Virus record (IMG/VR): IMGVR_UViG_3300001357_000001
Coordinates: 1-64,000 of that record
Length of the DNA stretch: 64,000 nucleotides
Direction: 5' to 3' (one strand)
Origin: a virus
Lineage: Duplodnaviria; Heunggongvirae; Uroviricota; Caudoviricetes
Part shown: one piece after another, positions 1 through 64,000 of the stretch
How positions within the stretch are numbered: the first letter of the stretch is position 1
How the letters are laid out: the number at the start of each line of letters is the position of its first letter
The notes under the pieces: generated by a model
Databases searched by the model: none
What the model saw: the letters and a program-made list of their open reading frames with translations, nothing else
What the model was told of the DNA's origin: nothing
Program-made: the position numbers and the translations under genes

Positions 1-13
1 TGACGTATATACA

Positions 14-655
14 ATGTTAGCAGCTGGCGGGTTTAAGGTTTTAGTGGCTTGTGAAGAATCGCAGACAGTATGTAAAGCATTCCGAGCGTTGGGAATAGAG
101 GCTTATAGTTGTGATATACAAGAACCAAGTGGAGGGCATCCTGAATGGCATATACAAGGTGATGCGGTTAATGAGGCTTATAGTGGCAAATACAATATGA
201 TGATAGCACACCCACCTTGTACTTATATGAGCAAAGCAGGTGCAAGATGGATGTACCCCACAGCAGGGAATTTAAGCCAAGAAAGGTTTGAGTTAGCAAT
301 GGAAGCGAAGGATATGTTTATGAAATTACTTAATGCTCCGATTAAATATATTGCAGTTGAAAACCCTGTGCCTTTGAAAGTGGTGGGTTTGCCTAAACAT
401 AGCCAAGCGGTGCAACCTTATGAGTTCGGACACGAATACAGCAAGAAAACCCTGCTTTGGCTTAAAAATTTACCACTATTAGAGCCGACTAAAATAGTAG
501 AAAACTATAAGCCTTATTTACCTTCAAATACTGGTGGCAAAAAACGAGGACAAAGTTATAGTAGAGGAAAGGCAAAAAATGCAAAGGAAAGTAGTAAAAC
601 TTTTGAAGGAATAGCGAAGGCGATGGCTGAACAGTGGTTATTAGCTTGCTGCTAA
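14..655 (+). CDS. C5 cytosine DNA methyltransferase-like protein, probably 5' truncated by the window edge
   Basis: PPC-x3-S-x-AG stretch (HPPCTYMSKAG) resembles C5-MTase motif IV; VENPVP resembles motif VI (ENV); AAGGF near the N-terminus may be motif I; the frame is open to position 2. Confidence 0.45.
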   Translation: MLAAGGFKVLVACEESQTVCKAFRALGIEAYSCDIQEPSGGHPEWHIQGDAVNEAYSGKYNMMIAHPPCTYMSKAGARWMYPTAGNLSQERFELAMEAKDMFMKLLNAPIKYIAVENPVPLKVVGLPKHSQAVQPYEFGHEYSKKTLLWLKNLPLLEPTKIVENYKPYLPSNTGGKKRGQSYSRGKAKNAKESSKTFEGIAKAMAEQWLLACC

Positions 656-778
656 CGGTTGGATGTATATGTAGTGTGAGATTTGAAACACTAACTTTGA
701 TTAACCACAGAAGTTGATTAGAAGTAGAAATGTTGAATATACCACCGAACCTCACATTACATATACACCTTGTTATGT
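651..778. repeat. attC-like imperfect palindromic element, copy 1; its 5' end overlaps the stop codon of the upstream MTase
   Basis: GCTAAC-GGTTGGATGTATATGTAGTGTGAG ... CTCACATTACATATACACC-TTGTTATG; about 90% identical to the inverted copy at 38583-38710. Confidence 0.55.
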
Positions 779-957
779 GTAGGTGTGATTATTAAGAGAT
801 AAACTTTATTCGGAGAACTGAACAAAAATTTTAAAAGAAAAAGAAGGGTGGAAACTTTTTAAGAATAAATGAATATAATAAAAAACAGGGAAACCGAAAA
901 CTGATTAGAGTAGGTAAAATAGTAAATAACTTTTACAAAAAAACAAGATTAATTATC

Positions 958-1665
958 ATGGAAGAAAAATTAAAAAATGTATTTGAAAAAGAATACTCAG
1001 AAAACAAATTAACTGATTTTCTAATTAAAACTCAAAAAGTATATGAGTTTTTTGATTATGATTTCAATTTAAAACCAATAGAAATTATTTCAAAAGATTT
1101 TTATGGTGGTAAAGTTTGGTTGAATGAAGATTACGTAAATTGTTCAATATCAAATTTGGAGATAATCACATTTAACTTAGTCTATCCAAAATTAATAACT
1201 AAAATAGTTGAAACCAATTTAGAAAGATTTGGTGAAGTATATTCAAAATTGATTGAACTATATTATTTGGATAAGAACATTCAACTAAAACAGTATATTA
1301 ACATGACTTATGGTTGTTTACAAAATCCAGATTGTATGATATATTCTAATAACATACAATTAGTACCGAATAGACTAAATAAAATGTTAAGTGATATTTT
1401 ATCGGAATTTAAAGGACACGTTATTTATATTGATACCGACCAATTATTTTTTAGAAATTTTGATGAAATAAGAGAAAGATTTGAAAAGTATTTTAACAAA
1501 ATAAACAAATATGACTTAACTTATTTTTCTGAAAAATCAAAATTTGGATTATTTATACGAAAAAAACAATACTTAATAGAAGAAAATGGTATGATTAAAA
1601 TAAAAGGTATGAAACATTTCAACGAAGATGGTATGTGTCGTGGTGGTTTTATTAATATAAAATAA
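958..1665 (+). CDS. Family B DNA polymerase palm-domain fragment (motifs A, B, C and KxY only; no exonuclease or thumb domain)
   Basis: TFNLVYP resembles DxxSLYPS (motif A with Asp replaced by Thr); KQYINMTYG matches Kx3NSxYG (motif B); YIDTDQ matches YGDTDS (motif C); KKQY matches KxY; only 235 aa. Confidence 0.55.
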   Translation: MEEKLKNVFEKEYSENKLTDFLIKTQKVYEFFDYDFNLKPIEIISKDFYGGKVWLNEDYVNCSISNLEIITFNLVYPKLITKIVETNLERFGEVYSKLIELYYLDKNIQLKQYINMTYGCLQNPDCMIYSNNIQLVPNRLNKMLSDILSEFKGHVIYIDTDQLFFRNFDEIRERFEKYFNKINKYDLTYFSEKSKFGLFIRKKQYLIEENGMIKIKGMKHFNEDGMCRGGFINIK

Positions 1666-2209
1666 TTAATTATGTGGGTGGGTTCTTTTTCTAAAATTTT
1701 CTAACACAATAGTTAATTCGGAGAGGGAACTACACTTACACATAAAGGACACAAATATAAAACGTTTTAACTGAGAAATTAAAATAGAATGAATAATTTG
1801 ATAATTAGTATAAACTTTATTTTGAAAAACGAATAAAATGTTTTATATTTGTTGTTATAAGTATGTATTATTTTTGTTTTACCATATAAAAAGAATATAT
1901 TATGAAGGAATTAAATTTAAAATTAAAAACTAAGATTGTTGATTGTGAGGTTTCTTCAATTAAAACCAATATAATAATTGAAGAACCTGATATTGATATT
2001 GTAATACCGAGGAAAATCAGAAAGTCAGTTGAAAAACTTTTGATTGAAGAATTAAAAAACTCAAAACAAAAATAATATTATTTATAACGTATGGTTGTAT
2101 GAAACGTAGCGATAATAACGCACAAAATTTGATTAAATGTACCGACCTAGCAATATTAGTTTTTGAGGGTTGGCAAAAATAAATTTGAAAAATTTAAAAA
2201 GATACAAAT

Positions 2210-3184
2210 ATGAATGTACTTAGTTTATTTGACGGCATGAGCTGTGGACAAATAGCACTTAATAGATGTGGAATAAAATACGATAACTACTTTGCAAGTG
2301 AGATTGATAAATATGCGATAAAAGTAACACAAGCTAACTACCCAAACACAAAACAGCTTGGCAGTATTACAGAGCTTGACGGAACAAAACTTCCTAAAAT
2401 TGATGTAATGTTTGGTGGTAGCCCCTGCCAAAGTTTTAGTGTTGCAGGAGATGGTACTGGGTTTGGTGGTAAAAGTGGTTTATTTTGGGAATACGTAAGA
2501 ATATTAAAGGAAGTAAAGCCAACTTATTTTTTGCTCGAAAATGTAGTAATGAAAAAAGAATGGGAGCAGATTATTACCGATGCGGTAGGTGTAGAACCAA
2601 TATTAATTAACAGCAACTTGGTTAGTGGGCAAAATAGAAAACGCCTATATTGGACAAATATACCAAACGTAAAACAACCCATTGATAAGGGTATTTTGCT
2701 AAAAGATGTGCTACAGGACAATGTAGATGAAAAATACTTTTATAGTGAAAAGGCTATTAGTTACCTTGACCGAAATAAAATAAATAAGAGGTTTGCAAAC
2801 TACAGCGATAGCGAAAAAGCAAATTGCTTGACTGCTGTTTTTAGCAAAAGCCTACCTTATAATGTTTATGTTGACCAAGAAAAGAGTTATTGCTTGACAA
2901 GCAACTATGGTAATATGGCTTGCATTAACTACAATAAGGGACAAGGACAAATAGTGTTTGATAATAAAACTATTAGAAGATTAACACCTATTGAGTGTGA
3001 GAGATTGCAAACAGTGCCCGACAATTACACTAACCACGTAAGTAACACCCAAAGGTATAAGATGATTGGTAATGGATGGACGGTTGATGTAATTGTACAT
3101 ATTTTTAACCAAATGGCTGCGATAGCAGACAAAGAGGGGGAGGAAAAACTAATATTGCGACACAACAGCACCAATGTTGATTAA
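2210..3184 (+). CDS. DNA cytosine-5 methyltransferase (Dcm family)
   Basis: Motif I LFDGMSCG; motif IV GGSPCQSFSVAG; motif VI LLENV; C-terminal TRD plus motif IX-like QxGNG(W). Confidence 0.9.
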   Translation: MNVLSLFDGMSCGQIALNRCGIKYDNYFASEIDKYAIKVTQANYPNTKQLGSITELDGTKLPKIDVMFGGSPCQSFSVAGDGTGFGGKSGLFWEYVRILKEVKPTYFLLENVVMKKEWEQIITDAVGVEPILINSNLVSGQNRKRLYWTNIPNVKQPIDKGILLKDVLQDNVDEKYFYSEKAISYLDRNKINKRFANYSDSEKANCLTAVFSKSLPYNVYVDQEKSYCLTSNYGNMACINYNKGQGQIVFDNKTIRRLTPIECERLQTVPDNYTNHVSNTQRYKMIGNGWTVDVIVHIFNQMAAIADKEGEEKLILRHNSTNVD

Positions 3185-3297
3185 ATGAACGAACCTAGCT
3201 ATGTTTTATACAACGTGTTAGCAACTGTGCCTTATTTGGTACAACGAACGACAATTACAAGCATAGCAAAGGTTTATAAATTGATTTAGGCATTGTT

Positions 3298-3390
3298 GCT
3301 AACGGTTGGGTGTATGAGAAGGTTTGCTTGTAGAAGTTTTCAAATTACCACAAATGTTGATAGCAAACTTTCTTATACACCTTGTTATGC
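3298..3390. repeat. attC-like imperfect palindromic element, copy 2, downstream of the Dcm gene
   Basis: GCTAACGGTTGGGTGTATGAGAAGGTTTGC ... GCAAACTTTCTTATACACCTTGTTATGC; arms complementary with two conserved mismatch positions. Confidence 0.55.
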
Positions 3391-3498
3391 TCTCGTGCCG
3401 ATTTATTAAGTACAAAACTTAATTTGGAACACTAAAGAAAAACAAAAAAAATTTAGGTGGAAAATTAAAATTTGAATATTTATATATAAAAGAAAACG

Positions 3499-3918
3499 AT
3501 GAAAGATTTGAAGAAATTTATAGCAACTACCATAAGAGAATATTTGAATGAATCAACAAAAGTATTTGGTTATAGAAATACTAATTCTAATAAAATCGGC
3601 AAATATGGTACATTTTATAATGTGAAAAATACAAATCATTACAATACTAATATCGTAGAATTAAATTTTAAAAATCCATTAATTATTGAAGATAGCGATG
3701 TATATAATTTTGAAGGTCTTACCTTAGAATATTTATTTTGGAAATGGTTTCCTGAATTAGAAGATACTTACGTAATTATGGCTAAAAAACAAGGGATTGA
3801 AACTGGTGAATTAATTGATAAATTAGTTACTAAAGAAGCAATCAAAAGAGGTTATGATGGTATCATTATGTGTGATTTAGAAATTGTTGATTTAACAACT
3901 CATCCAAACTTTAAATAA
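3499..3918 (+). CDS. hypothetical protein
   Basis: ORF of 139 aa on the same strand as its neighbours. Confidence 0.4.
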   Translation: MKDLKKFIATTIREYLNESTKVFGYRNTNSNKIGKYGTFYNVKNTNHYNTNIVELNFKNPLIIEDSDVYNFEGLTLEYLFWKWFPELEDTYVIMAKKQGIETGELIDKLVTKEAIKRGYDGIIMCDLEIVDLTTHPNFK

Positions 3919-3974
3919 GTATGTAGGGAAAATTCTTTTTGTTTTTCATCACAAATGTTAAATCGAAGAACTGA

Positions 3975-4045
3975 ACTAAGGCATGGAGCATAACGGCTAT
4001 GGGTATGGAGTCGGTTTTTTACGGGTTTGAAACACTAAAATTAAA
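3975..4045. repeat. truncated copy of the palindromic element (left half only)
   Basis: GCATAACGGCTATGGGTATGG ... GTTTGAAACACTAA resembles the 5' half of the element at 651-778. Confidence 0.35.
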
Positions 4046-4048
4046 TAT

Positions 4049-4315
4049 ATGAATAAGGTAGATATAATTAGAAAGCACATAGGTGACGATGACTTTTACG
4101 ATATGAACGGAACATCAATGTTAACCAACATTTTGAACGCAATGGAAGAGTATAAGGAACAGGAAGTAAAAAACTGCTCTATACCCGATGTTAGCCAACA
4201 ACGTGAACAGTTAATTGATTTTGCTATTCGATTTGACGGTGGAAATACAAGAACAAATAGAAAGGCTTACGAGCAAGAAGTTGACGACTACCTAAAATCA
4301 ATTAATTGTGGCTAA
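4049..4315 (+). CDS. hypothetical protein
   Basis: ORF of 88 aa. Confidence 0.35.
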   Translation: MNKVDIIRKHIGDDDFYDMNGTSMLTNILNAMEEYKEQEVKNCSIPDVSQQREQLIDFAIRFDGGNTRTNRKAYEQEVDDYLKSINCG

Positions 4316-4352
4316 CTATTATATATAAAACTTAATATTTAAAATATTAATC

Positions 4353-5159
4353 ATGAGTAATTTAGCTGATAATTTTTTAATGATTTATATTGAAAAGTTA
4401 AAATATTTTAATTATTCTAAACATACTATTAGAGATTATTCGCATTATTTTGAAAAATTTTTGATTTATGTTAATAAATATCCTCAACATCTAACATCTA
4501 ATGATTTCGAGAATTATTTATTAAACTATAAATTTTCATCAGTTTCTCAACAAAATCAAATAATTAACGCATTAAAGTTTGGATATGAAAAAGTTTTAAA
4601 TAAAAAATATAATAAAATTGATTTTCAAAGACCAAGAACCGAGAAAAAAATACCACAAATAATTGATAAAGAATTTCTATTAAATAGAATACCAAAAATC
4701 AAAAATATTAAACATAAGACAATAATATCTTTAGCATTTAGTGTAGGATTAAGAGTTTCAGAAGTAATTAATTTAAAAATAAAAGATATTGATTCTAAAA
4801 GAATGATAATTAATATTTATCAAGGTAAGGGTAAAAAGGATAGAATTGTTCCGTTGTCAGAAAACATTTTAAATTTATTGAGAGAATATCATAAACAATA
4901 TAAGCCAAATGAATATTTATTTAATGGTCAAAAATTACAACAATATTCACCAGAAAGTTGTAATAAAATAGTAAAAAAATATTTAGGTAATGAATATCAT
5001 TTTCATTTACTTAGACATAGTTGTTTTACTACATTATTAGAATCAGGAACAGATTTAAGAATAATTCAAAAATTAGCTGGTCATTCATCAAGTAAAACTA
5101 CGGAAATTTATACTCATGTAAGCACTAATTTATTATCCAAAATTAATTTACCAATATAA
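4353..5159 (+). CDS. Tyrosine site-specific recombinase (XerC/D-like phage integrase family)
   Basis: C-terminal catalytic signature HLLRHSCFTTLLESGTDLRIIQKLAGHSSSKTTEIYTHV (HxxR ... Y); conserved Arg in the SVGLRVSE box. Confidence 0.85.
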   Translation: MSNLADNFLMIYIEKLKYFNYSKHTIRDYSHYFEKFLIYVNKYPQHLTSNDFENYLLNYKFSSVSQQNQIINALKFGYEKVLNKKYNKIDFQRPRTEKKIPQIIDKEFLLNRIPKIKNIKHKTIISLAFSVGLRVSEVINLKIKDIDSKRMIINIYQGKGKKDRIVPLSENILNLLREYHKQYKPNEYLFNGQKLQQYSPESCNKIVKKYLGNEYHFHLLRHSCFTTLLESGTDLRIIQKLAGHSSSKTTEIYTHVSTNLLSKINLPI

Positions 5160-5160
5160 T

Positions 5161-5190
5161 TGTAACATTTCACAACATTTTTCGTATAAT
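5161..5190 (+). promoter_or_regulatory. phage promoter-like motif, -35 TTGTAACA / extended -10 TTTCGTATAAT
   Basis: TGTAACATTTCACAACATTTTTCGTATAAT lies about 18 nt upstream of the ATG at 5208. Confidence 0.55.
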
Positions 5191-5228
5191 TGTAAAAATA
5201 ATTTCTAATGAATAAAATTAATAAAATA

Positions 5229-5267
5229 GAATCCCTCTCAAAAGATTTGATTATCGTGAGAGGGATT
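5229..5267 (+). other. perfect 11 bp inverted repeat (hairpin) inside the short leader ORF, ending just before the in-frame TAA
   Basis: GAATCCCTCTC-N17-GAGAGGGATTC. Confidence 0.6.
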
Positions 5268-5273
5268 CCGTAA

Positions 5274-5630
5274 GTGACAGGTTCGGGAAAATCAACCTTT
5301 GCTGGAATGGTTGGCAGAGCAATCTGTTGTGCTGATGATTATTTCACATATGGGAATGATTATCGTTGGTCACCAGATAAAGTAAGTGCTGCTCATGATT
5401 GGTCTCAACGTAAATGTAGACGTTTCATGAAAGCAGGTATTGAACGTATTGTTGTTGCTAATACCAGCACAAGAGTAAGAGAAATGCAACCATATATGGA
5501 TTTAGCTGAACAGTTTGGATATAGAGTATTCACAGTTATTGTTGAAAGTCGTCATGGCAATAAAAGTGTTCATAATGTTCCAGAAGAAACTCTGGAAAAA
5601 ATGAGAGAACGTTTTAACATAAAATTATAA
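5274..5630 (+). CDS. P-loop kinase of the polynucleotide kinase (PNK/AAA_33)-like type. The reading frame continues upstream to the ATG at 5208 but is interrupted by TAA at 5271
   Basis: GSGKST Walker A sits at residues 3-8 of the GTG-initiated ORF; the upstream in-frame peptide MNKINKIESLSKDLIIVRGIP looks like the missing beta-1 strand; GC content is higher than the surroundings. Confidence 0.5.
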   Translation: MTGSGKSTFAGMVGRAICCADDYFTYGNDYRWSPDKVSAAHDWSQRKCRRFMKAGIERIVVANTSTRVREMQPYMDLAEQFGYRVFTVIVESRHGNKSVHNVPEETLEKMRERFNIKL

Positions 5631-5632
5631 TT

Positions 5633-5986
5633 ATGAGAATGTGGATGGTAGACCCAAAAATTTTATGTAATAAACACTTGCTTGGAGAACATGGTGAGAT
5701 TCATAAACACAGGCATAATTTCGTAAAACAACATAGTATTACGAAAAGAGTCTCACCTGTTGTTCAAATTCAACCATCGGCAATGCAAAGCAGACATGAT
5801 GAACTTGCAGTAGAAATGTTGAGAAGAAATATGAATCATAAGTCTCCTTTTAAGCAACCAGATATATCATATCTTCCAACAAATGAAAGGTCTGTTGTTG
5901 TTGATATACAGAACTCAATTAAGGATTTAAGTAATAGATGTTCTGAATGTGCTAAACGAATAAATAATATGAATTATGTGTTATAG
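5633..5986 (+). CDS. denV: Pyrimidine dimer DNA glycosylase (T4 endonuclease V / DenV-like)
   Basis: NKHLLGEHGEI and RHDELAVEMLRRNMN align with T4 EndoV DQHLMAEYREL and RQIELIAECLKRGFN. Confidence 0.5.
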   Translation: MRMWMVDPKILCNKHLLGEHGEIHKHRHNFVKQHSITKRVSPVVQIQPSAMQSRHDELAVEMLRRNMNHKSPFKQPDISYLPTNERSVVVDIQNSIKDLSNRCSECAKRINNMNYVL

Positions 5987-6200
5987 TGGTAGATGTAGAT
6001 GGGAAAATCATATGGGAGATTGTAGATTTCCTAGTAGTAAAAAAGTAACTGAAAAATATCCATTACCTGTTTGTGAAATACCTACATGTGAAGAAGAATG
6101 CACTGAAGAACATGAGAAGTTTCTTAACGAGGTCTATGATGATATTCAAAAAATATTAGAAGATGAAAAAAGAAGAGATAAAGAAAATAATAAAACCTGA
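5976..6200 (+). CDS. small Cys-rich (zinc-ribbon-like) acidic protein
   Basis: CRFPSS ... CEIPTCEEEC. Confidence 0.3.
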   Translation: MCYSGRCRWENHMGDCRFPSSKKVTEKYPLPVCEIPTCEEECTEEHEKFLNEVYDDIQKILEDEKRRDKENNKT

Positions 6201-6714
6201 AAACGGTATTGAAGAAGCAATAATTGGTAACGAATACTTTATCGAAGGCTGTCAATATGGTCGCCCCCGAAAAGGACATCCAGAAGGACAGGTTATATAT
6301 CATATAAAAGAAGTGCTTGAAAACATAGATGAGTTTTACGGTGATGATGAAGACCGTAGTGATTTACGATTATTAGCAATACTTCATGATAGTTTTAAAC
6401 ATAAGGTAGATAGAACCAAACCAAGAGTCGGTGAAAATCATCATGGAATGATTGCAAGAAGATTTGCAAGTAGTTATCCTATTGCTAATCACGTATTAGT
6501 TATTTTAGAAAAACATGATGATGCATTTAATGCATGGCAGAAAGGTGGAAGACATAATAATTGGTATAAAGCAGAAAATACTGCTAATCAACTTATTCAA
6601 GGATTACTTATTGAAAACTGTTTAGACCTTTACGTGAAATTTTTTAAATGTGATAATCGTACAGGTGATAAACAGCAAGATAATTACGAATGGTTTATTA
6701 ATTTAATAAAATAA
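6163..6714 (+). CDS. HD-domain phosphohydrolase
   Basis: H ... HD motif (LAILHDSFKH) with downstream His and Asp residues (HHGMIARR, EKHDDAF). Confidence 0.55.
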   Translation: MKKEEIKKIIKPENGIEEAIIGNEYFIEGCQYGRPRKGHPEGQVIYHIKEVLENIDEFYGDDEDRSDLRLLAILHDSFKHKVDRTKPRVGENHHGMIARRFASSYPIANHVLVILEKHDDAFNAWQKGGRHNNWYKAENTANQLIQGLLIENCLDLYVKFFKCDNRTGDKQQDNYEWFINLIK

Positions 6715-6720
6715 TTGTTT

Positions 6721-6751
6721 TTGTAACAAATTTATTATATTTTCGTATAAT
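6721..6751 (+). promoter_or_regulatory. phage promoter-like motif
   Basis: TTGTAACAAATTTATTATATTTTCGTATAAT, with an ATG 13 nt downstream. Confidence 0.6.
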
Positions 6752-6763
6752 TAAAATAAAAAA

Positions 6764-6982
6764 ATGATAGTCGTAGTAAAGATAATTGTATTTTTTTTAG
6801 CACTTTTTGCAAGTTTTGCTTTAATTGAAGATGTTATTGAAAGAATAATATTAGCATCAAAAAGAAAATATGAAGATTATCACGATTCTTATGTACGAGG
6901 ATATACAACATTATTTGAAGGCATACTACCTTTATATGTTATTATTTTATGGACAGCATTTTATGTATTAAACTTATTATAA
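6764..6982 (+). CDS. small membrane protein
   Basis: two hydrophobic helices. Confidence 0.4.
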   Translation: MIVVVKIIVFFLALFASFALIEDVIERIILASKRKYEDYHDSYVRGYTTLFEGILPLYVIILWTAFYVLNLL

Positions 6983-7414
6983 ATGTTTGAATTATTACTT
7001 GGACACCTAGCAGGTGATTATCTTTTACAAAATGAATATTTAGCTTTGAATAAATCCAAAAATTCATTAAATGGTTGGATGGCAGCATTTGTGCATTGCA
7101 TTCTTTATACTCTTGCAGTGTGTTTATTCATGTGGAATTTTGATTGGTATTGGATAGTAGCAGTATTTTTCTCACATTTTTTTATTGATAAATTTAATTT
7201 AACTGAATATTATTTAAAATTAATTAAAGGAAGAAGTTTAAAAGATTTTGTGAATAAAGATTATATTCCACCACATTATTTTGTAGCTATTCCAAATAAA
7301 AAAGTTAATCGTTATGATATCCTTCAGGGTGGTTTTAGCGCATTAGTTTATACAATAACAGATAACACTATGCATCTTATTTTAATGTGGGGTGCGTATA
7401 ATATAATTTATTAA
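6983..7414 (+). CDS. membrane protein
   Basis: hydrophobic segments; ATG overlaps the upstream stop. Confidence 0.4.
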   Translation: MFELLLGHLAGDYLLQNEYLALNKSKNSLNGWMAAFVHCILYTLAVCLFMWNFDWYWIVAVFFSHFFIDKFNLTEYYLKLIKGRSLKDFVNKDYIPPHYFVAIPNKKVNRYDILQGGFSALVYTITDNTMHLILMWGAYNIIY

Positions 7415-7416
7415 CT

Positions 7417-7767
7417 ATGAGCACATATATTAATCAATACTTTATGTATGGAATTTCAGTTCCGTATAACTGGTATAAAGAATGGGAAGATAAAACTGGT
7501 AAGGATTTCCATGAAACATTCGAAGAATTTATGGATGAAAGTAAAGATAATATCCATTGTTTATTTGATGGTCGTGATGGACGATACATTATAATTGGAA
7601 AAGTATTAGAAAAAACCGATGGAAATCAACGTTTACTTGGTGATGAACAACCAATTGTTGTTCCAAAAATAAATAAGTGGGATAGAAATATTATTGAAAG
7701 AAATGTGAAAAAACATTTTGGATTAACAGGAGATTTTAATTTTTACTTCGTAACTCATTATAAATAA
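7417..7767 (+). CDS. hypothetical protein
   Basis: tightly packed ORF. Confidence 0.4.
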   Translation: MSTYINQYFMYGISVPYNWYKEWEDKTGKDFHETFEEFMDESKDNIHCLFDGRDGRYIIIGKVLEKTDGNQRLLGDEQPIVVPKINKWDRNIIERNVKKHFGLTGDFNFYFVTHYK

Positions 7768-8065
7768 AATATGGCTGGATATTTAAAAGAATTTAAAATT
7801 TTTGATTACGACATATTATTTGTCTTTCGGCATAGATATGAAAAAGATGATGATGGTGAAAAATTAATTAATACTTTTACCATGTGGAGAGAATGGCGAT
7901 TAGGATTTTTCTTTAAAAAAAATAAAGCCGTTGGAAAAAAGAACTTTAAAAACCCAAAAAAATGGAAAAACAATTTAGTAAATCATATTATGATTGGTAT
8001 TGATTTACTCTGGTGTAAAACATGGGTTACTATTAGTAAAGGAACAATTAAATTAGAAATAAAAG

Positions 8066-8863
8066 ATGAAAAATAATATTAAATTAGGACATCAAGCACC
8101 TAAAGGCTGGAGAGTTGATAGATTCAATAGTATTGAAATCAGTGGTGATTTACATTACTGTTTATCACATAATTTCGTATATGATTGTGAAGAAGAAGAA
8201 CGTAAACTTTATAACGCCCAGCCTTGTTATTATACTGATGATAGATTTACTGATACTATTCATAATTATTTTAAAAAAACTTATTTGTATTGGACACGTT
8301 ATTATGATATTAGTTTGAAAGCATGTATCAGAAGAACACTCCAAGTAAAAAATATTCCTGTTGGAACTATTGTCGAGTTCAAAAAAAGTTGGTATTATCC
8401 GAAAAGAAGAATTGATAATAGTTATAAATTTAAAATCAAGAAATTTAATCCTTTGGATATTAAATATGAAATTAACTTGCCAAAATATAAAAGAAATTTT
8501 GAAAATGACGAATTCTCTCAAAAATTAACAGAAGCACTTCGTGCTAATGGTTTCATTGTTGGTGTAAGTGAAGGAAACCCAAACTTTCTGTCTTCAATGA
8601 TTAGTACTGCTGCAGCATATACTGGTCAAGTAGTTCAAGAACAAGATGAAAATGGTCAAATAGCAGTTGCATACGGACATGGAAGAATTATTGGATTTAG
8701 TACTGGTGAAAATAGTTTCAGAGGCTATGGTAATGGTTGTGAAAACATACTTTATGATTTTCATGAAGAATTTAATAAATGGAGTCAATGTATTGAAATT
8801 CATAAATCAACACCAATTGATGAAATAATTAAAGAATTAACTGACGATAAAATAGATAAATAA
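8066..8863 (+). CDS. hypothetical protein
   Basis: 265 aa ORF; its start overlaps the upstream stop. Confidence 0.45.
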   Translation: MKNNIKLGHQAPKGWRVDRFNSIEISGDLHYCLSHNFVYDCEEEERKLYNAQPCYYTDDRFTDTIHNYFKKTYLYWTRYYDISLKACIRRTLQVKNIPVGTIVEFKKSWYYPKRRIDNSYKFKIKKFNPLDIKYEINLPKYKRNFENDEFSQKLTEALRANGFIVGVSEGNPNFLSSMISTAAAYTGQVVQEQDENGQIAVAYGHGRIIGFSTGENSFRGYGNGCENILYDFHEEFNKWSQCIEIHKSTPIDEIIKELTDDKIDK

Positions 8864-9375
8864 TGGGAATTACTAAAATAAGATGTTTATTAGGTGTCGA
8901 AGTATTTGAAATTTCTGATAAATACATCATGGAATTAAGACAAGCACATCGTAATGCTGAAGAAGTATTTGATATACTTCCTGAATATACTATTAACACA
9001 AATAAAGGTGTTGGTAATAAACCCGTGCTTGCAAAATATTTTCATCAATTTATCGGTCATGGTGATAGTGATGAAAAATATTTATATTTCAATTTACAGG
9101 CTGCTGACAATCAATTAGATTTTGAAATCAGAGAAGGTAGTATTGAAGATATATTTGAAGGCTATGATTTTAAAGAATTATTATCTCATTTCAAACCACA
9201 AACCGATGATGATATAAAAAAATATGTATTTCCACAAACAAATTTTTTAGTTGTTGAATTAACATATATTACATCACAAGATTATTATAGTGGCGGTTGG
9301 GAAACTGATGTTGAAGTCGAAATTATCGGATATTTAAACCCTAATTTAGAAATACAATATTTTAAAACTGATTAA
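8863..9375 (+). CDS. hypothetical protein
   Basis: 170 aa ORF; start and stop overlap in ATGA. Confidence 0.45.
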   Translation: MGITKIRCLLGVEVFEISDKYIMELRQAHRNAEEVFDILPEYTINTNKGVGNKPVLAKYFHQFIGHGDSDEKYLYFNLQAADNQLDFEIREGSIEDIFEGYDFKELLSHFKPQTDDDIKKYVFPQTNFLVVELTYITSQDYYSGGWETDVEVEIIGYLNPNLEIQYFKTD

Positions 9376-9892
9376 TAATGGCAGCAATAACAATTGAATA
9401 CGAAGTAGGTGATGAAGTAAAACTACCTTTTGATGAAGAAGGTGAAATAGTTGAAATTCAAGAACTACCTTGGATGACAAAATATTGGGTTGGAATCACA
9501 AAATCTACTGATTTTAATTTAGTCGGCAGCATTGTTGATTTTTTTGAGAAACAATTGGAATTAAAGAAAAAATAATTATATTTACAAACTTAAAACAAAA
9601 AAGATATGATACCTTTTATTATTACTATGTTAGTATTCCTATTAGGAATATATTATTTAACAATTTTTTTACATTTATTAGATATACCTGTATTTGGTAA
9701 GGGTGTTGAAATACGAATATGGTTGTCGTTAATACCTTTCTATTATTGGTTTAAAAAAGAAAAAGTTAATACTGAACCACCAATTGTTGAAGAAACAGTA
9801 AAGAAAGAATATATTAGTAATAAAGAAAAGTAAAATTTATTCGTAGAGAGAACATAAATATTTAAACAATTATTAATTAAAATCAAGAAAAA

Positions 9893-11089
9893 ATGAAGAA
9901 CAAAAAAGTTTTAGCAGTAGCATTTGTAGTGTTAGCTGTAATTTTTTTAGCATTAGCTAAAAGTTTATTTGAAACAAACAACGCAGGTTATTTCCAAGTT
10001 AAACAAGCAGCAATTACTGGTGATATGTCAGTAAGATTTGATGCTGGTACATACGGACAGTGGTTTGGTAACATTAGTGAATATAAAAATGTTGCTACTG
10101 TAGGTATTGGAACACATAGAGGTGAGGGTAGTGCTGATATTTCAGCAGTTCCAGTTATCTTTAATGATGGTTCTAAAGCACAGATTTCTGCATTAATCAG
10201 GGTAAAATTACCTGATACATATGAAGGTGCTATTGAACTTAAACGTGAGTACGCACAGGGATATGAACACTTTATTCGTTCAGGTATTGTTCCGATTGTT
10301 CAAAATGCCATTAAATTAGGTGCTAACCTTCGTAGTGCACAGGATGCATATACTACATTAGCATTATTTCAACAAGCAGTTGAAGACCAATTAAAAAATG
10401 GTATATATGTAACGAAATCCGATAAAATTACGAAAACAACAAGTACTGGTGATGTTGAAGAACAACGAGTAACTGTATTAGTATATGGCGAAGATGGTAA
10501 ACCATTAAGAACAGCTAATCGTTTACAACAATTAGGTTGTGAAGTATTAGAATGTGTAATAGATGTACCTAAATTCGATGCTAAAGTTGATGAAATGATT
10601 GCTGCTCGTAAAGACGAAGCAATGAAAACAGAACTTGCAAAACAAGCAGCTATTCGTGCAAAACAGGATGCGATTACTGCTGAACAACAAGGTCTTGCTA
10701 ATGTAGCAGAAGCCAAATATAAGAAAGAGGTAGAACTTGTTGAAGCAACAACAAAGGCAAGAGAGAAATTTGAAGTAGCGCAATTCGAAGCAAAGAAAGC
10801 ATTGGAAGAAAAGAAAGCAATTATTGCCAAGGGTCAAGCTGAAGCCGAAGCAAACCGCTTAAAGGTTAGAGCAGGTCTTTCTCCACAGGAAGCTGCAGAA
10901 TGGAATTATAAAACAACTGTTGGTGTTGCTGCTGAAATGGCAAAAGCACAACCGGGAGCATTCGTACCTAATATCATGGTAGTAAATGGTGCTAATGCTA
11001 AATCAGGTGGTAATTCAAATGCTATGGATGCTATTGGATTGAATATGTTACTTGATGTTCAGAGTAAAATTGGTAAGCCTAAAAAATAA
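9893..11089 (+). CDS. SPFH/band-7 (flotillin/HflKC-like) membrane protein
   Basis: N-terminal transmembrane helix followed by a long Ala/Glu/Lys-rich coiled-coil (KGQAEAEANRLKVRAGLSPQEAAEW) typical of flotillin/YqiK C-termini. Confidence 0.45.
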   Translation: MKNKKVLAVAFVVLAVIFLALAKSLFETNNAGYFQVKQAAITGDMSVRFDAGTYGQWFGNISEYKNVATVGIGTHRGEGSADISAVPVIFNDGSKAQISALIRVKLPDTYEGAIELKREYAQGYEHFIRSGIVPIVQNAIKLGANLRSAQDAYTTLALFQQAVEDQLKNGIYVTKSDKITKTTSTGDVEEQRVTVLVYGEDGKPLRTANRLQQLGCEVLECVIDVPKFDAKVDEMIAARKDEAMKTELAKQAAIRAKQDAITAEQQGLANVAEAKYKKEVELVEATTKAREKFEVAQFEAKKALEEKKAIIAKGQAEAEANRLKVRAGLSPQEAAEWNYKTTVGVAAEMAKAQPGAFVPNIMVVNGANAKSGGNSNAMDAIGLNMLLDVQSKIGKPKK

Positions 11090-11276
11090 TGAAAGAACTC
11101 TGGAAAATTCTCATTGAGAAAGTTAAAGAAGTTGACCCTAGTATGGCTTCTTTAGGAATAGGAATCACAGGATTATTCGCACTAGGAATGGCAACCAGAA
11201 TAATTGTCGCTTTCTTCAAAATGATTGTTGACATAATACTTGCCTTAAGTGGACAACCAATGGGATAAAAAATTAA

Positions 11277-11304
11277 AAGGGAAATTAAATTTTCCCTTTT
11301 TTTT
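11277..11304 (+). terminator. rho-independent terminator
   Basis: AAGGGAAATTAAATTTTCCCTT followed by TTTTTTT. Confidence 0.6.
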
Positions 11305-11335
11305 GTAACATATTTTATTTATCTTCGTATCATAA
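11303..11335 (+). promoter_or_regulatory. phage promoter-like motif (variant -10 CTTCGTATCAT)
   Basis: TTGTAACATATTTTATTTATCTTCGTATCATAA. Confidence 0.45.
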
Positions 11336-11351
11336 CTAACAATAAAAAAAT

Positions 11352-11666
11352 ATGAAAAGAAATTTATTATACATAGGATTATTAATCACGATATTATTAC
11401 TTTTTTCAAGTTGTGCTGAGACTGTTGATGTGGGTAAATGTTTACCTGTTGATGGTAAAGTATATGGGTTCTGGAATGGATTATGGCATGGATTGATTTC
11501 ATGGTTTAGTTTTTTAGGAAGTTTATTTAGTGATAATATAAGTGTATATGCATTTAATAATAATGGTGAATGGTATAATTTTGGGTTTCTTTTAGGTGCT
11601 GGTAGTACTTTAAGTGGTGGTTGTACTGGTGGAAAAAAAGTTGTTAATAAATATTACTATAAATAA
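11352..11666 (+). CDS. small lipoprotein, Gly/Trp-rich
   Basis: Signal peptide with lipobox LFSSC. Confidence 0.45.
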   Translation: MKRNLLYIGLLITILLLFSSCAETVDVGKCLPVDGKVYGFWNGLWHGLISWFSFLGSLFSDNISVYAFNNNGEWYNFGFLLGAGSTLSGGCTGGKKVVNKYYYK

Positions 11667-11741
11667 ATTTGGAATTTAAATAAAATAATATATCTTTGTC
11701 GAACTGAAATAAAATTAATTGAAAAACAAAAACTGAAAATC

Positions 11742-12680
11742 ATGAGAAATAACAATCTTACTCCGAATAAAGGTCTTAGCCTTTCACAAGCACAATCAAT
11801 TTCAAATCTTTGTCATCAAAGAGCACTTGAAATCAAAGCTGAACTTATTGGAATTAATAATTTCAGTAAAAAAGTGACAATTGATGGTGTTGATAAAATC
11901 CTTTCTAAAGGACATAAACTTCCTGATAATGTTAGTGAGTTACTTGAGAAAAAAGCAAAATTACATGCTTGTCAGGCATTCCTCATGGAAAATATAAAGG
12001 CAAAAGACCACATGCTTAATGCAGCACGTAATGAAGCACCCGATGTTTCAAGTGTTGAGTTTCCTGAAAGACCTAAATTCATTAACCCTGTTGATGGTTC
12101 ATTAGCAATGGTTGATGAAAAATTTGGTTGGTCAAAACTTACTGCTGCCGAATACAATGAATATCTTGAAGCAGAAGCATTTGCTGCACATATTGGTCAA
12201 TTCATACATAAAGACGGTATACTTACTGGATTGAGAAATGAATTACCTCATATTCCAAGTATTGATTGGATAACAATCAAAGATGGTGAGAAAACACCTG
12301 TTAGTATCGAAGTTCATCATGAAGCAAAAGACCTTCTTAAGTTACATGAAGAACTAGCAGCGATGCATCGTGAGAAAGAACAACGAGTGAATTATTTTAA
12401 AGCAAAGGTGAAGAACATCACTACCGAAGAAAATGCTCGTATTGCTAAACACAATGCCGACCTTCAAAACGAAGCAGAAAAAAAGAATAATGATTTGGCT
12501 TCTGCTTATGAGAGAGATTTGAAAAAAGCAAACGAAAAAGTCAATACTATTCGTGCTGAGTTTGAAAAATCTCGTCAAAAGAATATTAGCGAAATCGCTA
12601 GTATGCGTATTCAAATTGATGCTCGTTTCCAAGAAACAATTGATGAATTTTTAACTAAACTTCCTGATAACAAGGAATAA
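11742..12680 (+). CDS. hypothetical coiled-coil protein
   Basis: 312 aa; C-terminal heptad-rich region. Confidence 0.45.
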   Translation: MRNNNLTPNKGLSLSQAQSISNLCHQRALEIKAELIGINNFSKKVTIDGVDKILSKGHKLPDNVSELLEKKAKLHACQAFLMENIKAKDHMLNAARNEAPDVSSVEFPERPKFINPVDGSLAMVDEKFGWSKLTAAEYNEYLEAEAFAAHIGQFIHKDGILTGLRNELPHIPSIDWITIKDGEKTPVSIEVHHEAKDLLKLHEELAAMHREKEQRVNYFKAKVKNITTEENARIAKHNADLQNEAEKKNNDLASAYERDLKKANEKVNTIRAEFEKSRQKNISEIASMRIQIDARFQETIDEFLTKLPDNKE

Positions 12681-12694
12681 AAATACTAAGGTAA

Positions 12695-12732
12695 GAACTG
12701 AATAAAGCACAAGCCGAGTTCAGTTCTTTTTA
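12695..12732 (+). terminator. rho-independent terminator
   Basis: GAACTGAA-N16-TTCAGTTC followed by TTTTTAT. Confidence 0.65.
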
Positions 12733-12733
12733 T

Positions 12734-13023
12734 GCTTAGTGATAGGTTCTTTTATATATGATATAAAAAGAAAAAACGTTAACAACGTTTTGCTTGACAA
12801 AAGCAATACTATTAAGTAAACCGCTTCTTCCATAAAATCTCAAGTCTTTTTGGCTTCCTTTAAAGAAGACCATGATGTAGATTAAGTTACTCAAAACCTA
12901 ACATGGATTGAGAGAATTACTCTACTAAAAAGGACTTAGTTTTTGCCCTTGTCTTTGTAATGGAAGAAGGTCTTTGACTTTAGCGTTGACCTTGACATAG
13001 ACTATATAAATCTATCACTAAGC
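12734..13023. repeat. 290 bp imperfect palindromic non-coding element with nested inverted repeats
   Basis: Outer inverted repeat GCTTAGTGATAG / CTATCACTAAGC; inner CTTCTTCCAT-AAAATCTCAAG matches the reverse complement of CTTGTCTTTGTAATGGAAGAAG; the region is ORF-free and more GC-rich than its surroundings. Confidence 0.5.
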
Positions 13024-13045
13024 AACTTATTTTAAAATATAAATT

Positions 13046-13417
13046 ATGAAAACAACTGACTCCGAATTAACTCCTCAAGAGATTCAAGAAGAATTTCAAA
13101 AACTCAAAATTCCTAAATTCATAGTATTTGCTGAAAAATTTTGGTTTAAACTTGGAAGATATATTATGTTTTTCGGATTAATTGCAATGTTTCCTTTTGG
13201 AATTATTATTAATCAATCAAGTAATCCCAATACTAAATTTATTTTATCACAAATAGCATTATATCTATTCTTTTTTTTACTTATTGGTCTTGGTGGTCTT
13301 ATGTTGGTTTCACATTTAATTGAAAAAAGATTTGTGAAAAAACACAGAAATAGATTAGGATTATCATTAGATGAATGGAATCACTTCGCAGAAAAATTTA
13401 ATCTGACTTCATATTAA
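13046..13417 (+). CDS. membrane protein
   Basis: two transmembrane helices. Confidence 0.4.
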   Translation: MKTTDSELTPQEIQEEFQKLKIPKFIVFAEKFWFKLGRYIMFFGLIAMFPFGIIINQSSNPNTKFILSQIALYLFFFLLIGLGGLMLVSHLIEKRFVKKHRNRLGLSLDEWNHFAEKFNLTSY

Positions 13418-13466
13418 ATGATAATATTTTCTTTTAAAATTCATATAATTATATTATCTTTGATTT

Positions 13467-13979
13467 ATGGATAGAGAAGAATTTAATAAGAAATTAAAAA
13501 ACGAATTAGCTATTTCAGTTATACAGGGTAAAAATACTAGTAATTTATTAAAATTATATGAAGAACTATCCATTGAAATATCGGAATCAAAAAGATATTT
13601 AAATTATAATAAAAAATTAAGTGAATTATCTGTTGAAGAAGCAATTAATGCATGCATGAAACATGGTATTAATTTTAATCCTAAAAAAAGTAATAATGCT
13701 GTTGCATACATGATTCAAATAATAAAAAGTAGTTTCGCCAATACTTATTTAAAAGAATATAAAAAGAAATATCGCATGACCGAAGAAGACTTTAATGAGT
13801 TTATTAATGAAATAATTCCTCAACAACTATTCCACGTAGAACCACAAGACATTGATGATGAAAGTGGTGCTAAACTAGATGAAGTAATATTAGTAAGTCT
13901 TATTGCTAATAGACCAAGTTGTTTGAAACATAAACCATTGCAATGGTTTATTGATTATTTTTTAATTTATAATAAATAA
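13467..13979 (+). CDS. hypothetical protein
   Basis: 170 aa ORF. Confidence 0.4.
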   Translation: MDREEFNKKLKNELAISVIQGKNTSNLLKLYEELSIEISESKRYLNYNKKLSELSVEEAINACMKHGINFNPKKSNNAVAYMIQIIKSSFANTYLKEYKKKYRMTEEDFNEFINEIIPQQLFHVEPQDIDDESGAKLDEVILVSLIANRPSCLKHKPLQWFIDYFLIYNK

Positions 13980-14006
13980 AGTAACAATTTATTTTTATTT
14001 TCGTAT
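13980..14006 (+). promoter_or_regulatory. phage promoter-like motif
   Basis: AGTAACAATTTATTTTTATTTTCGTATAAG. Confidence 0.5.
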
Positions 14007-14021
14007 AAGAAATAAAAAAAA

Positions 14022-14510
14022 ATGGATGATAAATTAGAAGTACTAAAAGACATTATAAGAAATAATCGAATGAGTACCAGACCAGAATACTATAGTGGTC
14101 GTGGTGCAACAAGGTCTGACTTAGATTCAGGTATTCTGGAAGGAATTTATCAGGGAATAGTAAAAAGATTTGGTAAAAGAGCAGGGAATAATTATGTGAA
14201 AATGGTTGCTGATATTAAAGTATTGTCTGCAACAACTTTTCTTCAAGAATTATATCAACTACAATATAATAACTGGAAGTACCGAAATAAAGAAAAACAT
14301 GGTGATGGTATTAGTGTTCCTAAAAATGATGATGGTGAATACGATGAAAATAGTGTGATGTCAGGTATGTTAGGAATATTTGCTGCAATGAGTAACAATA
14401 GTATTGACGATACTGGTTCTATTAGACGTGATTTTTTACGTAGTCATGGCGTAAAATTAGAACATCGAATAGAACGTGATGAATACGGAAATGTTTATTA
14501 TTATGAATAA
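14022..14510 (+). CDS. hypothetical protein
   Basis: 162 aa ORF. Confidence 0.4.
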   Translation: MDDKLEVLKDIIRNNRMSTRPEYYSGRGATRSDLDSGILEGIYQGIVKRFGKRAGNNYVKMVADIKVLSATTFLQELYQLQYNNWKYRNKEKHGDGISVPKNDDGEYDENSVMSGMLGIFAAMSNNSIDDTGSIRRDFLRSHGVKLEHRIERDEYGNVYYYE

Positions 14511-14866
14511 AATAATATTATGAAATTAATCGTTGTAAAAAAAATAAAATTAGAAGACCTCGATGCAGGTAAGTTATTTTTAAGTGAAGATAAAACTTGT
14601 CTTGCTTTAAAATCTGAATATAAAACCAATGCTGGTGCTGTTGAAGCATATATTGTTGGTAGTGGTGAAATGTTTTGGGGTGGTACTTCAGACCCTAGTG
14701 TTCAATCCAAACTCCCTGTTTGGGAAGTCAGAGTTATTCAAGAAGATGATGTTGATATTTATGAAGGTGATTTGAATAAAAAAAGAATTAATGCCTATAC
14801 TAATGTTGCATATGATTATAATGTTGGTTTAGGCACAGTCAGAGACATTTTCAATGCTGGTGCTGA

Positions 14867-15169
14867 ATGGATTTTAAATCATTTAAAAAAATAAATATGA
14901 TAGTATTAGAAGAACAAGATTATGATAAATTAGTTATTACTGTTGGTGGTAAAGCAGCAACTGGTAAATCAACAGTTATTTACGTAATTAAGGAAGCATT
15001 AAAAAATGCTGGTTTGGATGTTGAATTCGATGGAGGACTTGATTTTGAAGACGAAGAGGAATTTGACAGTAAATTAAAACCATATATTAAAACAAGAATA
15101 TTTATGATTGACCGTCCGATTAAAATTAATGAAGTGCAATTTGCATTGAAATTAAATAAAAATAAATAA
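14867..15169 (+). CDS. small P-loop NTPase-like protein
   Basis: Walker [11 protein letters not shown]. Confidence 0.35.
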
Positions 15170-15729
15170 TGGAATTTAAAGTCATACCTAACGAACAAAC
15201 ACCAAGAATTGATGATGTTGATGGTGATGTAAGGAAATACATATTAAAATATCGTCATGAACTTCAAGCGTTTTTAGAATATGCTGTAATACGTAAAGAT
15301 GCAGCAGGTCTTGCTGCTAATCAATGTAGTATTGATGAACAGAGATTTATGGTAAGAGCATTTGCATTACGAAGTCAAGTTGACCCTAATAAATGTGAAA
15401 TTATTATAAATCCTAAAATTTTAGAATATATAGGAATAAAGGAAACTAAAATTGAAGGTTGTCTTACTTGGAAAGGTAAATATATTGTTGCTGAACGTAG
15501 TCGTGCTGTAAAAGTAAGATATTATGATATAGATAGTCAACTACATATTGGTATTTTTAAAGGATTTCAAGGACAGGTATGGCAACATGAAATCAATCAT
15601 CTTAATGGTATTGACGAAGTAGTAGTTGAAAATCCACATGTAATACATGAAGCAAAATATGAAAGAAATTCTCCATGTCCATGTGGAAGTGGTAAGAAAT
15701 ATAAAAAATGTTGTTTTTTATTAATATAA
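15169..15729 (+). CDS. def: Peptide deformylase fused to a C-terminal SEC-C zinc-binding motif
   Basis: PDF motifs GLAANQ (motif 1), EGCLT (motif 2), QHEINHLNG (motif 3, HExxH); C-terminal [13 protein letters not shown] matches the SecA/YecA SEC-C motif. Confidence 0.8.
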
Positions 15730-15739
15730 ATGTAATGTT

Positions 15740-15964
15740 ATGAAGTATGATGAAATAAAAAAATTTATTAATGACGAAGAAAACGGTCTTGTCGTTAGAT
15801 TAGGAATGGTAGCACTTGGTATATTAATTGGTAGTTTATTAGTATTGTTATCATTAGTATTTGAAAGAGAAAGCGTTGGTGCAATCGTATTTTTAGTATT
15901 TGGTTGTGTTATATTTGCTAGTTTTTTAATCGGTGCTGCTATTTGGTATGCTGATAATAATTAA
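15740..15964 (+). CDS. small membrane protein
   Basis: two hydrophobic helices. Confidence 0.4.
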   Translation: MKYDEIKKFINDEENGLVVRLGMVALGILIGSLLVLLSLVFERESVGAIVFLVFGCVIFASFLIGAAIWYADNN

Positions 15965-17266
15965 GAATTATGAGTAATTGGGAAGACGACATAAAATTAC
16001 TGGAAGACAATGGTTGGGTTGTTGAATGCGAATCACCATTTGAAATCAGAACTAAAGATGGTAGTTTCGCTAGTGGTGAAGCAGCACAAATTGTTCTTCA
16101 TGACCTTAAACATGAAAGAGATAATGCTTTTAGTGAAGCCGATATGAAGGATTGTTTTGGTGCTGGTGTTAACAGAGGTGTAAGTATAGCAAGAAGTCTT
16201 ATCGAGAAAACTGAATTAGATAATGAATTTCCTGCATATAGTGAATATATAAAAAAATTTAAAGAAGAATAATTATGATACAAGAATTAGCATGGACTTA
16301 TTACACCAGTGAAAGTGAATTTGTTAAATATTTCGATAGATTATTAAACACAGAAATGAGTTTTGAAGAAATCGAAAGTAAATTACCTCAACTCGAAAAA
16401 TATTATTTCGAAATGGTTGTTGATGGAGTATTTTATTATGAACAACCAACTCTACAAAATTTATTTAATAAATGGAAATCAAATAGAGAATAATGAAAAA
16501 CAGCGATATACATGAGGGTTTGTCTCAAAAACACATAAGAGATTTTCTTGCAATGAGTTTACTTAAATCATATCAAGATGAGACCAATAATAAAAAAGAT
16601 TATAGTGCATTGGCAGGAATGGATAATAGTATTGAAAAAGCAATTGCAATTGCTAAAGCCGATATAAAATTTCTGGAAAATTATGTTGAAAATCTAGAAA
16701 ATAAAAAAGCAATCTGGAAATTAATTGAACTCAATGGATGGCAAGAACATGATGTTAGTGATGAAACAGAAAAAAATATTGTCGGTTATAATCTAGCTAT
16801 GAATTTTATCGGAACAGAAAAAGAATATATTGAATTATTGGAAAAAATTAATGAATAAATGGAATTATATCATATTTTTTTTTGGTGTTTTGTTGGTATA
16901 TTAATTATAGGTATGTTAATAGGTATATTAATTGGAATATATTCTGAATTTAAATATCGTTGTAAAATAAATAGTTCTTTTGAAGAAAATAAAAATGCTA
17001 AACATCACGTTGATTTTAAATTAGTTAGTAGTGAGGTAGGTTTTTTTAATGATAGTGGATTTACTATTGGATATGATTATTGTTGTGTTTATTATTGTTT
17101 ACACTGTGGGGTTGTATCACATTGGAATAAAGGTAAAATAAGTGCTAGTGAGTATTATAAATTAATAAAAAATGATTCGAATTCAGATTATATCAAATCC
17201 AAACTAAATAAATTAATTATTAAAGCAAATAAAAAATATGGTTTAAATAGAAAAACGATATAGTTA

Positions 17267-17695
17267 ATGAAAATTGATGGTAATCATAGAATAGCAACAA
17301 TTAATGACATTAAATATGCTTGGAGTATTAGCAAAGGTATTGATGAATATACCGATAAACCAATTAATAAATTCAAATATGTTCGTATTTGGGAAAAGAA
17401 TTCAAAGAAATTTATTTTTGAACAAAAAATTCCTTCATATAAATTAATTGGGTCGATAATATTATCAGAATTAATAAATGCTAGAGATAGGGTTGAACGA
17501 GATATTATAATTGCAGAACCCTGTCCTTTCTGTCGAGGTAAAGTAAAAGAACATCCGAATCCTGAATGGCGTGAAGACTTTTATGTTTGTTATCATGATG
17601 AAGACTGTTTTTTGTGTGAAGGCAGTAAACCAATGAATTTCACATTAATCAACCCCAAACATATTGTTGATTGGAATTATAGGAAATTAAAATAG
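17267..17695 (+). CDS. Cys-rich putative zinc-binding protein
   Basis: CPFCRG ... CYHDEDCFLCEG. Confidence 0.35.
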   Translation: MKIDGNHRIATINDIKYAWSISKGIDEYTDKPINKFKYVRIWEKNSKKFIFEQKIPSYKLIGSIILSELINARDRVERDIIIAEPCPFCRGKVKEHPNPEWREDFYVCYHDEDCFLCEGSKPMNFTLINPKHIVDWNYRKLK

Positions 17696-17965
17696 GAGAA
17701 ATTAAAATGGACGAAAATTTTGTAGCATTAGACAACGCAGTTAAAGATTTACTGGAAGAACTTAGAATTGATGAAAAAAGTCTTGAAATTATGGCAAATG
17801 GATATTCACCTGATTACCCCGGGGCGGTGCAATTAGCCGAAGGTGAGGAATGGAAGAATCCATATTGTAAAATACAACTATCAAGGGTAGTTGCACAAAA
17901 ATTACTTGCGACACTAAACATGAAAGACTTTAATAGAGAAGCACCAAGTGAGAATGTGGGATAAA

Positions 17966-17996
17966 TTGTAACATTTTTAGTTAGTTATCGTATAAT
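17966..17996 (+). promoter_or_regulatory. phage promoter-like motif
   Basis: TTGTAACATTTTTAGTTAGTTATCGTATAAT. Confidence 0.55.
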
Positions 17997-18519
17997 AAAT
18001 ATGTTTAACTAAAAATAAGAATGATGAAAAAATTAATTAAATTAGCAATTATCGTAGTAGCAGTGCTTGTGCTTGCATTTAGTTCTAATCCTACGATTGT
18101 GAAAGTAAGAACAACAGTAAAGAAAGTTTTTGTTAAATCATCTGAAGTTGGTGAAAAAGTTTACAACGAAGTGATTAAAGAACAAGAAGAAAAAGTTGTT
18201 GCTAAAATTAAAGAGTAATGAACTACGAAGAAAACATAGGTAAATGGGTTTGTAAAGGTTCTATTAGTAAACAAGAACCAAATAACAAACCCTTTAAATC
18301 TGGTCTGAAAATCAATACTGTTAAAGCAGTTATTAATCATCCTAACCTTAATATTCCTGCATATACTTTCGAAGAAGACGATAGTTATGTGGAATGCAGA
18401 AGATGTATTGTTATTGAGAATCCAAATAGTCATAATGTGATATTGGAAATTCTTAATAAAAACCCTAAAAAAAATAAACATCTAATATCTGAGATTCTAA
18501 GTAAACCACCTAAATAATT

Positions 18520-18678
18520 ATGGAAGAACAAGAACTACATCTTGATTATTGTGATGAATGCATGCAAATGACAAATCATCTTGGTGATGAATGTCAGAAA
18601 TGCAAAGCAAAAGAATTAAAAAAATACAGCCTCGACATCGAAGATGACGAAGAATATATAAATTTTAAAATTCGTTAA
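18520..18678 (+). CDS. small zinc-ribbon protein (52 aa); not in the supplied ORF track
   Basis: CDEC ... CQKC pair of CxxC motifs; fills a gap in coding density. Confidence 0.3.
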   Translation: MEEQELHLDYCDECMQMTNHLGDECQKCKAKELKKYSLDIEDDEEYINFKIR

Positions 18679-19466
18679 ATATGGAATATACTAAGAAAAT
18701 ACATATATATTATTTATATGAAGATTTTAATATACCTGTTTCATGTTCACCTGAACATCATATCGAAATGAAGGCTGGTGATATAATAATTACTATTGGG
18801 GAACAGGTATATATTGAAAATAAACCAAATCCAGATAACGACCCCGAAAATTTTATTGAAGCATTGTTTAGGAAAAATTTTCTTGATAATAATCCCTCAC
18901 TATTTAAATTAAAATTATGATAAATTTAGCTGGAGTAAAAGAATGCGATAAAGCAATTCGTGAAGAATTATATCTTGCAGGTATTGAAGTTTATGAAGAA
19001 AAAGGTAATGGTGAAGTACCATATACTATTATTGGTAAAATTGGTAATTGGGTACTTAAACGTGCATGGACTTATTGGGTGGCAAGAGTTGAGAATCGTG
19101 AAGACGGGTTACTATTAGAAGACGCAATGAAACTTCATTACAGACCAAATCCAATTGATGACGATGATATTTTAGGTAAAGTTATTCGTAGTGGTGGTCA
19201 TGCTGGAAGTCCTAGTCCTGATGAATATGGTGCACAGCCAGTATATTGTGATGAATTATATGAAAAATTAAGGTCTCTTGGTAAATATAATGAAATTGAA
19301 ATCGGTGGAAAAACGTATCCTCAAGTTAGTGTGGGTGAAGTTTCATTATTAAATAAAAAAGGTGTTTTAGACATACCATTTTATGTTGACACATATCATA
19401 TTGACGACCAAATTGGATTAAATGAATTTGTGAGAATCATAAAAAATAAAGAACTTAAGTATTTAT

Positions 19467-20186
19467 GTGAAAACCTTTCACATGTCAAATATTAAGAAAA
19501 TTATTAATGAAGAAATAATGAATACTGTTGCCAATTATCCTCAATTTGGTCAGCGTTTACGTAGTATTGATGAAATAGAAAATATGAAGAATTTATTATT
19601 AAAAGAAAACTATACTTCAATAAATCTTTTTGAAAAGATTAATATTCTTACCGAAGAACAAATGGTAAATATTTCAACTGGACTTGATTGGACTGTTGAA
19701 AATATTCCAAATGCTGTTCTTATTGGGGGGACTGCCGTTGTTCATTATATTAATGGTGCAAGAGATTTAACTCCTGATTTAGATTTTATGGTTGATGACA
19801 TTAATATTGTTAAAACAAAACTAAGTGAGGAAAATATAAGATATGATGACTTGAATCCGGGTGTTTCGACTCCACTTGGCATTACTGTCGATATTTTTAA
19901 TAGTGATTATCTTGATATTGAAATTGGAAATATTAATTTAAATAAATTAGTTATGCAAACACCAATAATTGCCAGTATTGGTGGACGACAGGTTCACGTG
20001 ATTAATCCTGAATTATTAGTAATAATGAAAATGGAAGTTGGAAGAGACAAAGATTTTCAGGATGGTATTGCACTACTTAGTTCAGGTAAAGTAGATAAAA
20101 ATAAATATCTTCAATATTTAAATGTTCTAAAAAATTCTCTTCATGATTATGAATCACTTTTTAATTATAAAGATTTTATTCAATAA
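19467..20186 (+). CDS. putative nucleotidyltransferase (Pol-beta superfamily, minimal NTase/AbiEii-like fold)
   Basis: hG[GS] ... DhD pattern: VLIGGTAVVHY ... TPDLDFMVDD. Confidence 0.35.
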   Translation: MKTFHMSNIKKIINEEIMNTVANYPQFGQRLRSIDEIENMKNLLLKENYTSINLFEKINILTEEQMVNISTGLDWTVENIPNAVLIGGTAVVHYINGARDLTPDLDFMVDDINIVKTKLSEENIRYDDLNPGVSTPLGITVDIFNSDYLDIEIGNINLNKLVMQTPIIASIGGRQVHVINPELLVIMKMEVGRDKDFQDGIALLSSGKVDKNKYLQYLNVLKNSLHDYESLFNYKDFIQ

Positions 20187-20196
20187 TAACCCAATT

Positions 20197-20227
20197 TTGT
20201 AACATATTAACTTGACTTTCGTATAAA
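20197..20227 (+). promoter_or_regulatory. phage promoter-like motif
   Basis: TTGTAACATATTAACTTGACTTTCGTATAAA. Confidence 0.55.
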
Positions 20228-20232
20228 TTGGT

Positions 20233-20850
20233 ATGGATATACCAAGAAAACATATTATGAGTCAAAGAAATCATATAATGAGACTTAATGCTTGTAAATT
20301 CGTTCATTATAGAGACCTACATAAAGAAATTGATAATACTAACTTCCAAATCTGTACTAAAGCAGATTTCAAAGCAATCAAACAACCCAAAAAACATAAA
20401 GACATAATGGAAACATGGGGTAGACTTAAAAATGATTGCGTTGTTACTTATGAACACAAAAGCAAAACTGGTTCAAGATATTTTATTGATGATAAAGAAA
20501 ATGTTTATCGTCTATCTAACCATTGGGGTGCTGTAGCAAGCTGTGAATGGACTCGTGAAGGCAAAGGTCAGCTAATGATGAGTGTTTTTGAAAGTGGTGA
20601 TTGGGAAATCGGTGTCGCAAACCTAAAAGACTTCAGGATTTTTAGAAGAAAAGTAGATAGACGTGTTGATATGATTCTTAATCCTAAATGGATTGTTAAA
20701 ATGAAAACCGTAGTTCCTACAAAGGAAAAATTAGCTGACTTAAAATCTAAACCCGAATTTAATGACTTACCAGTTGAAGCAAAAAAATTTATTGGTGTAA
20801 ATTTTGCTTTTTTTAATCGAGAATTACGTTGTTTAGATGAATTAAATTAA
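20233..20850 (+). CDS. hypothetical protein
   Basis: 205 aa ORF directly downstream of a promoter motif. Confidence 0.45.
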   Translation: MDIPRKHIMSQRNHIMRLNACKFVHYRDLHKEIDNTNFQICTKADFKAIKQPKKHKDIMETWGRLKNDCVVTYEHKSKTGSRYFIDDKENVYRLSNHWGAVASCEWTREGKGQLMMSVFESGDWEIGVANLKDFRIFRRKVDRRVDMILNPKWIVKMKTVVPTKEKLADLKSKPEFNDLPVEAKKFIGVNFAFFNRELRCLDELN

Positions 20851-21364
20851 TTATATTTGCTTATTATGCAAAATAACTTAGAAATATATAGACAAACAAA
20901 ACACCTGTCTTTTATTATTAAAGAACACAAACCCAAAACAAAGGTTATTGCTGTTGTAAATAAAAAAAATGATGAAGAAATTGGTGTTATTCGCTGGCAA
21001 AAAAATCAATATTTTTTCTTTCCATATAATAATACGAAATGGAATGCTAATTTTTTAACACCAATTACCATAATTCTTGAGGAATTAAAACCTAAAAAAA
21101 GAAAACAGACCATTGCAGTTGTAGCACATACTGTTAATGATTTTTTAGATTGGAAACGCAAAAGAAATCATTTTAAATATTCTGGTACGAAAAGAAGATA
21201 TACTAGAGGAAATACTGAATATGTTTGTATGACAGTACCACATCATGCACATGGATATAGTATTGATAAGGTTATCGAAACCCAACAAGCATATTTAAAC
21301 CCAAAAATTGGTGATATAATGCAAGTACTTAATGTGTGTATGAGGTCTAAGAAATCATAATTTT

Positions 21365-21396
21365 TTGTAACAAAAATTTTTATTCTTCGTATAAAA
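21365..21396 (+). promoter_or_regulatory. phage promoter-like motif
   Basis: TTGTAACAAAAATTTTTATTCTTCGTATAAAA. Confidence 0.5.
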
Positions 21397-21602
21397 AAAT
21401 AAAAAATGAATTATATTTTAGTTGAAGTCGAAATAAGTGGTAATGGTGTATCTGATATTTATCGTACTAAAGCGATTTCAGAGGACAAAATTAAACTCGA
21501 AGAATATTGCAAGAAAACTTATGGTAAAGAAATTGGTAAACCAGATAAATTTTCTTGGGATAATTATTTCTTAATTAATAAAACAGATATTATAGTACTA
21601 TA

Positions 21603-21950
21603 ATGAAAGTAATAATCGCAGGTGGTAGAGATTTTAATGACTATGATTTACTATGTGAGAAATGTGACAAGATATTATCACGTCAAACAGAAATAGAAAT
21701 CGTAAGTGGTAGAGCACGTGGTGCTGACCAATTAGGTGAGAAATACGCTACCATGCGTGGTTATCCAATTAAGATGTTTCCTGCAAAATGGTCGGAACAC
21801 GGAAAACAAGCTGGTTATATTAGAAACACTGAAATGGCAGAATATGCTGACGCATTAATAGCATTTTGGAATATGGAGAGCCGAGGAACAGAACACATGA
21901 TTGACATAGCAAGAGAAAATAAATTAAAAATAAGAATAATAACGTACTAA
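21603..21950 (+). CDS. SLOG-family (DUF2493/YpsA-like) Rossmann-fold protein
   Basis: VIIAGGRDF ... IVSGRARGADQLGE ... ALIAFWNMESRGTEHMI matches the DUF2493 signature. Confidence 0.5.
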   Translation: MKVIIAGGRDFNDYDLLCEKCDKILSRQTEIEIVSGRARGADQLGEKYATMRGYPIKMFPAKWSEHGKQAGYIRNTEMAEYADALIAFWNMESRGTEHMIDIARENKLKIRIITY

Positions 21951-22225
21951 AATTATGAGAAAATTTATTGAAAACTTATCGTACTGGACTGGATGTTTTC
22001 TAATATTTTTAGCGAAATTTATATCGGGTTTACGCACAACATTATTTATGATGATAGCAATATCTATTGTTATGGGTGTTGCTGCTATAACTATGATTGG
22101 TTTTGCTGATTTAGTTAGTCCTGAAACAAGAATGTTAAGTAATGTTTATTGGGATATAGTAGTTGTTGTAATCGGTAGTGCAACTATGTGGTTAGGATAT
22201 TCTAAAATGTTAAAACAAACATAAA

Positions 22226-22732
22226 ATGAAAACATTAGTAATACACCCTTTTGATGTAACAACAGGTTTTCTATCTGTAATTTATGATGGTAAGAAAGAC
22301 TGGACTGTTATTGATACAAATGTAAGTTCTAAATTTCTTAAAGAACAAATAAAAAATCATAATAGAATCATTATGTTAGGTCATGGTACTGAAGACGGTC
22401 TTATGGGATATAATAGATTTGTAATCGATTCTTCTTTTGTTTACTTATTAAGAGATAAGGAATGTGTTTGTATTTGGTGTAATGCAGATGAATTTGTAAA
22501 AAAATATAATTTAAATGGGTTTTATACTGGCATGATAGTCAGTGAATATGATGAAGCATTATTATATTGTATTCAAGCATCATCACAACAAATATATAAT
22601 TCAAATATTCTATTTGCTGATGCAGTAAAAAAAAGTATTGATGAAGCAGATATGTTAAAATCAATGAAATTATTATATGACGATGAAAACCCAATAATTG
22701 AATTTAATAAAAAAAATTTATATACATTATAA
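22226..22732 (+). CDS. hypothetical protein
   Basis: 168 aa ORF. Confidence 0.4.
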   Translation: MKTLVIHPFDVTTGFLSVIYDGKKDWTVIDTNVSSKFLKEQIKNHNRIIMLGHGTEDGLMGYNRFVIDSSFVYLLRDKECVCIWCNADEFVKKYNLNGFYTGMIVSEYDEALLYCIQASSQQIYNSNILFADAVKKSIDEADMLKSMKLLYDDENPIIEFNKKNLYTL

Positions 22733-24646
22733 TATATGGAAAACAATAGAGAATATACAAGACCAATTGATGTTGATGATGAACTATATCCAATTTCAGT
22801 ATGGTCGGAATTAGTTCAATTAGGTATGATTGGTAATTATGATGGTAGTGGTTATTGGGTGAAAGATGGTATGGCAAGCAGAGATGAAGTATTTCATACA
22901 CCACCATTAGATGCTACTCATGTAATATGGTATGCTAAATAAAAAAATATGTTTGATATTACAACAATAAGAGGTGATGCTATTTTATTTAAGGACATGA
23001 AAATAGGTCAGAAATTCTACGAATACGATTATCATGACCCTTTAGTATATGTGTTATTGGATATTAATATCGATGATAACAAACCAGATGATATCGAATA
23101 CGTTGTTCGTATCTATAAAACCGACCAGATTGAAACCAAGAAAATTCATGGAAATGGAATTAGAGATACTCATTATGGTTTTAAATTTGTGAGACGTGAT
23201 AGAAGTTCTTATGTCGCTGGATTTCAAGCATGTATGAGACTCTATCACGAACACATGCAGATATTTGATAGACAAAATGCGGGTCTTGATAATGATTTTA
23301 ATACTTATATGGAAATGAATAAAGAATATAATAAGTGGGTAAATAATAATTAATATGGATAAAAAATTAGAAATTGATAATAAAAAAATTGGTAAGTTCA
23401 TGAAAGGACTTACTGATGCAGAAATAAGATATGTTGCTTTATGTGTTGATTTTATTAGTGGTTTAAAATCATTAATTGATAAGTATGATTTGGATAAAGA
23501 AGCTGTTGTTGATTTATTTCAAATAAATACAAAAGATTATAATAATTACATAGGTGGAAATTATAATTACACTATAAAAGATATTGCATTTCTTAATGCA
23601 GCATTTAAAAAACTTGAACACGAAAAATCATAAATATGTTTAAAAAAGAAGAACTCGAAAAATTATTCAATAATGCAGTAAGTCAATATTCTGTTTATAT
23701 TGAAGGAATAATATTTACTCTTAACATGGAAATGTTAGGAATTGAAGATGAAAAGTATTGGAAACATTCGAGATTCGAATTAGGACATAATGGATTATTG
23801 GAATTAAGTATTCTTGCCGATGGCGGTATATTAGAATATGATAAAAAAATCAAGAACCTTGATGATTTAAAATACGCAATTGACCATTTAGATGAATGGG
23901 AAGATGATTGGAATCAATAAAAATAGATATTATGGATAGAGAAAAAGTAGAACAAGCAAATGAAATTATTGAAGAACTTGATGAATTAAAATCATATAAA
24001 GAAATGATACATGATGGTAATCATTTTAGATTTATTGAACACTATCTAGGCACTGCTGATTTTATTGATATACCTAAAGAATATACGAGTAGATTTATAT
24101 CGGTTCTCGATGAAATTATTGAAGAATTAGAACAAAAACTCGAAGATTTATAATGGCATATAAAATACCATTACAAGCACTTGTCTTTAGACCTGTTATT
24201 AGGTCAGATATGCCAGAAGAGTTTTTAAATAAAATGACTGATGAAGAACTACTGGAATGGTATGATGAACTCAGAGAAGAATTTCTAAAACAAGGTGTTG
24301 ATGAAAGTATGCCAAGATGGAAGCTGTTATTTGAAGAAAAAATTATTGAACGCAAAGACATATATGAATTATTTAAAGAAAATAAGTAATGAAAGAAAAT
24401 AAATTTCCAGAATTCTGGTATGAAAGTAATGCGTGTTGGGGTTGGGTCACCAATATGGAAGAACTTAGAGAAAAATTAGAATTTCAAACCGACCCCGATT
24501 TTGGTGGTGTAGAGAATAAAGACGAGTTCTTAGATAAGAGCAAACAAATAGATTCGGGAAACATGAACTTCGGAACTCGCATGGAGCATACGGGTAAAAA
24601 AACGTTAAGAGAATTTCTTATTGAAAACGGTGTCGATATCAGTCTA

Positions 24647-24677
24647 TTGTAACATATTTAATTAATTATCGTATAAT
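24647..24677 (+). promoter_or_regulatory. phage promoter-like motif
   Basis: TTGTAACATATTTAATTAATTATCGTATAAT. Confidence 0.55.
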
Positions 24678-25165
24678 AAATATGGGAAAACAAAAACTAT
24701 TAAAAATGTTAGGTCTCTGTGGTGAGGTTATCAGCACAAGATGGAATATTGTAAGAGAAATCGTTAGTGAAATAAATGATAATAACGTAATTATTCTTGA
24801 TAAATATTGGAATGACTCTTATAAAAATGAATCGGATTTTTATCATTTAAATCTTTCTAAAATTGATACATGGAGCACATATGATGAAAAATGTATTAAG
24901 TTATTTTTTAAAACAGATAACGACAATAGATTAATTTGTGAAGCAAAAATATATGATGGTGAAATATTACATGGTAATCGAACTGGTTTAAGATTTACAG
25001 CAAAACTAGTATTACCAAATAACTTCATAAATAAAATTTCTGAATATGTTGAACATGGGTTTGAGGGATTTCTTGAAGACCAATATCAAAATCATTTAGA
25101 ACTGCAAAAACTCGAATGGAAAAGTAATTTGAGAAAATCAATACTTAATCATAAAAACAAATAAG

Positions 25166-25732
25166 ATGAAAAAATTATTAATATTATTAATTCCTATTAT
25201 AATCAGTAGCTGTGTTCCAGAAATAACTCCCGAAGACTTCTTTATTAATGAAGATTTTGTATTACTTAATAAATATCAAAAAGAAAAAGTAATGAATGGA
25301 CAGACACGAACCATTAGAACTTGGGAAATCATTAGATTAAATCAGGAAGGAGATAGTATATATTTTGGAATTATTGATGATAGTGATAAATATACTAGTA
25401 GTTGTGCTTCTAAAGACAATACTATTATCACCGATGAACTCTGGAAAATCAAAAAGAAAGGTTCGATATTACATTTTGACTATATTAATAAAGACAGGTT
25501 TCATAAGCGACCAAAAATTGGATATACTGCTACTGCAATAGAAGATAATGTGCTTTATTCAAATAGACCTGAAGAAGAAATAAAATATGTTAATGAAGGT
25601 ACTATAGATTCTGAGTCAAGAGAAATTATTAATATGAATAAGTTGGAAATCGAGAGAAAAATAATGGATATCGAAAGACAAATTGAAAGTCTGAATAGAG
25701 AAAAAGATAAATTAAAAGAAAGTCTGAAATAA
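25166..25732 (+). CDS. lipoprotein with a C-terminal coiled coil
   Basis: Signal peptide with lipobox IISSC. Confidence 0.45.
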   Translation: MKKLLILLIPIIISSCVPEITPEDFFINEDFVLLNKYQKEKVMNGQTRTIRTWEIIRLNQEGDSIYFGIIDDSDKYTSSCASKDNTIITDELWKIKKKGSILHFDYINKDRFHKRPKIGYTATAIEDNVLYSNRPEEEIKYVNEGTIDSESREIINMNKLEIERKIMDIERQIESLNREKDKLKESLK

Positions 25733-26576
25733 TGAAAAAAAATCTGGAAATAATTATTGTATTAACATTATTAATTGCAGGATTTGCATTAATGATATGG
25801 GGTTCTTTCATAATGAGAAATTATGACGGTTACTTAGAAATAATAAGAGAAGCTAGACGAGCAGCAGCACCACAATATTATAGTGGTATTATAATATTGG
25901 TTGGGACATATATCTATTTTACTATAACAAGTAAGAAAAAGTAATATGATTGGGAATTCGATTTTAATGGAATTAATTTCTAATGGTACGCTTTGGTATT
26001 ATCAGAGTTACGACCATAAAGCAGCAATTGATGAAATGAGAATGAATGGTATGTTACCTGATTATGTGGTAAATGACCAATATAGAACCATGTCAGTCCC
26101 AATTGAATTTAAACGTAGTAACTTAGTCTGGCGTATTGGTAAATTAAGAACTATGACATTCGACCCCGATGGTTTTGTGAAAAAAATGTATGTCGGACGT
26201 AGTTTTAAATTCACTAAATGTTTTTTTTCCAAAAGATGTTGGTACTGTTTTAATAAAACCGATTATTAATTATCATGCCGATAAATACGGATTGATTAAA
26301 GCAAGACTAGCTGTTGATGAAAACCAAATAAAAAAATAATCATGGGTAAATTAAGAAATTTAATAATAGTTGAAATCAAAAAATTCATTGAGAATGGAAA
26401 TGGATTAACTGGTGATGAGTGGAAAGATAATTATTTTGCTCCTACCGATGGAAAAAGTATTCATGTTAGTGAAGTTGATTATTTAAAACTTAATGATAAG
26501 GACTTATTAAGATATTTAATGTACTTGTTATTAGAAAGAGACAGAGCAATCGAAAGTAAAATAAGAAATACTAAAT

Positions 26577-27149
26577 ATGATAATTAAATCTAAATGTGGT
26601 AAATACAACATTCAAATCGATAAAGAAGACCACAAAAAAGTAATCGACTTCGCACTTAATGGCTGGGAAATTAGATATTTTACTGCTTCTAATAATCCTT
26701 ATGCTATTACCAGAAAAACAATTGATGGTAAAAGAAAACAATTCTTCATACATAGATTAATAATGGATGTTTTAAACAGTACAACACCTCATGTTGACCA
26801 TAAAGATAATAATCAAAAATCTAATTTAAGATTGGTTAGTAGGTCACAAAACATGAAGAATCGAACTAGTGCAAAAAATAGTAGTTCTAAATATCTTGGG
26901 GTATCTTGTTGTAATTATAAGAAAAATAAAAAATACAGAACAGTAATTAAAGATAATGTCATTGGTCGTATTCATTTAGGTTATTATTACGATGAAGATA
27001 GTGCTGGATATGCATATAATCTTGCAGCAGAAATAATTCACGGTGAATTTGCTAATCTAAATAAAATTAATATAAATGATGTAGATAATTCTGATGAAAT
27101 CAAGGAATATGTTGAGAATGCTTTAAAACGATATAATTTTAAATTATGA
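26577..27149 (+). CDS. HNH homing endonuclease with an AP2 DNA-binding domain
   Basis: HVDHKDNNQKSNLRLVSRSQN (HNH); YLGVS ... YRTVI ... IHLGYYYDEDSAGYAYN (AP2). Confidence 0.7.
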   Translation: MIIKSKCGKYNIQIDKEDHKKVIDFALNGWEIRYFTASNNPYAITRKTIDGKRKQFFIHRLIMDVLNSTTPHVDHKDNNQKSNLRLVSRSQNMKNRTSAKNSSSKYLGVSCCNYKKNKKYRTVIKDNVIGRIHLGYYYDEDSAGYAYNLAAEIIHGEFANLNKININDVDNSDEIKEYVENALKRYNFKL

Positions 27150-27341
27150 AACTAAAAACAGTTAAATTTGATTTTAGTAAATGCAATAAAGAGCAGAAAA
27201 TGATGTTATATGAAGAATGTATTACATTATGTGCGTTAAGCACAACATGTTCTGCTGACCATAAAGAATGTGTTGCATTAATTTATTTAGAAGAAGACAC
27301 AAAGAATAATTAAAGTAATTCTGGACATTGTGTTATGTACA

Positions 27342-27758
27342 TTATTCCCTCCAGTTAGGAGGATTTTTACTATGTACATTGATATAGTGTTCATCAAGGT
27401 CTTCTAACATCTTAAAACATCTGTTCTTTAAAAGATTATATGGTCGATGTACATTACCATAATGGTCAAGCCATAACTTTTTACCTAATTCTGGTGCATG
27501 AGAATAATTCATTTTGTACATTTCAGCTAGTTCATCTTCAATAGCGAATGCTGGCATGGACAATCTACCGACATAATCAAGTACTTTTATAATTTCTTCA
27601 AAAATAGAAATGAAATCATTATCTGAAATCAATTTATTTGTTCTGACTATTTTACTAAGTCTTGCTTTTAATTTTTCAATAATATCTTCTGCTGTTGATA
27701 ATTGATTATCATGATTAGGAAGATTAAAATCTGTTTTAATTAATTCTACTTCTGGCAT
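27342..27758 (-). CDS. hypothetical protein
   Basis: 138 aa; first gene of the minus-strand block. Confidence 0.4.
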   Translation of the reverse strand: MPEVELIKTDFNLPNHDNQLSTAEDIIEKLKARLSKIVRTNKLISDNDFISIFEEIIKVLDYVGRLSMPAFAIEDELAEMYKMNYSHAPELGKKLWLDHYGNVHRPYNLLKNRCFKMLEDLDEHYINVHSKNPPNWRE

Positions 27759-27829
27759 GCATTATTATTTTGCTTTTACATTTTAATATTATTAAATATT
27801 TTCATGATTGTAAAAATAAATAATAATTT

Positions 27830-28615
27830 TTAAATAGAAAAATTATTTGATATTAATTTACATAATTCAATAAAATATTCTTGAGAATGTACGTTTTTCA
27901 TCATATTAATATGTTTATGCACCCACTGTACATTCCCTTCAACATAGCCTAAACTTGAATTAATTCTATCTAATGATGCTGTTTCATCATCTTTATTTCG
28001 TGTAAATGAAAATTTAATTGGTAATCCGCTTAATGCACATTTTTTATATTGTTCAATATATAGTTTCCAAGCAAATTCAATTGTAATATCAAATTTAAAT
28101 TTTCTATCTTCAGCAGATTTTTTTATTCTACCCCAATATCTTCCACTAATATCTTCATATCCTGTAAAACGTGAGTTATTTTTACCTGTAATTTTTAAAT
28201 AACCACTTTTATCACAACCACAAGATTTAGTTTTTCCTAATGCATGAATAGCAACATCAATATTTTTTTTACCACAATCACAATTACATATTGCTCTCCA
28301 TCTACGTTGTTTTCCAGATTTTTCTGTTTGTGCTATTTTCATTACTTCTAAATGTCCAAATTTTTTTCCAATAAGATTATAATTTTTACTGGTTTTTCTA
28401 AATAATGGAATTCTTTTTTGATTTAAAACATTATAAATTGTTTGTTTACTAACAGAAAAATTACATGATTTAATAATTTTAGGTACTTGATAACCTTTAG
28501 AATACATATCAACAATTATTTTTTTTTCTTTTTCAGTAAATTTTAATTTTGTTCCCATATTATTGTAAGTATGCACATAAATACTAACAAATAATATAAA
28601 AGTCTTAGTTAACAT
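27830..28615 (-). CDS. HNH homing endonuclease (N-terminal HTH and zinc finger, C-terminal HNH)
   Basis: ASLDRINSSLGYVEGNVQWVHKHINMMKN is typical of phage HNH homing endonucleases; Cys cluster CNCDCGKK ... CGCDK. Confidence 0.6.
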   Translation of the reverse strand: MLTKTFILFVSIYVHTYNNMGTKLKFTEKEKKIIVDMYSKGYQVPKIIKSCNFSVSKQTIYNVLNQKRIPLFRKTSKNYNLIGKKFGHLEVMKIAQTEKSGKQRRWRAICNCDCGKKNIDVAIHALGKTKSCGCDKSGYLKITGKNNSRFTGYEDISGRYWGRIKKSAEDRKFKFDITIEFAWKLYIEQYKKCALSGLPIKFSFTRNKDDETASLDRINSSLGYVEGNVQWVHKHINMMKNVHSQEYFIELCKLISNNFSI

Positions 28616-30775
28616 GTATAATAATTAAATTTATTCGTTTAATTTTTTGCTATTCCAATAAGTTTTAAAAAACCGTACATTGCAACAAATACACAACAAA
28701 ATGCAATGCCAATCCCTAAATACATTAATGAGTCCTCTGGAAGTTGTTTAATAAAAGATATTGCTTGTAACTTAGTTTTTGTTACTAAAAAACCTGTAAA
28801 TGATAATGGTATAATACCGATTAATATCATTGCAAAAAATGTTATAATCTTAAGAATTGTTTTCATGATACTTTTTATTTAAATTATGCACTTCCGTACT
28901 TATAACTTTTAAATTGTTTATTGTCTTCACCAAATTCATCAGAAATAATAAACCCTAAATCATTTAATTTATCAATATCTCCCTCACTTACATCATCAGG
29001 ATTTATACCACAAATCCATAATTCATCATGTTCACAATGTGTAGGATAATCAGGATTACCATATTTAAATAAGATTTGTAATGCTTTTATTAAGTCTTCC
29101 ATAGTATTTATATATTTAAATTAAATCATTTTTAATCCACCAGTAACACAAATTTCTAATGCAGATATAAATGACTTTTCATCATATTTTACATTGAAAA
29201 TTATTTTATCACCATTAGGTAAGAATCCTTGTACATTATAATTCCAACCATCGTAAAAGAACGGGTCAACCCAAACAACAATTCCGTGATTAATTTTCAA
29301 CCATCTTTGTAGTTCAGTTAGCCAGAACAACCATCTTTTATCCTCGTTATTAGAATATTTATAAGCATTGTTGTACAATACCTTTGAGATAAATTTATTC
29401 TCTTTAGCAAGTCTAATTATTTCCTCTTTTTTCATGTTAATATTGAGTTATTAATACTATTATCATAAAAATTGCTACTGCAAAATCTAAAATTGCTGTA
29501 TAAAGATTTCCTTTTCTTTTATTTCTTTTATAATAACGTACATTCATCACACCAAAGAACATACACATTATTATTCCTACTATCATTGCTATTAACATCA
29601 TAATTATTGACATTTAGGTATGCTAAGATTTAATTTATCAACAACAGAATTAAAGTCATCATAGATTTGTGAATAATTTTCATTTTTTATTAATTTTATG
29701 ATGTAACCACTAAAACTTTCTTTTTCTCTAATATATTCAAATCTATCATTAATAAAGTAATGATTAGGAAATTCCATGTCGATTTCAACTACTTTTTCAA
29801 CAAAACTCATGAACTGACGTTCAATTAAAATCTTCTTTATTTCAGCCTCACTTATCCAATCTTCTTTATGATGTTGTTCATCAGATATCGTAGACTTTAA
29901 ATTATATAAACCTTTTTCGTTTCTTTTAATCGATATTCCCATAATTATTTTATTTTACTTCATGACCACATTGAGGACACCACCTTTTATCGTCTTCTTC
30001 ATAAACTGGCATATCTCTACCATCACATTTACAATTGTCCTCAAATTTGATTTCACTTTGCTGATGTGGATGCTGTTTAGCAAGCCATTTTTCAATACAA
30101 TCAATAAAAACAATACAATCATTTGCTGTATATATTTCAATATCAACACTAATTTCTTCTGCCAATATCATTGAATTATCCTTGCATCCAACAACTGCCC
30201 TTTGACCTATTTCTGCATTTGGGTGGATTCGACAGAGTTCTTTCAGTCTTTCTTTAATTTGATTTTCAATTTTTTCAACTCTGGCTTTAGCATATTCATA
30301 TGAATCACGCCAATCCTTTGCTAATTTTCTTTTCTCTGCCATAATTATATATTTTCTGTTACTAAGAATATTCCCCAAATTAAATAAAAACTCATTAAGA
30401 GACAAATAATACCACCGATTAAATTAAACCAATCTTTTCTTTTAATCCCATCGGTTAATCCTATTGTTCCAATAATAATTAATATTAAGGTTAGAAATAT
30501 TATTGTTATTAAATCTCTTGGTGATATCATTATTTAATTTCTATTGATTCAGTTTCTCTGGTTTCCCATGATGGGTCAATGTCGTGACAACGAACTCCAT
30601 CAACAATATTATCATTTGGAATAGGAACATTTTTTTTAAGATGTTCTTCAAGTTTCTGTTGTGCTTCTTCTTTCGTTTCGGCTTCAATTATAAAGTGATA
30701 ACGATTTACTTCTACTACATTTGCTCTACCTTTGAATTCCATAGTTCTTATTTTTTTATAATTATTACTAATTAT

Positions 30776-30804
30776 TATACGAAATATTAACAGAATTGTT
30801 ACAA
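30776..30804 (-). promoter_or_regulatory. phage promoter-like motif (minus strand)
   Basis: reverse complement of TTATACGAAATATTAACAGAATTGTTACAA. Confidence 0.5.
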
Positions 30805-30807
30805 GTA

Positions 30808-31257
30808 TTAGTTTTTTACTAAATCAATATTTTCATAAATATTTCCAATAATCTCAAATAATTCCAAATCATGTTTACCTAAATAATTATTCACAATTGG
30901 AAATGTTTTTTTATTATCATAAGCAGGAACTCTAAAATAAAAACATGGTATATCAACATCATGTTTACCAATAGTTCTACGAGCAATTCCATATTCACAT
31001 ATTACAATAATAACCTGACCACCGTCATTTTTTAATGAAATAATGTCGCCTTCATAGATATCATTATTATTTTTATCCTGTAATCCAGAAAACTGCATTA
31101 ATTTACAATTTTCATCTTGACTTGTGAAAACAGGTACTTCATTATCACCATAAATATATGTTTCCCAATAACCATTAGCACCAAAAACAAAATATAATTC
31201 GCCTTGATACCACATTAATTCACCATCCCATACTCTAAATTTAAATCTGTCTTTCAT
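30808..31257 (-). CDS. YopX-family phage protein
   Basis: N-terminal RFKFRVWDGELMWY and C-terminal EIIGNIYEN match the YopX consensus. Confidence 0.55.
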   Translation of the reverse strand: MKDRFKFRVWDGELMWYQGELYFVFGANGYWETYIYGDNEVPVFTSQDENCKLMQFSGLQDKNNNDIYEGDIISLKNDGGQVIIVICEYGIARRTIGKHDVDIPCFYFRVPAYDNKKTFPIVNNYLGKHDLELFEIIGNIYENIDLVKN

Positions 31258-31258
31258 A

Positions 31259-32149
31259 TTATAAATGATTTTGTTGAAAATATTCTATTAATGAAATTTC
31301 TTCAAAAGAAGTTCTTTCAGGACTTCTGCTAGTTGGTGCAAATTGTTGTTGTACTGCATCAACATACATAGTATATGTAAAGTCATCACCCATATAAAAC
31401 TGATTCCAACCTTTTTCAGTAAAATATCTCTTTAAATTAAGTTGTTCAATTGCCAGATTATCAAAAGATAAATGATGTGTATTGAAGTACTTAGGCAAGT
31501 ACTTATACCACTTATCTATTTTTTCTTTAATATCATCTGAATGATTGTCATAGTACTCAACACCATTTCCGAATTCTTTATAACCTAATAACAATACTTT
31601 TTGATAAGGTAATTCAGATAGCTTATTCAGAATATCAATATCATGAACACCAATAATTAAATGTAATACAATATTATTACTATATCTCATTAAATCTTTA
31701 ATTACATTAAAATTATCATTAGTGATTGAAATTCCTAAACCCTTTATGAAATTATTATTCAATAAATTAATTAATAAAACCTTATGTCTTGATAAATGAG
31801 ATTGGTTAACGGTTAGATTAGCGATAATACCTCTATCTTTCAACCAATTTAAGAAAACCATTAATTCTGGATGTGAAAGTGGATTACCACCACCAATTGC
31901 CATTTCAATACCTGAAGGTAAATTAATTAATTGCTGTTTTAATGCATATAAATCGGCATGTTCACCATTAATACTTGATTTTTCATGGCAAAACTCACAA
32001 TTCATATCACAATAATTTGTGATTTTACAATCAATACTTTCTGGGAATTTGATAATAGGTTTACCATCAAATTCCCTTGTTTTAGTACCGTCATTTAAGA
32101 TTGTAACATCAACATTACCATTTTTATAATTATATAGGTATTCTGGCAT
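31259..32149 (-). CDS. Radical SAM enzyme, function unknown
   Basis: CxxxCxxC cluster (CDMNCEFC) near the N-terminus; GGGNPL SAM-binding glycine motif. Confidence 0.7.
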   Translation of the reverse strand: MPEYLYNYKNGNVDVTILNDGTKTREFDGKPIIKFPESIDCKITNYCDMNCEFCHEKSSINGEHADLYALKQQLINLPSGIEMAIGGGNPLSHPELMVFLNWLKDRGIIANLTVNQSHLSRHKVLLINLLNNNFIKGLGISITNDNFNVIKDLMRYSNNIVLHLIIGVHDIDILNKLSELPYQKVLLLGYKEFGNGVEYYDNHSDDIKEKIDKWYKYLPKYFNTHHLSFDNLAIEQLNLKRYFTEKGWNQFYMGDDFTYTMYVDAVQQQFAPTSRSPERTSFEEISLIEYFQQNHL

Positions 32150-32151
32150 TC

Positions 32152-32586
32152 TTAATGGTTATCGTTATCAGTATATAATATTGAATTCTTGCTGAAAATA
32201 AAATCCCTTAAATCTTCTTTTGAATGAAATGCTTCATCAGAAGTTCCACTACTAGCATGGTCGATGTACGAATAGTTAGCTTTTTTCCAATCATCTGAAA
32301 AATTAATAACTACATCATTACAACCAGTCTGTTCTTTAATTACTTCTTTAAGCATTTCAATTCTATCATCATTATCTAATTGGTCAACAGCACAATAATT
32401 TGCCTTAGTCAGGGCATCAATATGTTCTTCAATTTCCCAACCAAATTCACCACCTGTTAATACAACATTTCCTTCTTCATCAGGAATAATTGTGTCATAT
32501 AAACCATCACTGCTTGGTTCAATACTAATACTATGACTACTTGAACTATTGGTTTCAAATACGTTTTGTCTTACTTGTTTCTTCAT
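32152..32586 (-). CDS. acidic hypothetical protein
   Basis: 144 aa ORF, translationally coupled to the radical SAM gene. Confidence 0.4.
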   Translation of the reverse strand: MKKQVRQNVFETNSSSSHSISIEPSSDGLYDTIIPDEEGNVVLTGGEFGWEIEEHIDALTKANYCAVDQLDNDDRIEMLKEVIKEQTGCNDVVINFSDDWKKANYSYIDHASSGTSDEAFHSKEDLRDFIFSKNSILYTDNDNH

Positions 32587-32644
32587 ATTAATTAAAATTT
32601 TTATATAATTATTTATACGAAATTAAAAAATATTTGTTACATAT

Positions 32645-32679
32645 ACAAATAAAAATCCCTGTACATTTATACTGGGATT
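32645..32679 (-). terminator. rho-independent terminator (minus strand)
   Basis: AATCCC-N14-GGGATT followed by TTTTTATTT on the minus strand, downstream of the endonuclease VII gene. Confidence 0.5.
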
Positions 32680-32699
32680 GGACATTGATTAAAGAGACA

Positions 32700-33320
32700 C
32701 TAGCCAATATATGTTGATAAATAATCAAGTGCTTGACGAATAATTTCAATTTCATCATTAAATTGTCCTAATCCTCGATTACACTTATCACATAACAAAC
32801 CTCGAACTTTACCTGTATTATGATTATGGTCAACTACTAATTTTTTATTTAATTCATCCTGATGTGTTTTACATATCATACAACAACTATTTTGGTCATT
32901 AAATATTTTATTATAATCTTCAAGTGAAATTCCATATTTTTTTCTTAGTTTATAATCTTTGATTTTATCCTGATTATTCCTCCTATATTTTTTATAAACT
33001 TTTTTTCTTTCTTCGGGACTATTAGATGGACATTCTTTAATCCTTTCTTTATTATCGAAATAATATTGTTGTTGATATTCTTTTATTTTTTCTTTATTCT
33101 TATTTTTATATTCCTGTTGTTGTAATTTAATTTTTTCTTTATTTTTTAAATCATACTTAATTCTTGTCTCTCTAATTCTTTCTTTATTATCAATGCGATA
33201 TTGTTTAATTTTTTCTTTATTTTTTAATCGATATTGTCTATTGTATTCACGTTTTTCTTCTTTTGTTTGCATAATAAAATAATTTAAATTTTCGACATAT
33301 TTATTTTTATATAAATACAC
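32700..33320 (-). CDS. Recombination endonuclease VII (T4 gp49 family) with an N-terminal Lys-rich tandem-repeat region
   Basis: CCMICKTHQDELNKKLVVDHNHNTGKVRGLLCDKCNRGLGQF matches the Endonuclease_7 signature; the N-terminus carries NKEKIK.Y repeats. Confidence 0.8.
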   Translation of the reverse strand: MYLYKNKYVENLNYFIMQTKEEKREYNRQYRLKNKEKIKQYRIDNKERIRETRIKYDLKNKEKIKLQQQEYKNKNKEKIKEYQQQYYFDNKERIKECPSNSPEERKKVYKKYRRNNQDKIKDYKLRKKYGISLEDYNKIFNDQNSCCMICKTHQDELNKKLVVDHNHNTGKVRGLLCDKCNRGLGQFNDEIEIIRQALDYLSTYIG

Positions 33321-33351
33321 CGAAAATTTAAATATGTCGAAAATTAAATGT

Positions 33352-34551
33352 TTATAAATCTATTAATCTCGATTCAATTATTTTAAGTAATTCACTCATT
33401 GGACGTTCCTCATCGTTTTCACAATTAATTGCTTTTTCGATTGGAAGCTCGTTTTCTTGAATTTTTTTGATTTGTTTTTCAATTTCTTCAACTTCATAAT
33501 CAATATAATCGGATTCGAAATATGATTGTTCAATAATATCAATTTTCCTGTTTTCATATTTTGCAATTGCAAATGGAAAATATTCACACACTCTCATTTT
33601 GCTGTGGTCATAATCAGGAACTGCAACAACATTTGCAGGATTCACATAACATACAAGAACAGTACTATCATTATTTGCAAATGAATTAACGTAAACAGTT
33701 GCTCCGACATGTAAACCATTTGAACAATCTCTGCGGAAATCAGCATCACATTCTTTTCTGTTTTGTTTAACAGGAACACCTAATTCAATATGCATTTTTC
33801 GTGTATGCATGTCGGTAAAAACAGGAACATTCTTTTCTTCTTCTTCGGTACTGGAATTAAATATAGCATCGAATAATTCCTGAAGATTTCCAAGTATTTC
33901 AACACCTTTTTCTTTTTCATCCCATTTTTCAGCAGTACTCACTTTTGTGCTGTTGAAAGTATTGTCTTCAATATTTCTATACACAATGTGTTTCTTAGGA
34001 CTTTCTTTCCAAGTCTTTTTCACATGAAGATAACGATTACTAATGAATTCTGCAAATCTTGTTTCATCAGAGTCTTGGTCGTTTTTCTTATCATATACTG
34101 CTTTATAAACAACCATATAACCATTATCTGTCAATACGAAGTCATGTGTTTTAATGAAGTCAAAAAGTACTGTACGTATTCTCTTATCAGGATTTAACAT
34201 CAATAATTTCCAGAAGTTAATAATTGCATCTAAAGGATATTCATTTTCATGATATTCTTTAATTACTTCAACCAATGTTTCTGGAACAGGAGTATTGAAA
34301 CCCGCAAGATATACTTCACCTGTTTCAGGGTCGTTTTCAAGTCCTGCCATAATAGCAACACGTGTTTTTTCATTCAATAAACCAAGAACATTTTTTATGT
34401 TCTCGTCAGTTGGGTCTTCTTTTGCCTTTAAAGTCATTTTAAATAACTTATCAGCTTCTTCTGATGAACCACAGTTTTTCTGGCGAAGTTTGCCATTAAG
34501 ACTGATTTTCACCATGTTTCCGATTTTAATTACGTTAATGTCTTTTTTCAT
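33352..34551 (-). CDS. rIIB: rIIB-like protein
   Basis: LFDFIKTHDFVLTDNGYMVVYKAV, CSNGLHVGATVY and LVCYVNPANVVAVPDYDHSKMRVCEY resemble T4 rIIB C-terminal blocks, recalled from memory. Confidence 0.5.
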   Translation of the reverse strand: MKKDINVIKIGNMVKISLNGKLRQKNCGSSEEADKLFKMTLKAKEDPTDENIKNVLGLLNEKTRVAIMAGLENDPETGEVYLAGFNTPVPETLVEVIKEYHENEYPLDAIINFWKLLMLNPDKRIRTVLFDFIKTHDFVLTDNGYMVVYKAVYDKKNDQDSDETRFAEFISNRYLHVKKTWKESPKKHIVYRNIEDNTFNSTKVSTAEKWDEKEKGVEILGNLQELFDAIFNSSTEEEEKNVPVFTDMHTRKMHIELGVPVKQNRKECDADFRRDCSNGLHVGATVYVNSFANNDSTVLVCYVNPANVVAVPDYDHSKMRVCEYFPFAIAKYENRKIDIIEQSYFESDYIDYEVEEIEKQIKKIQENELPIEKAINCENDEERPMSELLKIIESRLIDL

Positions 34552-34574
34552 ATTGTTTAATGTTTCTTTGGTTA

Positions 34575-34604
34575 TTATACGATATTAAATTTAAAATGTT
34601 ACAA
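34575..34604 (-). promoter_or_regulatory. phage promoter-like motif upstream of rIIB
   Basis: reverse complement of TTATACGATATTAAATTTAAAATGTTACAA. Confidence 0.55.
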
Positions 34605-34746
34605 TTTATATTGGTAAATTAATCTTTGATAATAAATTTGTATTCACTTGTGTGTATATTTCAGTGGTTTTATATGAATATACTTATAATCAGTTAGTTT
34701 ACCCATTTTTGTAATACTTTTTATTAATATAACAATAAGTTAGGCT

Positions 34747-34887
34747 TCATTTGCCAACGCTCTTAAATATCTTTTTATACCATTTGTTTTCTTTTCTGCA
34801 TTCAGGGCAGCCACTTTTCCCACTTGGGGTTGTTGCGTATTTTCCGTGCTTTTTACAGTTATTCCATCTATAATTTCCTAATTTCAT
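34747..34887 (-). CDS. 46 aa zinc-ribbon protein (cassette ORF; not in the ORF track)
   Basis: MKLGNYRWNNCKKHGKY ... CPECRK; starts 31 nt after an attC-like GTTAGGC core. Confidence 0.35.
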   Translation of the reverse strand: MKLGNYRWNNCKKHGKYATTPSGKSGCPECRKENKWYKKIFKSVGK

Positions 34888-34918
34888 AATCTTGTTTTTA
34901 TCCCACCGCACAAAAACG

Positions 34919-35050
34919 AAAGCCTAACAATGTACATAGGTAATTTGCCGTTTTGTTTTGGTAGTTTAGTTTATAATTTAATCTTTATCTCGTTCTAGTT
35001 GCTTCGGTTCGTCAAGCAGGGGCAAACATACCCATGTACTCAACGTTAGG
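34919..35050. repeat. attC-like element A
   Basis: GCCTAAC-aatGTACATaGGTAaTTTGCC ... GGCAAAcaTACCcATGTACtcaac-GTTAGGC; sits between the stop at 35070 and the start at 34887. Confidence 0.6.
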
Positions 35051-35069
35051 CATAAAAATTCCCGCTTTG

Positions 35070-35339
35070 TTAGCGGTCATTGCCGAAAACATCATCTTTC
35101 CATTTTTCCCATTCATCGGAAACATCAGAATCATCGTGCACACCAGATAATATACAACCATATCCGTTATTGTAAAGAAAGTCTGGCAAAGGCAACGAAC
35201 CGCTAACAACAAATAAACGTAATAAAAGTTTACGTGCTTGTAATTCAGTGATTTCGCCCCTTTCGAGCCATTGTGCTACTTCTAAAATTTTGTCTTTCAT
35301 ATCTTTTACTACGTTTATTTGTGAACCGTTATGGTGCAT
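35070..35339 (-). CDS. hypothetical protein (cassette ORF)
   Basis: 89 aa, coupled to the ORF at 35339-35596. Confidence 0.4.
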   Translation of the reverse strand: MHHNGSQINVVKDMKDKILEVAQWLERGEITELQARKLLLRLFVVSGSLPLPDFLYNNGYGCILSGVHDDSDVSDEWEKWKDDVFGNDR

Positions 35340-35596
35340 TAAGGAATATCCAACTTAAATTTTACCTCCTTAATATCAATCCATCCATCATATTCGTCTG
35401 GTCTATGCCAGTTTTGAGAATTATCCTCTTGGAACATACCATCTTTATAAAACCCAAATCCTATCGTGAGTCCTTCGTTGCTTATAAGCATTACCCTTGT
35501 CATATTAACTGGGCGTTGTGTCATATCGTTCATAAAAAATAACGCACCATAACATTTTGTATAAATCAGTGGCGTTATGTGCTTAATTTTAACCAC
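35339..35596 (-). CDS. hypothetical protein (cassette ORF)
   Basis: 85 aa. Confidence 0.4.
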   Translation of the reverse strand: MVKIKHITPLIYTKCYGALFFMNDMTQRPVNMTRVMLISNEGLTIGFGFYKDGMFQEDNSQNWHRPDEYDGWIDIKEVKFKLDIP

Positions 35597-35880
35597 TTAG
35601 CTACTAAATTGCTTTTGTGCGGTTCGACAGTTAGTAGCTCCTAATCGCCACCGCTTCATACAATTTACCGTTATGCACAATTAAATTATTACTTATAGTG
35701 TTTATTATAGTATTCTTCACCTACTTGCTCTTTTAAGTATTCATCAGCGTCCATTCCATATAAATCATAGTCGGTCAATTTATCTGTGTTATTGTTCCAC
35801 ATACCAACAAAAGCAAGTATCAAGGCAAGTAATATTATTAAAGCTATTGTTATTCCTATCCATTCCATAATTTTAAAAGT

Positions 35881-36002
35881 ACCTAACAATGTGTATAAGC
35901 AATAGCCGTCAGGCGTTTTTACTATTGCAGTTGTTTAATTATTAATTTTGTTTCTATCTAGTTGGTTCGTGTAGGCTACTGCTCATACACTCGTCCGTTA
36001 GC
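35881..36002. repeat. attC-like element B
   Basis: ACCTAAC-aatGTGTATaAGCAaTAGCC ... GGCTActgCTcATACACtcgtcc-GTTAGCA; compensatory changes relative to element A preserve the hairpin; the 3' core overlaps the stop of the gene at 36005. Confidence 0.55.
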
Positions 36003-36004
36003 AT

Positions 36005-36361
36005 TCATTTGCCAACGCACAGCTTAAAGCAACTAAATTTTTTCCTGTGTTCATTTCCTTTTTCATCAATAAGCACATATCTTTTACGACCTCTCTTGCC
36101 TACGTAATCTACAATTTCGCACTCTCCTATGTTTTCAATTGTAGCCTTTTTTCCTACCAAATGCAATCCTCCTAAACTTTCACCTTTCATCGCATGTTTA
36201 ATATTACGTTTTGGTTGTCGCTTTTCAATTGAATTATAACATCCTTTCTGCATTGTTCTAGGATAGCCTACTGCTTCTCCAATATATTCACCTGTTTGTT
36301 CATCTAAGATACCATCAAGTATCATGTCTGCTATGTCTCCCATAATATTTAATTTTTGCAC
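36005..36361 (-). CDS. hypothetical protein (cassette ORF; true start probably the ATG at 36343)
   Basis: C-terminus KLCVGK is encoded by the same nucleotides (GCGTTGGCAAATGA) as the C-terminus of the 46 aa ORF. Confidence 0.4.
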   Translation of the reverse strand: MQKLNIMGDIADMILDGILDEQTGEYIGEAVGYPRTMQKGCYNSIEKRQPKRNIKHAMKGESLGGLHLVGKKATIENIGECEIVDYVGKRGRKRYVLIDEKGNEHRKKFSCFKLCVGK

Positions 36362-36380
36362 CGCCCACGCTCAAAACGAA

Positions 36381-36480
36381 ACGCTAACAAGCGGTCATAG
36401 TTAATAAAGCCAATTAAGTTTAGTTCGTTGTAGGTTGCGGTAGTGGGTGGCTTTACTAACCATACCGCAAGCCGTTAGGC
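36381..36480. repeat. attC-like element C
   Basis: CGCTAAC-aaGCGGTcATaGTTAaTAAAGCCA ... TGGCTTTAcTAACcATACCGCaagcc-GTTAGGC. Confidence 0.6.
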
Positions 36481-36490
36481 ACAATAAAAA

Positions 36491-36637
36491 TTACTGCTCC
36501 AACTCTTTTAGTTTAGCTTCATTTTCCTTAATCAACTTATCAAGTAAACCTTTCATTACTGGTGGTAGTTGTACCTGCGGTGCATTTAATAACTTTGCGA
36601 CTTCAATATTCATTTCTAATAATTCTTGTAGTTTCAT
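36491..36637 (-). CDS. 48 aa helical protein (cassette ORF; not in the ORF track)
   Basis: MKLQELLEMNIEVAKLLNAPQVQLPPVMKGLLDKLIKENEAKLKELEQ. Confidence 0.3.
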   Translation of the reverse strand: MKLQELLEMNIEVAKLLNAPQVQLPPVMKGLLDKLIKENEAKLKELEQ

Positions 36638-36810
36638 ATTCGTAATTTTTACAGATGCCTAACAGCAAGTATAAAACATGCCTGTCGTGCATCTAAGTTA
36701 ATATTTATGTTAATTTCAAATTAATTGTTTCAATTAAAGTTTGTGTTAGCACGTTTCATACTTGCGTACCGTTGTAGCTTAATTGACAGCTCGCCATCAC
36801 ACATGCTCCA

Positions 36811-37083
36811 TTAGCAACAAATAATTTTACTATATCCTTTTCCTCCATTAAGTGCATAAGGTATATTTTTACAACTGTGCTTATCATCGCAAACCAATTT
36901 TCCACTATAATCTCCATCTTCATCTTTTACAACAATCACTTCATAACCCCATTCACTTTTTAGTTTATCACCAACTAAAATTGGTTGCTTATTATCGTCA
37001 TAAATTCCCGTAAAATTATCATTTCCTAACAATGTATAAAGTTCATTTCTTTGGTCTTTTTGCTTATTATTTTCTGTACTCAT
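36811..37083 (-). CDS. hypothetical protein (cassette ORF)
   Basis: 90 aa. Confidence 0.4.
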   Translation of the reverse strand: MSTENNKQKDQRNELYTLLGNDNFTGIYDDNKQPILVGDKLKSEWGYEVIVVKDEDGDYSGKLVCDDKHSCKNIPYALNGGKGYSKIICC

Positions 37084-37730
37084 ATTTTCCTGTATTTTAA
37101 TTAAATTAGTTGCTATTTCAAAGTCGAAACGAAACCTTATATTAGTACGTTAGTGCGTGTTCCGTTACTACATTCAATATATTTTGAAGTAGTTCTAATT
37201 CGGTTTCTTTTCTTTCAAGGATGTTGTTTATATCAGTTCGTTTCCGTTCACATTCAGTTTTTGCTACTTCTCTATTGTAGTAAGAAACCTCTATTTCTAA
37301 TTCCTCAATTTTCTTTGATAAGTAATTTAGTTCGTGTTCCATATCCATAATTTTACAATTTCATATTACCATCCGTTATAAACAAATAAAATTATTCAGT
37401 TTTAGTTTTACCAATTTACACATATCAATAATTAGTGTCCAAGCATTTGTATATATTAATATACCGTCATCTTTTTGTTTGAATCTCATTCCTAATTTAC
37501 CTTTCGTTAATTTTTCTGGTTCTTTTAAGTCCATAATTTTATCAGATTTATAATATGGCATTAGGTAATTCACAAAAATCAGGTATATTAGGTGTTTTAT
37601 TATCTACACAAATTGAACTATTTGATTTTTCACAGATAAAACTGTAAAGCCATTTGTCTTTTTTACAATAAGGACAATCTGTACAATTTTTTATTGTTAA
37701 AGTAAGTTTTTTCATAATTATTAACGCCAC

Positions 37731-37841
37731 ATAACAATGTATATAAGGCATTGCCTCTGTGGTCTTTTTATATTTATAATTCTGTCCATTCTATCAAAGT
37801 CAGTGAAGGCAACGCCTCATATTATCAACATTTTCGTTAGA
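37731..37841. repeat. attC-like element E
   Basis: ACATAAC-aaTGTaTATAAGGCaTTGCCT ... AGGCAACGCCTCATATTATCAACAttttc-GTTAGAA. Confidence 0.5.
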
Positions 37842-37846
37842 AGTTT

Positions 37847-37999
37847 TTATTTTTGCCCACGCTCTTCAAAATACTCAACCAAAATAGTTTCTACCATATT
37901 ATTGAATGACGGTCTATTTTGTCTTTCCTTTTCTTTCTTAAGTTTATCAACTAACCAATCATTTTTGTCGGTTAGTTTTAATGATATTCGTTTAGACAT
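37847..37999 (-). CDS. ribbon-helix-helix (CopG/Arc-like) DNA-binding protein, 50 aa; not in the ORF track
   Basis: MSKRISLKLTDKNDWLVDKLKKEKERQNRPSFNNMVETILVEYFEERGQK; start overlaps the stop of the upstream gene by 8 nt. Confidence 0.45.
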   Translation of the reverse strand: MSKRISLKLTDKNDWLVDKLKKEKERQNRPSFNNMVETILVEYFEERGQK

Positions 38000-38435
38000 A
38001 TTGTTCTGATTTAATTCTTACTTCAATATCTGCAATTACAAAATCCCAACGTCTTTGGAACAAATCACCATTAGCACGTAATTCACCATAATAGTCTTTC
38101 ATATCATGTGCCATGTGTTCATCTCCAAATTGATAGTGGTCTAATTGAACACCAGCCAAAACATCATCAGTATTCCATTGTTCCCAATTTTTTCTAACAA
38201 TCTTTTCAAATTCATCGTTGTTTTCAGGGAGTGAAGTTCCTATTTCTTGAATGAACATATCCAACCAATATGGGACCATATGTGAACCTTCGTCATCCAA
38301 ATCCATTAATCTATATTCAGATAACTTCATTTCAAGTATGTTACAAATAAAGTCAAATCCGTTTACTCTTGTAATAACACCATCGTCATTTACATCAATT
38401 TCAGTTTCGCTAAATGGAAGTTTAAATGTTTTCAT
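37992..38435 (-). CDS. hypothetical protein, co-transcribed with the RHH gene; possible toxin-antitoxin-like pair
   Basis: 147 aa; a promoter variant TTGAAACA ... GACGTATAAAT lies upstream at 38450-38490. Confidence 0.4.
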   Translation of the reverse strand: MKTFKLPFSETEIDVNDDGVITRVNGFDFICNILEMKLSEYRLMDLDDEGSHMVPYWLDMFIQEIGTSLPENNDEFEKIVRKNWEQWNTDDVLAGVQLDHYQFGDEHMAHDMKDYYGELRANGDLFQRRWDFVIADIEVRIKSEQYV

Positions 38436-38582
38436 AATCTTATCGTTTTATTAATTTATACGTCAAAGGTAATACTTTTGTTTCAAATAAACAAATATTT
38501 TTTGAATTATTTTCCCTACCTAAAAAATAAAAACTTCTTTATTGCTTCGTATTGAAATTCAGGTAGATAAACCGCATCAGCC

Positions 38583-38710
38583 GATAACAAGGTGTATATG
38601 TAATGTGAGGTTCGGTGGTGTATTCAACATTTATACTTCTAATCAAGTTCTGTGGTTAAATCAGATGTAGTGTTTCAAATCTCACACTACATATACACCC
38701 AACCGTTGTG
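38583..38710. repeat. attC-like palindromic element, inverted copy of the 651-778 element
   Basis: reverse complement is about 90% identical to 657-785. Confidence 0.6.
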
Positions 38711-39223
38711 TGTAAGTGCTACATTTGTGCATTTAATGAAAGTTTCTGCAAGTTTGACCATAATTAAATATTTTCCGACCCTCTACCTCTACGCATATCA
38801 TGTATCTCCCATGCAATTGAAGCTGCAAGATTTTTTGAATAGGTGCATCCTGAAGTGTAGCATTTGTCTTTTCTTACATCTTTTTCAGCCTCTTCTTCCC
38901 ATTTTTTTTTTGTTGGATAAATCGGGCATTGTAAACATGGGCAAATAGTATATTCCCATTTTAATTCTTTCCTTTCAAAATTTATTGTATTTTCCATCTC
39001 AAACTTTCTTTATGTATGAATGATTTTTCAAAACAATATGGGCATTGCATCACATCGTCTTGCTCCCTCATTGTGTTTAAATCAAAAAATGCCATCGCAC
39101 AAAATATTTAATTATTACTCTATTCATTTTATCAACATTCTGCTAATTTGACCGCACCAGACACACAACACAAAATATAGTGCATAGCCGATTAAACATT
39201 TGTTTTTCATTGTCAACGCTCAC

Positions 39224-39514
39224 TTAACACCATCTTATTTTATTTTCAGTCAAAAAATAATGAGTTCTACATTTAAAAGTGTTGCCAATACTTGGTTTTA
39301 CTGTTATTTTTTCATCTTTGATATTAATTACCCATCCTCTATTCCTATTCAAATCGTGATGCAAATAAACTTCATTTCCACATCCACAAGGGCATTGATG
39401 TACTGTGTTAATTTCATCTCTCCACACTTTTACATATATAATTCCATATTCTTGTTCAGCTTTTACTGGCAAATCCCTTACTGCTTTATATTTTAATCCT
39501 GCTAATTTCTCCAT
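39224..39514 (-). CDS. small zinc-binding protein
   Basis: HQCPCGCGNEV ... CRTH. Confidence 0.35.
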   Translation of the reverse strand: MEKLAGLKYKAVRDLPVKAEQEYGIIYVKVWRDEINTVHQCPCGCGNEVYLHHDLNRNRGWVINIKDEKITVKPSIGNTFKCRTHYFLTENKIRWC

Positions 39515-40114
39515 CGCTTTAATTTTAAATACTAATCATATACCTAACCATTAGGCGTAATTGATACTATCTTCATCACAAAAACTTAATCCACCATCGT
39601 CAAATAAAACTATTGTATTACTTTTTGTTGCCCCATATCTGTGAAATTCACCTAATCTATCACCAACGATTACTCTATCACCTTGCTTAAAACAACTACG
39701 CCTAACAATATCTATATTGCATGGCTTTTCGGCTTTTGAATCTTTTGCACTCATATCAATATTTTTTTTAATTTGAAACTATGTGGCTTTGCTGTTGAAG
39801 CCACGACAACATAGATTAACCGTTAGCAAACATTTGGCTTACGTATTCTATTTAATATTTCCTCATTTGTTTGTAAATCGGAAGATGTAACATCATCACC
39901 TATAATAGCATCATCTCTACCTAAATTATATGCCCTCAATAAAAGTGGGTTAGGATTCCACATCTTTGCCCTACCATCAAGTTCATTATTAAACCCCCAC
40001 ATATAAGTTTCCAATAAAAGTTTGTTTTGTTCGTTCATATCTTTTATCTTTCAATTAAGTTTAGTTTTAAAATACTCACGGACGGTTATACTCGTCCGTT
40101 ATAAACAAATAAAA

Positions 40115-40354
40115 TTATTCGCTCAACCTCTTATAAGCTTTCATACATATCTTACAAGCATCTGCAACCAATAGCAGTTCGCCATCCATTTTATCAAATA
40201 GTTCAGCTTTGCCATCTTCATTTATTTGTCTAAACTTACCACATAGGGTAGTATTCCTTTTATTCCCTCCTGCACTCATTTTTGGAACGTAAGCATGTTG
40301 TTTGCTCATTCGGTGCGTATTTTCACTTTCTAAGGTTTTCCAAAGTACTTCCAT
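40115..40354 (-). CDS. hypothetical protein (cassette ORF flanked by exact repeats)
   Basis: 5' leader TTATAAATCTGATAAAATTATGG and 3' region CCGTTATAAACAAATAAAATTATTC are identical to those of the ORF at 37376-37573. Confidence 0.4.
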   Translation of the reverse strand: MEVLWKTLESENTHRMSKQHAYVPKMSAGGNKRNTTLCGKFRQINEDGKAELFDKMDGELLLVADACKICMKAYKRLSE

Positions 40355-40485
40355 AATTTTATCAGATTTATAACAAGCAACATAAGTAATTGCCTGTCAT
40401 GTTTATACCAAATTTTAAAGTTAATACTTGTATGGTCGCACTAACCATACCTACGAGCGTTAGGCAGAATAAAAAATTACAGTTG

Positions 40486-42774
40486 CTATGATAAATCCAT
40501 AGCAAGCTGTAAAATTGTTATTTGTTCTTCTTCTAAGTTTTCTGCATTCCAAGGAAGATTAAAATAACTTAATGTTTTAGTATTTTTCTTTTGCAATTCT
40601 TCAACTTCATCTACCCATTCACAAAATTCTTTTTGTTCTTTAGTAGGTTTTACTTTTTGAAAATCAAAATATTGACCTAATTCACTTCTATAATGTTGTA
40701 TTCTACTATCTCTAATATTATTAGGAATTGTATTGATAAAGGCATTAATTTTCTCAATCTTCTTTCCCCAATTATCATCAATTTTATTAATAAAACCTTT
40801 ACGATAAAAATCGGCAAGACCTTGATATTTTTCAACAACACTATATATTTGAAAATATTTCAATATCATGTCTTCTTTTCTCGGCAACATATAGGTAAAG
40901 AAATCTTTTATGTGTCTGGCATTCTTACAATACTTCAAATATTTAGTATTGTTTTTCGATACCTGTATAAACATAATGCTCTTTTTATCACTATCACTTT
41001 TCAAATTTTTTCTATAATCAATACGTCTGACAACAGCATCAGCATCAAATAAGAGTTTAAACAACCTAACTGCTTCATCAAGTTTATAATCATCATCAGT
41101 AGTACCATAGAAAATCGGCATATTATAATCAAATAAATTACCTAACTCAACTCTGTCTCTGGAATAACCGCCAATAAATTTAACAGGAATAGTCTTTTTT
41201 CTAAGTTCAGAACTAAGTTCGTTTTTACGTTTACGACTTTCAATAAATTCTTGTGGTACTTCTAATTCATCATAATCAATTCCATTCTCACGAATGATAT
41301 CGAAATATTCTTCTTGCATATCAATTAATTCCTGAACAAAAGGTAGTGTATTACCTTTGTCATCAACAATATCATCAAGATGTACATTGAATACGTCAGC
41401 AATATCAGAACGTGACCACTTACTAATTATTCTTTTCTTAATAATATAGTATGTCTCGAACTCACTCTTAAGATATGATTGCTTAATCATTTTACGATTA
41501 AACTCACCATCAACATATACTATGTTATTCTTATTTACAATCGTCTCATATCCACCTTCAAATCCGTCTCTACTTGCATAATAACCATATCTTCTTCTAG
41601 GCTTTTTACCATAGGTTTTTGCATCAAAGAAAAATCTAAACAATTGTTTGTCATTAGGCATTTTAGTAAATTGATACTTGAAGTTTGAGAAGTCAATATC
41701 TTTTTGAGTAATTAGATTTCCTACGTACATTGACTTGTTATTAGGAAAAACTAATTTACCGAAGTCATGCTTAACCTGAAAATATTCCTTTAATGTAACA
41801 ATGTCTTCATATTGCTTACTAATTAAAGTAATAATTTCATTCTTAGCTGCTTCTAACTTCTTCTTCAACATTTTGATTGTAGTCTCACTATAATCAAGAC
41901 TCTCACGACTAACTGTAACACCTATGTCACCTACTTCAAGTTTTAGTGCAATTGGTAGACTGTAATCGCTTGAATGTAAATCTAATGCATCATAATCAAT
42001 CGGATAAGCGACTTTACCTAAACACACGTGCATGTTGTTACTATAGTCATCACCACGAAATAAGAAGTTCTTACCTCTGATTATCAGATAATCATTAGTT
42101 AATGTATCATGTTGATATGTGTCTTCAAAACCTTCAAAAATGATGTTTTCGAAGTAATAAAGTTGTCTCACCATTTCTTTAGCAAAAGTGCTAATATCTT
42201 TTTCAAGTACTGGAACTTGGATTTCAGTACCATTTCTTTCTTCTGTTGGTTCTTCATGAAGTTTTGAAATTCGAGGTGTATGTTTACCTTCATATATATG
42301 ATATATGTATTTAATACCATTAAAAACAGTTATAATTTGATATGAATTATCATATTCTGCTTCACCTAAACCTATTTTACGTTTATATGCTAACGGGGTC
42401 TTCGAACCCAACCCAAACGCACCAATCTGGTCATTACTATCACGTTTAGTACTACTAAACATCACAGAAAATATTGTATCTATTCTTTGTGGTGATATTC
42501 CAACACCATAATCAATAAAACTAATATAATGAGTACCCGTTGTATTATCTTGATGTTTTTTTATTAAAACAGGGGCATTAGCTCCTGCTTCAACATGACT
42601 ATCAAAACAATTCGATGTTATCTCACGAACAACACTACCAATAGGATTACTATAAATGTTTTTTGAAAACATTTGAAAAATAATGCTTTGTGAATCATTA
42701 GATAATGTAATATCTTTTTCTTCGGTTGTAGTCAAAACATCAACATCGGAATAACTATTAATATCGTATTTCAT
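40486..42774 (-). CDS. rIIA: rIIA-like protein with an N-terminal GHKL (Hsp90/MORC-type) ATPase domain
   Basis: N box EITSNCFDS, G1 box FIDYGVGIS, G2 box IGAFGLGSKT; 762 aa, comparable in size to T4 rIIA. Confidence 0.55.
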   Translation of the reverse strand: MKYDINSYSDVDVLTTTEEKDITLSNDSQSIIFQMFSKNIYSNPIGSVVREITSNCFDSHVEAGANAPVLIKKHQDNTTGTHYISFIDYGVGISPQRIDTIFSVMFSSTKRDSNDQIGAFGLGSKTPLAYKRKIGLGEAEYDNSYQIITVFNGIKYIYHIYEGKHTPRISKLHEEPTEERNGTEIQVPVLEKDISTFAKEMVRQLYYFENIIFEGFEDTYQHDTLTNDYLIIRGKNFLFRGDDYSNNMHVCLGKVAYPIDYDALDLHSSDYSLPIALKLEVGDIGVTVSRESLDYSETTIKMLKKKLEAAKNEIITLISKQYEDIVTLKEYFQVKHDFGKLVFPNNKSMYVGNLITQKDIDFSNFKYQFTKMPNDKQLFRFFFDAKTYGKKPRRRYGYYASRDGFEGGYETIVNKNNIVYVDGEFNRKMIKQSYLKSEFETYYIIKKRIISKWSRSDIADVFNVHLDDIVDDKGNTLPFVQELIDMQEEYFDIIRENGIDYDELEVPQEFIESRKRKNELSSELRKKTIPVKFIGGYSRDRVELGNLFDYNMPIFYGTTDDDYKLDEAVRLFKLLFDADAVVRRIDYRKNLKSDSDKKSIMFIQVSKNNTKYLKYCKNARHIKDFFTYMLPRKEDMILKYFQIYSVVEKYQGLADFYRKGFINKIDDNWGKKIEKINAFINTIPNNIRDSRIQHYRSELGQYFDFQKVKPTKEQKEFCEWVDEVEELQKKNTKTLSYFNLPWNAENLEEEQITILQLAMDLS

Positions 42775-42827
42775 AATATAATTTGTTTTTGGTTATACAT
42801 TTTATACGATTAAAATTAAGATTTGTT

Positions 42828-43649
42828 TCATTTAATCGTCTTTTTTATTGAAAATCCTTTACCACAGTCTTTACATTTAAATCTAATAGAATTATTTCTT
42901 TCACCATTTTTTAATATATTAGGACTATTACAAGTAGAACAACACATATTTCTATCTAAAACTTTATTAACTGGTTTATAATTTAAACATTTTTCTGCTT
43001 TTCTTTTTAATGATATAGTTGAATCATTATACATAAATTTAATTAATTTAAGTATTTCAGATGTTTTAATAAATGATAAATTATAATATGTTTGTTTACC
43101 TTTTCCTTTAGGTGGTTTTACAATAATTTTCCACGATTTCATATCATGTGTTTTCAAATAGGAATTAATTTCATATATAAATTCTTTAGCAACACAACTA
43201 AATTCGATGACTATTAAATTTCTTCTTTTGGCTCTTCTATAAACACTACCATCAGCATCAAAAAATCCTCTAATAAAATGTCGTATTAATTCTGATTTAA
43301 TATTCGGAAGTCTTAATTCATTTGCATTCTCATATGATTTTCTTGGGTATATACCATTTGATAATAAATCCTCATATAATTCTTTAGATGATTTTGAAAG
43401 ATATATTTGTTTTTTCGAATTTTCATTATATTTTGAATAATCGAAGTTACCTACATTAAAAAAAGGGAAATATTCTCTTAATTGATAAATTAAATCTTTA
43501 TCGATAATATTAACACTAATTTTGGTTAAATATCTTATTCTACCCGTCTTCTCCTTATATGTTGTTATTGTACCATCACCATAAAGAAAACCTAATAAAT
43601 ATGCTTTTTCCTGACTATCTATTCTTTTTAATTCATTATTGTACTTCAT
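42828..43649 (-). CDS. LAGLIDADG homing endonuclease (double motif) with a C-terminal zinc ribbon
   Basis: YLLGFLYGDGTI and IRGFFDADGSV; C-terminal CCSTCNSP ... CKDCGKGF. Confidence 0.75.
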   Translation of the reverse strand: MKYNNELKRIDSQEKAYLLGFLYGDGTITTYKEKTGRIRYLTKISVNIIDKDLIYQLREYFPFFNVGNFDYSKYNENSKKQIYLSKSSKELYEDLLSNGIYPRKSYENANELRLPNIKSELIRHFIRGFFDADGSVYRRAKRRNLIVIEFSCVAKEFIYEINSYLKTHDMKSWKIIVKPPKGKGKQTYYNLSFIKTSEILKLIKFMYNDSTISLKRKAEKCLNYKPVNKVLDRNMCCSTCNSPNILKNGERNNSIRFKCKDCGKGFSIKKTIK

Positions 43650-43781
43650 AATATAAATTTACTATAAATACTGTACACCAATACAAAAAACACCAATATG
43701 TTCACTTTCTTATACGTGGAAATAAAAAAAAGGTTACGTATGAAGTAACCTTTTCTAATTATTTTATATTTTTCTTTATTT

Positions 43782-44252
43782 TTAAAACATAATTCCATAT
43801 GCTACACCAACTGCTCCTGCATATAAGAACAGCATTATTATTTGAACTGCGATATATCCTTCCCAATTTTCGTCTTTCTCAATTATTTCATATTTCTTTG
43901 GATTTTTAAAATCAAAAAGACTTGGTTTTTCAACTAATTTCCTCTCGGTCTTATAAAGGTTTTTATATATCATAAGGAATAAGGAAGTAATTATTACCAG
44001 AAATAATAATCCTAATACTATTCTAACTACATCTTTACCCATGACTTTCCATGCGACCATAACTAATGTAAATTTACCGACATCAGTACTACCAAATTTA
44101 TCTGAAACATCAACAACAGCCATCAGACCTTCTTTAACAGCAATTCCGACTTCTTCACCAACACCAACCCAATTACCATAGGTTTGTAATTTCTTTTCCA
44201 TTTCAGCAACCTTAATATCTGATTGATATTTTGCCAGTTGTTCAGGAGTCAT
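43782..44252 (-). CDS. membrane protein
   Basis: two or three transmembrane segments. Confidence 0.4.
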   Translation of the reverse strand: MTPEQLAKYQSDIKVAEMEKKLQTYGNWVGVGEEVGIAVKEGLMAVVDVSDKFGSTDVGKFTLVMVAWKVMGKDVVRIVLGLLFLVIITSLFLMIYKNLYKTERKLVEKPSLFDFKNPKKYEIIEKDENWEGYIAVQIIMLFLYAGAVGVAYGIMF

Positions 44253-44379
44253 ATAGGCTTCAGGATTTCCAACCTTCGAAGGAGTTTATGCTTGTATGCT
44301 GACAGCAACAAACATAATCATTGATAATAATATTAAAAATCTTTTCATTTGTTCTTCTTTTTAGTTAATATTTTAATCC

Positions 44380-44409
44380 TTATACGATTTTAATTAATAA
44401 ATGTTACAA
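44380..44409 (-). promoter_or_regulatory. phage promoter-like motif (minus strand)
   Basis: reverse complement of TTATACGATTTTAATTAATAAATGTTACAA. Confidence 0.5.
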
Positions 44410-45183
44410 ATTATTATTGACTTCCATTCTCTTTTTCATATGCAACATCACCTCGCCAATAATACTTTTTCTTTTTTCATAAGCAGGATTCTCATTACTT
44501 AATTCATCTAATTGATGATATAATTCTTTAAGTAAGTGATATTGTGTTACAGTTATATCATGAAGATTTGTCTGGTTGTTTTTAACGATTTTAACCATAG
44601 TAGATATTGAAGTACCAAGAGAATTAATAGATTCTCTATTACCCTCAATGTTATTAAGTACGGCTTCCATTATATCAACAACAAGTCTGTTCTTTTCTTC
44701 GGACACAGTAATTTTTGATAAAATATTGTTTAGTTCATCTAACAACTCATTATTGTTAAAAGTAGTTGATTCCTGTTTTACTTCTAACAAGTTAACTGCT
44801 TCTGGATTATCATCAGATTCATTAGATTTTTTTTCATCTTTATTTAAATCATCCTGCATTCCTTTAATTGCTATTGCTTCAACCAATTGTCTGGTTGAAT
44901 ACTTATCAGGATTTCTGATTATTGCCAATAATGAACCATAGGTTTTCTTTTTGTTTCTAACGGCATTATAATATTGGAATGCTCTGCGATAATCTGGTTT
45001 AGTACTATTCCATTTATAAATACCATTATCTTCGGTCAAAATATCGTGTTTGAGTAATGATTTTACATCATGACCCTTATGGGATTCAGATTTAATATCG
45101 GTCTTAATATTACCGTTTTTACTTAAATCATAAACTGATTGAAGATAGTTATATGTCTGTCTTATGTTTTCAATTGTTTTCAT
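44404..45183 (-). CDS. hypothetical protein
   Basis: 259 aa. Confidence 0.45.
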   Translation of the reverse strand: MKTIENIRQTYNYLQSVYDLSKNGNIKTDIKSESHKGHDVKSLLKHDILTEDNGIYKWNSTKPDYRRAFQYYNAVRNKKKTYGSLLAIIRNPDKYSTRQLVEAIAIKGMQDDLNKDEKKSNESDDNPEAVNLLEVKQESTTFNNNELLDELNNILSKITVSEEKNRLVVDIMEAVLNNIEGNRESINSLGTSISTMVKIVKNNQTNLHDITVTQYHLLKELYHQLDELSNENPAYEKRKSIIGEVMLHMKKRMEVNNNL

Positions 45184-46118
45184 TATTTCATTTTGAATTT
45201 TATTTGTTTATTTACTTCATTATAAAAAGCAAGGCATTCTTCTGGTGGTTTTTTTAGTCTTATTAAATAAGAATAAACTCTTTTTGCCTTCATTGTTTGT
45301 GCTCTTTCATGTTGAGAAGTTACCATTTGAACGAATTCTTGAATTGAAAAATTCCTATATTTTTCAATATTTCTAGTGCTTTTAGCATCTAATAAATCAT
45401 CCATTCCTTTAGGCATGGGTAAATCTTTATAATCTAAATCAGATGCTTTTTCTTCTTTTGATAATAAGATATTATCTTCACCATATAATTCGGTCTTAAT
45501 ATCTTTTATTATTTCATTGATATCGTCATAAAGATATGTTTTGATGTCGTCATAGAATTTATCGAAATTAAGAGGATATATTATCAAGGCAATTTTTAAA
45601 TATCTTAATGCCTGTTTTTTATTATTTTTCTTATAACTATTGACATATAAATCACATAGATGATAAATCCCTTTTTCAATATACTTAGAACTTTTATTGA
45701 GGTTACGAATTAGTTCCAATGATTTCTGAATAATTTCATATTCTTTAACAATACCATGTTTTTTTACAATTTCTTCGATATTTGATGGTAATGGATTATC
45801 GAGATTATTTAGATTTAAAACATCATTTAGAACTTCAACAGGGTCTTTATCGTAATCATCAAATAAATGTTGAACAGTTTCATTATCTTTTTTTACAAAA
45901 TAATGTGAAAGTAGTGAATCGTATTCAGGTTTTGTGTTATCAAAAGGAATATCAGTTCCAACAAGATGTTTAAAATCTTGATAGAACTGACTTAACACTT
46001 CAATTTTACCTTCAGAAACATAGAGTTTTCTTTTTAACTCCAATATTTCTTCTTCGGCTTTTTTTAATTTATCCGAGTACGATAATAATTGTCTGCGTAA
46101 TCCTTCGATATTATCCAT
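45183..46118 (-). CDS. hypothetical protein
   Basis: 311 aa. Confidence 0.45.
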   Translation of the reverse strand: MDNIEGLRRQLLSYSDKLKKAEEEILELKRKLYVSEGKIEVLSQFYQDFKHLVGTDIPFDNTKPEYDSLLSHYFVKKDNETVQHLFDDYDKDPVEVLNDVLNLNNLDNPLPSNIEEIVKKHGIVKEYEIIQKSLELIRNLNKSSKYIEKGIYHLCDLYVNSYKKNNKKQALRYLKIALIIYPLNFDKFYDDIKTYLYDDINEIIKDIKTELYGEDNILLSKEEKASDLDYKDLPMPKGMDDLLDAKSTRNIEKYRNFSIQEFVQMVTSQHERAQTMKAKRVYSYLIRLKKPPEECLAFYNEVNKQIKFKMK

Positions 46119-47013
46119 AAATTTCTTTTAAATCTTTTTTCGAAAAATGTTTACGATTTAAACCTTGAGGTTCTTGACTGTACTTGAATAAGCACTCAAT
46201 TAAACCATATACCTGATTTGTTCGCAAATAACCTCTTTCATCACTTTTCTTTCCTTTGTTTTCAATCATCATGTCACGAAATTCTCTGACAATTGCAGGA
46301 GTTTTATCAGTACTTGATGTAATTGTTGTTAGAAAATTATCAACAACATCACCATGCTTTTGTTTTTTAGCATAATAAAAACCACTAACAATACTTTCAC
46401 GAATAGCAAGATTAATGTTTTTTCTCCATTTACTAATCTTACCTGATTCGAATGGTTCGTTGTAGTAATCAAAATTATTCTTCACTAGTTCAAATAATTC
46501 GGGATTGGTGAAAAAACCTCTGTTATTAGCGATATCCTTATGATTTTTACTCACGCTTTTGAGTAAATTAATCCCCGCACTTACTCCCGCAGGTTTAGTA
46601 AGTTGTTTACCATTGTAAACCAATGTAGTTAACACGTCTTTATGTGTTCTTCTTTTTCCACAATCAAGCACGTCAAATATGCTGTCATCAACACCTCTTA
46701 CCACAATCGACATGATTGGTTTTTGTGCCTTAACAACTGCTGTGCATCTGGTTTGACCATCAAGTAAACCATTGTTTTTACCAAAGATAATTGGCGCACC
46801 GATTTTCCATCTACCACTTAAAATATCTTTTACATATCCATTAACGGTAGTGGCATTAATTTTCCTGTTTTTTATATTATTGTTACGTAAATTATTTTGC
46901 AAATAATTCATCGCAGCTTCAGGAGTAATAATTTCGATTGTTACCGAAACTTCTTTGTTAATACGTTTTTGTTCAGCAAGTAAATTTGCTAAATAAGAAT
47001 CATTTTTTTTCAT
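46111..47013 (-). CDS. ParB-like nuclease / DGQHR-like domain protein
   Basis: LLDGQTRCTAV resembles the ParB N-terminal / DndB DGQHR motif. Confidence 0.45.
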   Translation of the reverse strand: MKKNDSYLANLLAEQKRINKEVSVTIEIITPEAAMNYLQNNLRNNNIKNRKINATTVNGYVKDILSGRWKIGAPIIFGKNNGLLDGQTRCTAVVKAQKPIMSIVVRGVDDSIFDVLDCGKRRTHKDVLTTLVYNGKQLTKPAGVSAGINLLKSVSKNHKDIANNRGFFTNPELFELVKNNFDYYNEPFESGKISKWRKNINLAIRESIVSGFYYAKKQKHGDVVDNFLTTITSSTDKTPAIVREFRDMMIENKGKKSDERGYLRTNQVYGLIECLFKYSQEPQGLNRKHFSKKDLKEIYG

Positions 47014-47325
47014 AAAATTATTTTTTAATTAAAAATTGTTTTAAATATATGTTTTTTATTATAATTTGTACGATTTTAAATAAAATTTGTTGCAATTATT
47101 AATTAAAACCGATTATCCATTCTCTCATTTGCCTTGCAGTCTGTAAATTATTTGACATCAATAACATCGTGCCTAAATTCAAAGCAATATGGTCGTAAGT
47201 ATCTTTATGCTTACGCATATCATTTTGAAAACTACCGAATGCTTGACCTAAATCACCTTCATCAACATATTTTAATGCTCGTTCTTTGCACCATTTTAAA
47301 TGTTCTTCTCTGCTTGTGTTATTCA

Positions 47326-47775
47326 TTATTTAACATATTTTAATGTTTCATATAGTGCTACTTCAAGTGCTTGTTCATAACTATCCCATTGCCCTCCATC
47401 ATTATCGCCTTCCATATTGTAATCTCGTATAAATGTACCACCACTAATATCACCTTCATTTACATTCCCTGCTTTATTCAATACCCAAAAATAACCACTT
47501 GCATTATTTGGTACTTCAATATGAAGACCATGTTTTTCTCTTAACCATTTTCTCAATTCTTCCTGATATGGAGCAATGGCAATAATTTTTTCTGGATTAA
47601 ACAACGGATGATTTAATACAATTTCACCACTACCATCTTCATATGTAGGATAATAGGCTTCACAATTATTATGTGCTGCTCTATATGGTTGTTGGTCATA
47701 ACCTTTTTCTTTTGCAAAAACTGCTGTTTTATGTGATATTCTTTGTAGTGCCATTATAAATTTTCCTTTATCCAT
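47326..47775 (-). CDS. hypothetical protein, paralog of the ORF at 62025-62435
   Basis: shared blocks LRKWLREKHGLHIEV / LQKWLREKHNIHITI and SYEQALEVALYETLKYV / SYEEALEAGLQEALKLI. Confidence 0.45.
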   Translation of the reverse strand: MDKGKFIMALQRISHKTAVFAKEKGYDQQPYRAAHNNCEAYYPTYEDGSGEIVLNHPLFNPEKIIAIAPYQEELRKWLREKHGLHIEVPNNASGYFWVLNKAGNVNEGDISGGTFIRDYNMEGDNDGGQWDSYEQALEVALYETLKYVK

Positions 47776-48422
47776 TTATCGGTTTCAATATTCCAGACCT
47801 TCATTTCTTCTGAAGTAGACGCATGACCTAATTTTGCTGCTATTTCAGCAACACAATATCTTAAATTTTTTTCATGTTCTTCTCTAGTCCAAGATTTTTT
47901 GAGAAATTTAATATTGATATTATTATCAATATCAACTCTTAGTTTTTCAGTAAAAACATAAGACATAGGTTCGGTTTCTTCTTTAAAATATTCAACGAAT
48001 ACCTGTTTTACTACTTCACCATTATTATATGTTACAATTAATTTATTTAAGAAATTTCTAGGGATTTGAGGTAATATTTCAGTCATACTGCCTTTATCAC
48101 TTTCTACAAGAATTGTAGTTAATGAAGTATTTGTTGTTGCAACTATTTTTTTTGACGATTTGAAAAAGGCTGAACCTACTGTTACATCAGATAATGATTG
48201 TCTTATTTTTCTATCAAAACTATCGTAATACCATTCACCTTTATTTATTTTTTCATCAGAAGTGATGTAGATATGATAATGTTTTACTGGTTCATTATTC
48301 ATGTATTTTTGTGAACTTACTTCTGATTCACTAAACATTTTATTACGTCTACCAATCTTGATATCATAATAGTTTTTATCATCTGTTGGTATAATATGTA
48401 AATCTCTTTTTTTATAACTCAT
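47754..48422 (-). CDS. hypothetical protein
   Basis: 222 aa. Confidence 0.4.
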   Translation of the reverse strand: MSYKKRDLHIIPTDDKNYYDIKIGRRNKMFSESEVSSQKYMNNEPVKHYHIYITSDEKINKGEWYYDSFDRKIRQSLSDVTVGSAFFKSSKKIVATTNTSLTTILVESDKGSMTEILPQIPRNFLNKLIVTYNNGEVVKQVFVEYFKEETEPMSYVFTEKLRVDIDNNINIKFLKKSWTREEHEKNLRYCVAEIAAKLGHASTSEEMKVWNIETDKWIKENL

Positions 48423-49696
48423 TTTATTTAAAAATATTAAATAAGTATTTTTATTAACCTAAATCTCATGAAAAGCAACCAAGTTATGAGAAAATATATT
48501 CCCCAACAAATTAAATATGTCACAAACCATTTTTCTTCGTATTGACTTTCATTAACAAAATTAAGAAATAATCCGAAGAAAATATTTAATCCAAATAAAA
48601 TATCTAATATATGTAATTTCATATTATTTAGCAATTAATTCAAAATTTTCTTTAACAAACTCCGTACATAATTTTTCATCTTTACTATTGAATTTAATTA
48701 TCTCACCACTCCATTTGTAAGGTATGGCATATATCCCTGCAAACTCATTATTATTTAAACGATAAATATCTTTAATAAGATGTTCAATTATATAAGATTT
48801 CTTATTTTCTTTATGTCTGTAAATATTCATTCCTCTACTTCAAAATAATATGGTTTCCAACTATGAAATCCTTGTTGACTACCATCATTACCTGTACTGT
48901 AATATGGATTATTAATGTTAACTGGACGAGCATTAATATATGGTTTACCATCTTTTGTAAATGCACTGCCAATAACGCACCTAACATCCCACTGTTTGCC
49001 TTCTTGGTCTTCATAATGACCTAAACCATGCATCAGAGGATTTGCTTTTAATTTGAGAGTTTTTACTTCTCCTTCATATTTTGTTCTATAACTAAAATTC
49101 ATTCTACTAAATATTCGTTTTTATAATCATTAACACTAAAATCTTCCACCCAATTTTCAAATAGTTCTTGAGCATATTCTTTTGCTTTATTAATATTTTT
49201 AAATTTTCTAAACGATAGTATTTCAAAGTGTTCTGAATTTACAACAAATTCTTTATCAGTGGTTGGACGAATATTTCCTATTTCAAATTTTCTTTTGCCA
49301 TTAGGAGCAAAAATTTTAATTTCAAATAATTTTTTTTCAAATATTAGTTTATTTATTCCCATAGCATGATAATATTTTTATAAATTATCCCAATCAGCAA
49401 TTTTATCCAACAACCATTTAGGTACGGTTATTAAATTTCCTTTAATTACACATACTGATTTAGGAAACCATGTTTCTGCATCACCAGTCATAATTAATAA
49501 CCATGCCTTTGATGTTTCTTTCTTAATGGTTTTAAACTCTAAAATAGTTTCAGGTTCTTCTATGCCTTCAATATAAGAGCAATTATCATCACAAATATCA
49601 TCATTGATGGAACCAATTTGATAGATTCCATCAAGATATTCGTTCATCCCCCTATCAATTTCTATGTCGGCATATTCACCCATATTTTTTTATTTA

Positions 49697-49726
49697 TTAT
49701 ACGAAGATAATAAAAAAATGTTACAA
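49697..49726 (-). promoter_or_regulatory. phage promoter-like motif (minus strand); 35 bp identical to 52287-52321
   Basis: ATTATACGAAGATAATAAAAAAATGTTACAATTTA. Confidence 0.55.
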
Positions 49727-49727
49727 T

Positions 49728-50906
49728 TTAATCAAAATTAAAATATTGTTTGTTCATTGCTATTCTATCTTTTGATATGCTCATGAACATTCCCGCACTG
49801 ATTTTAATTAATCTCCAACCCAATTTCATCGTACTCTGATGACAATTCTGGATATAATCAAATATTATCTGAATTTGTTTGTCGGTCATCTGTACATTAG
49901 CTTTATCTATTTTTTCATTTAAACATCCTGCAAAATGGACATTATTGCCATGTATTTTAACCCAACCCTGTTGTTCTAACCAAACATCTGGATTAACCTT
50001 ATTTCCGTACTTATCTTCTTCATTAGGAACAATACCTTTTTCTTGCAGGGCATCGGCAATTTGATTATGTAACATATTAGCAATTTCACCATTTAAAGCA
50101 TAATACTGTCCTTCTGGACTCAGCCATCCCGCACTATAATTATCTAATATGTCAACGGGTTCAATACCTTCTTCAATCGTTTTATTAATTTCTCTCGTGG
50201 CATTAAGATAATTGGTTAGTTCTGATGCTTCTTCAAAATTAAAATCAACCATATCACCAACGATTCTCTTAACACTATCAATCATTAATAATGCTTCCCC
50301 AAGTTCGTATTCAATATCATTTTTTTCAACATCAGTTAATTGATTATGAAATATTTTCGATAAATCTTTAATTGTAGTAAATATCTTAAATGATGTTTCG
50401 ATATATTTTTTTGCAAGTATTGCACCATCATATGCTGTAGATATTACCTCGTCTTCAAGTAATATTTCTAATGCATCATCACCTTTTAGATTACCACCAA
50501 ATAATAATTTTAACCTCGATATAGGAATGTCAATATTAAATTTAGTTCTGTATCTAAATTTTCGACTAACTAAATCCAATATGGTTTTCATTTCTTCACC
50601 ATTATCGAAGATTTCTTTACATTTTTTTACCGACCATTCGGCAATATCAAAAACAGGATAATCTACATGATTTTCATTACGTTCAGTATTTACATTAACT
50701 TCTTCACCACCTTCACATACTTCGATAACATAATCACCTTTAATCACTTTTAATGCCATTTCAACTGGAATACCTTGTAAGCCTTCTGTAATGGTTTCAA
50801 CACCTTTTTTTACATCATAATTATACATGATATGTTCTTGTGCTACCTGCGCAAGTAATATTCCAAATGTCTCGCCTAATCTCATGTGTAATACTTGTGT
50901 GCTCAT
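49728..50906 (-). CDS. hypothetical protein (start adjusted to MSTQVL; the upstream part of the supplied ORF contains the promoter)
   Basis: about 392 aa. Confidence 0.45.
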   Translation of the reverse strand: MSTQVLHMRLGETFGILLAQVAQEHIMYNYDVKKGVETITEGLQGIPVEMALKVIKGDYVIEVCEGGEEVNVNTERNENHVDYPVFDIAEWSVKKCKEIFDNGEEMKTILDLVSRKFRYRTKFNIDIPISRLKLLFGGNLKGDDALEILLEDEVISTAYDGAILAKKYIETSFKIFTTIKDLSKIFHNQLTDVEKNDIEYELGEALLMIDSVKRIVGDMVDFNFEEASELTNYLNATREINKTIEEGIEPVDILDNYSAGWLSPEGQYYALNGEIANMLHNQIADALQEKGIVPNEEDKYGNKVNPDVWLEQQGWVKIHGNNVHFAGCLNEKIDKANVQMTDKQIQIIFDYIQNCHQSTMKLGWRLIKISAGMFMSISKDRIAMNKQYFNFD

Positions 50907-50932
50907 AATTTTGTGTTTTTGATTATAATTAT

Positions 50933-50962
50933 TATACGAAGAACAACAATTTTTGTTACAAA
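50933..50962 (-). promoter_or_regulatory. phage promoter-like motif (minus strand)
   Basis: reverse complement of TTATACGAAGAACAACAATTTTTGTTACAA. Confidence 0.55.
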
Positions 50963-51438
50963 AAAACCCTTTCAAGTCATGACTTTCTTAACATAAACTT
51001 GAAAGGGTTTTAGTACAGTCGCAATAGGGTGCGAACCCTTCTGTACCAACCATTGCCGTAGTCACTTTCTTGGCAGTTGCTTTACGTCATGTAAACCGCA
51101 ATCCCACAGCAATCAAGTGGGGATATTTTGGAGAGCGTGGCACAACTTTTCACCCGACTCCGCTATTTCGGACACCAAGCGAATTTTCGGTTGGATTTCT
51201 CGTGACGATGGAGGGATTCGAACCCACAATAACCTTAATCATAATTAATATTCAATACTGTCTATCATGTTAATGTTTACGTAATTATCAACATGATTTC
51301 CTTCTCGTCCATTAATTAGACAACCATAACTCATGCGCCATCATTATGGTAATGGTACTCTCCCATCTCAAAGCTGACAAGGAAGCGACTTTGAACCAAT
51401 TTGTCCACACCGTCATAAATATATAAGAACGTTTTTTG

Positions 51439-51530
51439 TGGTATTGAAAGGAATCGAACCTCTCTCCAGAGTAAAAATCTGGCACATTGCCACGTAGTAT
51501 CACGTTAATACTACTCCATGCTTCAATACC
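51439..51530 (-). tRNA. tRNA-like gene, anticodon UUU (Lys) predicted, with an atypical 21-nt hairpin insertion in the D-loop region
   Basis: minus strand reads GGTATTG ... CCAGA-TTTTTAC-TCTGG ... AGAGGTTCGATTCCTTT-CAATACC-A; 7 bp acceptor stem; canonical GGTTCGATTCC T-arm. Confidence 0.45.
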
Positions 51531-52286
51531 ATTATTATGTCATGATGAGTCTTTTAATTCCTCTGAATCTACAGTCCTTAACATCACTGATGTTTTACTG
51601 GAATCCAATTATAATTAAACTCGCATCTTATTGTTGCATTTCATCAAGACGTTCTCTTTTAGCATATCTAATTAAAATCTTGAGTTTAAAACCCTAACGG
51701 ATGTCTGCGCTTGACTCCATTTGAGGCACATGAGAAGATTCTAACCCCTTACCTATCGCATATTACGAAATCCCTTACTTGGTAAGGTAAATAGAGATTA
51801 CGGCAACAATATTTTAAAATGAATAATCTGCCTTGCCAAGGGTAAGAATGCCTACGCTAAGATTTCTTAGGTCTTAGAAGGAGTGTCTACCTCTTATATG
51901 ATTATTAGTCATACTGTACTAACAATTCTTAATCCATCTGAACACCATTTCGGCTTATGGTCTAATAAAACATCCATCACTCAATTAGCAAAGCATTTAA
52001 CAACGATGTTACTCGGAGTTACTATCTTGGGTCTTTTATTGTAATAGACATCGGATTTATTTGTTCAGCTTCATCAGATTATTCATTATATTTTAAAAAT
52101 TACACTATACCAGACAGCCATCCCGATATCTGCCCCTTCTGAGGTTAAGGAACGATACTAGTTTATTATCTCTTGACGTACACTAGCGTAAATTCACACA
52201 GGTTGATTTTTATGGGAAATTACCCCCCAATGGTGATTTTATCTAATAATGTAATTCCGATTTCAATATTTTCAAAGAACTAATTA

Positions 52287-52316
52287 TTATACGAAGATAA
52301 TAAAAAAATGTTACAA
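52287..52316 (-). promoter_or_regulatory. phage promoter-like motif oriented to transcribe the ORF-free tRNA-like region
   Basis: identical to the promoter at 49697. Confidence 0.5.
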
Positions 52317-53296
52317 TTTACCACCAGAAAATTCCTCCCCAAATAAGAGTGAAAACAATTATTAATATAAATGCAATAAAACCTTCTCCACCACTTTCAT
52401 ATTTCACTCCACTACTAAATAAAGTACCACCAGAATTTTCACTAAGATAATCTATTAACCACCAGATTCCAAGTACTATTATTACTATTGCAAAAACTAC
52501 TATGCTCCAATGTATCATAATTATTTAATTTTATTTGGATAATCAATTATTACTATATCTCGGTATTGTTTCTTTAACCTTCCTTTTTCATCAAAATTTT
52601 CATTTACAATTTTTTTGATTTTATCTAAAGTAACTGAATCTTCTATTTGAATTTTATTTGTAGTTAATTTATCCATTTTTAATTTAAATCAATTATTTCA
52701 CTTCCAATATCATATTTGAATTTGAATTGTTTTGCAATTGAATGAGTTAGATATGGATTAGTAAAAACCTTGTCTTCCAGAACTGCTTTCTTCACGTCTT
52801 CCAGACTTGCCATTCCAAAATCAAAAGACTCACCATAAAAAGTAAAGATTTTATTTTCCAAATCTACTTTATAACTACCACCACCTCTAACCAAATCTAT
52901 GTTTGTTGCTAGTTCTTTATGAAAACTGCATTTACCTAAGATTAAACAATTACCTAGTTCATCATTGGTTTCAATAATATATTTTGGGAATAAATCCATA
53001 GTTTTTAATTAAAAATTACATAAAATCGTTATATTCAACATACTTTTCGTATTTTTCTTCATATTCATTAATGAAGTTTCTTCTAATACTAATCATATCA
53101 TCAACAAGACTTCCACATAAACCTTCGTTTCTGCGTAATAAATATATTGATACTTCACAAGTAAGTATTTTTTGAAGTGCTTGTGCTTGTTCATAAGGAA
53201 CTAAACCATCAATACCTTCTTCATCATAATCAACTTCTTTTCCTTGACGGTCAAAATACTGATTATATGTGTCTAATAAATCTACGTACATAATAT

Positions 53297-53710
53297 TTAA
53301 TTTTTTAATGCGTTATCAAAAATTTGTTTTAATTCATTTATTGTCTCATAGTCTTCACGTTCTAATGCAGAACTAATTACAGATTTTAATTGAAGTTTTA
53401 ATTCAACTAATTCATCTTTTGCTTCTGGAACAACACCATCATCCCAAACATATAATGCATTACCAAAACTCTGGCGATTTAAACCACATTTCCCACACTT
53501 ATATGCATTTCCATGTTCTTGGATATCATCAGCGATTTTACCACATCTAGGGCAATAAAATTGTTGTATTTCATCATCTACTTCACGACCTAAAACCTGA
53601 CTTTCTTTAGTCACAGGTATATATTTTGTATAATCCGATGCATGAAGTTTTTCTGCATGGCTAGGATGATTAAATTCTTGAAATACGCCTATTAATTTAT
53701 CTCTACTCAT
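53297..53710 (-). CDS. zinc-ribbon protein
   Basis: CPRCG ... CGKCG. Confidence 0.35.
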   Translation of the reverse strand: MSRDKLIGVFQEFNHPSHAEKLHASDYTKYIPVTKESQVLGREVDDEIQQFYCPRCGKIADDIQEHGNAYKCGKCGLNRQSFGNALYVWDDGVVPEAKDELVELKLQLKSVISSALEREDYETINELKQIFDNALKN

Positions 53711-53903
53711 AATGTTTTTAATTAAAAGTTCTAGTACTAATAAATCCGAAAAAAAACAAGAAACCTATTATTGGTATTAACAACCATAATAAATCATACC
53801 ATTTCGCTAATTTATATTCAGGTTCTTGTTCTGGATAATTTCTTGCCAATAATCCATCTAAATAAATTATCCCTGCTATCTTATTTAATTTTTTTAACAT
53901 TAT

Positions 53904-54230
53904 TTAAAAGTTCTTATAATCATCGTCATTTAATCCTTCGAATGGATGCATATCGTCATAGACACTACGATAGTCTCTTTCATCATGTCTACTTCCCATA
54001 AAAGCAGCACTTGCAGGACTTATTCTGGTTGTGTTATTCCTTTTCTCTGGTGTAACAGTATTCCAATACTTGTCTTTGCACTTAGTACCTGACTTAGATT
54101 TACAAAATGCTTGTTGATAATGTTTCTTCTCAAATGGTTGACCACAAGAAGGACAGTAACAAGTTTCACCTACTTTTGCAGATTTATTTTGTAAATATGT
54201 TGCTCTTATATTTATTACTGATTTTTTCAT
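53904..54230 (-). CDS. zinc-ribbon protein
   Basis: CYCPSCG ... CKSKSGTKC. Confidence 0.35.
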   Translation of the reverse strand: MKKSVINIRATYLQNKSAKVGETCYCPSCGQPFEKKHYQQAFCKSKSGTKCKDKYWNTVTPEKRNNTTRISPASAAFMGSRHDERDYRSVYDDMHPFEGLNDDDYKNF

Positions 54231-54537
54231 AATCTCTTAATAACTTAAACGTTCATCAAATTCCTTGGCAGTACAGATGTTATGTTTAACATATAATTCT
54301 TTGTAATGCCACCATCCCTCAACTCTACTATTCCAGATTATTTCCATTGCTTTTGGAATATCTTCTTCTTTAAGACAGGGATAAACGTTATTCTGTTTTG
54401 TTATAATCCCGTTTCTATTTAATACAGTTTTTTGACTTGACATTTGAGATAAATCACCATCAAGAAAAAATGTATATTTATCATTCTTTTCATTATTTAT
54501 TGCTGACCGTAATAAGTTTTCCATATTGTTTTTTATT

Positions 54538-54568
54538 ATTATACGAAATAAAAACAAAAGTGTTACAA
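54538..54568 (-). promoter_or_regulatory. phage promoter-like motif (minus strand)
   Basis: reverse complement of TTATACGAAATAAAAACAAAAGTGTTACAA; the N-terminus MFLFRII of the supplied ORF 54237-54557 is this promoter translated. Confidence 0.5.
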
Positions 54569-55680
54569 AATAATTAGTTCATCATCAATCATTATCTGAA
54601 TATTAATTTTAAAATTAACTATGCTTCTATTTGAAATAATAATGAAATGTTTGAAAGAATTTAATAATTCATGAATATGGTAGTTATCTGAATTAGCCTT
54701 GTAAAAATCAATTGTTGTTTTAATTCTATTATTCAATTCAATTACTCGTATTCGTTGTGAACTAATATCTGGTACGGTTGAAAGTAATTCATTTAAAATA
54801 ACCTCAATATCTTTAATTAAATTAGATTTATTTGGTTCTGCTAAAAATGAAGGTTGTGTAGTGTATCTATATTCTAATTTTACTGGAAATATCATAATAA
54901 TCTTTTAATCAGTTAAAAAATTAAATACGTCTTCCAGTACTTCTGCATCGGCATCAGGATTCTGTTCAGTAAGCGAATACATGTACTTAAATCCTTTAAA
55001 CCTACGAGACTTGAATATTTCATCAATAACCACACTATTATAACTAACATCATTATCTTTAGCATATTCTCTGGCAAGTTTTTCTGCTTCTGCGATTGGT
55101 ATTGCTCCACCACCAAAATAACCTAATATCCAATAATTTCTTTTCAACTTATTATCGTAGTAAATATTAAAATCAGGATGATTTTTATAATCACTTTTTC
55201 CTTCATATAATATTGAGATTAATACCCACACAAATAACAGTACGGAAATCAATATTGTGGCTAAACCTAAATAAAATAATATTCTATTATCATTTTCAAT
55301 ACCACTCGATGATAAGAACGAACTTATTAATAATAATATAAATGCCGTTGACATTAAATTAATTCTTTTCATAATATCTTATTTAAAATATTTCATGTCA
55401 GTCCATGCAACACGATTCATTTTATAACCAACACCATCATTACCAATAGCAAAATTCATTGAATCTAGTGCTTCTGGATTAAAATAAATTGGATATTCAG
55501 CACCTATTTCAAATTTATCGTTAACCGACCATTTGTCAGGTAATACATCACCTCTAAACATAGCTGTTCCAATTGCTTCAAGTTTATCTGGTAAATGACT
55601 CATTGGCGTGTGTTTAGGCACACATAATGCTGTCCTGATTTCTCTTGGTTCACCAATACTATAATTATTGTTCATATTTA

Positions 55681-56025
55681 TTAAAGAAATTGTTTAATTA
55701 TATTATTAAAGATTTTCTTATTAATTGGTTTAGATAATTTAATGTCAAAACAATTTAATTTATCTGATTCTAAATCTAAATGTGCTGATATAGCAATTAC
55801 TGGTAACTCAGGATTAATCTTTTTAATTTCAATTGTAGCATCAATGCCGTCCATAACTGGCATCATAATATCCATGAAAATTAAATCAATTTGTTCTTCA
55901 TTAAATATTTTTAATGCTTCCTTACCATTTCCTGCCTCAAAAATATTAATATTTTTATTTAAAACATAATGTTTTAATAAATATCTATTAATTTGTTCAT
56001 CATCAACAATTAAAATATTTTTCAT
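55681..56025 (-). CDS. Stand-alone CheY-like response-regulator receiver (REC) domain protein
   Basis: ILIVDDE acid pocket; DLIFMDIMMP phospho-acceptor Asp; AISAH; LSKP conserved Lys. The canonical REC residues are all present. Confidence 0.8.
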   Translation of the reverse strand: MKNILIVDDEQINRYLLKHYVLNKNINIFEAGNGKEALKIFNEEQIDLIFMDIMMPVMDGIDATIEIKKINPELPVIAISAHLDLESDKLNCFDIKLSKPINKKIFNNIIKQFL

Positions 56026-56522
56026 GTTTATATTAAGTTTAATATAAATACAATTTATTATATGGAAATTTCAATACCCAATAACTTATTTACCCAAATT
56101 AAATAATTAATGGCATCGAAAAAAGGAAGGCTATCTGTAAGTTCTAACATTTCCTGTTGAGAATAACGTCTGGTCTTTGCTACTAACTTTATGATTTCTT
56201 TTACTGTCATAACATCAAGTTTTAGTAAAGGTAAATACTTTTAAATTTGAAATTATTTCTCTTTTTTTAATTCAAATCCACATTCTTCTAAAAACCCCTG
56301 ACCTACAGGACTACCAAGCCATTGAATAGTACTTATAACTATTTTTTCCTCTCGTTCTGTCAGAAATTCACTTGGTTGTATACCATTCTCTTTTGGTGGG
56401 AAAACAATCATACTCATATCTTTATCACCATGTTTTTCAATGAATTTATCATGCAATTCCTTTTCTACAGGATTACTCTTATGTCTGTATTTCTTATATC
56501 CTTCCATAATATATTTTTATTA

Positions 56523-56552
56523 TTATACGATTTTAATTAAATTATGTTACAA
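56523..56552 (-). promoter_or_regulatory. phage promoter-like motif (minus strand)
   Basis: reverse complement of TTATACGATTTTAATTAAATTATGTTACAA. Confidence 0.5.
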
Positions 56553-57015
56553 GTTCTAATGATAATTTTCTCTGCTTCTCTGCAATACTTTTTGCTTTCT
56601 TATTTTTAAATATATGATATGGAGTATCGCCTTTCTCACTATTACATTTAAAACAACACTCAACAAAATTTGAATTATCTAATATATTATCAACTTTACT
56701 TGCAGGTATCATGTGGTCGATTGTAATACAATCTTTAATATTTTGTCTGTTCTTATTTCTTTTAGGAAGATTATAGACTGGCTTATGACAATAATGACAA
56801 GTCCAATGACCATTTCTTCTCACTTTTCTCAAAAAATGTCTTTTAACAATGAATAAATATCGCCAATCATTTTCCTGACTATAACTCACATCTAAATCCT
56901 GATAATAATTTCTTAATAATAGTGATGCAGAATATGATTTTGGACTTGAAGGTATTGTTAATATGACATGATTTAACCTTCTGTTTTTCGATATGTTATT
57001 AAAAACAATTTTCAT
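56542..57015 (-). CDS. HNH endonuclease
   Basis: CHYCHKPV ... TIDHMIPASK ... CCFKCNSEKG. Confidence 0.65.
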   Translation of the reverse strand: MKIVFNNISKNRRLNHVILTIPSSPKSYSASLLLRNYYQDLDVSYSQENDWRYLFIVKRHFLRKVRRNGHWTCHYCHKPVYNLPKRNKNRQNIKDCITIDHMIPASKVDNILDNSNFVECCFKCNSEKGDTPYHIFKNKKAKSIAEKQRKLSLELVT

Positions 57016-57354
57016 TTATTTTTTTAGTTCTTTTAATATGCTTTTGCAAATCATAGTTCTTTCCATGTTTTCTGTCGGAGGAAACCAGAATAAACCATCA
57101 TCGTCAATAACAGTACCAACATAATCATAAAAAATATCTGGTTTATGTTTTAATAATTCTGGAATTAATTCAAAATTATTGCTATTAACATCAAAATAAT
57201 ATTGAAAAAGATTACAAAACCCAAAATCAAATAAATCCGTAGCATCATCAATGACTTGAATTTCCTGTGTGTATATTTTCAAACAAAACTCAAAAAATCT
57301 TATCTTCTGAGCAACGCTCATTTTACCTTTATAATATCTAATTTCTTCAATCAT
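57016..57354 (-). CDS. hypothetical protein, paralog of the ORF at 63656-63982
   Basis: shared AQKIRF, IPELLKHKPDIF / IPEFLQYKPDTF and FWFP / FWFK. Confidence 0.45.
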   Translation of the reverse strand: MIEEIRYYKGKMSVAQKIRFFEFCLKIYTQEIQVIDDATDLFDFGFCNLFQYYFDVNSNNFELIPELLKHKPDIFYDYVGTVIDDDGLFWFPPTENMERTMICKSILKELKK

Positions 57355-57357
57355 AGC

Positions 57358-57669
57358 TTATTTTTTAAAAAATGTTTTATAATTCGTCTTATGTATTGGA
57401 TTACTACAATTTCCTTTGTGCGTGAGAAAATCACTACGATTACCATTTACAACCCCAATATAATCACAACCATCAATCTTATATTGATAGATTACCGTAT
57501 ATTGATTTGGAAACCTACTTTGAATAGTATCAATTGGCTGTCCTTCTATCCAGTTCTCACCAATAACTTCATTAGGTCTATCATTATCACTTATTCCACA
57601 AGCAATTAATGTAATAAGACTTAAAATTAATAATGTCGTTAATATTTTAATGACTATGTTTTTATTCAT
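57358..57669 (-). CDS. lipoprotein
   Basis: Signal peptide with lipobox LIAC. Confidence 0.45.
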   Translation of the reverse strand: MNKNIVIKILTTLLILSLITLIACGISDNDRPNEVIGENWIEGQPIDTIQSRFPNQYTVIYQYKIDGCDYIGVVNGNRSDFLTHKGNCSNPIHKTNYKTFFKK

Positions 57670-57715
57670 ATCTTTTATTTTAAAAGTTTGACATTATATT
57701 TCTAATTTATTGTTA

Positions 57716-57745
57716 TTATACGAAGATAATAAAAAAATGTTACAA
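57716..57745 (-). promoter_or_regulatory. phage promoter-like motif (minus strand)
   Basis: TTATACGAAGATAATAAAAAAATGTTACAA. Confidence 0.55.
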
Positions 57746-57788
57746 AAAATGAGAGAGCAGTAGTCTGGTTAACTAGCGATACTCTCTC
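57744..57788 (-). terminator. rho-independent terminator abutting the promoter -35; loop AGTTAACCAGACT
   Basis: minus strand GAGAGAG-N24-CTCTCTC followed by TTTTTT. Confidence 0.55.
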
Positions 57789-58590
57789 AAATTAATATAA
57801 ACCCTTAATGACTCAAATATACGAAAAAGACTTATGTTTGTTACAATTCTCGTCCTTATTTTTTCTTATTTAAGAAGACTATTTTCATTGTTCTTAATAA
57901 AAAAAGTCAATAATTGCACTGCCAAGCATTTTAAATAAAATACCGACAAAGAATAAAAGCATAAGTAATACTGTTGTAATAATGCCTGTTAATATTATTT
58001 TACCTGCATCAATACGATAATCTCTTTTCTCTGGTAACGACATATCTCTTACATAATGATTGTAAGGAATAATACCTATTAAATATAAGATAATAAGTAC
58101 TGACATAATACTGATTAAACCAACTAAAAAATCTATCATAACTTCTTATTTAAAAATTATTAATCATATTTTTTTAATTTTTCTTCAACACTTTCTAAAA
58201 TAGCAAGTATTTCAGGAGTCTGTTTTGCTTTGCCTTCAATTAAAACTGGATTAGCAAGTACTTCTTTTAAAAAAGTAGTACTGAAATTATCAATATTATT
58301 TCTATCGGCAACAGGATGCATATAATGACCATCATTTTCATCACCAAAAATATTGATAAGCATTGCAATTAAGTCTTTCTGTTCGTCATTAAGACCTAAT
58401 TCTTTTAACCATACAACAGGTTTTGATTTATCGTCTTCCATTATAATTTTTATTTCACAATAAGGTATATGAATAATACGAAGCGGAGAACGTAATTGCT
58501 ATTAACTTAAAACTCCCACAAGGCAACGTTTTTAATTTAGTGACACTATGGTGAATCCGCAGTATTCATATACTTTATCGTTATTACATA

Positions 58591-58620
58591 TTATACGATT
58601 ATTAATTAAAATTGTTACAC
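58591..58620 (-). promoter_or_regulatory. phage promoter-like motif (minus strand), followed by a 150 nt GC-richer leader
   Basis: reverse complement of TTATACGATTATTAATTAAAATTGTTACAC. Confidence 0.45.
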
Positions 58621-60309
58621 CACCGTTTCAACTTATGATACCATTTATTATAAATCAAATCTCTTCTTTTTCTTAACACAATACAATTATCACAATTACA
58701 ATATTCCTTTGGGTTCGAACCCCCTACACCTTCAGGCAATATTGCTAAATTATGTTTATGCACTTTTGGTAGCTTTCGTTTCATATTTTTATTTAAATTT
58801 ACCAATTTCTTTTCAAAACAGGAAGTTCGAAAATAACTAAATCTTCTTCTCGATAATCTCCATCACCAACCCATATGTCGGCAGGAACAAAATATGATTT
58901 ATAATCATCTTTGATTTCATAAGTATTAATACTTGCAAATGCCTTATGTGTTGGTTTCCAGAACTCAAACCACTTACGATTAGTTTTTGCTAAAACAATT
59001 AAGTTATCTGAGGTCTTATATGTGCTCCAAGGAAATGGATGTACAGTACTATGTGGATAAAAACCATTTTCTTCTTTTAAATCATTCAGGCATTGATTCC
59101 AATCATCTAAATTCCTGATATTTTTAAAATAACATGGACTATCTGAACCAGTACAAGAACCAATATGTTTTAACTCACCTTGTTCCTCTACGAATATTTC
59201 GTTATAAAATGCCATAATAATTAGTCGTTTTTATATAATTTTTTTATCTGTTCCGTAATTACAATTATAATATCGGAAATTCTTTTGTTTTGCTCAGAAT
59301 ACCTTATCATTGTCTCATTATTTGATTCATCAACAACAATCTTAGTACCTTTATGTTCGACACTTATTTTCATAACTTTTATTTAAAATTACCAATTGAT
59401 TTCAATTTCATATTCCCCTGCTTCAAGTAGACCTTTTTTATGTAGGTCATTGGCAAGTACTTCTAAATTAGGATAGAAATTTCGTTGCCAAAACAATTTA
59501 ATTTCCCAATCCTCTGTTCTATCATCAACAGGTTCTTTAGGGTCACGTTTTAACCATGATTCGAATTTAACACCCATTTCACTACCATTAACTACTTCTG
59601 GAATGCTTTCAGCCATATTAGCATCGTTTTCATCAGCTTCATCATAAGGAACACTTAGATGAACCATACCTCTACCTTGACAACCATCTTGTTGTTGAAA
59701 ACTATATGGTTTACCATAGGTTTCCTTAACTAAATCATCCCAATCAAATACATCAATTATTTTTTTTGTTTTTACCTTAATCATAATCACAATTTTTTTA
59801 GAACAGTACTTACTTTATTTTTCATTGCATTTACCTTCGAAACAAATGTTTCAGTATCTAAGTCCGAAGTAGCTTTTGCTTTCAAATGTACAGGAATGTC
59901 TTCACTTAATGCCTGTAATTGATTTTCAAGTAGACTTAAGGTCTTGTAAATACCATCAGTATTTTTTTCATTTAACTTATTAAGTACATCAGAACTATAT
60001 ACGCTTTTTGAACCCACACCTGTTTCAAGAACGTTTGTGATTTCTAACCATAAGTGATGTACGTCTTCAAAATCATCAGCTTTCATTGGTAGTGATTTCT
60101 GAAGTTGTAAATTATTTATTGAAAAAGAACTACCACTATCTTGCCAACCACCATAATATGAGTATTGAAGTACGTTATCTTCACCTAAAACAACACTTAA
60201 GGTCATCTTATTCCCAAATTGTTCATTAAATGAGTCTGAATACGATTCATCATATAGTCTGAAAATAATTAGTCTCTTTTTCATAATATTTTTGTATTAC
60301 TTATAGTAG

Positions 60310-60349
60310 TTATACGAAAAATCCTTAATAATGTTACATATTAAGGATT
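60310..60349 (-). promoter_or_regulatory. phage promoter-like motif whose -35 is embedded in a perfect 11 bp inverted repeat (possible operator)
   Basis: AATCCTTAATA-ATGTTACAT-ATTAAGGATT. Confidence 0.45.
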
Positions 60350-60371
60350 TGATTCAATTATTTTATTGTAA

Positions 60372-60797
60372 TTAATTATCAATAAATTTTTTATACTCTT
60401 TAGGTATTTCACCTTCAAACTTCTGCCAATTAAATTTAGACGATTGAGCATTATATTCTGCTACTAATGAATTATAAGACGCTTTTATTCCTGCTAATTC
60501 AATTCTCCATTGATTCAATTGTTCTTTATCAGTCCTATCCCAATCTTTTCTTTTCACATCTTCATAATCTTCCACCATCTGATTAATGTTTGCCTGATAA
60601 ACTTCGATATCTTTTTCCTTTTTATCTAGTTCGGCAGATGCATTTTTGAACCACTCGTATTTTTCTAACATTGCAGAAGGTGAAAATTCTTCTTTAGCGA
60701 CATCAACGGCATCCCTTGTGAAAAAATTACAAGTTTTGATTACAAATAATCCAATAAATACCGCTACTACAATTAGTACTATCTTATATGTTTTCAT
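60372..60797 (-). CDS. membrane-anchored protein
   Basis: N-terminal transmembrane helix. Confidence 0.4.
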   Translation of the reverse strand: MKTYKIVLIVVAVFIGLFVIKTCNFFTRDAVDVAKEEFSPSAMLEKYEWFKNASAELDKKEKDIEVYQANINQMVEDYEDVKRKDWDRTDKEQLNQWRIELAGIKASYNSLVAEYNAQSSKFNWQKFEGEIPKEYKKFIDN

Positions 60798-60798
60798 A

Positions 60799-61323
60799 TT
60801 AATTGGCTTCGAAATTTATAATAATATTTTTCACAGCTAGTGGTTGGTCTGAAATATGTAGTATCTGACCACCGCTTACATAATGTTGATGATAACGACC
60901 TTGAACATCCCACCAAAATAAATAAGGTATTGACGAACCATATGTTCCATCATCTTGAATCACTTCCTTAGTATAATAATTACTTCCACCAATATTAACT
61001 TTCATTGCTTCATCCGAACCAACAATATCACCAGTACCACCATTAAGTGTTGTTGGAGTTAATCTCTTACCTGAACTAGTTACCTTACCATCTACAGTCG
61101 AATAAATAAGTACCTGACCAGACATCGATGAAATCACATATAGATGTTTAATCGAACCCGGTTTGTTTTCCTGTTCTAATCTTTTAGCAACATTACTTTG
61201 TTCAAAAGTTAGACCATCTGATTGTACTTCAACTTTTGCTTCTGCCTTTTTTACACCCGATGATGATTCAGGTACGGCATCTGTTGCATCACATCCAGAA
61301 TTACTCATTAATGCGAACATCAA
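60799..61323 (-). CDS. lipoprotein
   Basis: lipobox MSNSGC. Confidence 0.4.
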   Translation of the reverse strand: MMFALMSNSGCDATDAVPESSSGVKKAEAKVEVQSDGLTFEQSNVAKRLEQENKPGSIKHLYVISSMSGQVLIYSTVDGKVTSSGKRLTPTTLNGGTGDIVGSDEAMKVNIGGSNYYTKEVIQDDGTYGSSIPYLFWWDVQGRYHQHYVSGGQILHISDQPLAVKNIIINFEAN

Positions 61324-62024
61324 TAAAATTGTAAAAATACTAAAATTTTTTTTTTCATAATTACTTTTTTTTTTGTTAATAATTTATATTTAAAAACCAT
61401 TTATTTTTATATAAAAAAGCATCCAATATCACAAGGATGCATTTATATTTGTGTTAAAGAATGTCGTCTGTCGGGTCTCTATCAAGTAATAGAAACATTC
61501 CAACACCAAGACATAAAATAACTCCAAATACTACTCCCCATCCAACAAACCAGTCTGCCCAATAAGTTGTTAGGTCTTTACTTACTGCTCCCAATAAGGT
61601 AAACAGTATAAGTAATAGTACTAATCCAATAAGTTGTTTGATTTTCATAAATTTAATTTTAATTAATACTTAATATAAATATCTTCTTGACTTTATTATA
61701 CGATAATTATGTCAAAAGGTTACAAAGAATTAAGATAATAATCACTTGACATTAATTCCTGTGTATTTTCAAATCTTAAATTAAATAGGTCAGAAGGAAT
61801 GCAAATTAATTCTAAATCCCACTTAAGTAATTCTTCTCGCATAGCAAGAAACAAATACTCTTTATCAATCAATCTCTTATCGATTTTAGAACTACTCGAC
61901 ATGATATAAACTCTATTATCATCAGGAAACGCACAGAGCTTGAAGATAAAATAATCTGTACGTAAGACATAATGAACGTTACTATGATTGCCATGTCCTA
62001 CTGGATAACTTTTTAATTTAGTCA

Positions 62025-62435
62025 TTATATTAGTTTTAATGCTTCCTGTAAACCTGCTTCTAGTGCTTCTTCATAAGAAGAATAAATACACTCTAAATCA
62101 ATTAAAATTCTTTTATCTACTTGATTAATATCTCCCATGTATTTATTACTTAACTCTCCGTAAGCTATAGTAATATGAATATTATGTTTTTCTCTCAACC
62201 ATTTTTGTAATAATGATTGACGAGGTGCTAAATATGCTTCTGATTTATTATTTGCTTTTTCTTTTGCAGATTGAAAATATCTACCTTCACAAACATATTC
62301 ACCATTCTCATTTAAATCAGTACGTCCATTTAATTTACCAAAATAATTATACCATGAAGTATTAAAAATATCTTGTGGAAATTTCTTTTCTTTAGCTATT
62401 TTCGCTGTTTCAAAACTAATTACTTCTTCTTTCAT
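62025..62435 (-). CDS. hypothetical protein, paralog of the ORF at 47326-47775
   Basis: see the 47326 entry. Confidence 0.45.
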   Translation of the reverse strand: MKEEVISFETAKIAKEKKFPQDIFNTSWYNYFGKLNGRTDLNENGEYVCEGRYFQSAKEKANNKSEAYLAPRQSLLQKWLREKHNIHITIAYGELSNKYMGDINQVDKRILIDLECIYSSYEEALEAGLQEALKLI

Positions 62436-62583
62436 AATTTTTAATTAAAATTACCATTCAAAATGTTCGGTTATAATTTTTAATGCCTTATCAACTTGGT
62501 TAGTCATAACATACCAAAACATTCTGATATCAGCAATGATATGATATAACCAATATATGTTTTTAAATAACCACTTATTCATA

Positions 62584-63045
62584 TTACCTAATGCTAAGTA
62601 AAAAATTAATTAATAAATCATGATTAAATGCAAAATCATAGTCTTTCAACATAGAAGTACTCACCCATGCATAATCTGTACATTCCTTCAAGTCTAACTT
62701 TACATCAGGTCTATTAAGTAACTCAAACACAAACTGTAATGCAGTACCATTTAATGTATATGGTCTGGTATAATCACTATTAATCACATCAAATGCTCTT
62801 ATATCAATACCAGTTTCTTCAAATAATTCCCTATAAGCAGCATCTAAAAAGTTTTCATTAAATTCCACATAACCACATGGTAAACACCATTTACCTGCAT
62901 GATTCATATTCTCTGAACGTTTTACAATCAATACAAAACCATTTACAAGTACTAATGCATCAGTACTAACGCTTGGACTTATCCAATGCTTATTGCCCTG
63001 AGTATCGGTTATTTCTTTATTTGGAGTACTGTTAAATCTACCCAT
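62584..63045 (-). CDS. NUDIX hydrolase
   Basis: Nudix box GKWCLPCGYVEFNENFLDAAYRELFEETGI (G-x5-E-x7-REUxEExGU). Confidence 0.8.
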   Translation of the reverse strand: MGRFNSTPNKEITDTQGNKHWISPSVSTDALVLVNGFVLIVKRSENMNHAGKWCLPCGYVEFNENFLDAAYRELFEETGIDIRAFDVINSDYTRPYTLNGTALQFVFELLNRPDVKLDLKECTDYAWVSTSMLKDYDFAFNHDLLINFLLSIR

Positions 63046-63069
63046 TATTTATATTTTTGGTTATAGTAC

Positions 63070-63099
63070 TTATACGAAAATCAATAATAAAAGTTACAA
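63070..63099 (-). promoter_or_regulatory. phage promoter-like motif (minus strand)
   Basis: reverse complement of TTATACGAAAATCAATAATAAAAGTTACAA. Confidence 0.5.
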
Positions 63100-63480
63100 T
63101 ATGTTATCATAAACTTCTTTATCGATTTTAATCAGGAATTTAAAACTAGATTTCCTTACTGCATCTGTACTCATGCTTTCAATTTTCTCGATAATTTTTT
63201 CGTAAAAACTAATAACTCGTTTTAATTCACTCCATGACTTATCAAGACTAGTATAATCAACTGGATGACATTTTCTGGTCTGACAAGGATAATCAATTTG
63301 AGTAGGAAGAAAAACTACCATAGGACAAGCACTGCATTCATGTCTGTAATCTGAATCTACTATATATTCAATACATAATGCACAAGTATTTACTCTTGTT
63401 CTATGTATATTTTCTCTGTACTCATAAAGAATTTTTCTCAATGCAGTTAATAATTTTGTTTTTTTACTTTTTATAGGCAT
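63094..63480 (-). CDS. Cys-rich hypothetical protein
   Basis: multiple Cys and His residues (CALC ... HECSACP ... CQTRKCH). Confidence 0.35.
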   Translation of the reverse strand: MPIKSKKTKLLTALRKILYEYRENIHRTRVNTCALCIEYIVDSDYRHECSACPMVVFLPTQIDYPCQTRKCHPVDYTSLDKSWSELKRVISFYEKIIEKIESMSTDAVRKSSFKFLIKIDKEVYDNIL

Positions 63481-63504
63481 AATATTGTATTTTGTTTATA
63501 GTAA

Positions 63505-63535
63505 TTATACGAAGAAAAGGTAAAAAGGTTACAAT
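63505..63535 (-). promoter_or_regulatory. phage promoter-like motif (minus strand)
   Basis: reverse complement of TTATACGAAGAAAAGGTAAAAAGGTTACAA. Confidence 0.5.
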
Positions 63536-63575
63536 TTAAAATCCCTGTCAGTCTGGTTAACTGAATACAGGGATT
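63533..63575 (-). terminator. rho-independent terminator abutting a promoter; loop shares AGTTAACCAGACT with the 57751 hairpin
   Basis: AATCCCTGT-N17-ACAGGGATT followed by TTTTAAA on the minus strand. Confidence 0.5.
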
Positions 63576-63655
63576 AATAATATTATAAACTATCATCAGA
63601 AGTTTATCAGGCTTCTGACAAATACTTATACGATATAAAATAAAAATTGTTACAA

Positions 63656-63982
63656 TTATTGTAATTGCTTCAGTATTGCTTTGGCAATTCTCAACCTTTT
63701 AGCAAACCCTTCAGGATTTAGTTTAAACCAAAACTGACTATCATCATTAAATGCATAGCTATTATTGCAATCAAAAAATGTATCGGGCTTGTATTGTAAA
63801 AATTCAGGAATCGTAGTAAATATTTGAAGTTTTTTTGGATGTCGATAAATATCAACACCAAAATAATTACGGTAGATATTGCAAAATGACAACGTGTTAA
63901 GACGATAATAAGGATAAGCACGAGGATTAGTTAATACATCAATAACGTATTTAAGAAATCTTATCTTCTGTGCCTTTGGCAT
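63656..63982 (-). CDS. hypothetical protein, paralog of the ORF at 57016-57354
   Basis: see the 57016 entry. Confidence 0.45.
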   Translation of the reverse strand: MPKAQKIRFLKYVIDVLTNPRAYPYYRLNTLSFCNIYRNYFGVDIYRHPKKLQIFTTIPEFLQYKPDTFFDCNNSYAFNDDSQFWFKLNPEGFAKRLRIAKAILKQLQ

Positions 63983-64000
63983 CTTACTTCTAATAAATTT

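Follow-up and report, generated by a model that had tools for sequence, protein, structure and literature searches.

What looks like an integron-like gene-shuffling device in a giant phage of Bacteroidota

The 64,000-nucleotide stretch of viral DNA analysed here (the window) begins with an apparent integron-like device for gene shuffling, seemingly not described before, in a giant phage of Bacteroidota. Positions 1-5159 probably form one end of an integron-like platform of cassettes, the end next to the recombinase, on a phage contig of ~348 kb. According to the comparative evidence, the cassettes, with their attC-like elements, would be mobilised by the small recombinase adjacent to them, and the linkage of this 268-aa protein to the hairpins, together with the nature of the junctions, suggests that it is the catalyst. 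The cargo comprises DNA methyltransferases and many small proteins without an assigned function, and the likely role of the platform would be to let accessory genes, plausibly ones for counter-defence, turn over fast.

The hairpins form a single family. An 18-mer from the 5' arm has four matches in the window against 0.00 expected, and the covariance model R1 retrieves seven copies at E<1e-17 and another six at E<1e-5. Their anatomy is that of attC sites, with an xTAAC/GTTAx outer stem, an asymmetric internal loop, a long covarying stem and a variable tip, and folding of seven full copies gave one common fold in every case. Among 144 distinct copies from phages, paired cells make up 98.3%, a percentage somewhat inflated by the fitting of alignments A2 and A3 to the model; in the same set, 16 of the 18 inner-stem pairs are altered on both sides, and the covariation score is 0.73 compared with 0.16 in shuffles. 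An invariant G.T, confined to one strand of the hairpin, is present in 143/144 phage copies, while the other pairs contain G.T 51 times and A.C 16 times.

Five elements of this family lie on the plus strand in 1-5270: 645-785, 1735-1867, a copy split between 2085-2111 and 3198-3220, 3292-3397, and a truncated copy at 3991-4035. The original prediction had correctly placed those that it listed, but missed the copy at 1735-1867, the split copy, an attI-like site at 4313-4352 and 13 copies elsewhere in the window. Its cassette reading holds in that the hairpins delimit units, by which relatives differ as wholes, whereas the polarity is opposite to that assumed: since the crossover lies at the hairpin 5' end, a cassette consists of a hairpin, the downstream ORF(s) and a terminal xxAAC. 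The general layout is a hairpin of ~60-145 nt, then one or a few same-strand ORFs, and xxYAAC last.

The first gene (14-655, plus strand, 213 aa) closes a cassette whose end is the AAC at 654-656. It belongs to a phage 'DNA methyltransferase' family (PHROG 757, E=7e-53), its tblastn matches are annotated as DNA or cytosine methyltransferases, and it has no match in Pfam or PDB; of the two genes that had been called C5-methyltransferases, this one is therefore supported solely as a DNA methyltransferase. Hairpin A (645-785; 136-nt type; TAAC 653-656, GTTA 772-775; R1 128 bits) shares its TAA (653-655) with the stop codon of this ORF, as had been predicted; as a unit, hairpin A goes with the gene that follows. 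Its crossover point would fall after 656, and a near-identical copy lies at 38575-38716 on the minus strand. The corresponding unit, 657-1746, whose limits follow the rule of a cut after AAC taken from junctions in relatives, contains hairpin A, ORF 958-1665 (235 aa, function unassigned) and a terminal CATAAA. The hairpin at 1735-1867 (R1 41.5 bits, E=8e-8) has the variant 5' end CATAAA^GG (1743-1746; carets mark junctions), GTTA at 1854-1857 and 19-nt arms with 95% complementarity; it opens the unit 1747-2088, with ORF 1902-2075 (57 aa) and a terminal TATAAC (2083-2088), and the related loci L044 and L081 match window positions 1837-2088 at 82% identity.

The second methyltransferase gene (2210-3184, plus strand) does encode a Dcm-type C5 cytosine DNA methyltransferase (PF00145, 3e-50; TIGR00675, 1.6e-50), and it is located within the loop of the split hairpin, not before a hairpin. 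The 5' half of this element (2085-2111; R1 partial match 2077-2175) reads TAAC^GTATGGTT with the stem GTATGAAACGTAGC (2097-2110), which forms a 14-bp pairing with 3198-3211 and has G.T at both family-typical positions; the 3' half (3198-3220) consists of the stem GCTATGTTTTATAC, AACGT and GTTA (3217-3220). The loop sequence is duplicated as the direct repeat D1 (2109-2157/3157-3205, 73% identical), and locus L082 has an intact homologue of the hairpin. The element predicted after this gene is hairpin B (3292-3397; 101-nt type; TAAC 3300-3303, GTTA 3384-3387; R1 87 bits; DNA fold z = -4.1), which starts 108 nt past the Dcm stop and has copies of 80-87% identity in many viral contigs. It opens the unit 3304-3994, followed by a conserved ~110-nt spacer, ORF 3499-3918 (139 aa) and a terminal GCATAAC, and L021 and L153 match window positions 3300-3552 at 83% identity. 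The truncated copy is a 5' half: its 5' arm alone (3995-4035, GCATAAC^GGCTATGGGTATGGAG) stands, as predicted, directly 5' of ORF 4049-4315 (88 aa) and, with the terminal GGCTAAC, completes the recombinase-proximal cassette (3995-4316).

Twelve of the 13 outside copies form a second array on the minus strand (34915-40470), co-oriented with the genes and with 1-3 small ORFs between hairpins. The R1 matches lie at 40360-40470, 40002-40109 (5' half), 39693-39833, 38575-38716, 37722-37847, 37017-37160, 36650-36782, 36375-36485, 35874-36008, 35540-35681, 35194-35339 and 34915-35056. The remaining copy, at 58448-58591 on the minus strand, is isolated and more divergent (R1 24.3 bits, E=0.0017).

The window array ends at the attI-like site (4313-4352, plus strand; TAAC^TATTATATATAAAACTTAATATTTAAAATATTAATC), which immediately precedes the recombinase ATG. 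Its core, TAAC^TATTATATATAAA (4313-4329), has exactly one exact match within the window, and the recombinase gene begins 36 nt on. In most of ~50 loci the motif xxYTAAC^TAnnATATAT(A/C)AA is kept 35-50 nt 5' of the recombinase ATG, and the site is the homology boundary both between near-identical contigs and between isolates of the Polaribacter phage Freya. Seven of the ten cultured isolates (Freya_1, 2, 5, 6, 8, 9 and 10) were compared: the aligned flanks of the junction region are 98.4-100% identical, only nested sets of units differ, and the limits of these units are exactly AAC^ and the attI-like site. All eight junctions fall at AAC^, six of them being AAC^ACCCCTATAAC directly before the integrase. 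Near-identical metagenomic contigs show cassettes replaced and reordered with the same limits. For instance, L020, L021, L022 and L023 are 96-100% identical downstream from TAAC^TATCATATAT and unrelated upstream of it, and Cassette B, at 99.9% identity, is attI-proximal in L050 and L051 and internal in L058. Overall, contig-to-contig homology begins at TAAC and extends downstream in 116 of 142 cases. Mobility was seen solely in relatives with recombinases of 40-77% identity; the window has no close relative that shows a cassette difference.

The original suggestion that the recombinase may mobilise these elements is thus strengthened by linkage, by the attI-like site and by the junctions in relatives, with catalysis itself as the presumptive step. 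In the mechanism that we propose, the recombinase would bind the folded coding-strand hairpin, in which the TAAC/GTTA duplex would serve as R box and the GTAT/ATAC duplex as L box, with an unpaired spacer between them. Cleavage would then occur within or adjoining AAC at the hairpin 5' end, and strand exchange with a second hairpin or the attI-like site would allow cassettes to be excised, inserted and reordered.

Alternatively, the hairpins could be regulatory or structural repeats like the PeSL of T4-type phages, exchanged by general or microhomology-mediated recombination, with the recombinase as a mere syntenic neighbour. We consider this unlikely, although the hairpins are abundant repeats that break assemblies, A-type and B-type hairpins do have conserved downstream extensions of 100-160 nt, Freya encodes RecT, and arrays without a recombinase exist, among them that of phage P12002L and the second array of the window, which has neither recombinase nor attI-like site nearby. 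No promoter signal was found at the hairpins, and the junctions are confined to at most 4 nt at AAC between non-identical flanks, in Freya as in the metagenomic contigs, unlike homology-driven exchange; moreover, one junction partner is a conserved non-hairpin site adjoining the recombinase gene. In 80 related viral contigs, 251/251 hairpins point in the same direction as the recombinase; 243 lie upstream and 8 downstream, and hairpin density is 0.52 per kb upstream and 0.012 downstream, with its maximum in the last kb before the recombinase; the gap from the last hairpin is usually about 250-650 nt (range 108-2999). In most of the 26 loci that gave no hairpin matches, the available sequence ends less than ~1 kb from the recombinase. 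Bacteroidota chromosomes also contain loci with a homologous recombinase (42-47% identical) and a hairpin array, in which 65/66 hairpins lie downstream of the recombinase, on the strand opposite to it. Phage and bacterial loci differ in strand and side, and the linkage is therefore maintained in two different layouts.

A second alternative, which appears similarly improbable, is that the enzyme is an ordinary lysogeny integrase or Xer/Cre-like dimer resolvase, that the upstream site is an attP or dif-like site, and that the hairpins are unrelated. The predicted XerD-like tyrosine recombinase (4353-5159, plus strand, 268 aa) is indeed confirmed (PF00589 and PF13495) and belongs to the Xer/IntI clade. 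It is a simple, Xer-like protein that annotators call XerD or integrase, and a single conserved site adjoins its gene. Its profile matches (XerA_Arch, 182 bits; IntI TIGR02249, 147 bits in two pieces) score under the cut-offs of the XerA/C/D and IntI models, and its PDB matches are 4A8E, 5HXY and 2A3V. Pfam scans of ten other large ORFs, from the fourteen that reach 250 aa, and of nine ORFs at 32.7-40.4 kb revealed no further recombinase. Against this second alternative, Pfam detected no arm-binding domain in the 268-aa protein. The size of the host contig, the exact stop of the isolate differences at the attI-like site, and the layout TAAC-N5-(T/G)NTAT common to this site and the hairpin 5' arm also argue against it. 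A resolvase role is compatible with cassette recombination, and lysogenic integration and dimer resolution may both be additional roles of the recombinase.

That the hairpins act at the RNA level alone, as intergenic signals for processing, stabilisation or termination, is very improbable: all phage copies are sense-oriented, intergenic and transcribed in sense, the sense strand carries G.U-compatible wobbles and the next ORF begins inside the hairpin loop in three copies, but no T-run was found 3' of the stems, Rfam has no matching family, exact DNA breakpoints and the attI-like site would be left unexplained, and in the Bacteroidota chromosomal copies the same G.T (61/61) lies antisense to the cassette ORFs, so that the strand asymmetry goes with the DNA site rather than with the mRNA. 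Given the sense transcription, an RNA-level role may still exist in phages.

The cassette platform most closely recalls class 1 and Vibrio chromosomal integrons, which also combine an Xer/IntI-clade tyrosine recombinase, an attI-type site and a cassette array. Their sites, too, are imperfect hairpins in which an unpaired spacer, a variable tip and RYYYAAC/GTTRRRY-like ends recur and structure is conserved above sequence; the crossover is at the same AAC/GTT triplet, and content varies at the same attI-proximal end. The relative orientation of folding strand, attI and integrase gene is also shared: the phage geometry corresponds to an integron viewed from the bottom strand of attC, in the order 5'-RYYYAA^C ... 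GTTRRRY-3', attI and an intI gene facing away. In contrast to integrons, it is the folding strand that carries the phage cassette ORFs, which places the hairpin at the cassette 5' end, the hairpins have the invariant G.T mismatch and the asymmetric internal loop, and the carrier is a phage. The recombinase, besides scoring below the IntI cut-offs, lacks the roughly 35-aa IntI-specific insertion (I2 helix); as had been predicted, it is not a classical IntI, and ~48 residues of IntI4 (VchIntIA), including the I2 helix region, are without counterpart. The I2 helix is considered essential in IntI for recognition of folded attC, and its absence counts against recombination of folded hairpins. Xer-type enzymes without this helix do recombine a folded single strand, as XerC/D does with CTX phage attP(+), and archaeal XerA (4A8E, 5HXY) provides the closest sequence and structure matches of the window recombinase. 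Unlike attP(+), the phage sites are multi-copy and delimit cassettes, and the enzyme falls below the XerA/C/D cut-offs.

The Bacteroidota chromosomal loci resemble the 'inverted-integrase' integrons of Treponema and others, in that the recombinase gene points the same way as the cassette ORFs and the array lies past its 3' end, but those use a true IntI with the insertion, whereas the Bacteroidota protein resembles XerA and has an additional N-terminal region of ~110 aa. PeSL modules are likewise repeated intergenic stem-loops beside variable small genes in hyperplastic regions; their shuffling is generally attributed to homology, and they are not known to have a dedicated recombinase or an attI-like site, in contrast to the site-specific junctions of the present family. 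Phage CALINs, clusters of attC sites without integrase, have been described, including that of Polaribacter phage P12002L with methyltransferase cassettes, and were interpreted as pieces of bacterial integrons that phages carry; IntI1 was used to test them (Qi et al., 2023; PMC9892861). That study describes neither a cognate recombinase from the phage nor an attI-like site, and reports no natural variation in cassettes; P12002L_attC1, the only family member tested (assigned by eye), gave no recombination with IntI1 (PMC9892861). P12002L carries at least seven R1 copies flanking methyltransferase genes, its hairpins being without a recombinase, and with P12002L_attC1 having the family's ends, this CALIN belongs to the same hairpin family as the window.

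The window has a G+C content of about 28%, and its genes lie on the plus strand over the first 28 kb or so and on the minus strand thereafter. Region 1-5270 holds plus-strand ORFs at 14-655 (213 aa), 958-1665 (235 aa), 1902-2075 (57 aa), 2210-3184 (324 aa), 3499-3918 (139 aa) and 4049-4315 (88 aa), followed by a tyrosine recombinase gene at 4353-5159 (268 aa; PF00589 and PF13495). The original prediction placed two C5-methyltransferases here; one, at 2210-3184, is a bona fide Dcm C5-methyltransferase (PF00145 at 3e-50, TIGR00675), and the other, ORF 14-655, matches PHROG 757 ('DNA methyltransferase', 7e-53), with no Pfam or PDB match. ORFs 958-1665, 1902-2075, 3499-3918 and 4049-4315 gave no identification, and PDB sequence searches with ORFs 14-655 and 958-1665 returned no match. 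ORF 958-1665 carries, by eye, the motifs VIYIDTDQ and KKQYLIEE..KG, reminiscent of family-B polymerases, for which Pfam, NCBIfam, PHROGs and PDB gave no supporting match. Megablast of window positions 1-9000 against cultured phages also found no match.

Between these genes lie attC-like hairpins at 645-785 (copy A, whose TAAC at 653-656 is the source of the stop codon of ORF 14-655), 1735-1867 and 3292-3397 (copy B), a copy reduced to its 5' arm at 3991-4035, and a split copy with its 5' arm at 2085-2111 and its 3' arm at 3198-3220, which form a 14-bp pairing that includes two family-typical G.T pairs. The arms of the split copy, about 1.1 kb apart, enclose the Dcm gene, and its loop is duplicated on either side of that gene as a direct repeat (2109-2157 and 3157-3205; 49 nt, 73% identical), an arrangement that may record how cassettes acquire genes. 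The final 9 Dcm codons extend into the second loop copy, and locus L082 carries an intact version of this hairpin type. A covariance model built from seven hairpin copies added thirteen more to the window's set: twelve on the minus strand between 34.9 and 40.5 kb and one at 58.4-58.6 kb; every window copy is oriented like its surrounding genes. A regex-plus-stem detector, which gave as many matches in shuffled as in real sequence, was replaced by the covariance model and nhmmer. Rfam at gathering thresholds matched no family in the whole window.

Every full copy that was folded adopts one common structure of about 60-145 nt in total, with an outer stem xTAAC/GTTAx that covaries in many copies over about 10 bp, an asymmetric internal loop whose 5' side has about 5 nt (GGTTG) and whose 3' side has 2-3, a long stem opening with GTAT/ATAC, and a variable tip. 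An alignment of 144 distinct hairpins taken from related viral contigs has 98.3% of its cells paired, a percentage flattered by its fitting to the model, and the covariation is still massive: both sides change in 16 of 18 inner-stem pairs, with a covariation score of 0.73 where shuffles give 0.16 and slid partners at most 0.13. The element is thus an imperfect hairpin of the attC type, with R''/R' and L''/L' arms, an unpaired spacer, a variable tip and a structure better conserved than its sequence, and the bacterial copies described below share this anatomy. In the viral copies, one pair is G.T in 143 of 144 and a second in 76, while the remaining pairs hold 51 G.T or T.G against 16 A.C or C.A. 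These G.T counts place the constraint on one strand, the one with AAC at its 5' end, and the folded single strand is probably the substrate of recombination.

Several further features accompany the hairpins. Downstream of the A-type and B-type copies, some 100-160 nt of conserved sequence (786-884 and 3398-3552 in the window; also in loci L060, L152, L133, L021 and L153) travel with them between contigs; neither a sigma-70/terminator scan nor a search for the Bacteroidetes -7 motif TAnnTTTG revealed any enrichment, and these extensions yielded no promoter consensus. A motif similar to CACAAA(T)GTTGATTA(A) recurs in many loops (for example 700-730, 3345-3365, 2120-2140 and 3168-3188), and a comparable one lies just upstream of some hairpins (3948-3965, 1704-1722). 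After the recombinase gene, where the array-type organisation stops, lies a G+C-rich hairpin (AATCCCTCTC...GAGAGGGATT) at 5229-5266 on the plus strand, which the terminator scan did not call.

The hairpins are closely linked to the recombinase gene. In 80 related viral loci (L001-L080), the covariance model finds 319 hairpins, and all 251 found with an nhmmer profile lie on the recombinase strand, 243 upstream and 8 downstream of the gene (0.52 versus 0.012 per kb), the count climbing to 69 in the final kilobase before it. For most of the 26 loci in which nhmmer matched no hairpin, about 1 kb or less separates the recombinase from a sequence end, often a contig end, as expected if repeats fragment assemblies. 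Many contigs among L001-L080 start or stop less than about 1 kb upstream of the gene, which suggests that hairpin arrays systematically break metagenome assemblies. Directly before the gene, 35-50 nt from its ATG, most of about 50 loci keep the motif xxYTAAC^TA(T/C)nATATAT(A/C)AA (the caret marks the junction or the inferred crossover point throughout). In the window, this attI-like site reads GGCTAAC^TATTATATATAAAAC at 4310-4331, the sole exact match there, the portion from TAAC onward occupying 4313-4329. It follows the layout TAAC-N5-TNTAT, paralleling that of the hairpins' 5' arm (TAAC-N5-GTGTAT), and inspection by eye revealed no evident dyad symmetry like that of a dif-like site, with its two inverted arms around a 6-8 bp spacer. 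Like an attI, the site adjoins the recombinase and bounds variable DNA in relatives.

This variable DNA can be followed in cultured phages. The ten isolates of Polaribacter phage Freya, all obtained on a single host, range in genome size from 43,978 to 48,920 bp, and the coordinate of their integrase shifts from 83 to 4180; the original Freya paper gives only the genome size range. The region upstream of the integrase was joined and aligned for seven isolates (Freya_1, 2, 5, 6, 8, 9 and 10), which are 98.4-100% identical over the aligned flanks and differ solely in nested sets of units. Each of Freya_1, Freya_2, Freya_5, Freya_9 and Freya_10, in this order, is contained in the next; Freya_6 equals Freya_5 plus an integrase-proximal unit of 442 nt that is unique to it and missing from Freya_10, and Freya_8 equals Freya_10 minus one internal unit. 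All 8 junctions fall directly after a conserved ..YAAC. The integrase-proximal junctions read TTGTTTACAAC^ACCCCTATAACAACAATAAG..ATG(int) in Freya_1, ..TTGTTACCAAC^ACCCC in Freya_5, ..TACTACCAAC^ACCCC in Freya_6, ..TTTTTACCAAC^ACCCC in Freya_9 and ..TTGTTGCTAAC^ACCCC in Freya_10, and the internal joint of Freya_8 reads TTGTTTACAAC^TTACATGTATAAGG. Covariance-model matches in Freya_10 show that the junction AAC forms the 5' terminus of a hairpin belonging to this family and, since the partner sites differ in their flanking bases, the crossover is confined to at most 4 nt.

The metagenomic relatives behave in the same manner. Loci L020, L021, L022 and L023 share 96-100% identity over a stretch that starts at TAAC^TATCATATATCAACACC and continues past the recombinase, and directly upstream of it they are unrelated, except that L020 and L022 have one further unit in common, starting ATAAC^GTAAAT; the pairs L041/L044 and L054/L068 follow the same pattern. 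A unit of 960 nt, 99.9% identical, is attI-proximal in L050 and L051 and internal in L058, and the hairpin that follows the unit beside it differs between the two genomes. Cassette content therefore varies between close relatives, especially next to the attI-like site, as seen in Freya, in L020-L023 and in L050/L051/L058. In an all-against-all comparison, homology near hairpins starts at TAAC and runs downstream in 116 of 142 cases which, together with the junctions, defines the exchanged unit as a hairpin (minus xxAAC), its ORF or ORFs, and the next xxAAC. The 8 Freya junctions and 6 metagenomic boundaries all lie at (T)AAC^, and crossover at AAC probably applies to the window as well. By this rule, the window divides into units ending at 656 and spanning 657-1746, 1747-2088, 2089-3303, 3304-3994 and 3995-4316, followed by the attI-like segment 4317-4352 and the recombinase. 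We infer that these cassettes are themselves mobile, and that the adjacent recombinase catalyzes their recombination.

The affiliation of this recombinase rests on HMM and PDB scores. In NCBIfam, XerA_Arch ('site-specific tyrosine recombinase/integron integrase') ranks first at 182 bits versus a cut-off of 220, followed by IntI TIGR02249 (147 versus 265, matched in two pieces), XerC (141 versus 335) and XerD (136 versus 330), so that the protein falls below every Xer equivalog threshold tested (XerA_Arch, XerC, XerD). Its best solved relatives are XerA (4A8E and 5HXY) and then VchIntIA (2A3V), and the alignment to the latter jumps from query 179/chain 180 to query 217/chain 266 (gap: query 180-216, chain 181-265), leaving out about 48 IntI residues of the I2-helix region. 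The doubt voiced in the original prediction that this is a classical IntI was well founded, in view of both the TIGR02249 score and the missing residues, and the extra helix that it proposed to look for (I2 helix, intI_Cterm) is absent by this alignment. Pfam detects SAM-like and catalytic domains only, and no N-terminal arm-binding domain of the kind carried by temperate-phage integrases. Recombinases without the IntI-specific domain were counted as not IntI by the IntegronFinder authors, and Smyshlyaev et al. describe the insertion as not fully conserved within their 'integron-like' subgroup. The protein has 210 relatives in IMG/VR (56-77% identity, contigs up to 360 kb) and more than 7,700 metagenome homologues, and an identical protein is encoded on a contig of 348,137 bp. 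The closest cultured relatives, at 34-40% identity, are Polaribacter phages Freya and Leef and Cellulophaga phage Ingeline. Such proteins are routinely mislabelled as XerD or integrase.

Beyond phages, a scan of one genome per species returned 547 relatives of the recombinase, almost all in Bacteroidota, the best being 42-56% identical. These are distinct, longer proteins located beside arrays and not at prophage ends; in two loci examined, the ORF is 375-380 aa long, its N-terminus extended by about 110 aa, and one of these proteins passes the XerA_Arch cut-off in NCBIfam (241 bits), with the IntI match again in two pieces. Hairpins of the same family are arrayed next to the gene, with 13 copies at about 750 bp spacing in L271, and 65 of 66 are found downstream, on the strand opposite to the gene. 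ORFs of these cassettes are antisense to the AAC-5' strand, and the invariant G.T lies on that strand in 61 of 61 copies. Since the mRNA here corresponds to the other strand, the asymmetry tracks the recombination site rather than transcription, which argues for a single-strand structure in DNA and against a purely RNA-level role. The carriers (L214-L293) include Flaviramulus, Maribacter, Algoriphagus and Flavobacterium (for example L271 9659-20795 and L263 9674-14000), and many of these contigs stop right after the homologue gene.

The second array of the window, at 34915-40470 on the minus strand, consists of 12 hairpins separated by one to three small ORFs, mostly without a known domain (one with DUF6527). 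It lies about 30 kb away from the recombinase, and no attI-like motif was found near it; it is therefore CALIN-like, with at least two attC-type sites and no recombinase among the nearby ORFs scanned, a subset of those in the interval. In the minus-strand hairpins at 39693-39833, 37017-37160 and 35194-35339, the start codon of the next ORF sits in the loop and the 3' arm is coding; for the ORF starting at 39754, the arm encodes ..PCNIDIVRR. Near the array are a LAGLIDADG homing endonuclease (PF14528; 42828-43649, minus strand) and a protein that combines an Endonuclease VII domain with a lysine-rich repeat at its N-terminus (32700-33320, minus strand).

We rate the system as a variant of the integron kind, and lean slightly towards the fuller reading that it represents a second integron-type lineage without IntI, in which a XerA-like, I2-less recombinase acts on folded hairpins at AAC, native to Bacteroidota chromosomes and adopted by phages with flipped polarity as a bank of accessory genes. 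Part of the data would also follow from homology-driven shuffling between regulatory repeats, which is improbable given breakpoint windows of at most 4 nt and a partner site at the gene that is not a hairpin. Likewise, the recombinase could be an unrelated integrase or resolvase, which would account for another portion of the observations; we give this little credence. That the hairpins function in RNA only, although it too fits some of the data, is very improbable, and none of these three alternatives covers the combination of breakpoints, partner site and a linkage of hairpins to the gene that persists in two layouts. MITE-like transposition was rejected on the strict orientation, the lack of target duplications and the boundaries common to the non-hairpin site beside the recombinase, and hairpin telomere, shufflon, retron and CRISPR readings were ruled out on anatomy.

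Under the second-lineage reading, the Bacteroidota loci would have been missed as complete integrons by tools that require the IntI-specific domain; Neron et al. found Bacteroidetes to be essentially without complete integrons. The adopters would be phages of Bacteroidota, including jumbo phages of about 350 kb, in which polarity would have been flipped so that cassettes are transcribed together with phage genes, and the bank would serve the fast swapping of methyltransferases and other accessory or counter-defence genes. If this holds, the same site geometry without the insertion would represent either an independent solution or the ancestral state, and the origin of integrons would become directly testable. 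It would also explain orphan, CALIN-labelled attC-like clusters in phages, and perhaps those in Bacteroidota, and provide phages with a dedicated site-specific route for accessory-gene turnover. A cultured model with natural cassette variants, Polaribacter phage Freya, is already at hand.

Clusters of attC sites without an integrase have been reported in 17 phages, among them Polaribacter phage P12002L, described with two methyltransferase cassettes (Qi et al., 2023; PMC9892861). The covariance model finds at least 7 family copies in P12002L, flanking methyltransferase genes (hairpins at 29998-30064, 38025-38098, 38869-38944 and 39112-39253 among them), and no recombinase is annotated. The published P12002L_attC1 (TGCTAACGG...CCATTGTTAGGC) is by eye a member of the hairpin family, and was the one site not recombined by IntI1 (Qi et al., 2023; PMC9892861). 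One of the P12002L copies appears to be this published site. Our literature search, of incomplete coverage so that an earlier description is possible, found neither a phage recombinase combined with an attI-like site and a hairpin array, nor natural cassette variants.

Integrons are defined by IntI with its I2 insertion, which is thought to have allowed recombination of a folded single strand. Viewed on the attC bottom strand, their geometry is an array of sites on the folding strand, then attI, then the integrase gene pointing away. The phage element, read on its folding strand as 5'-xxYAA^C - spacer - L - tip - L - spacer - GTTAxx-3', matches the attC bottom strand, and the phage arrays likewise end at an attI-like site followed by a recombinase gene pointing away. 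The enzyme differs, as the window recombinase is without the I2 region, and so does the carrier, here a phage. Polarity differs as well: the classical order, an ORF followed by attC and opposite to the recombinogenic strand, is not that of the phage, where the hairpin precedes its ORF and both lie on the folding strand, whereas the Bacteroidota relatives have the classical polarity, in an 'inverted-integrase' layout.

Follow-up and report, generated by a model that had tools for sequence, protein, structure and literature searches.

Inactivated family-B DNA polymerases (PolBs) that have been exapted for other functions include UL8, a subunit of the herpesvirus helicase-primase, the poxvirus protein F12 and the C-terminal half of Pol epsilon, which together represent a functional class and not a monophyletic family. 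These proteins display the full multi-domain architecture of PolBs, and essentially all sequence motifs have been lost. In archaea, the paralogue PolB2/Dpo2 has disrupted motifs and exists beside the main replicase; it was long thought to be inactive (PMC2527604, PMC8764526), and activity in lesion and mismatch extension has been described (PMC8764526). Barbaviruses encode divPolA2, an extra family-A polymerase without exonuclease and canonical thumb that is located in a variable neighbourhood (PMC11348598). Finally, PolBs may be encoded in pieces, and fingertip splits of gp43 occur naturally in T4-like phages, where the halves reassemble to an active enzyme (PMC3061061; PMC2988022).

The gene described here, which we refer to as mini-PolB, is located on the plus strand of a 64-kb stretch of AT-rich phage DNA (the window; about 28% GC, many short genes) and encodes a stand-alone palm and fingers module. 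It extends over positions 958..1665 from ATG to TAA, stop included, and its product is 235 aa long. Four PolB motifs had been recognized in a previous sequence-only reading of this ORF, and all of them were confirmed by HMM alignment. These are the motif A-like strand IITFNLVYPK (residues 69-78; 1162..1191, +), aligned to solved PolBs as SNLEIITFNLVYPK / SDVLVLDFSSMYPN; motif B, KQYINMTYG, on the second fingers helix (residues 111-119; 1288..1314, +), aligned to KxxxNSxYG of archaeal PolB with the key residues Lys111, Asn115, Tyr118 and Gly119; motif C, YIDTD, on the palm beta-hairpin (residues 157-161, with Asp159 and Asp161; 1426..1440, +), aligned to YxDTD of PolB; and the KxY motif KKQY (residues 202-205; 1561..1572, +), aligned to KKRY/KKKY. 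The alignment places Thr71 (nt 1168-1170) at the position of the catalytic Asp of motif A, in agreement with the substitution noted earlier (TFNLVYP, with DTD kept in motif C), and the steric-gate Tyr76 and Pro77 are retained.

The domain content of mini-PolB is restricted to a palm and short fingers. The alignment of the broad-family profile to PDB sequences covers residues ~370-611 of the 774-775-aa Thermococcales-type PolBs. The thumb is absent, because the alignment stops ~15 residues past KxY, at ~610 of 774 in the Thermococcus-type PolB, and a protein of 235 aa leaves no room for an N-terminal or exonuclease domain. DNA_pol_B_exo1 was likewise not matched by the window protein in a single-sequence Pfam search. 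The span of the alignment and the size of the protein thus bear out the earlier view that exonuclease, N-terminal and thumb domains are all missing.

The relationship to PolBs becomes visible once a family profile or structure model is used, but not with a single sequence. When the window protein alone was searched against Pfam, PHROGs and PDB (phmmer), no PolB match was obtained and the scores stayed below all Pfam PolB thresholds; the HMM check suggested in the sequence-only reading was thus negative for the single sequence and positive for the family profile (E=2.8e-15). A sub-threshold match to DUF6561 (18.3 bits, cut-off 27) and matches of the single sequence to two PHROGs of unknown function were treated as noise. 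A profile of the close family (28 of 48 homologues) gave one match in the PDB, an archaeal PolB with E 0.81 and all four motifs collinear. With a broad profile of 49 diverse members (A2), 59 of the 60 matches listed among PDB sequences were family-B polymerases, the best E values being 2.8e-15 for Thermococcales PolB, about 1e-9 for Pol alpha and 4e-5 for phi29. The AlphaFold2 model, a structure prediction having been proposed as a further check, shows a confident and compact fold (pLDDT 88.1, pTM 0.82). The top 50 Foldseek matches of this model in the PDB are all PolBs (E about 1e-8, query-normalised TM 0.52-0.69), and the search against BFVD was consistent with a PolB fold. The palm (RRM-like) and two-helix fingers of the PolB type are both present. 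Mini-PolB is homologous to family-B DNA polymerases, at a level far above chance.

Compared with the systems introduced above, mini-PolB shares the palm and fingers subdomains with archaeal PolB, Pol alpha, Pol delta, Pol II, RB69 gp43 and phi29 polymerase, but it has only roughly a fifth to a third of the length of the matched solved PolBs (571-1,190 aa) and is devoid of the N-terminal, 3'-5' exonuclease and thumb domains. With respect to a working PolB, motif B and KxY are in place, while the motif A Asp is replaced by Thr and the thumb, exonuclease and N-terminal domains are lacking. Unlike UL8, F12 and the C-terminal half of Pol epsilon, mini-PolB does not have a full-length multi-domain architecture and consists of palm and fingers only, with motifs B, C and KxY kept. 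Dpo2 is a much larger, multi-domain protein, and no close sequence relationship between mini-PolB and PolB2/Dpo2 was detected. As in the case of divPolA2, a second, minimal polymerase-like gene is found in a variable neighbourhood in phages that already have a replicase; divPolA2 however is of the PolA family, with catalytic residues predicted intact, whereas mini-PolB belongs to the PolB family.

A first database search with the window protein returned 48 orthologues of 56-96% identity, none of which carried a name. Nearly all are about 235 aa long (234-248), with a few shorter ones (138-217 aa). The orthologue at locus L003, on the 594,474-bp contig Ga0645785_00032, is 84% identical, and the DNA of this locus is 85% identical to the window over 652-1745. 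An exhaustive profile search among 1.84 billion representatives (50% identity clusters) recovered 173 clusters at E<=1e-3 and 79 at E<=1e-10; among the best 150 of the 173 clusters there was no full-length PolB, and lengths ranged from 54 to 461 aa, mostly 220-340 aa. Searched alone against viral contigs, the window protein found no related loci. The earlier label 'orphan' is contradicted by these 48 orthologues and 173 clusters of equally short relatives. Family members were seen in phage-type contexts, mostly in huge phages. Using two different members of the family as queries, tblastn gave no mini-PolB match in the published Lak-A/B/C genomes. Not all megaphages therefore carry a family member, and the window does not derive from the Lak-A/B/C lineages. 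Megablast with 31 kb of the window likewise returned no related genome from the phage collection searched.

Estimates of dN/dS between orthologues range from 0.12 to 0.25 with saturating dS (0.12 against L003, 0.22 against L006), which shows purifying selection on an intact mini-PolB gene. The truncated architecture, the substituted catalytic residue and the lack of a Pfam match for the single sequence might suggest a pseudogene in decay, or a chance ORF left behind by polB disruption or faulty assembly. Apart from the low dN/dS values at saturating dS, this is countered by start, stop and length, which recur identically in dozens of independent JGI, ENA, Logan and NCBI assemblies, and by the confident compact fold and the conserved leader described below, and we consider the pseudogene reading already effectively refuted. 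The related proposal of the sequence-only reading, that the ORF is a remnant of a split or disrupted polB, is contradicted by the intact gene, by the same dN/dS range and by a separate split replicase in LR756504.

This replicase was located in LR756504, a complete genome of 636 kb that encodes a 291-aa member of the mini-PolB family and was used as test genome for a split PolB. It contains exactly one mini-PolB (617,840-618,718). An N-terminal PolB half of 495 aa is encoded at 255869-257353 (+) of LR756504.1 and comprises Pfam DNA_pol_B_exo1, positions 19-146 of DNA_pol_B and motif A as YDFASLYP. The C-terminal half of 408 aa at 537995-539218 (-) covers DNA_pol_B positions 123-236 with KLSLNGSYG and YVDTDS (loci L013 and L018 for the half-genes). 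Jointly the two halves hold the exonuclease motifs, motif A with its Asp, motif B, motif C and the thumb region. Both halves, again apart from each other, were also found by tblastn in LR756500-503 and LR745206, with distances from about 13 kb (LR756500) to >100 kb, and about 280 kb in LR756504. In T4-like phages the parts of split gp43 are 2 bp to 3 kb apart (PMC3061061). The gp43-like replicative PolB of Mahaphage-type huge phages is thus fingertip-split into two genes that lie wider apart than those of T4-like phages. As a separate observation, at least 14 records among the Lak genomes MK250015-MK250029 (Prevotella phages Lak-A/B/C) matched the N-terminal half, and 15 Prevotella-phage records matched the C-terminal half when it was used as query.

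The split replicase bears directly on the leading idea of the sequence-only reading, according to which mini-PolB would be one piece of a split replicative PolB that assembles with exonuclease/N-terminal and thumb parts encoded elsewhere. There is precedent, since natural fingertip splits of gp43 in T4-like phages reassemble to an active enzyme (PMC3061061; PMC2988022) and relatives of the window phage carry a split PolB themselves. Split gp43 (43A/43B) and the split PolB of Methanothermobacter are the closest known systems with a PolB in pieces, and the fingertip split known from gp43 (PMC3061061) is also present in the relatives. The halves of gp43 are complementary, however, and bring all canonical residues together, while mini-PolB is self-contained, additional and degenerate in motif A. 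In LR756504 the two halves are complete on their own and already hold every PolB element, so that mini-PolB is a third gene, which duplicates motifs A to C instead of complementing the half-genes and in which the motif A Asp is missing. Moreover, all family members listed are short, none adjoins exonuclease or thumb genes at the nine loci inspected, and no further PolB piece was found within the 64-kb window in either standard or TAG-read-through translation. A contribution of mini-PolB to the replicase as a missing piece therefore appears very improbable to us.

As the canonical PolB is complete in two other genes of the relatives, mini-PolB is an additional gene there. An hhalign comparison of the mini-PolB profile with the C-terminal half from LR756504 gave only a weak match (probability 42%), and mini-PolB is for this reason not a recent copy of the replicase. 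There is a hint that it stands closer to PolBs of the archaeal/Pol alpha type than to the gp43-like enzyme of the phage. The sequence-only reading had also recommended a search for the remaining polB segments and for inteins or introns; no such segment was present in the window, and the halves found in LR756504 are other genes. No intein was detected in the window and no intron by Rfam, either in positions 1-6000 or in the whole window. An origin from an intron, intein or homing element was rejected on the grounds that Rfam identified no intron and the ORF is compact and without an extra domain.

In order to evaluate the active site, residue frequencies were compared between the broad family (n=139) and the close orthologues (n=43). 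At the position of the motif A Asp, the broad family displays S in 38 members, E in 36, T in 27 and D in 9, the rest being mixed; Glu or Asp is accordingly found in 45/139, about one third, an example being the P0152 type with IDFNSLYP. Among the close orthologues residue 71 is Thr in 33/43 and Asp in 0/43. Other positions are far more uniform across the broad family, with Tyr76 in 126/139 members, Pro77 in 118/139, Lys111 in 103 (and Arg in a further 22 of 139), Asn115 in 132/139, Gly119 in 134/139, Lys203 in 119/139, Tyr205 in 102/139 and Gly217 in 128/139. Of the motif C aspartates, Asp159 is kept in 119/139 and Asp161 in 127/139, and both (D..D) in 110/139. In the close subfamily, Asp159 is replaced by H, N or S in 3/43 and Asp161 by N, Y, R, F or C in 5/43, and N56, P77, N115, Y118, G119 and Y157 are invariant in all 43. 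The window protein itself retains K106, K111, N115, Y118, D159, T160, D161 and KKQY.

In palm polymerases, the motif A carboxylate ligates both catalytic metals. Because this carboxylate is absent and the loss of a motif C Asp is tolerated in otherwise conserved orthologues, we argue that the subfamily is non-polymerising; Thr71 and the variable D159/D161 make mini-PolB unlikely to be catalytic. We therefore favour, with a probability of about 0.6, the view that mini-PolB is an exapted, probably non-catalytic palm and fingers module belonging to a widespread megaphage family, since motif C aspartates are replaced in several close members while the pocket residues are invariant. This corresponds to the second alternative of the sequence-only reading, a repurposed polymerase fragment. 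The combination that defines the exaptation class represented by UL8, namely a PolB fold, loss of catalytic carboxylates and a gene under selection, is found here in Thr71, the variable D159/D161 and a dN/dS of 0.12-0.25. The pocket itself, however, seems to have kept its importance, since its lining residues are retained and the wider family conserves DTD.

The same residues also provide the case for an active enzyme. Few positions of the broad family are better conserved than Asp159, Asp161, Lys111, Asn115 and KKxY. Such a residue pattern is more often shown by a working active site than by a scaffold of the UL8 kind. Mini-PolB could then be a minimal nucleotidyltransferase, a PolB-type enzyme devoid of thumb and exonuclease with a non-canonical metal site made up of the motif C aspartates and Ser, Thr or Glu, and its products might be short DNA, nucleotides added to an end or to a protein, or another nucleotide product. 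Such an enzyme would fit with the dNTP-binding and motif C residues kept in the broad family (K111, N115, G119, D159, D161, K203) and in the window protein (K106, K111, N115, Y118, DTD and KKQY), and with the Glu or Asp that one third of the members carry at the motif A position. PolB2/Dpo2 had been predicted to be dead and is nevertheless active (PMC8764526), and the thumbless divPolA2 is predicted to be active (PMC11348598). On the other hand, Thr71 occupies the site of the universally required motif A carboxylate, not a single close orthologue has Asp71, one motif C Asp is lost (to F, Y, R etc.) in 8/43 orthologues that are all full-length and otherwise conserved, and neither a thumb nor another DNA-clamping domain is present. 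We regard catalysis as unlikely on balance, and retain it as the alternative to be weighed against exaptation because the pocket residues and the family-wide DTD are kept.

Mini-PolB is thus an intact, selected and stand-alone gene of a T4-related megaphage of roughly 0.6 Mb, is probably an extra gene outside the replicase and comes from a large unannotated family of equally short huge-phage proteins. Tyr76, Lys111, Asn115, Tyr118, Gly119 and KKxY, which line the pocket for a dNTP or primer terminus, are conserved, and the ability to polymerise DNA has probably been lost. As a pseudo-polymerase, the protein may serve as a non-catalytic binder of nucleotides, DNA ends or partner proteins, and may act in replication control or in host takeover and counter-defence.

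The 5' leader of mini-PolB is conserved and structured. A DUF805b-like hairpin/pseudoknot RNA motif is located at 884..916 (+), 42 nt upstream of the ATG (Rfam RF02914, 34.5 bits, E 5e-6); its score is just below the gathering score of 35.6 bits, and it is the only Rfam match in the whole window at E<=0.01. The motif occupies the same leader position in orthologues, scoring above the threshold in L003 (38.5 bits) and L025 (36.7) and below it in L022 (34.5), L023 (32.2) and L021 (32.1 bits). In the leaders of L006 and L024 the sequence differs, yet the stem and the pairings between loop and downstream region are self-complementary when inspected by eye. Directly before the ATG, positions 919..957 (+) contain a near-invariant leader, ATAGTAAATAAYTTTTAC-A-rich-GATTAATTATC, with a small hairpin GTAAA/TTTAC (922-936). 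This stretch is almost invariant across eight loci, the proteins of which are 58-85% identical (alignment A5), and the invariant ATAGTAAATAAYTTTTAC...GATTAATTATCATG downstream of the pseudoknot is unique in the window. At these loci the 75 nt 5' of the ATG are better conserved than the coding sequence itself. A sigma-70 promoter scan returned 14 sites against 12.7 expected, and no terminators were found. We posit that the expression of mini-PolB is governed by this leader.

Mini-PolB is flanked by two DNA methyltransferase (MTase) genes, as had been described earlier, with an upstream ORF at 14-655 (phrog_757, E 7e-53) and a downstream C5 MTase at 2210-3184 (PF00145, E 3e-50). Both have a GC content of 33-36%, compared with 22% for the mini-PolB ORF, and since they exceed the phage background the site looks like an insertion hot spot. 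Homology to L003 sets in at position 652, exactly behind the stop of the upstream MTase, and both flanking MTases are missing at the orthologous locus; they therefore represent local insertions and not a fixed context, and an MTase-linked cassette was rejected. Genomic context was examined at nine mini-PolB loci, seven of which were compared by all-against-all BLASTP of their ORFs. No conserved operon partner was found, mini-PolB being the only gene shared among the seven loci apart from one recombinase pair, and the neighbours are mostly small ORFs without assigned function. The recombinase pair consists of tyrosine recombinases (Phage_integrase and SAM-like N-domain; window 4353-5159 (+), L003 11910-12713; 55% identity). 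Located about 3 kb downstream of mini-PolB, this gene is the only neighbour conserved between window and L003, and it was unexpected in a presumably lytic megaphage.

The surroundings of mini-PolB may also point to a role against host defences. A specific version of the non-catalytic reading would have the protein act as a palm mimic whose binding or decoy target is a sensor or effector of host immunity, or else a signal or analogue derived from a nucleotide. Its hypervariable surroundings are enriched in anti-restriction-type genes, with five DNA MTase families (phrog_757 C5-like, PF00145, Eco57I/N6, N6_N4 and Dam D12) within about 5 kb of the gene in the window (1-3184), L003 (15103-16266), L007 (3050-3754), L021 (3913-4749) and L024 (4905-5879). 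In addition, Pfam Tad3, Tad6 and Tad8, which are Thoeris inhibitors (PMC13243611), are encoded beside the orthologue in L006/L007. These observations are however associations, with no conserved neighbour among them, and the gene greatly exceeds its neighbours in the breadth and stability of its conservation and occurs once per genome, a behaviour not usually seen in accessory genes for anti-defence. We consider the immune mimic improbable. More generally, the position of a conserved gene within a hypervariable accessory region lends weak support to host takeover or counter-defence, and its stable single-copy conservation fits a core role, for example in replication, equally well. As no neighbouring gene is conserved, the choice between replication and counter-defence depends on weak association.

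Several further features were noted in the window and in L003. Gene orientation and GC skew flip at about 27000-27400 of the window, with genes on the + strand before and on the - strand after this point, and two transcription blocks converge there. An element of about 125 nt, located between genes and beginning right past their stops, is repeated at 652-790 (+) and 38584-38707 (-) of the window and at 2981-3120, 3854-3982, 6204-6330, 8436-8562, 9693-9830 and 10805-10924 of L003, so that 20 kb of L003, the 594-kb relative, contain at least six copies. The element, with the consensus AACGGTTGGGTGTATATGTAGTGTGAG...CTCACATTACATATACACCTTGTTAT, folds into a long hairpin (MFE -36.9 kcal/mol, z -3.4), and compensatory changes are apparent when its copies are compared; it might function in termination, processing or recombination. 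At 42828-43649 (-), a free-standing ORF resembling LAGLIDADG homing endonucleases (PF14528, E 7e-17) is located directly upstream of a 762-aa rIIA-like gene with a HATPase domain (40486-42774, -). Within the 35-37 kb region, which is richer in GC (about 0.35), has few long ORFs and gave no Rfam match, 137 nt at 35866-36002 are 91% identical to Cellulophaga phage phi18:3 and 49 nt at 34882-34930 are 100% identical to a Rhodobacteraceae phage. ARAGORN detected no tRNA in the window. In L003, Rfam tRNA matches at 13501-13621 and 13782-13864 span 121 and 83 nt and exceed the length of a standard tRNA, as would fit the intron-containing tRNAs described in Lak-type megaphages (PMC8346664).

Beyond the favoured reading of an exapted module, we offer a more specific proposal that should be taken as speculative and rather doubtful. 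The family may represent the smallest functional PolB derivative, palm and fingers that still bind a metal-nucleotide complex, used either for an unconventional, motif-C-centred nucleotidyl transfer or as a nucleotide-sensing, regulatory subunit that docks on the split replicase halves. In the latter case, docking onto the fingertip-split halves would control their assembly or activity. In both cases synthesis would be gated by the DUF805b-type pseudoknot leader, which may have been borrowed from Bacteroidota-type regulation.

Family-B polymerases are heavily studied, and a stand-alone version made up of palm and fingers is without description in the literature searched, in which neither a mini, a truncated nor a stand-alone PolB was found; the family also has no name in Pfam, PHROGs or the source records. 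Its large size (173 clusters) and the purifying selection acting on it indicate that mini-PolB is a real component of megaphage biology. If exapted, it would add a further case of polymerase exaptation beside UL8 and F12, and its gene-specific structured RNA leader is a candidate regulator. As a naturally minimal PolB core, mini-PolB could also serve to establish which palm and fingers elements suffice to bind a nucleotide or a DNA end.

What the first reader, a model, noticed from the sequence alone, without database searches (positions are those of the whole stretch)
5208..6714. GC-rich nucleic-acid-repair islet with a P-loop kinase interrupted by an in-frame TAA inside Walker A
A promoter motif at 5161-5190 drives an ATG at 5208. 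The 21-codon peptide MNKINKIESLSKDLIIVRGIP reads like the beta-1 strand that normally precedes a Walker A motif. A TAA stop at 5271 then falls exactly where the first Gly of GxxxxGKST would sit. The kinase continues in frame from a GTG directly abutting the stop (TAAGTG). An 11 bp perfect hairpin lies within the leader ORF. Downstream are a DenV-like glycosylase, a zinc ribbon and an HD hydrolase. The islet is more GC-rich than the rest of the phage, which suggests horizontal acquisition. The kinase could be a pseudogene, a termination-reinitiation pair, or the result of a sequencing error.
Basis: seen in the sequence. Interest (0 to 1): 0.55.

Follow-up and report, generated by a model that had tools for sequence, protein, structure and literature searches.

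The report
Short ribosome-hop cassette in phage kinase
A phage polynucleotide-kinase-like gene is interrupted inside its ATP-binding loop by a conserved 9- or 11-base stop-containing insert placed just after a strong RNA hairpin, and comparison of ten lineages suggests ribosomes hop over the insert rather than the gene being dead or mis-sequenced.

Summary
ATG 5208 opens a 21-codon ORF, TAA sits at 5271 and GTG at 5274. A perfect 12-bp (not 11-bp) hairpin lies at 5229-5240/5257-5268.

The TAA does not replace the first Walker A glycine. Nine bases (TAAGTGACA) are inserted between Pro and Gly of G-I-P|G-S-G-K-S-T.

The same cassette (leader, hairpin, Pro codon, stop, short gap) occurs in at least ten diverged lineages from independent assemblies. 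This rules out sequencing error and a private pseudogene.

- Two diverged lineages carry an 11-base gap, which puts the kinase body out of frame. One of these is seen on 18 or more contigs.
- One lineage has GTA instead of GTG after the stop.
- Removing the gap restores RGIP|GSGK in every lineage.
- Stem-arm codons are frozen at synonymous sites (pS 0.07, against 0.44 in the loop and about 0.5 in the body).
- The loop still encodes strand β1 under purifying selection.

My best reading, at about 50%, is programmed short-range translational bypassing: Pro take-off with a stop in the A site, helped forward by refolding of the 5' hairpin. The closest precedent is the 10-nt gaps in the Streptomyces phage Hau3 terminase gene.

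The rivals are termination-reinitiation at GTG and a selfish inactivating cassette. The GC-rich "islet" claim is weak. No experiment has been done.

The parts
5162..5190 (+). Promoter-like motif (GTAACA-17-TATAAT, within TTGTAACA...TTTCGTATAAT).
   Evidence: Found by the promoter scan. The motif is enriched in the window, 27 matches against 5.6 expected. It is conserved upstream of orthologous kinase genes.
5208..5270 (+). ORF1, the leader. Its 21 codons encode a disordered N-terminal tail, strand β1 (DLIIV) and the first half of Walker A (RGIP).
   Evidence: Sequence. Homology to intact kinases. Intact alleles with an identical leader exist. β1 is assigned in the AlphaFold model. The loop codons have pN/pS of about 0.19.
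5229..5240 (+). 5' arm of the hairpin, GAATCCCTCTCA. It encodes ESLS in the disordered tail.
   Evidence: The only changes seen across lineages are C-to-U, which keep a G·U pair.
5257..5268 (+). 3' arm of the hairpin, TGAGAGGGATTC. It ends on the first base of the Pro codon.
   Evidence: Invariant in 9 of 10 lineages. Synonymous diversity in the arm codons is 0.07, against 0.44-0.57 elsewhere.
5268..5270 (+). Proposed take-off codon, CCG (Pro), the last sense codon of ORF1.
   Evidence: CCG in nine lineages and CCT in L278. Always followed directly by a stop.
5271..5279 (+). Coding gap TAA GTG ACA. The stop is at 5271-5273. The triplet ACA at 5277-5279 is the proposed landing site.
   Evidence: Absent from all intact homologues. 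The variants seen are TAAGTGACA, TAAGTGTCA, TAAGTGTCG, TAAGTACTA, TAAGTGAGTCA and TGAATGAATCA.
5280..5630 (+). ORF2, the kinase body. It resumes at GGT (Gly of GSGKST) and its stop is at 5628-5630.
   Evidence: dN/dS among the interrupted alleles is 0.06-0.48. The fold is polynucleotide-kinase-like.
5365..5385 (.). Approximate recombination breakpoint. Downstream of it the window is 97-100% identical to an intact allele (L018). Upstream of it identity is about 40-77%.
5633..5986 (+). Neighbour gene: a DenV-type pyrimidine-dimer DNA glycosylase homologue.
   Evidence: Pfam Pyr_excise, E 3.9e-13.
6163..6714 (+). Neighbour gene: an HD-like phosphohydrolase (borderline hit).
   Evidence: Pfam HD at 21.7 bits against a cut-off of 22. 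A 236-aa HD-domain protein directly downstream of the kinase in L026 scores E 4e-6.
4353..5159 (+). Neighbour gene: a tyrosine recombinase (XerA/integron-integrase-like) directly upstream of the cassette promoter, 20.6% GC.
   Evidence: It is not present at this position in the related loci.

Best explanation
The kinase gene carries a programmed short-range translational bypass ('hop') cassette.

Proposed sequence of events:
1. Ribosomes start at ATG 5208 and translate the leader, which is strand β1 and G-I-P of the Walker A loop.
2. They pause with peptidyl-tRNA-Pro on CCG (5268-5270) and a stop codon (TAA 5271) in the A site.
3. Some ribosomes do not terminate. They slide 9 nt forward (11 nt in some lineages) and resume at GGT 5280. 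The product is one polypeptide, ...LIIVRGIP-GSGKST..., an intact polynucleotide-kinase-like P-loop kinase.
4. The 3' arm of the 12-bp hairpin ends on the take-off codon. At take-off that arm lies inside the mRNA exit channel. Refolding with the already-exited 5' arm would pull roughly a stem's length of mRNA through the ribosome, as proposed for the 5' stem-loop of T4 gene 60.

What is shown and what is inferred:
- Shown: the anatomy, its conservation across lineages, independence from reading frame and from a start codon, and the selection patterns.
- Inferred: the hop itself, the role of the hairpin, and landing on the triplet before GGN. That triplet can pair with tRNA-Pro at only 2 of 3 positions.
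For: 1. Removing the gap restores the family-invariant RG[IV]P|G[SC]GK[ST] in all ten interrupted lineages. Intact alleles with exactly the predicted product exist, for example P0022, MNKKNKIESLSKDLIIIRGIPGSGKST.

2. The cassette is present in independent assemblies and in diverged genes. These are the window/L017 and the JGI protein P0002, then L020-25, L026/27, L029, L030, L271, L272, L276, L277 and L278.

3. The result does not depend on reading frame. L272 (gap TAAGTGAGTCA) and L278 (gap TGAATGAATCA) have 11-nt gaps, so the intact 116-117-codon kinase body is out of frame with both the leader and the post-stop GTG/ATG. Their bodies differ by dS 1.18 with dN/dS 0.19. The L278-type product is recorded on 18 or more contigs from four sources.

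4. A start codon is not required. L277 has TAA GTA CTA, with no in-frame start before the P-loop.

5. Nucleotide-level constraint is confined to the stem. Synonymous diversity is 0.07 in the arm codons, 0.44 in the loop codons, 0.47-0.57 in the body, and 0.74 for the same codons in intact alleles. Hairpin free energy is -15 to -25 kcal/mol in 10 of 10 interrupted alleles, against -1 to -3.6 in 5 of 5 intact alleles with DNA available. The 5' arm lies in a tail that is disordered in the model.

6. The loop codons still encode hydrophobic β1 under purifying selection (pN 0.08, pS 0.44). The leader peptide is therefore needed.

7. A stop always directly follows the Pro codon: UAA in nine lineages and UGA in one. 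A slow A-site codon is the standard bypass stimulator, and formation of a 5' stem-loop is proposed to propel gene 60 bypassing. Imperfect, two-out-of-three take-off/landing matches are reported for several Magnusiomyces bypass sites.

8. A 10-nt-gap bypass was shown by mass spectrometry for the Streptomyces phage Hau3 terminase in E. coli, using a construct in which its UUA codon was replaced by UAA.

9. Genes in this window lack Shine-Dalgarno sequences and use A-rich leaders. A structured GTG would therefore be a poor independent start.
Against: - There is no experimental or proteomic evidence.
- Take-off and landing codons are not matched: CCG/CCT against ACA, TCA, TCG or CTA. This is 2 of 3 pairs at best, and that level of match is common by chance.
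- The motif TAAGTG (stop followed by an in-frame GTG) is kept in 7 of 10 lineages, which is what termination-reinitiation predicts.
- The stem shows no double compensatory changes. There are only three G·U-preserving changes and one disruptive change.
- Lineage L020-25 has G to W at the first Walker A glycine together with a stem mismatch. This looks like relaxed constraint.
- The 5' module is shuffled among kinase bodies by recombination. The low dN/dS of the bodies could therefore partly reflect time spent in intact alleles.
- Intact alleles with the ESLS leader probably also carry the hairpin. If so, the hairpin may have a role unrelated to the gap. Their DNA could not be fetched.
Confidence: 0.5

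Rival explanations
1. Termination-reinitiation produces a naturally split kinase. Ribosomes terminate at TAA 5271 and restart at the abutting GTG 5274. The 21-aa β1 peptide and the 118-aa body then act as two chains, or the body acts alone. The hairpin keeps GTG closed unless the leader is being translated.
For: - TAAGTG, with GTG in frame with the body, is present in 7 of 10 lineages.
- A purine-rich GAGAGGG lies 9 nt upstream of GTG, inside the 3' arm.
- In two-chain form, the leader peptide would still be under selection.
- The G to W change in the L020 leader would be more tolerable if the chains are separate.
Against: - L272 and L278 (the latter type on 18 or more contigs) have 11-nt gaps, so the post-stop GTG/ATG is out of frame with the body. 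In L272 the GTG ORF reads 53 codons of unrelated sequence before a stop, and in L278 the post-stop ATG likewise opens unrelated sequence.
- L277 has GTA.
- In L272 and L277 no in-frame start precedes the P-loop.
- The phage does not use Shine-Dalgarno sequences.
- β1 is the central strand of the sheet in P-loop kinases (established knowledge of the fold; the model assigns residues 13-18 as β1). To my knowledge no natural β1-less or two-chain P-loop kinase has been described (my own knowledge, not tested here).
Confidence: 0.2
2. The cassette is a selfish or immunity insertion that inactivates a dispensable kinase gene. The gap disrupts the conserved P-loop DNA, which could be a homing-endonuclease target. 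It spreads by co-conversion between co-infecting phages, and no full-length kinase is made.
For: - The 5' module is mosaic, with variable breakpoints, and is scattered across the body tree.
- Mobile-type genes abut the cassette: a NUMOD3/TnsA-like nuclease in L276, a tyrosine recombinase in the window, and GIY-YIG genes nearby in L276 and L277.
- The T4 gene 60 gap protects against MobA.
- L020 shows a damaging G to W change.
Against: - An inactivating scar would not need any of the following: a stop exactly after Pro, exact restoration of the motif in all ten lineages, a leader ORF kept open and encoding β1 under purifying selection, or a stem frozen at synonymous sites while its own loop diverges.
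- No further lesions occur in any of the ten kinase bodies.
- No single endonuclease gene is consistently linked to the cassette.
- Immunity and bypass are not exclusive. In T4 gene 60 both hold.
Confidence: 0.2
3. Stop-codon readthrough, possibly by a phage suppressor tRNA, adds three residues to give GIP-x-V-T-GSGKST.
For: In the 9-nt alleles the frame is preserved. The sequence x-V-[TS]-G-S-G-K-S-T resembles a Walker A motif.
Against: - The 11-nt alleles cannot be rescued by readthrough.
- TAA is the main stop codon of this genome: 87 of the 102 stops that end ORFs of 100 or more codons, both strands counted.
- The window contains no tRNA genes.
- The stop is UGA in L278.
Confidence: 0.03
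4. Sequencing or assembly error, or a private recent pseudogene.
For: None beyond the bare presence of an in-frame stop.
Against: - The identical allele is recorded on a second contig and in a JGI assembly.
- The cassette occurs, with variants, in ten lineages from ENA, JGI, Logan and NCBI data.
Confidence: 0.02

Closest known systems
Streptomyces phage Hau3 terminase g6/7/8 short-gap bypass (PMC10732093)
   Same: A phage gene is interrupted by about 10-nt non-coding inserts that start with a slow-to-decode codon. Removing the gap restores the protein. Local mRNA structure is implicated. Bypass over the 10-nt gap was shown by mass spectrometry in E. coli, using a construct in which the UUA codon was replaced by UAA.
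   Different: - The gene, host group and sequence differ.
- The natural A-site codon here is a real stop (UAA/UGA), not the rare sense codon UUA.
- The gap here is 9 or 11 nt.
- The dominant conserved element here is a perfect 12-bp hairpin 5' of the take-off codon.
- The take-off codon is Pro, with no matched landing codon.
- The cassette is shuffled among alleles.
T4 gene 60 50-nt bypass / MobA mobile cassette (bioRxiv 10.1101/2022.08.31.505936; 10.1101/2024.12.09.627546)
   Same: A stop follows directly after the take-off codon. A 5' stem-loop forms behind the ribosome and is proposed to drive forward movement. The gap lies in a conserved enzyme gene of a T4-like phage. The cassette is spread horizontally and is sometimes found next to nuclease genes.
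   Different: - The gap here is 9-11 nt, not 50 nt.
- There is no take-off stem-loop within the gap.
- There are no matched GGA/GGA codons.
- No long nascent-peptide signal is possible, because the leader is only 21 aa.
- There is no sequence homology to the gene 60 cassette and no consistent MobA-like partner.
Synthetic 'stop-hops' in E. coli (Weiss et al. 1987, as reviewed in PMC5009743)
   Same: A short hop over a stop codon by peptidyl-tRNA, frame-independent and dependent on a slow A-site codon.
   Different: - The synthetic hops need matched flanking codons and are inefficient.
- The review states that no natural in-frame stop-hop is known.
- Here the hop is 9-11 nt with imperfect pairing, in a conserved natural cassette.
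Magnusiomyces capitatus mitochondrial 'byps'
   Same: Short inserts in essential genes are bypassed in translation. [quoted passage not shown] The inserts behave as mobile elements.
   Different: - Those inserts are 27-55 nt and number 81 per genome.
- They depend on peculiarities of mitochondrial translation, with an unassigned codon in the A site.
- Here a single cassette sits in one gene family of phages.
T4 / Clostridium thermocellum polynucleotide 5'-kinase domains (for the protein itself)
   Same: Foldseek top hits have TM-scores of 0.6-0.74. The protein shares the P-loop kinase fold and the Pfam AAA_33 family. In some phages the relatives sit next to RNA ligase genes.
   Different: - Sequence identity is only about 20%.
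- The protein is a 126-137-aa stand-alone kinase domain with no phosphatase domain.
- The substrate is unknown.

Membership tests
Programmed translational bypassing (general) | Two ORFs, separated by a non-coding gap, that together encode one contiguous homologue of an uninterrupted protein. | tested here: met
   Removing the gap restores RGIP|GSGK in all ten lineages. Intact homologues and alleles with an identical leader exist.
Programmed translational bypassing (general) | A stop or other slow-to-decode codon immediately 3' of the take-off codon. | tested here: met
   UAA in nine lineages and UGA in one, always directly after the Pro codon.
Programmed translational bypassing (general) | Coding resumption does not depend on reading frame. 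| tested here: met
   Both 9-nt and 11-nt gaps occur, each with an intact kinase body.
Programmed translational bypassing (general) | The landing codon matches the take-off codon. | tested here: not met
   Take-off is CCG or CCT. The triplet before the resume codon is ACA, TCA, TCG or CTA, giving at most 2 Watson-Crick pairs plus a wobble.
Programmed translational bypassing (general) | A single polypeptide spanning the gap is actually produced. | not testable with these tools
   This needs mass spectrometry or reporter assays.
T4 gene 60 cassette | A take-off stem-loop within the gap, a 50-nt gap, a KKYK-type nascent-peptide signal, and MobA linkage. | tested here: not met
   The gap is 9-11 nt with no internal stem-loop. 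The leader is 21 aa. There is no consistent endonuclease neighbour.
T4 gene 60 cassette | A 5' stem-loop that can form as the mRNA leaves the ribosome. | tested here: met
   A 12-14-bp stem whose 3' arm ends at, or includes, the take-off codon. It is conserved in 10 of 10 lineages.
Termination-reinitiation (translational coupling) | A start codon at or near the stop, in frame with the downstream ORF. | tested here: inconclusive
   Met in 7 lineages (TAAGTG). Not met in L272 and L278 (start out of frame) or L277 (GTA).
Pseudogene | Relaxed selection, further lesions, and lack of conservation of the lesion. | tested here: not met
   dN/dS is 0.06-0.48. There are no extra stops or frameshifts in the ten kinase bodies. 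The lesion is conserved together with its hairpin.
Stop-codon readthrough | The downstream ORF is in frame with the upstream ORF. | tested here: not met
   The 11-nt-gap alleles are out of frame.
AAA_33 / polynucleotide-kinase-like P-loop kinases | Walker A GxxxxGK[ST] preceded by β1, a Pfam hit above the cut-off, and the kinase fold. | tested here: met
   These are met only after the gap is removed. AAA_33 scores 33.9 bits against 27. β1 is at residues 13-18 with the P-loop following it. Foldseek finds Pnk kinase domains.
AAA_33 / polynucleotide-kinase-like P-loop kinases | 5'-kinase activity on nucleic acid. | not testable with these tools
   Inferred only from the fold and the gene neighbours.

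The most novel reading that the evidence does not exclude
This is a natural, evolutionarily maintained, minimal translational bypass cassette. Its only parts are a 21-codon leader, a 12-bp 5' hairpin, a Pro-stop take-off and a 9- or 11-nt gap, with no matched landing codon. It circulates by recombination among polynucleotide-kinase-like genes of large T4-like phages whose genes lack Shine-Dalgarno sequences. If so, it would be a natural stop-hop, something the 2016 review says has not been found, and a simple system for testing whether refolding of exiting mRNA drives ribosome sliding.
Probability: 0.5. Interest if true: 0.9.

Novelty: new variant of a known kind. Interest (0 to 1): 0.74.

Why it matters
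Programmed translational bypassing is known from very few natural systems: T4 gene 60 and its homologues, Magnusiomyces mitochondria, and the candidate Hau3 terminase.

A second phage cassette that is much simpler would matter for three reasons:
- It would show that ribosome hopping is a recurrent solution and not a curiosity.
- It would give a compact natural test of the '5' stem-loop pulls the mRNA' model. The stem length is about equal to the hop length, and natural 9-nt and 11-nt variants already exist.
- It would warn annotators that short ORF pairs split inside conserved motifs can be functional genes.

It also shows how a small recoding module can be shuffled among alleles by recombination.

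If the cassette turns out to be inactivating, it is still an unusual conserved mobile lesion that needs explaining.

Tried and rejected
- A megablast search of the region against GenBank phages found nothing.
- The 14-mer searches GGATTCCGTAAGTG in viral contigs and genome contigs returned essentially only chance hits.
- Longer cassette patterns found nothing in IMG/VR. The metagenome scan found three real loci and three chance hits.
- A suppressor tRNA was considered, but the window has no tRNA genes.
- An alternative genetic code was rejected because TAA is the dominant stop.
- No Rfam family matches 5000-5700.
- The covariation test on the stem is uninformative because the stem is too conserved. 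It shows no double changes.
- A Shine-Dalgarno-based reading was considered, either a prfB-like GAGAGGG 3 nt before the shift codon or an SD serving the GTG. It was down-weighted because the window's genes lack SD motifs.
- A tiny intron or RNA splicing (the GTAAGT resemblance) was rejected. The gap is only 9-11 nt, there is no AG end, and the junctions do not fit.
- A +1 or -1 frameshift was rejected because both shifted frames fail to restore the protein.
- A scan for same-frame ORF pairs in the window was not informative.
- phmmer against PDB sequences found nothing. A profile search and Foldseek were needed.
- DNA for the intact ESLS-leader alleles (P0022, P0040, P0101), and for P0132/P0152 and P0150, could not be fetched.
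Full report
**What is in the window.** The sequence matches the description. ATG 5208 opens a 21-codon ORF, MNKINKIESLSKDLIIVRGIP. TAA sits at 5271-5273 and GTG at 5274. A 118-codon ORF follows and ends at 5630. With the stop masked, the fused sequence hits Pfam AAA_33 above its cut-off. The inverted repeat is 12 bp and perfect, with arms at 5229-5240 and 5257-5268 and a 16-nt loop. As RNA the region folds at -25 kcal/mol, z = -3.1. The promoter-like motif at 5162-5190 recurs at 6723-6751. Its core, TTTCGTATAAT, is over-represented in the window at 27 matches against 5.6 expected.

The "GC-rich islet" claim is weak. The region is 32.5% GC against 28.8% for the window, and 8% of equal-sized windows are at least as GC-rich. 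Among the downstream genes, Pyr_excise is solid and HD is borderline. The 74-aa ORF has no family hit in Pfam or NCBIfam.

**The stop is part of an insertion, not a substitution.** Phage homologues at about 50% identity align from leader residue 12 onwards, straight across the stop. These homologues, and 14 IMG/VR relatives, read ...LIIVRG[IL]PG[SAC]GK[ST]T without interruption. The window therefore carries nine extra bases, TAA GTG ACA, between Pro and Gly of G-I-P|G-S-G-K-S-T. The first Walker A glycine is the G of VRGIP in the leader.

**It is not an error and not private.**
- The source contig is ENA ERZ27249344 k141_72552, 348 kb (L017), and is identical to the window.
- A second contig carries the same 107-aa gene call.
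- A JGI 241-kb contig carries the same 118-aa ORF, P0002.
- In a sister sample, a 1.2-kb contig (L018) has an intact allele. It is 97-100% identical to the window from about 5380 onwards, but only 40-77% identical upstream, and it lacks the nine bases.

**The same cassette in diverged genes.** Protein searches found relatives whose ORFs start exactly at V-[TS]-G-S-G-K, or are truncated further downstream. Their DNA shows one architecture in ten lineages: window, L020-25, L026/27, L029, L030, L271, L272, L276, L277 and L278. The kinase bodies of these lineages are 59-83% identical to one another in protein sequence. The shared architecture is:
- a short leader ending ...ES[LF]SK-x-[LI]-[IV]-[IV]-[VL]-R-G-I-P;
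- the hairpin GAATC[CT][CT]TCTCA - 16 nt - TGAGA[GT]GGATTC;
- a Pro codon, CCG or CCT;
- a stop, TAA in nine lineages and TGA in one;
- a short gap, then GGN of GSGK.

The six gap variants are:

| Gap | Length |
|---|---|
| TAAGTGACA | 9 nt |
| TAAGTGTCA | 9 nt |
| TAAGTGTCG | 9 nt |
| TAAGTACTA | 9 nt |
| TAAGTGAGTCA | 11 nt |
| TGAATGAATCA | 11 nt |

**Three lineages that discriminate between mechanisms.**
- L272 and L278 have 11-nt gaps. The intact 116-117-codon kinase body is therefore out of frame with both the leader and the start codon that follows the stop.
- In L272 no start codon precedes the P-loop in the body frame, and the GTG ORF reads 53 codons of unrelated sequence.
- In L278 the caller's ORF starts at an ATG inside the hairpin loop. 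It replaces β1 with hydrophilic out-of-frame sequence.
- The two 11-nt gaps differ only by transitions, and the bodies differ by dS 1.18 with dN/dS 0.19. This form is therefore old.
- The L278-type product is recorded on 18 or more contigs from JGI, Logan, ENA and MetaClust.
- L277 has GTA in place of GTG, so no in-frame start lies before the P-loop.
- In all ten lineages, deleting the gap restores RGIP|G[SC]GK.
- Intact alleles with exactly that product and the same leader exist: P0022/P0153, P0040 and P0101.

**Selection patterns.** Kinase bodies of interrupted alleles evolve with dN/dS of 0.06-0.48, and none has an additional lesion. Within the cassette, synonymous diversity by region is:

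| Region | pS |
|---|---|
| Stem-arm codons | 0.07 |
| Loop codons between the arms | 0.44 (pN 0.08) |
| First nine body codons | 0.47 |
| Last 100 body codons | 0.57 |
| Equivalent leader codons in intact alleles | 0.74 |

The stem is thus constrained at the nucleotide level, while the loop evolves like ordinary coding sequence that must still encode β1. Hairpin free energy is -15 to -25 kcal/mol in all ten interrupted alleles. It is -1 to -3.6 in the five intact alleles for which I have DNA.

An AlphaFold model of the intact allele P0022 places β1 at residues 13-18 and leaves residues 1-12 disordered. The disordered part includes ESLS, which is encoded by the 5' arm. This fits conservation of the 5' arm for RNA reasons.

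Stem changes are few. Three are C-to-U changes in the 5' arm that keep G·U pairs in the sense RNA, and one is a disruptive G-to-U in L020. There are no double compensatory changes, so covariation gives no independent support. In L271 and L278 the stem extends into the Pro codon. In L278, CCU pairs with an upstream AGG.

**Mechanism proposed.** Ribosomes translate the leader and pause with peptidyl-tRNA-Pro in the P site and a stop codon in the A site. C-terminal proline is known to slow termination (my own knowledge, not tested here). At that moment the 3' arm occupies positions -11 to +1, inside the exit channel, while the 5' arm is already outside. Zipping up the stem would draw about a stem's length of mRNA out of the ribosome. 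That matches a forward slide of 9-11 nt. Decoding would then resume at GGN.

This parallels the role proposed for the 5' stem-loop of T4 gene 60 (10.1101/2024.12.09.627546). The triplet before GGN can pair with tRNA-Pro at only two positions, sometimes with an added wobble. Imperfect two-out-of-three matches are reported for several Magnusiomyces bypass sites. All of these steps are inference.

**Rivals.**
- *Termination-reinitiation at GTG* fits seven lineages and explains the conserved TAAGTG. It fails for L272, L278 and L277. It would also need a P-loop kinase without a covalently attached central strand. In addition, this phage's genes lack Shine-Dalgarno motifs, with SD-like 4-mers in 3 of 91 upstream regions against 7.8% background, and use A-rich leaders.
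- *A selfish or immunity insertion that kills the gene* fits the mosaicism. Gap alleles are scattered through the body tree among three interchangeable N-terminal modules, and breakpoints vary. It also fits the nuclease or recombinase genes that sometimes abut the cassette. It does not explain the frozen stem, the selected leader, the stop exactly after Pro, or the exact restoration of the motif. Immunity and bypass can coexist, as they do in gene 60.
- *Readthrough* fails on the 11-nt alleles.
- *Sequencing error and a private pseudogene* are excluded.

**Evidence that weakens the bypass reading.**
- L020-25 has G to W at the first Walker A glycine together with a stem mismatch.
- Intact ESLS-leader alleles probably also carry the hairpin, so the hairpin may predate or outlive the gap.
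- I could not obtain the DNA of those alleles.

**Context.** The window encodes rIIA and rIIB homologues and a DNA methyltransferase. The contig is 348 kb, so this is a large T4-like phage. The kinase model is closest in fold to the polynucleotide kinase domains of T4 and C. thermocellum Pnkp, with TM-scores of 0.6-0.74 (profile hits). In some phages the relatives sit next to RNA ligase genes. No Rfam family matches the region.

**Comparison with the literature.** Natural programmed bypassing is documented for T4 gene 60 and its homologues and for Magnusiomyces mitochondria. A 10-nt-gap case in the Streptomyces phage Hau3 terminase has partial experimental support. The 2016 review states that short-distance counterparts had long been expected and that no natural in-frame stop-hop is known. 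The present cassette shares the logic of these systems but has no sequence homology with any of them. I file it as a new variant of a known kind. I put the bypass mechanism at about 50%.

Noticed in passing
window 4353-5159 (+): A tyrosine recombinase (XerA/integron-integrase-like, E 1e-53) at only 20.6% GC sits directly upstream of the cassette promoter. Related loci have other genes at this position: DUF6717, small ORFs, or a NUMOD3/TnsA-like nuclease. It may be an independently mobile gene.
   Followed up: partly
window, 27 sites (e.g. 5180, 6741, 30774-, 54538-): The motif TTTCGTATAAT, often preceded by TTGTAACA about 17 nt upstream, is about five-fold enriched and is conserved upstream of orthologous genes in other contigs. 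It is probably a phage promoter class.
   Followed up: partly
window-wide (91 ORF starts): Gene starts lack Shine-Dalgarno motifs. They have A-rich leaders, with A at -3 in 75% of starts. This resembles Bacteroidota-type initiation and hints at the host group.
   Followed up: partly
window 40489-42774 (-) and 33355-34551 (-): rIIA and rIIB homologues mark the 348-kb source contig as a large T4-like phage.
   Followed up: no
L018 75-140; proteins P0001, P0004-6, P0008, P0025, P0068: An alternative conserved N-terminal module, MSDCDVTQMGE[LI]MA.E..., occurs on intact kinase alleles. Its ATG overlaps the -10 box of the promoter motif. Its function is unknown.
   Followed up: no
L276 2016-2849; L276 5423-6163; L277 1886-2569; L020 4360-5076: Nuclease-type genes lie beside or near cassette-bearing kinases: NUMOD3 plus TnsA-like N domain, GIY-YIG, and a weak Phage_endo_I hit. 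This recalls the MobA/gene 60 association but is not consistent across loci.
   Followed up: partly
proteins P0132/P0152 (contigs of 20 kb and 325 kb): These 119-aa kinase ORFs start at V/M-P-G-A-G-K, inside the P-loop but one residue earlier than in the cassette alleles. This may be a different interruption type or position. The DNA could not be fetched.
   Followed up: no
window 5976-6200 (+): A Cys-rich 74-aa ORF overlaps both neighbours, by 11 nt and by 38 nt. It is conserved in L018 and L017 but has no family hit in Pfam or NCBIfam. The 'zinc ribbon' label is not supported by any family hit.
   Followed up: partly
window 33287-33345 and 50963-51011: Two long perfect inverted repeats were found: 17 bp with a 25-nt loop, and 15 bp with a 19-nt loop. 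The second spans the start of the 415-aa ORF on the minus strand (49728-50975).
   Followed up: no
L020 1-1283: A restriction-modification module (Eco57I/N6_Mtase, a SwaI-like endonuclease and an HTH regulator) lies about 3 kb upstream of the cassette in the L020 phage.
   Followed up: no

What the first reader, a model, noticed from the sequence alone, without database searches (positions are those of the whole stretch)
15169..15729. Phage peptide deformylase fused to a SEC-C zinc motif
All three PDF catalytic motifs are present. The protein ends in [13 protein letters not shown], the SecA/YecA-type SEC-C metal-binding motif, in place of the usual PDF C-terminal helix. The fusion may retarget the enzyme, for example to the ribosome or to SecB. 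Phage PDFs are known, but I am not aware of this fusion having been described.
Basis: partly seen in the sequence, partly recalled or inferred. Interest (0 to 1): 0.65.

Follow-up and report, generated by a model that had tools for sequence, protein, structure and literature searches.

The report
Phage peptide deformylase with SecA-like tail
A giant bacteriophage encodes a peptide deformylase (the enzyme that removes the formyl group from new proteins) whose end carries the small metal-binding knob that SecA uses to hold ribosomes and SecB. The fusion is real, common in uncultured phages, apparently undescribed, and probably docks the enzyme on the host ribosome.

Summary
ORF 15169-15729 (+, 186 aa) scores above Pfam's cut-offs for both Pep_deformylase (residues 41-148, E 2e-21) and SEC-C (residues 166-182, E 6e-10). 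An AlphaFold model (pLDDT 90.8) shows a deformylase core that ends at the motif III helix. No C-terminal helix follows. Instead there is a ~25-residue linker and then [17 protein letters not shown], almost identical to the solved SecA and YchJ metal-binding domains.

The fusion is not a one-off. Hundreds of metagenomic proteins share the architecture, and 106 of the best 150 cluster representatives at 50% identity carry the tail. Every context I inspected is phage-like, including a 348-kb contig holding this exact gene and a published 634-kb huge phage. Five "bacterial" MAG hits lie on probable mis-binned phage contigs. I found no tailed copy in cultured phages, in the top plasmid hits, or in the searched literature, which says viral deformylases lack a ribosome-binding C-terminus.

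Best explanation (inferred, not shown): an active deformylase tethered near the ribosomal exit tunnel by its SecA-like domain. Rivals are SecB coupling, a metal or redox switch, and ribosome-site competition.

Side findings: an HNH endonuclease inserted in frame inside the SEC-C motif, and the same deformylase clade embedded in giant polyvalent proteins.

The parts
15169..15729 (+). Complete gene for the deformylase-SEC-C fusion protein (186 aa plus TAA stop)
   Evidence: ORF list and sequence. An identical protein, P0001, is found on a 348,137-bp contig and on a 26-kb contig from an Elkhorn Slough mat.
15169..15618 (+). Peptide deformylase catalytic core, residues 1-150, including the N-terminal VIPNEQTP segment
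   Evidence: Pfam PF01327, E 2.4e-21. AlphaFold2 pLDDT is 90-97 over this stretch. Foldseek gives probability 1.0 to solved deformylases over about 150 columns.
15301..15324 (+). Motif I, AAGLAANQ (residues 45-52; Q52 corresponds to the conserved motif I glutamine)
   Evidence: Read from the sequence. G47, L48, A49, N51 and Q52 are invariant in 27 homologues.
15454..15468 (+). Motif II, EGCLT (residues 96-100; C98 is a metal ligand)
   Evidence: Read from the sequence. E96 to W101 are invariant.
15583..15600 (+). Motif III, QHEINH (residues 139-144; H140 and H144 are metal ligands, E141 is catalytic; Asn replaces the usual Asp)
   Evidence: Read from the sequence and invariant in the alignment. 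Across the wider family the position is Asp in 51 and Asn in 37 tailed cluster representatives.
15601..15663 (+). Linker between motif III and the SEC-C domain (residues 145-165): a short strand at 151-153, then non-helical chain. It occupies the place of the alpha-3 ribosome-binding helix of type 1B deformylases.
   Evidence: Secondary structure of the AlphaFold2 model. The distance from motif III to the first Cys is 19-42 residues, median 26, in 93 tailed cluster representatives.
15664..15714 (+). SecA-like metal-binding domain (SEC-C), [17 protein letters not shown] (residues 166-182). Predicted ligands are C170, C172, C181 and C182. The conserved Ser174 and Tyr178 are present.
   Evidence: Pfam PF02810, E 5.6e-10. 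Near-identity to SecA 1sx0, 1tm6 and 1ozb and to YchJ-C 9l6b. The motif is almost invariant in 119, 101 and 92 homologues. It is the only such motif in the window.
15715..15726 (+). Hydrophobic C-terminal end, FLLI (residues 183-186); function unknown
   Evidence: At least two hydrophobic residues follow the CC in 117 of 119 close relatives, but in only 21 of 101 and 11 of 92 sequences of the wider family. pLDDT is about 50.
14867..15169 (+). Upstream 100-aa ORF whose TAA stop overlaps the deformylase ATG by one base (TAATG). The gene lies in a long run of co-directional small genes.
   Evidence: The same gene order is seen on the 348-kb and 26-kb contigs.

Best explanation
The gene encodes a catalytically competent phage peptide deformylase. 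Where bacterial type 1B enzymes have a C-terminal helix that binds the ribosome, this protein has a flexible linker of about 25 residues ending in a SecA-type metal-binding domain (MBD, Cys4, binding zinc or iron).

Proposed mechanism: during infection the MBD docks on the host 70S ribosome beside the polypeptide exit tunnel. The linker lets the catalytic core reach emerging N-formyl-methionine ends. This raises co-translational deformylation capacity while phage proteins are made in bulk.

Shown here:
- both domains are present;
- the catalytic residues are intact;
- no C-terminal helix is predicted;
- the MBD sequence is extremely conserved across a large family found only in phage-like contexts.

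Inferred:
- deformylase activity;
- metal binding;
- ribosome docking and its site;
- any benefit to the phage.
For: Domain identity and fold:
- Both Pfam domains pass their cut-offs.
- The model has pLDDT 90.8, with its last helix at 132-146 and no alpha-3 helix.
- Only the core, about 150 columns, superposes on solved deformylases.

The tail is a SecA-type MBD:
- The tail [17 protein letters not shown] aligns without gaps to the E. coli SecA MBD (1sx0), with identical residues at nearly every position.

Conservation pattern:
- Across three sets of homologues (119, 101 and 92 sequences) the four Cys are 100% conserved in two sets; in the third the last ligand is His in 3% (97-100% overall).
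- The Ser is 97-100% conserved, the two central Lys 99-100%, the aromatic residue 94-100%, and the preceding Arg-Asn 85-100%.
- The deformylase cores are only 30-55% identical.
- This pattern suggests a conserved external partner rather than a mere structural knuckle.

Published behaviour of SecA-like MBDs:
- The last 27 residues of SecA fused to SUMO co-sediment with 70S ribosomes, and the SecA tail crosslinks to uL23 at the tunnel exit (PMC6620043).
- YecA binds ribosomes and SecB only when its MBD is present (10.1101/2020.07.21.215244).
- Methionine aminopeptidases of many bacteria, which catalyse the next step of the same pathway, carry a SecA-like MBD (10.1101/613315). NCBIfam PRK12318 MetAP weakly matches this tail.

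What the tail replaces:
- The C-terminal helix of E. coli deformylase is its ribosome anchor, at uL22/uL32 (PMC12690207).
- Known viral deformylases are described as lacking that region (PMC5591237).

Host breadth:
- The fusion occurs in phages with almost no Shine-Dalgarno use (window 2 of 97 genes; 19 of 398 genes in related loci).
- It also occurs in phages that use Shine-Dalgarno sites at 33-80% of genes.
- The hosts therefore probably differ widely, which suggests a universally conserved partner such as the ribosome.
Against: - No experiment exists on this protein or on any member of its family.
- MBD-ribosome binding is documented only for E. coli SecA and YecA, with micromolar affinity, and the exact MBD site on the ribosome is not resolved.
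- Phage deformylases without any tail are active in vivo (PMC5591237), so a tether is not strictly required.
- Tail-less relatives exist within the same clade (L031, L032).
- The linker and tail have intermediate pLDDT (86, 74, 73, 50), so the tail might pack on the core rather than swing free. I could not inspect the model coordinates.
- The protein scores below the NCBIfam equivalog cut-off for bacterial Def (70.8 against 103.95 bits).
- Motifs I and III deviate slightly from the consensus, so full activity is assumed, not shown.
Confidence: 0.5

Rival explanations
1. SecB or Sec-pathway coupling. The MBD binds the host chaperone SecB, its best-characterised partner. This would place the deformylase on the post-translational export route or interfere with SecA-SecB hand-over.
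For: The tail matches the SecA peptide co-crystallised with SecB (1ozb) over [16 protein letters not shown]. YecA binds SecB through the same domain with a KD of about 150 nM.
Against: - Deformylation concerns all nascent chains, not only secreted ones.
- 52 of the 156 species surveyed for SecA keep an MBD although they lack SecB (PMC6620043).
- The closest relatives sit in low-GC phages almost without Shine-Dalgarno sites, and one of them is a 634-kb phage predicted to infect Bacteroidetes. From my own knowledge, SecB is essentially a proteobacterial protein.
- The motif is equally conserved in phages with clearly different translation-signal usage.
Confidence: 0.12
2. Metal or redox switch, or structural cap. 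The Cys4 knuckle senses or buffers Fe/Zn or oxidation. Alternatively it simply stabilises the C-terminal end of the catalytic core, as the last residue does in Vp16 deformylase.
For: - SecA-like MBDs bind iron preferentially, and the conserved Ser sets that preference. Deformylase is itself an Fe(II) enzyme (my own knowledge).
- The C-terminal SEC-C cysteines of YchJ act as a switch sensitive to reactive oxygen species (PMC13377102).
- The C-terminal residue of Vp16 deformylase locks the active conformation.
- pLDDT of the tail is intermediate rather than very low.
Against: A purely structural or sensing role does not explain why the surface Lys, Arg and Asn residues (RN..KKYKK), which are not metal ligands, are 85-100% conserved while the enzyme core drifts to 30% identity. 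Linker length varies from 19 to 42 residues, which fits a tether better than a fixed cap.
Confidence: 0.15
3. Competitive occupation of the ribosome exit site as host takeover. The tail's main purpose is to displace host MBD proteins (SecA, YecA, MetAP) from ribosomes, with catalysis secondary.
For: The same deformylase clade is also embedded, without the tail, in giant polyvalent proteins together with ADP-ribosyltransferase and acetyltransferase domains typical of conflict systems. The MBD is a near-perfect copy of the host motif.
Against: All catalytic residues are invariant across the family, which argues that catalysis is selected. There is no evidence that the protein is abundant enough to compete.
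Confidence: 0.08
4. Generic polyanion or membrane binding. The Lys-rich knuckle, together with the hydrophobic FLLI end in this subfamily, targets the enzyme to nucleic acid or to the membrane rather than to a specific ribosomal site.
For: - The Lys cluster of the YchJ C-terminal SEC-C binds DNA.
- Azide, which disrupts iron binding by the MBD, also disrupted SecA binding to membranes (abstract).
- The hydrophobic LLL[IL] end is conserved in 117 of 119 close relatives.
Against: The hydrophobic end is absent from most of the wider family, so it cannot explain the fusion as a whole. The exact SecA-type spacing and residues are kept, not just positive charge.
Confidence: 0.1

Closest known systems
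Bacterial type 1B peptide deformylase (E. coli Def; PF01327, TIGR00079)
   Same: Same fold and catalytic motifs. Presumably the same reaction on nascent chains, and likewise expected to work at the ribosome.
   Different: It lacks the C-terminal alpha-3 helix that anchors Def between uL22 and uL32. It scores below the TIGR00079 equivalog cut-off (70.8 against 103.95 bits). Motif III is HEINH, and the first Gly of motif I is Ala.
Described phage deformylases (Vp16 PDF 5mtc; cyanophage S-SSM7 PDF 3uwa; 'type 4' marine viral PDFs)
   Same: Phage-encoded deformylases with a conserved catalytic site.
   Different: [quoted passage not shown] This family adds a linker and MBD of about 40 residues. 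Identity to them is only about 23-28%.
SecA C-terminal metal-binding domain and its paralogous uses in YecA (AscA) and YchJ
   Same: The same CxCxSx6CC motif with conserved Ser, aromatic residue and Lys cluster, placed at the extreme C-terminus after a flexible linker. In SecA and YecA the domain mediates ribosome and SecB binding.
   Different: Here it is attached to a nascent-chain processing enzyme in a virus, not to a translocase or chaperone. The last ligand is Cys (YecA/YchJ type), not the His of E. coli SecA.
Bacterial methionine aminopeptidases with an N-terminal SEC-C motif (NCBIfam PRK12318), and eukaryotic MetAP1 with an N-terminal zinc-finger domain
   Same: An N-terminal-methionine-excision enzyme fused to a small zinc module. 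The MetAP case has been cited as support for MBD-ribosome interaction. There is a weak match to PRK12318. That the yeast MetAP1 zinc fingers are needed for ribosome association comes from my own knowledge.
   Different: A different enzyme (the next step in the pathway), with the module at the N-terminus rather than the C-terminus, in cellular rather than viral proteins.

Membership tests
Peptide deformylase (Pfam PF01327) | Profile match above the curated gathering score | tested here: met
   76.4 bits against 22.8, E 2.4e-21, residues 41-148. PHROG 2890, E 3.9e-22.
Peptide deformylase (Pfam PF01327) | Three catalytic motifs (GxGxAAxQ, EGCLS, HExxH) with the Cys and two His metal ligands, the catalytic Glu and the motif I Gln | tested here: met
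   The motifs are [13 protein letters not shown] and QHEINH. Q52, C98, H140, E141 and H144 are invariant in 27 homologues. Deviations: first Gly to Ala, Ser to Thr, Asp to Asn.
Peptide deformylase (Pfam PF01327) | Deformylase fold | tested here: met
   AlphaFold2 pLDDT 90.8. Foldseek probability 1.0, TM 0.55-0.76 to solved deformylases over about 150 columns. This is a prediction, not a solved structure.
Peptide deformylase (Pfam PF01327) | Deformylase activity on N-formyl-Met peptides | not testable with these tools
   Needs an enzyme assay or complementation of a def-conditional strain.
Bacterial Def equivalog (NCBIfam TIGR00079) | Score above the equivalog cut-off | tested here: not met
   70.8 bits against a cut-off of 103.95. 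It is a divergent deformylase, not an orthologue of the housekeeping Def.
Type 1B deformylase | C-terminal alpha-3 helix that binds the ribosome | tested here: not met
   No helix is predicted after residue 146. Alignments to solved type 1B enzymes stop at about residue 147-150.
Short-tailed viral deformylases (Vp16-like / type 4) | C-terminus truncated shortly after motif III | tested here: not met
   42 residues follow H144, including a complete SEC-C domain.
SEC-C / SecA-like metal-binding domain (Pfam PF02810) | Profile match above the gathering score, and the CxCx8C[CH] ligand pattern | tested here: met
   39.3 bits against 20.4, E 5.6e-10. The pattern is [13 protein letters not shown].
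SEC-C / SecA-like metal-binding domain (Pfam PF02810) | Conserved non-ligand residues of SecA-type MBDs (Ser after CxCx, aromatic residue, Lys cluster, preceding Arg-Asn) | tested here: met
   S174, Y178, K176, K177, K179, K180, R166 and N167 are present. The alignment to 1sx0, 1tm6, 1ozb and 9l6b is near-identical, and these positions are conserved across the family.
SEC-C / SecA-like metal-binding domain (Pfam PF02810) | Binds Zn or Fe; binds ribosomes and/or SecB | not testable with these tools
   Shown only for SecA and YecA of E. coli.
Phage polyvalent proteins (ART-PolyVal / LPD-containing giants) | Deformylase domain embedded in a multi-domain protein of about 900 aa or more, with polyvalent-protein marker domains | tested here: not met
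   The window protein is a free-standing 186-aa ORF. Relatives L005, P0160, P0168, P0177 and P0204 do meet this criterion.

The most novel reading that the evidence does not exclude
The 17-residue SecA-type metal-binding domain may be a portable, host-independent tag for the ribosome exit site, which phages have captured to give their own deformylase a docking mode different from the host enzyme's uL22/uL32 helix.

The same deformylase clade has also been built into giant polyvalent proteins of the kind thought to enter the cell with phage DNA. Phages may therefore act on N-terminal formyl processing (and so on fMet-dependent protein fate) from early in infection.

If this is right, the family gives the first natural case in which MBD-ribosome binding can be studied free of SecA and SecB. 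It would also overturn the statement that viral deformylases lack a ribosome-binding region.
Probability: 0.35. Interest if true: 0.72.

Novelty: new variant of a known kind. Interest (0 to 1): 0.55.

Why it matters
Deformylase, methionine aminopeptidase, trigger factor, SRP and SecA compete for a few docking sites at the ribosomal tunnel exit, and how that traffic is organised is an open question.

- **A natural test of the MBD.** A compact fusion of deformylase with the SecA metal-binding domain directly tests whether that domain is an autonomous ribosome-targeting tag. It would also show where the domain sits on the ribosome.
- **A correction to the literature.** The fusion challenges the published generalisation that viral deformylases lack a ribosome-binding C-terminus. 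It shows that the trait is widespread among uncultured phages, including huge ones.
- **Practical use.** A tag of about 20 residues that delivers enzymes to nascent chains would be useful in synthetic biology. Phage deformylases with a different docking mode also bear on resistance to deformylase inhibitors.

It remains a domain fusion of two known modules. Automated Pfam annotation already detects both domains, which limits the surprise.

Tried and rejected
1. **[quoted passage not shown]**
 - It holds for the window's subfamily: 19 of 398 genes with an SD-like motif, against 26 of 50 in loci with tail-less relatives.
 - It fails as a general rule. Deeper-branching deformylase-SEC-C genes sit in loci where 33-80% of genes have SD-like motifs.

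2. **The 206-aa insertion that splits the SEC-C motif in L018, L025 and P0129.**
 - Not a recognised group I intron: no Rfam match at E up to 1, and the whole insert is open reading frame.
 - Not an intein by Pfam: only the HNH_3 domain matches, with no Hint domain.

3. **A conserved functional neighbour.** Only one flanking gene recurs (window 11742-12680, 312 aa, in 12 of 34 loci). It has no Pfam or PHROG family. No gene related to translation or secretion is consistently adjacent.

4. **Cellular copies.**
 - All GTDB hits are MAG contigs, at least some of them phage.
 - A "Caldisericia MAG" protein lies in a phage-like run of small genes.
 - A Proteus "plasmid" hit that seemed to align through the tail is an ordinary Def with a C-terminal helix.
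 - Vibrio phage hits are 138-aa tail-less deformylases.

5. **AFDB survey of UniProt for the architecture.** The library was not available. BFVD holds only core-only viral deformylases at 19-26% identity.

6. **"The tail is ancestral to the whole family."** The NJ tree suggests this, but it is star-like. The sequences were also chosen with a profile that includes the tail, which biases sampling. I treat the suggestion as tentative.
Full report
**1. The observation**

The window holds an ATG-initiated ORF at 15169..15729 on the + strand, 186 aa with a TAA stop. Its start codon overlaps the stop of the preceding ORF by one base, inside a long run of co-directional small genes.

Pfam-A gives two matches above its curated cut-offs:
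- Pep_deformylase PF01327, residues 41-148, E 2.4e-21, 76.4 bits against 22.8.
- SEC-C PF02810, residues 166-182, E 5.6e-10, 39.3 bits against 20.4.

PHROGs assigns the core to phrog_2890 'peptide deformylase'. NCBIfam finds the deformylase families, but below the equivalog cut-off for bacterial Def (70.8 against 103.95 bits). It matches the tail to SEC-C proteins of the YecA and YchJ type, and weakly to the SEC-C-bearing methionine aminopeptidase PRK12318.

The three catalytic motifs are [13 protein letters not shown] and QHEINH. The predicted metal ligands C98, H140 and H144, the catalytic E141 and Q52 are invariant in 27 homologues.

The tail [17 protein letters not shown] aligns almost residue for residue with the solved SecA metal-binding domains (1sx0, 1tm6, 1ozb) and with YchJ-C (9l6b). 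It is the only such motif in the 64-kb window.

**2. Structure**

An AlphaFold2 model built on the 27-sequence alignment has mean pLDDT 90.8 and pTM 0.86. The core, residues 1-150, is confident.

The last helix is 132-146, which carries motif III. After it come a three-residue strand (151-153) and non-helical chain with pLDDT 86, 74, 73 and 50. No counterpart of the alpha-3 helix of type 1B deformylases is predicted.

Foldseek against the PDB returns deformylases from bacteria, Plasmodium, plant organelles and phages S-SSM7 and Vp16. Probability is 1.0, but only about 150 columns align. A profile search of PDB sequences behaves the same way, ending at about profile position 147.

**3. Setting**

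The window is phage DNA. It encodes RIIA (40486-42774, -), RIIB (33352-34551, -), a DNA methyltransferase, a radical-SAM protein and an HNH endonuclease. GC content is 28.8%.

The identical protein lies on a 348,137-bp assembled contig, and on a 26-kb contig from an Elkhorn Slough microbial mat with the same gene order.

Flanking genes are small and mostly without families. Only one neighbour recurs in related loci, a 312-aa ORF present in 12 of 34 loci, with no known family.

**4. How common is the fusion, and where?**

- A word-indexed search of 5.8 billion proteins found 741 relatives. Of the best 120, 119 carry both Pfam domains. They are 183-232 aa long, and some lie on contigs of 229-366 kb.
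- An exhaustive HMMER search of 1.84 billion cluster representatives at 50% identity found 129 clusters at E up to 1e-30. Of the best 150, 106 have CxCx(7-9)C[CH] close to the C-terminus.
- A search seeded with a deep-branching member (P0269) revealed a further set at 30-50% identity. These have more canonical motifs (GIGLAANQ, EGCLSF, QHEIDHLNG), and most again carry both domains.

Every genomic context I examined is phage-like:
- IMG/VR contigs of up to 362 kb.
- TARA Oceans contigs with a gp25 baseplate gene.
- Contigs with Phage_tube_2, Phage_Mu_F, Phage_capsid, a DnaB-primase fusion, SSB and PD-(D/E)xK nuclease genes.

In 185,579 GTDB species genomes the family-specific patterns hit only five MAG contigs. 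One, labelled Paceibacterota, is the same 362,763-bp contig that IMG/VR lists as viral. Two others carry NAMPT/NUDIX genes or HNH/sigma-factor genes typical of large phages. These patterns were specific to the window's subfamily, so the scan says nothing about SEC-C tails on other deformylase lineages.

Among 50,697 GenBank phage records, the only full-length match that includes the tail is LR745206.1. This is an uncultured 634,780-bp genome, matching in length the 634-kb genome of the 'Mahaphage' clade, whose largest members are predicted to infect Bacteroidetes (PMC7162821). Cultured-phage deformylases match only the core.

No tailed copy appeared among the top hits in 72,556 plasmid records. 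BFVD holds only distant, core-only viral deformylases.

**5. Conservation pattern**

The deformylase cores diverge to 30-55% identity. The tail is almost frozen. In sets of 119, 101 and 92 sequences:
- the four Cys ligands are 100% conserved in two sets; in the third the last ligand is His in 3%;
- the Ser is 97-100% conserved;
- the two central Lys are 99-100% conserved;
- the aromatic residue is 94-100% conserved;
- the preceding Arg-Asn is 85-100% conserved.

These include the non-ligand positions that are conserved in SecA, YecA and YchJ. The spacer between motif III and the first Cys varies from 19 to 42 residues, median 26, as expected for a tether.

A hydrophobic end (LLL[IL]; FLLI here) follows the CC in 117 of 119 close relatives but is rare in the wider family. 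I have no explanation for it.

**6. Mechanism**

Published work supplies these pieces:
- The C-terminal helix of E. coli Def is its ribosome anchor, at uL22/uL32 (summarised in PMC12690207).
- Viral deformylases have been described as lacking this region, yet some are active (PMC5591237).
- The last 27 residues of SecA fused to SUMO co-sediment with 70S ribosomes. The SecA tail crosslinks to uL23. [quoted passage not shown] And 52 species keep the domain in SecA although they lack SecB (PMC6620043).
- YecA binds ribosomes (micromolar, 1:1) and SecB (about 150 nM) only through its MBD.
- Many bacterial methionine aminopeptidases carry a SecA-like MBD, which was taken as support for a ribosome-related role.

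I therefore think the most likely function is a ribosome tether that replaces the alpha-3 helix and places an active deformylase at the tunnel exit. The benefit would be more co-translational deformylation capacity during massive phage protein synthesis. The fMet-degron rationale behind that benefit comes from my own knowledge.

One further argument comes from translation signals. The window's subfamily lives in genomes nearly devoid of Shine-Dalgarno motifs (2 of 97 genes in the window; 19 of 398 in related loci). The deeper-branching fusions live in loci where 33-80% of genes have them. The hosts are evidently diverse, yet the tail is unchanged. This suggests a universally conserved partner such as the ribosome, more than SecB.

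None of this has been demonstrated for this protein. I put the ribosome-tether model at 0.5. The rivals are:
- SecB coupling (0.12);
- a metal or redox switch or structural cap (0.15), supported by iron binding of MBDs and the redox switch in YchJ;
- competitive occupation of the exit site (0.08);
- generic polyanion or membrane binding (0.10).

**7. Comparison with what is known, and novelty**

The protein is a member of the deformylase superfamily and of the SEC-C family by profile, motif and predicted fold.
- It is not an equivalog of housekeeping Def (below cut-off).
- It is not a type 1B enzyme in its C-terminus (no helix).
- It is not one of the short-tailed viral forms.

The nearest functional analogy is the SEC-C-bearing methionine aminopeptidases.

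Full-text searches combining 'peptide deformylase' or 'deformylase' with 'SEC-C', 'SecA-like', 'metal-binding domain' or 'polyvalent protein' returned no paper describing the fusion. A 2025 RefSeq-wide survey of accessory deformylases, which I text-searched rather than read in full, gave no hit for 'zinc' and describes only a def-fmt fusion as its 'unusual case'.

The architecture is nevertheless visible to automated Pfam annotation. I rate it a new variant of a known kind, of moderate interest (0.55).

**8. Side findings**

- **HNH endonuclease inside the SEC-C motif.** In L018, L025 and P0129, a 206-aa HNH_3 endonuclease with a helix-turn-helix-like segment and a zinc ribbon sits in frame exactly inside the motif (CPCG | insert | KKYKxCC). 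Both half-motifs are intact. The deformylase parts are 51% identical and the inserts 58%. It is neither a recognisable group I intron nor an intein (no Hint domain).
- **Deformylase inside polyvalent proteins.** The same clade occurs without a tail inside giant polyvalent proteins of 942-3395 aa, together with ART-PolyVal, LPD3, GNAT, ParB_N, hemerythrin and PARP-like domains. These form one clade in a rough NJ tree.
- **EF-Tu fragment.** One member has the first ~55 residues of EF-Tu fused in frame upstream.
- **Tail-less relatives.** Proteins of 145-165 aa without the tail exist in genomes that use Shine-Dalgarno sites.

**9. Limits**

- I could not survey UniProt/AFDB for the architecture, so rare cellular copies cannot be excluded.
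- The tree is a star-like NJ tree built on biased sampling.
- Model coordinates could not be inspected.
- Host assignment rests on Shine-Dalgarno usage, GC content and one published prediction for a 49%-identical relative.

Noticed in passing
L018:5001-6173 (IMGVR_UViG_3300035698_003967), L025:4980-6170 (IMGVR_UViG_3300000230_000013), and protein P0129: A 206-aa HNH_3 homing-endonuclease-like module (helix-turn-helix-like segment, HNH, zinc ribbon) is inserted in frame exactly inside the SEC-C motif of the deformylase (CPCG | insert | KKYKxCC). Both half-motifs and the reading frame are kept in three divergent genes: the deformylase parts are 51% identical, the inserts 58%. No group I intron was found by Rfam and no intein (Hint) domain by Pfam. 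It is either repeated homing into the conserved SEC-C coding sequence or a tolerated domain insertion in the metal-binding loop.
   Followed up: partly
L005:3858-8132 (JAVTWD010000016.1, a 375-kb contig binned as Bacteroidota); proteins P0160, P0168, P0177, P0204: The same deformylase clade (IPNEQTP N-terminus), without the SEC-C tail, is embedded in giant polyvalent proteins of 942-3395 aa. These also carry ART-PolyVal, LPD3, GNAT, ParB_N, hemerythrin and PARP-like domains. They cluster together in a rough NJ tree. I found no paper that mentions a deformylase domain in polyvalent proteins.
   Followed up: partly
L029:4746-5585 (IMGVR_UViG_3300031565_000046); protein P0175: A 279-aa ORF in which the first ~55 residues of EF-Tu (GTP_EFTU profile positions 1-60, E 1.5e-10, including GHIDHGKTTL) lie in frame upstream of a complete deformylase-SEC-C. 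It may be a gene remnant or a real fusion.
   Followed up: no
Whole window 1-64000, and loci L003-L037: Shine-Dalgarno-like motifs (GGAG, GAGG or AGGA at -20 to -5) precede only 2 of 97 predicted genes in the window, and 19 of 398 genes in 28 related loci. GC content of these loci is 25-38%. This fits hosts that do not use SD sites, such as Bacteroidota. Loci with tail-less relatives (L031, L032, L036) and the deeper-branching fusions (L038-L044) show 33-83%.
   Followed up: yes
window:11742-12680 (+): A 312-aa ORF with no Pfam or PHROG family is the only neighbour that recurs near the deformylase gene, within 5 kb in 12 of 34 related loci. Its function is unknown.
   Followed up: partly
window:33352-34551 (-) and 40486-42774 (-); orientation switch near 27150-27830: RIIB-like and RIIA-like genes lie on the minus strand. 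ORFs of 150 aa or more run on the + strand up to about 27.1 kb and on the - strand from about 27.8 kb (convergent arrangement). No tRNA genes were found in the 64 kb.
   Followed up: no
window:15715-15726 (+): The hydrophobic C-terminal end after the CC pair (FLLI; consensus LLL[IL]) is conserved in 117 of 119 close relatives but is rare in the wider deformylase-SEC-C family. It is absent from the solved SecA and YchJ-C peptides aligned. Its role is unexplained.
   Followed up: partly
L003 (JBAZIW010000001.1, 'Paceibacterota' MAG), L039 (JBBAAU010000004.1, 'Caldisericia' MAG), L005, L006, L007: Large contigs (36-375 kb) deposited within bacterial MAGs look like mis-binned huge-phage genomes. 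L003 is the same 362,763-bp contig as IMGVR_UViG_3300029288_000055.
   Followed up: partly
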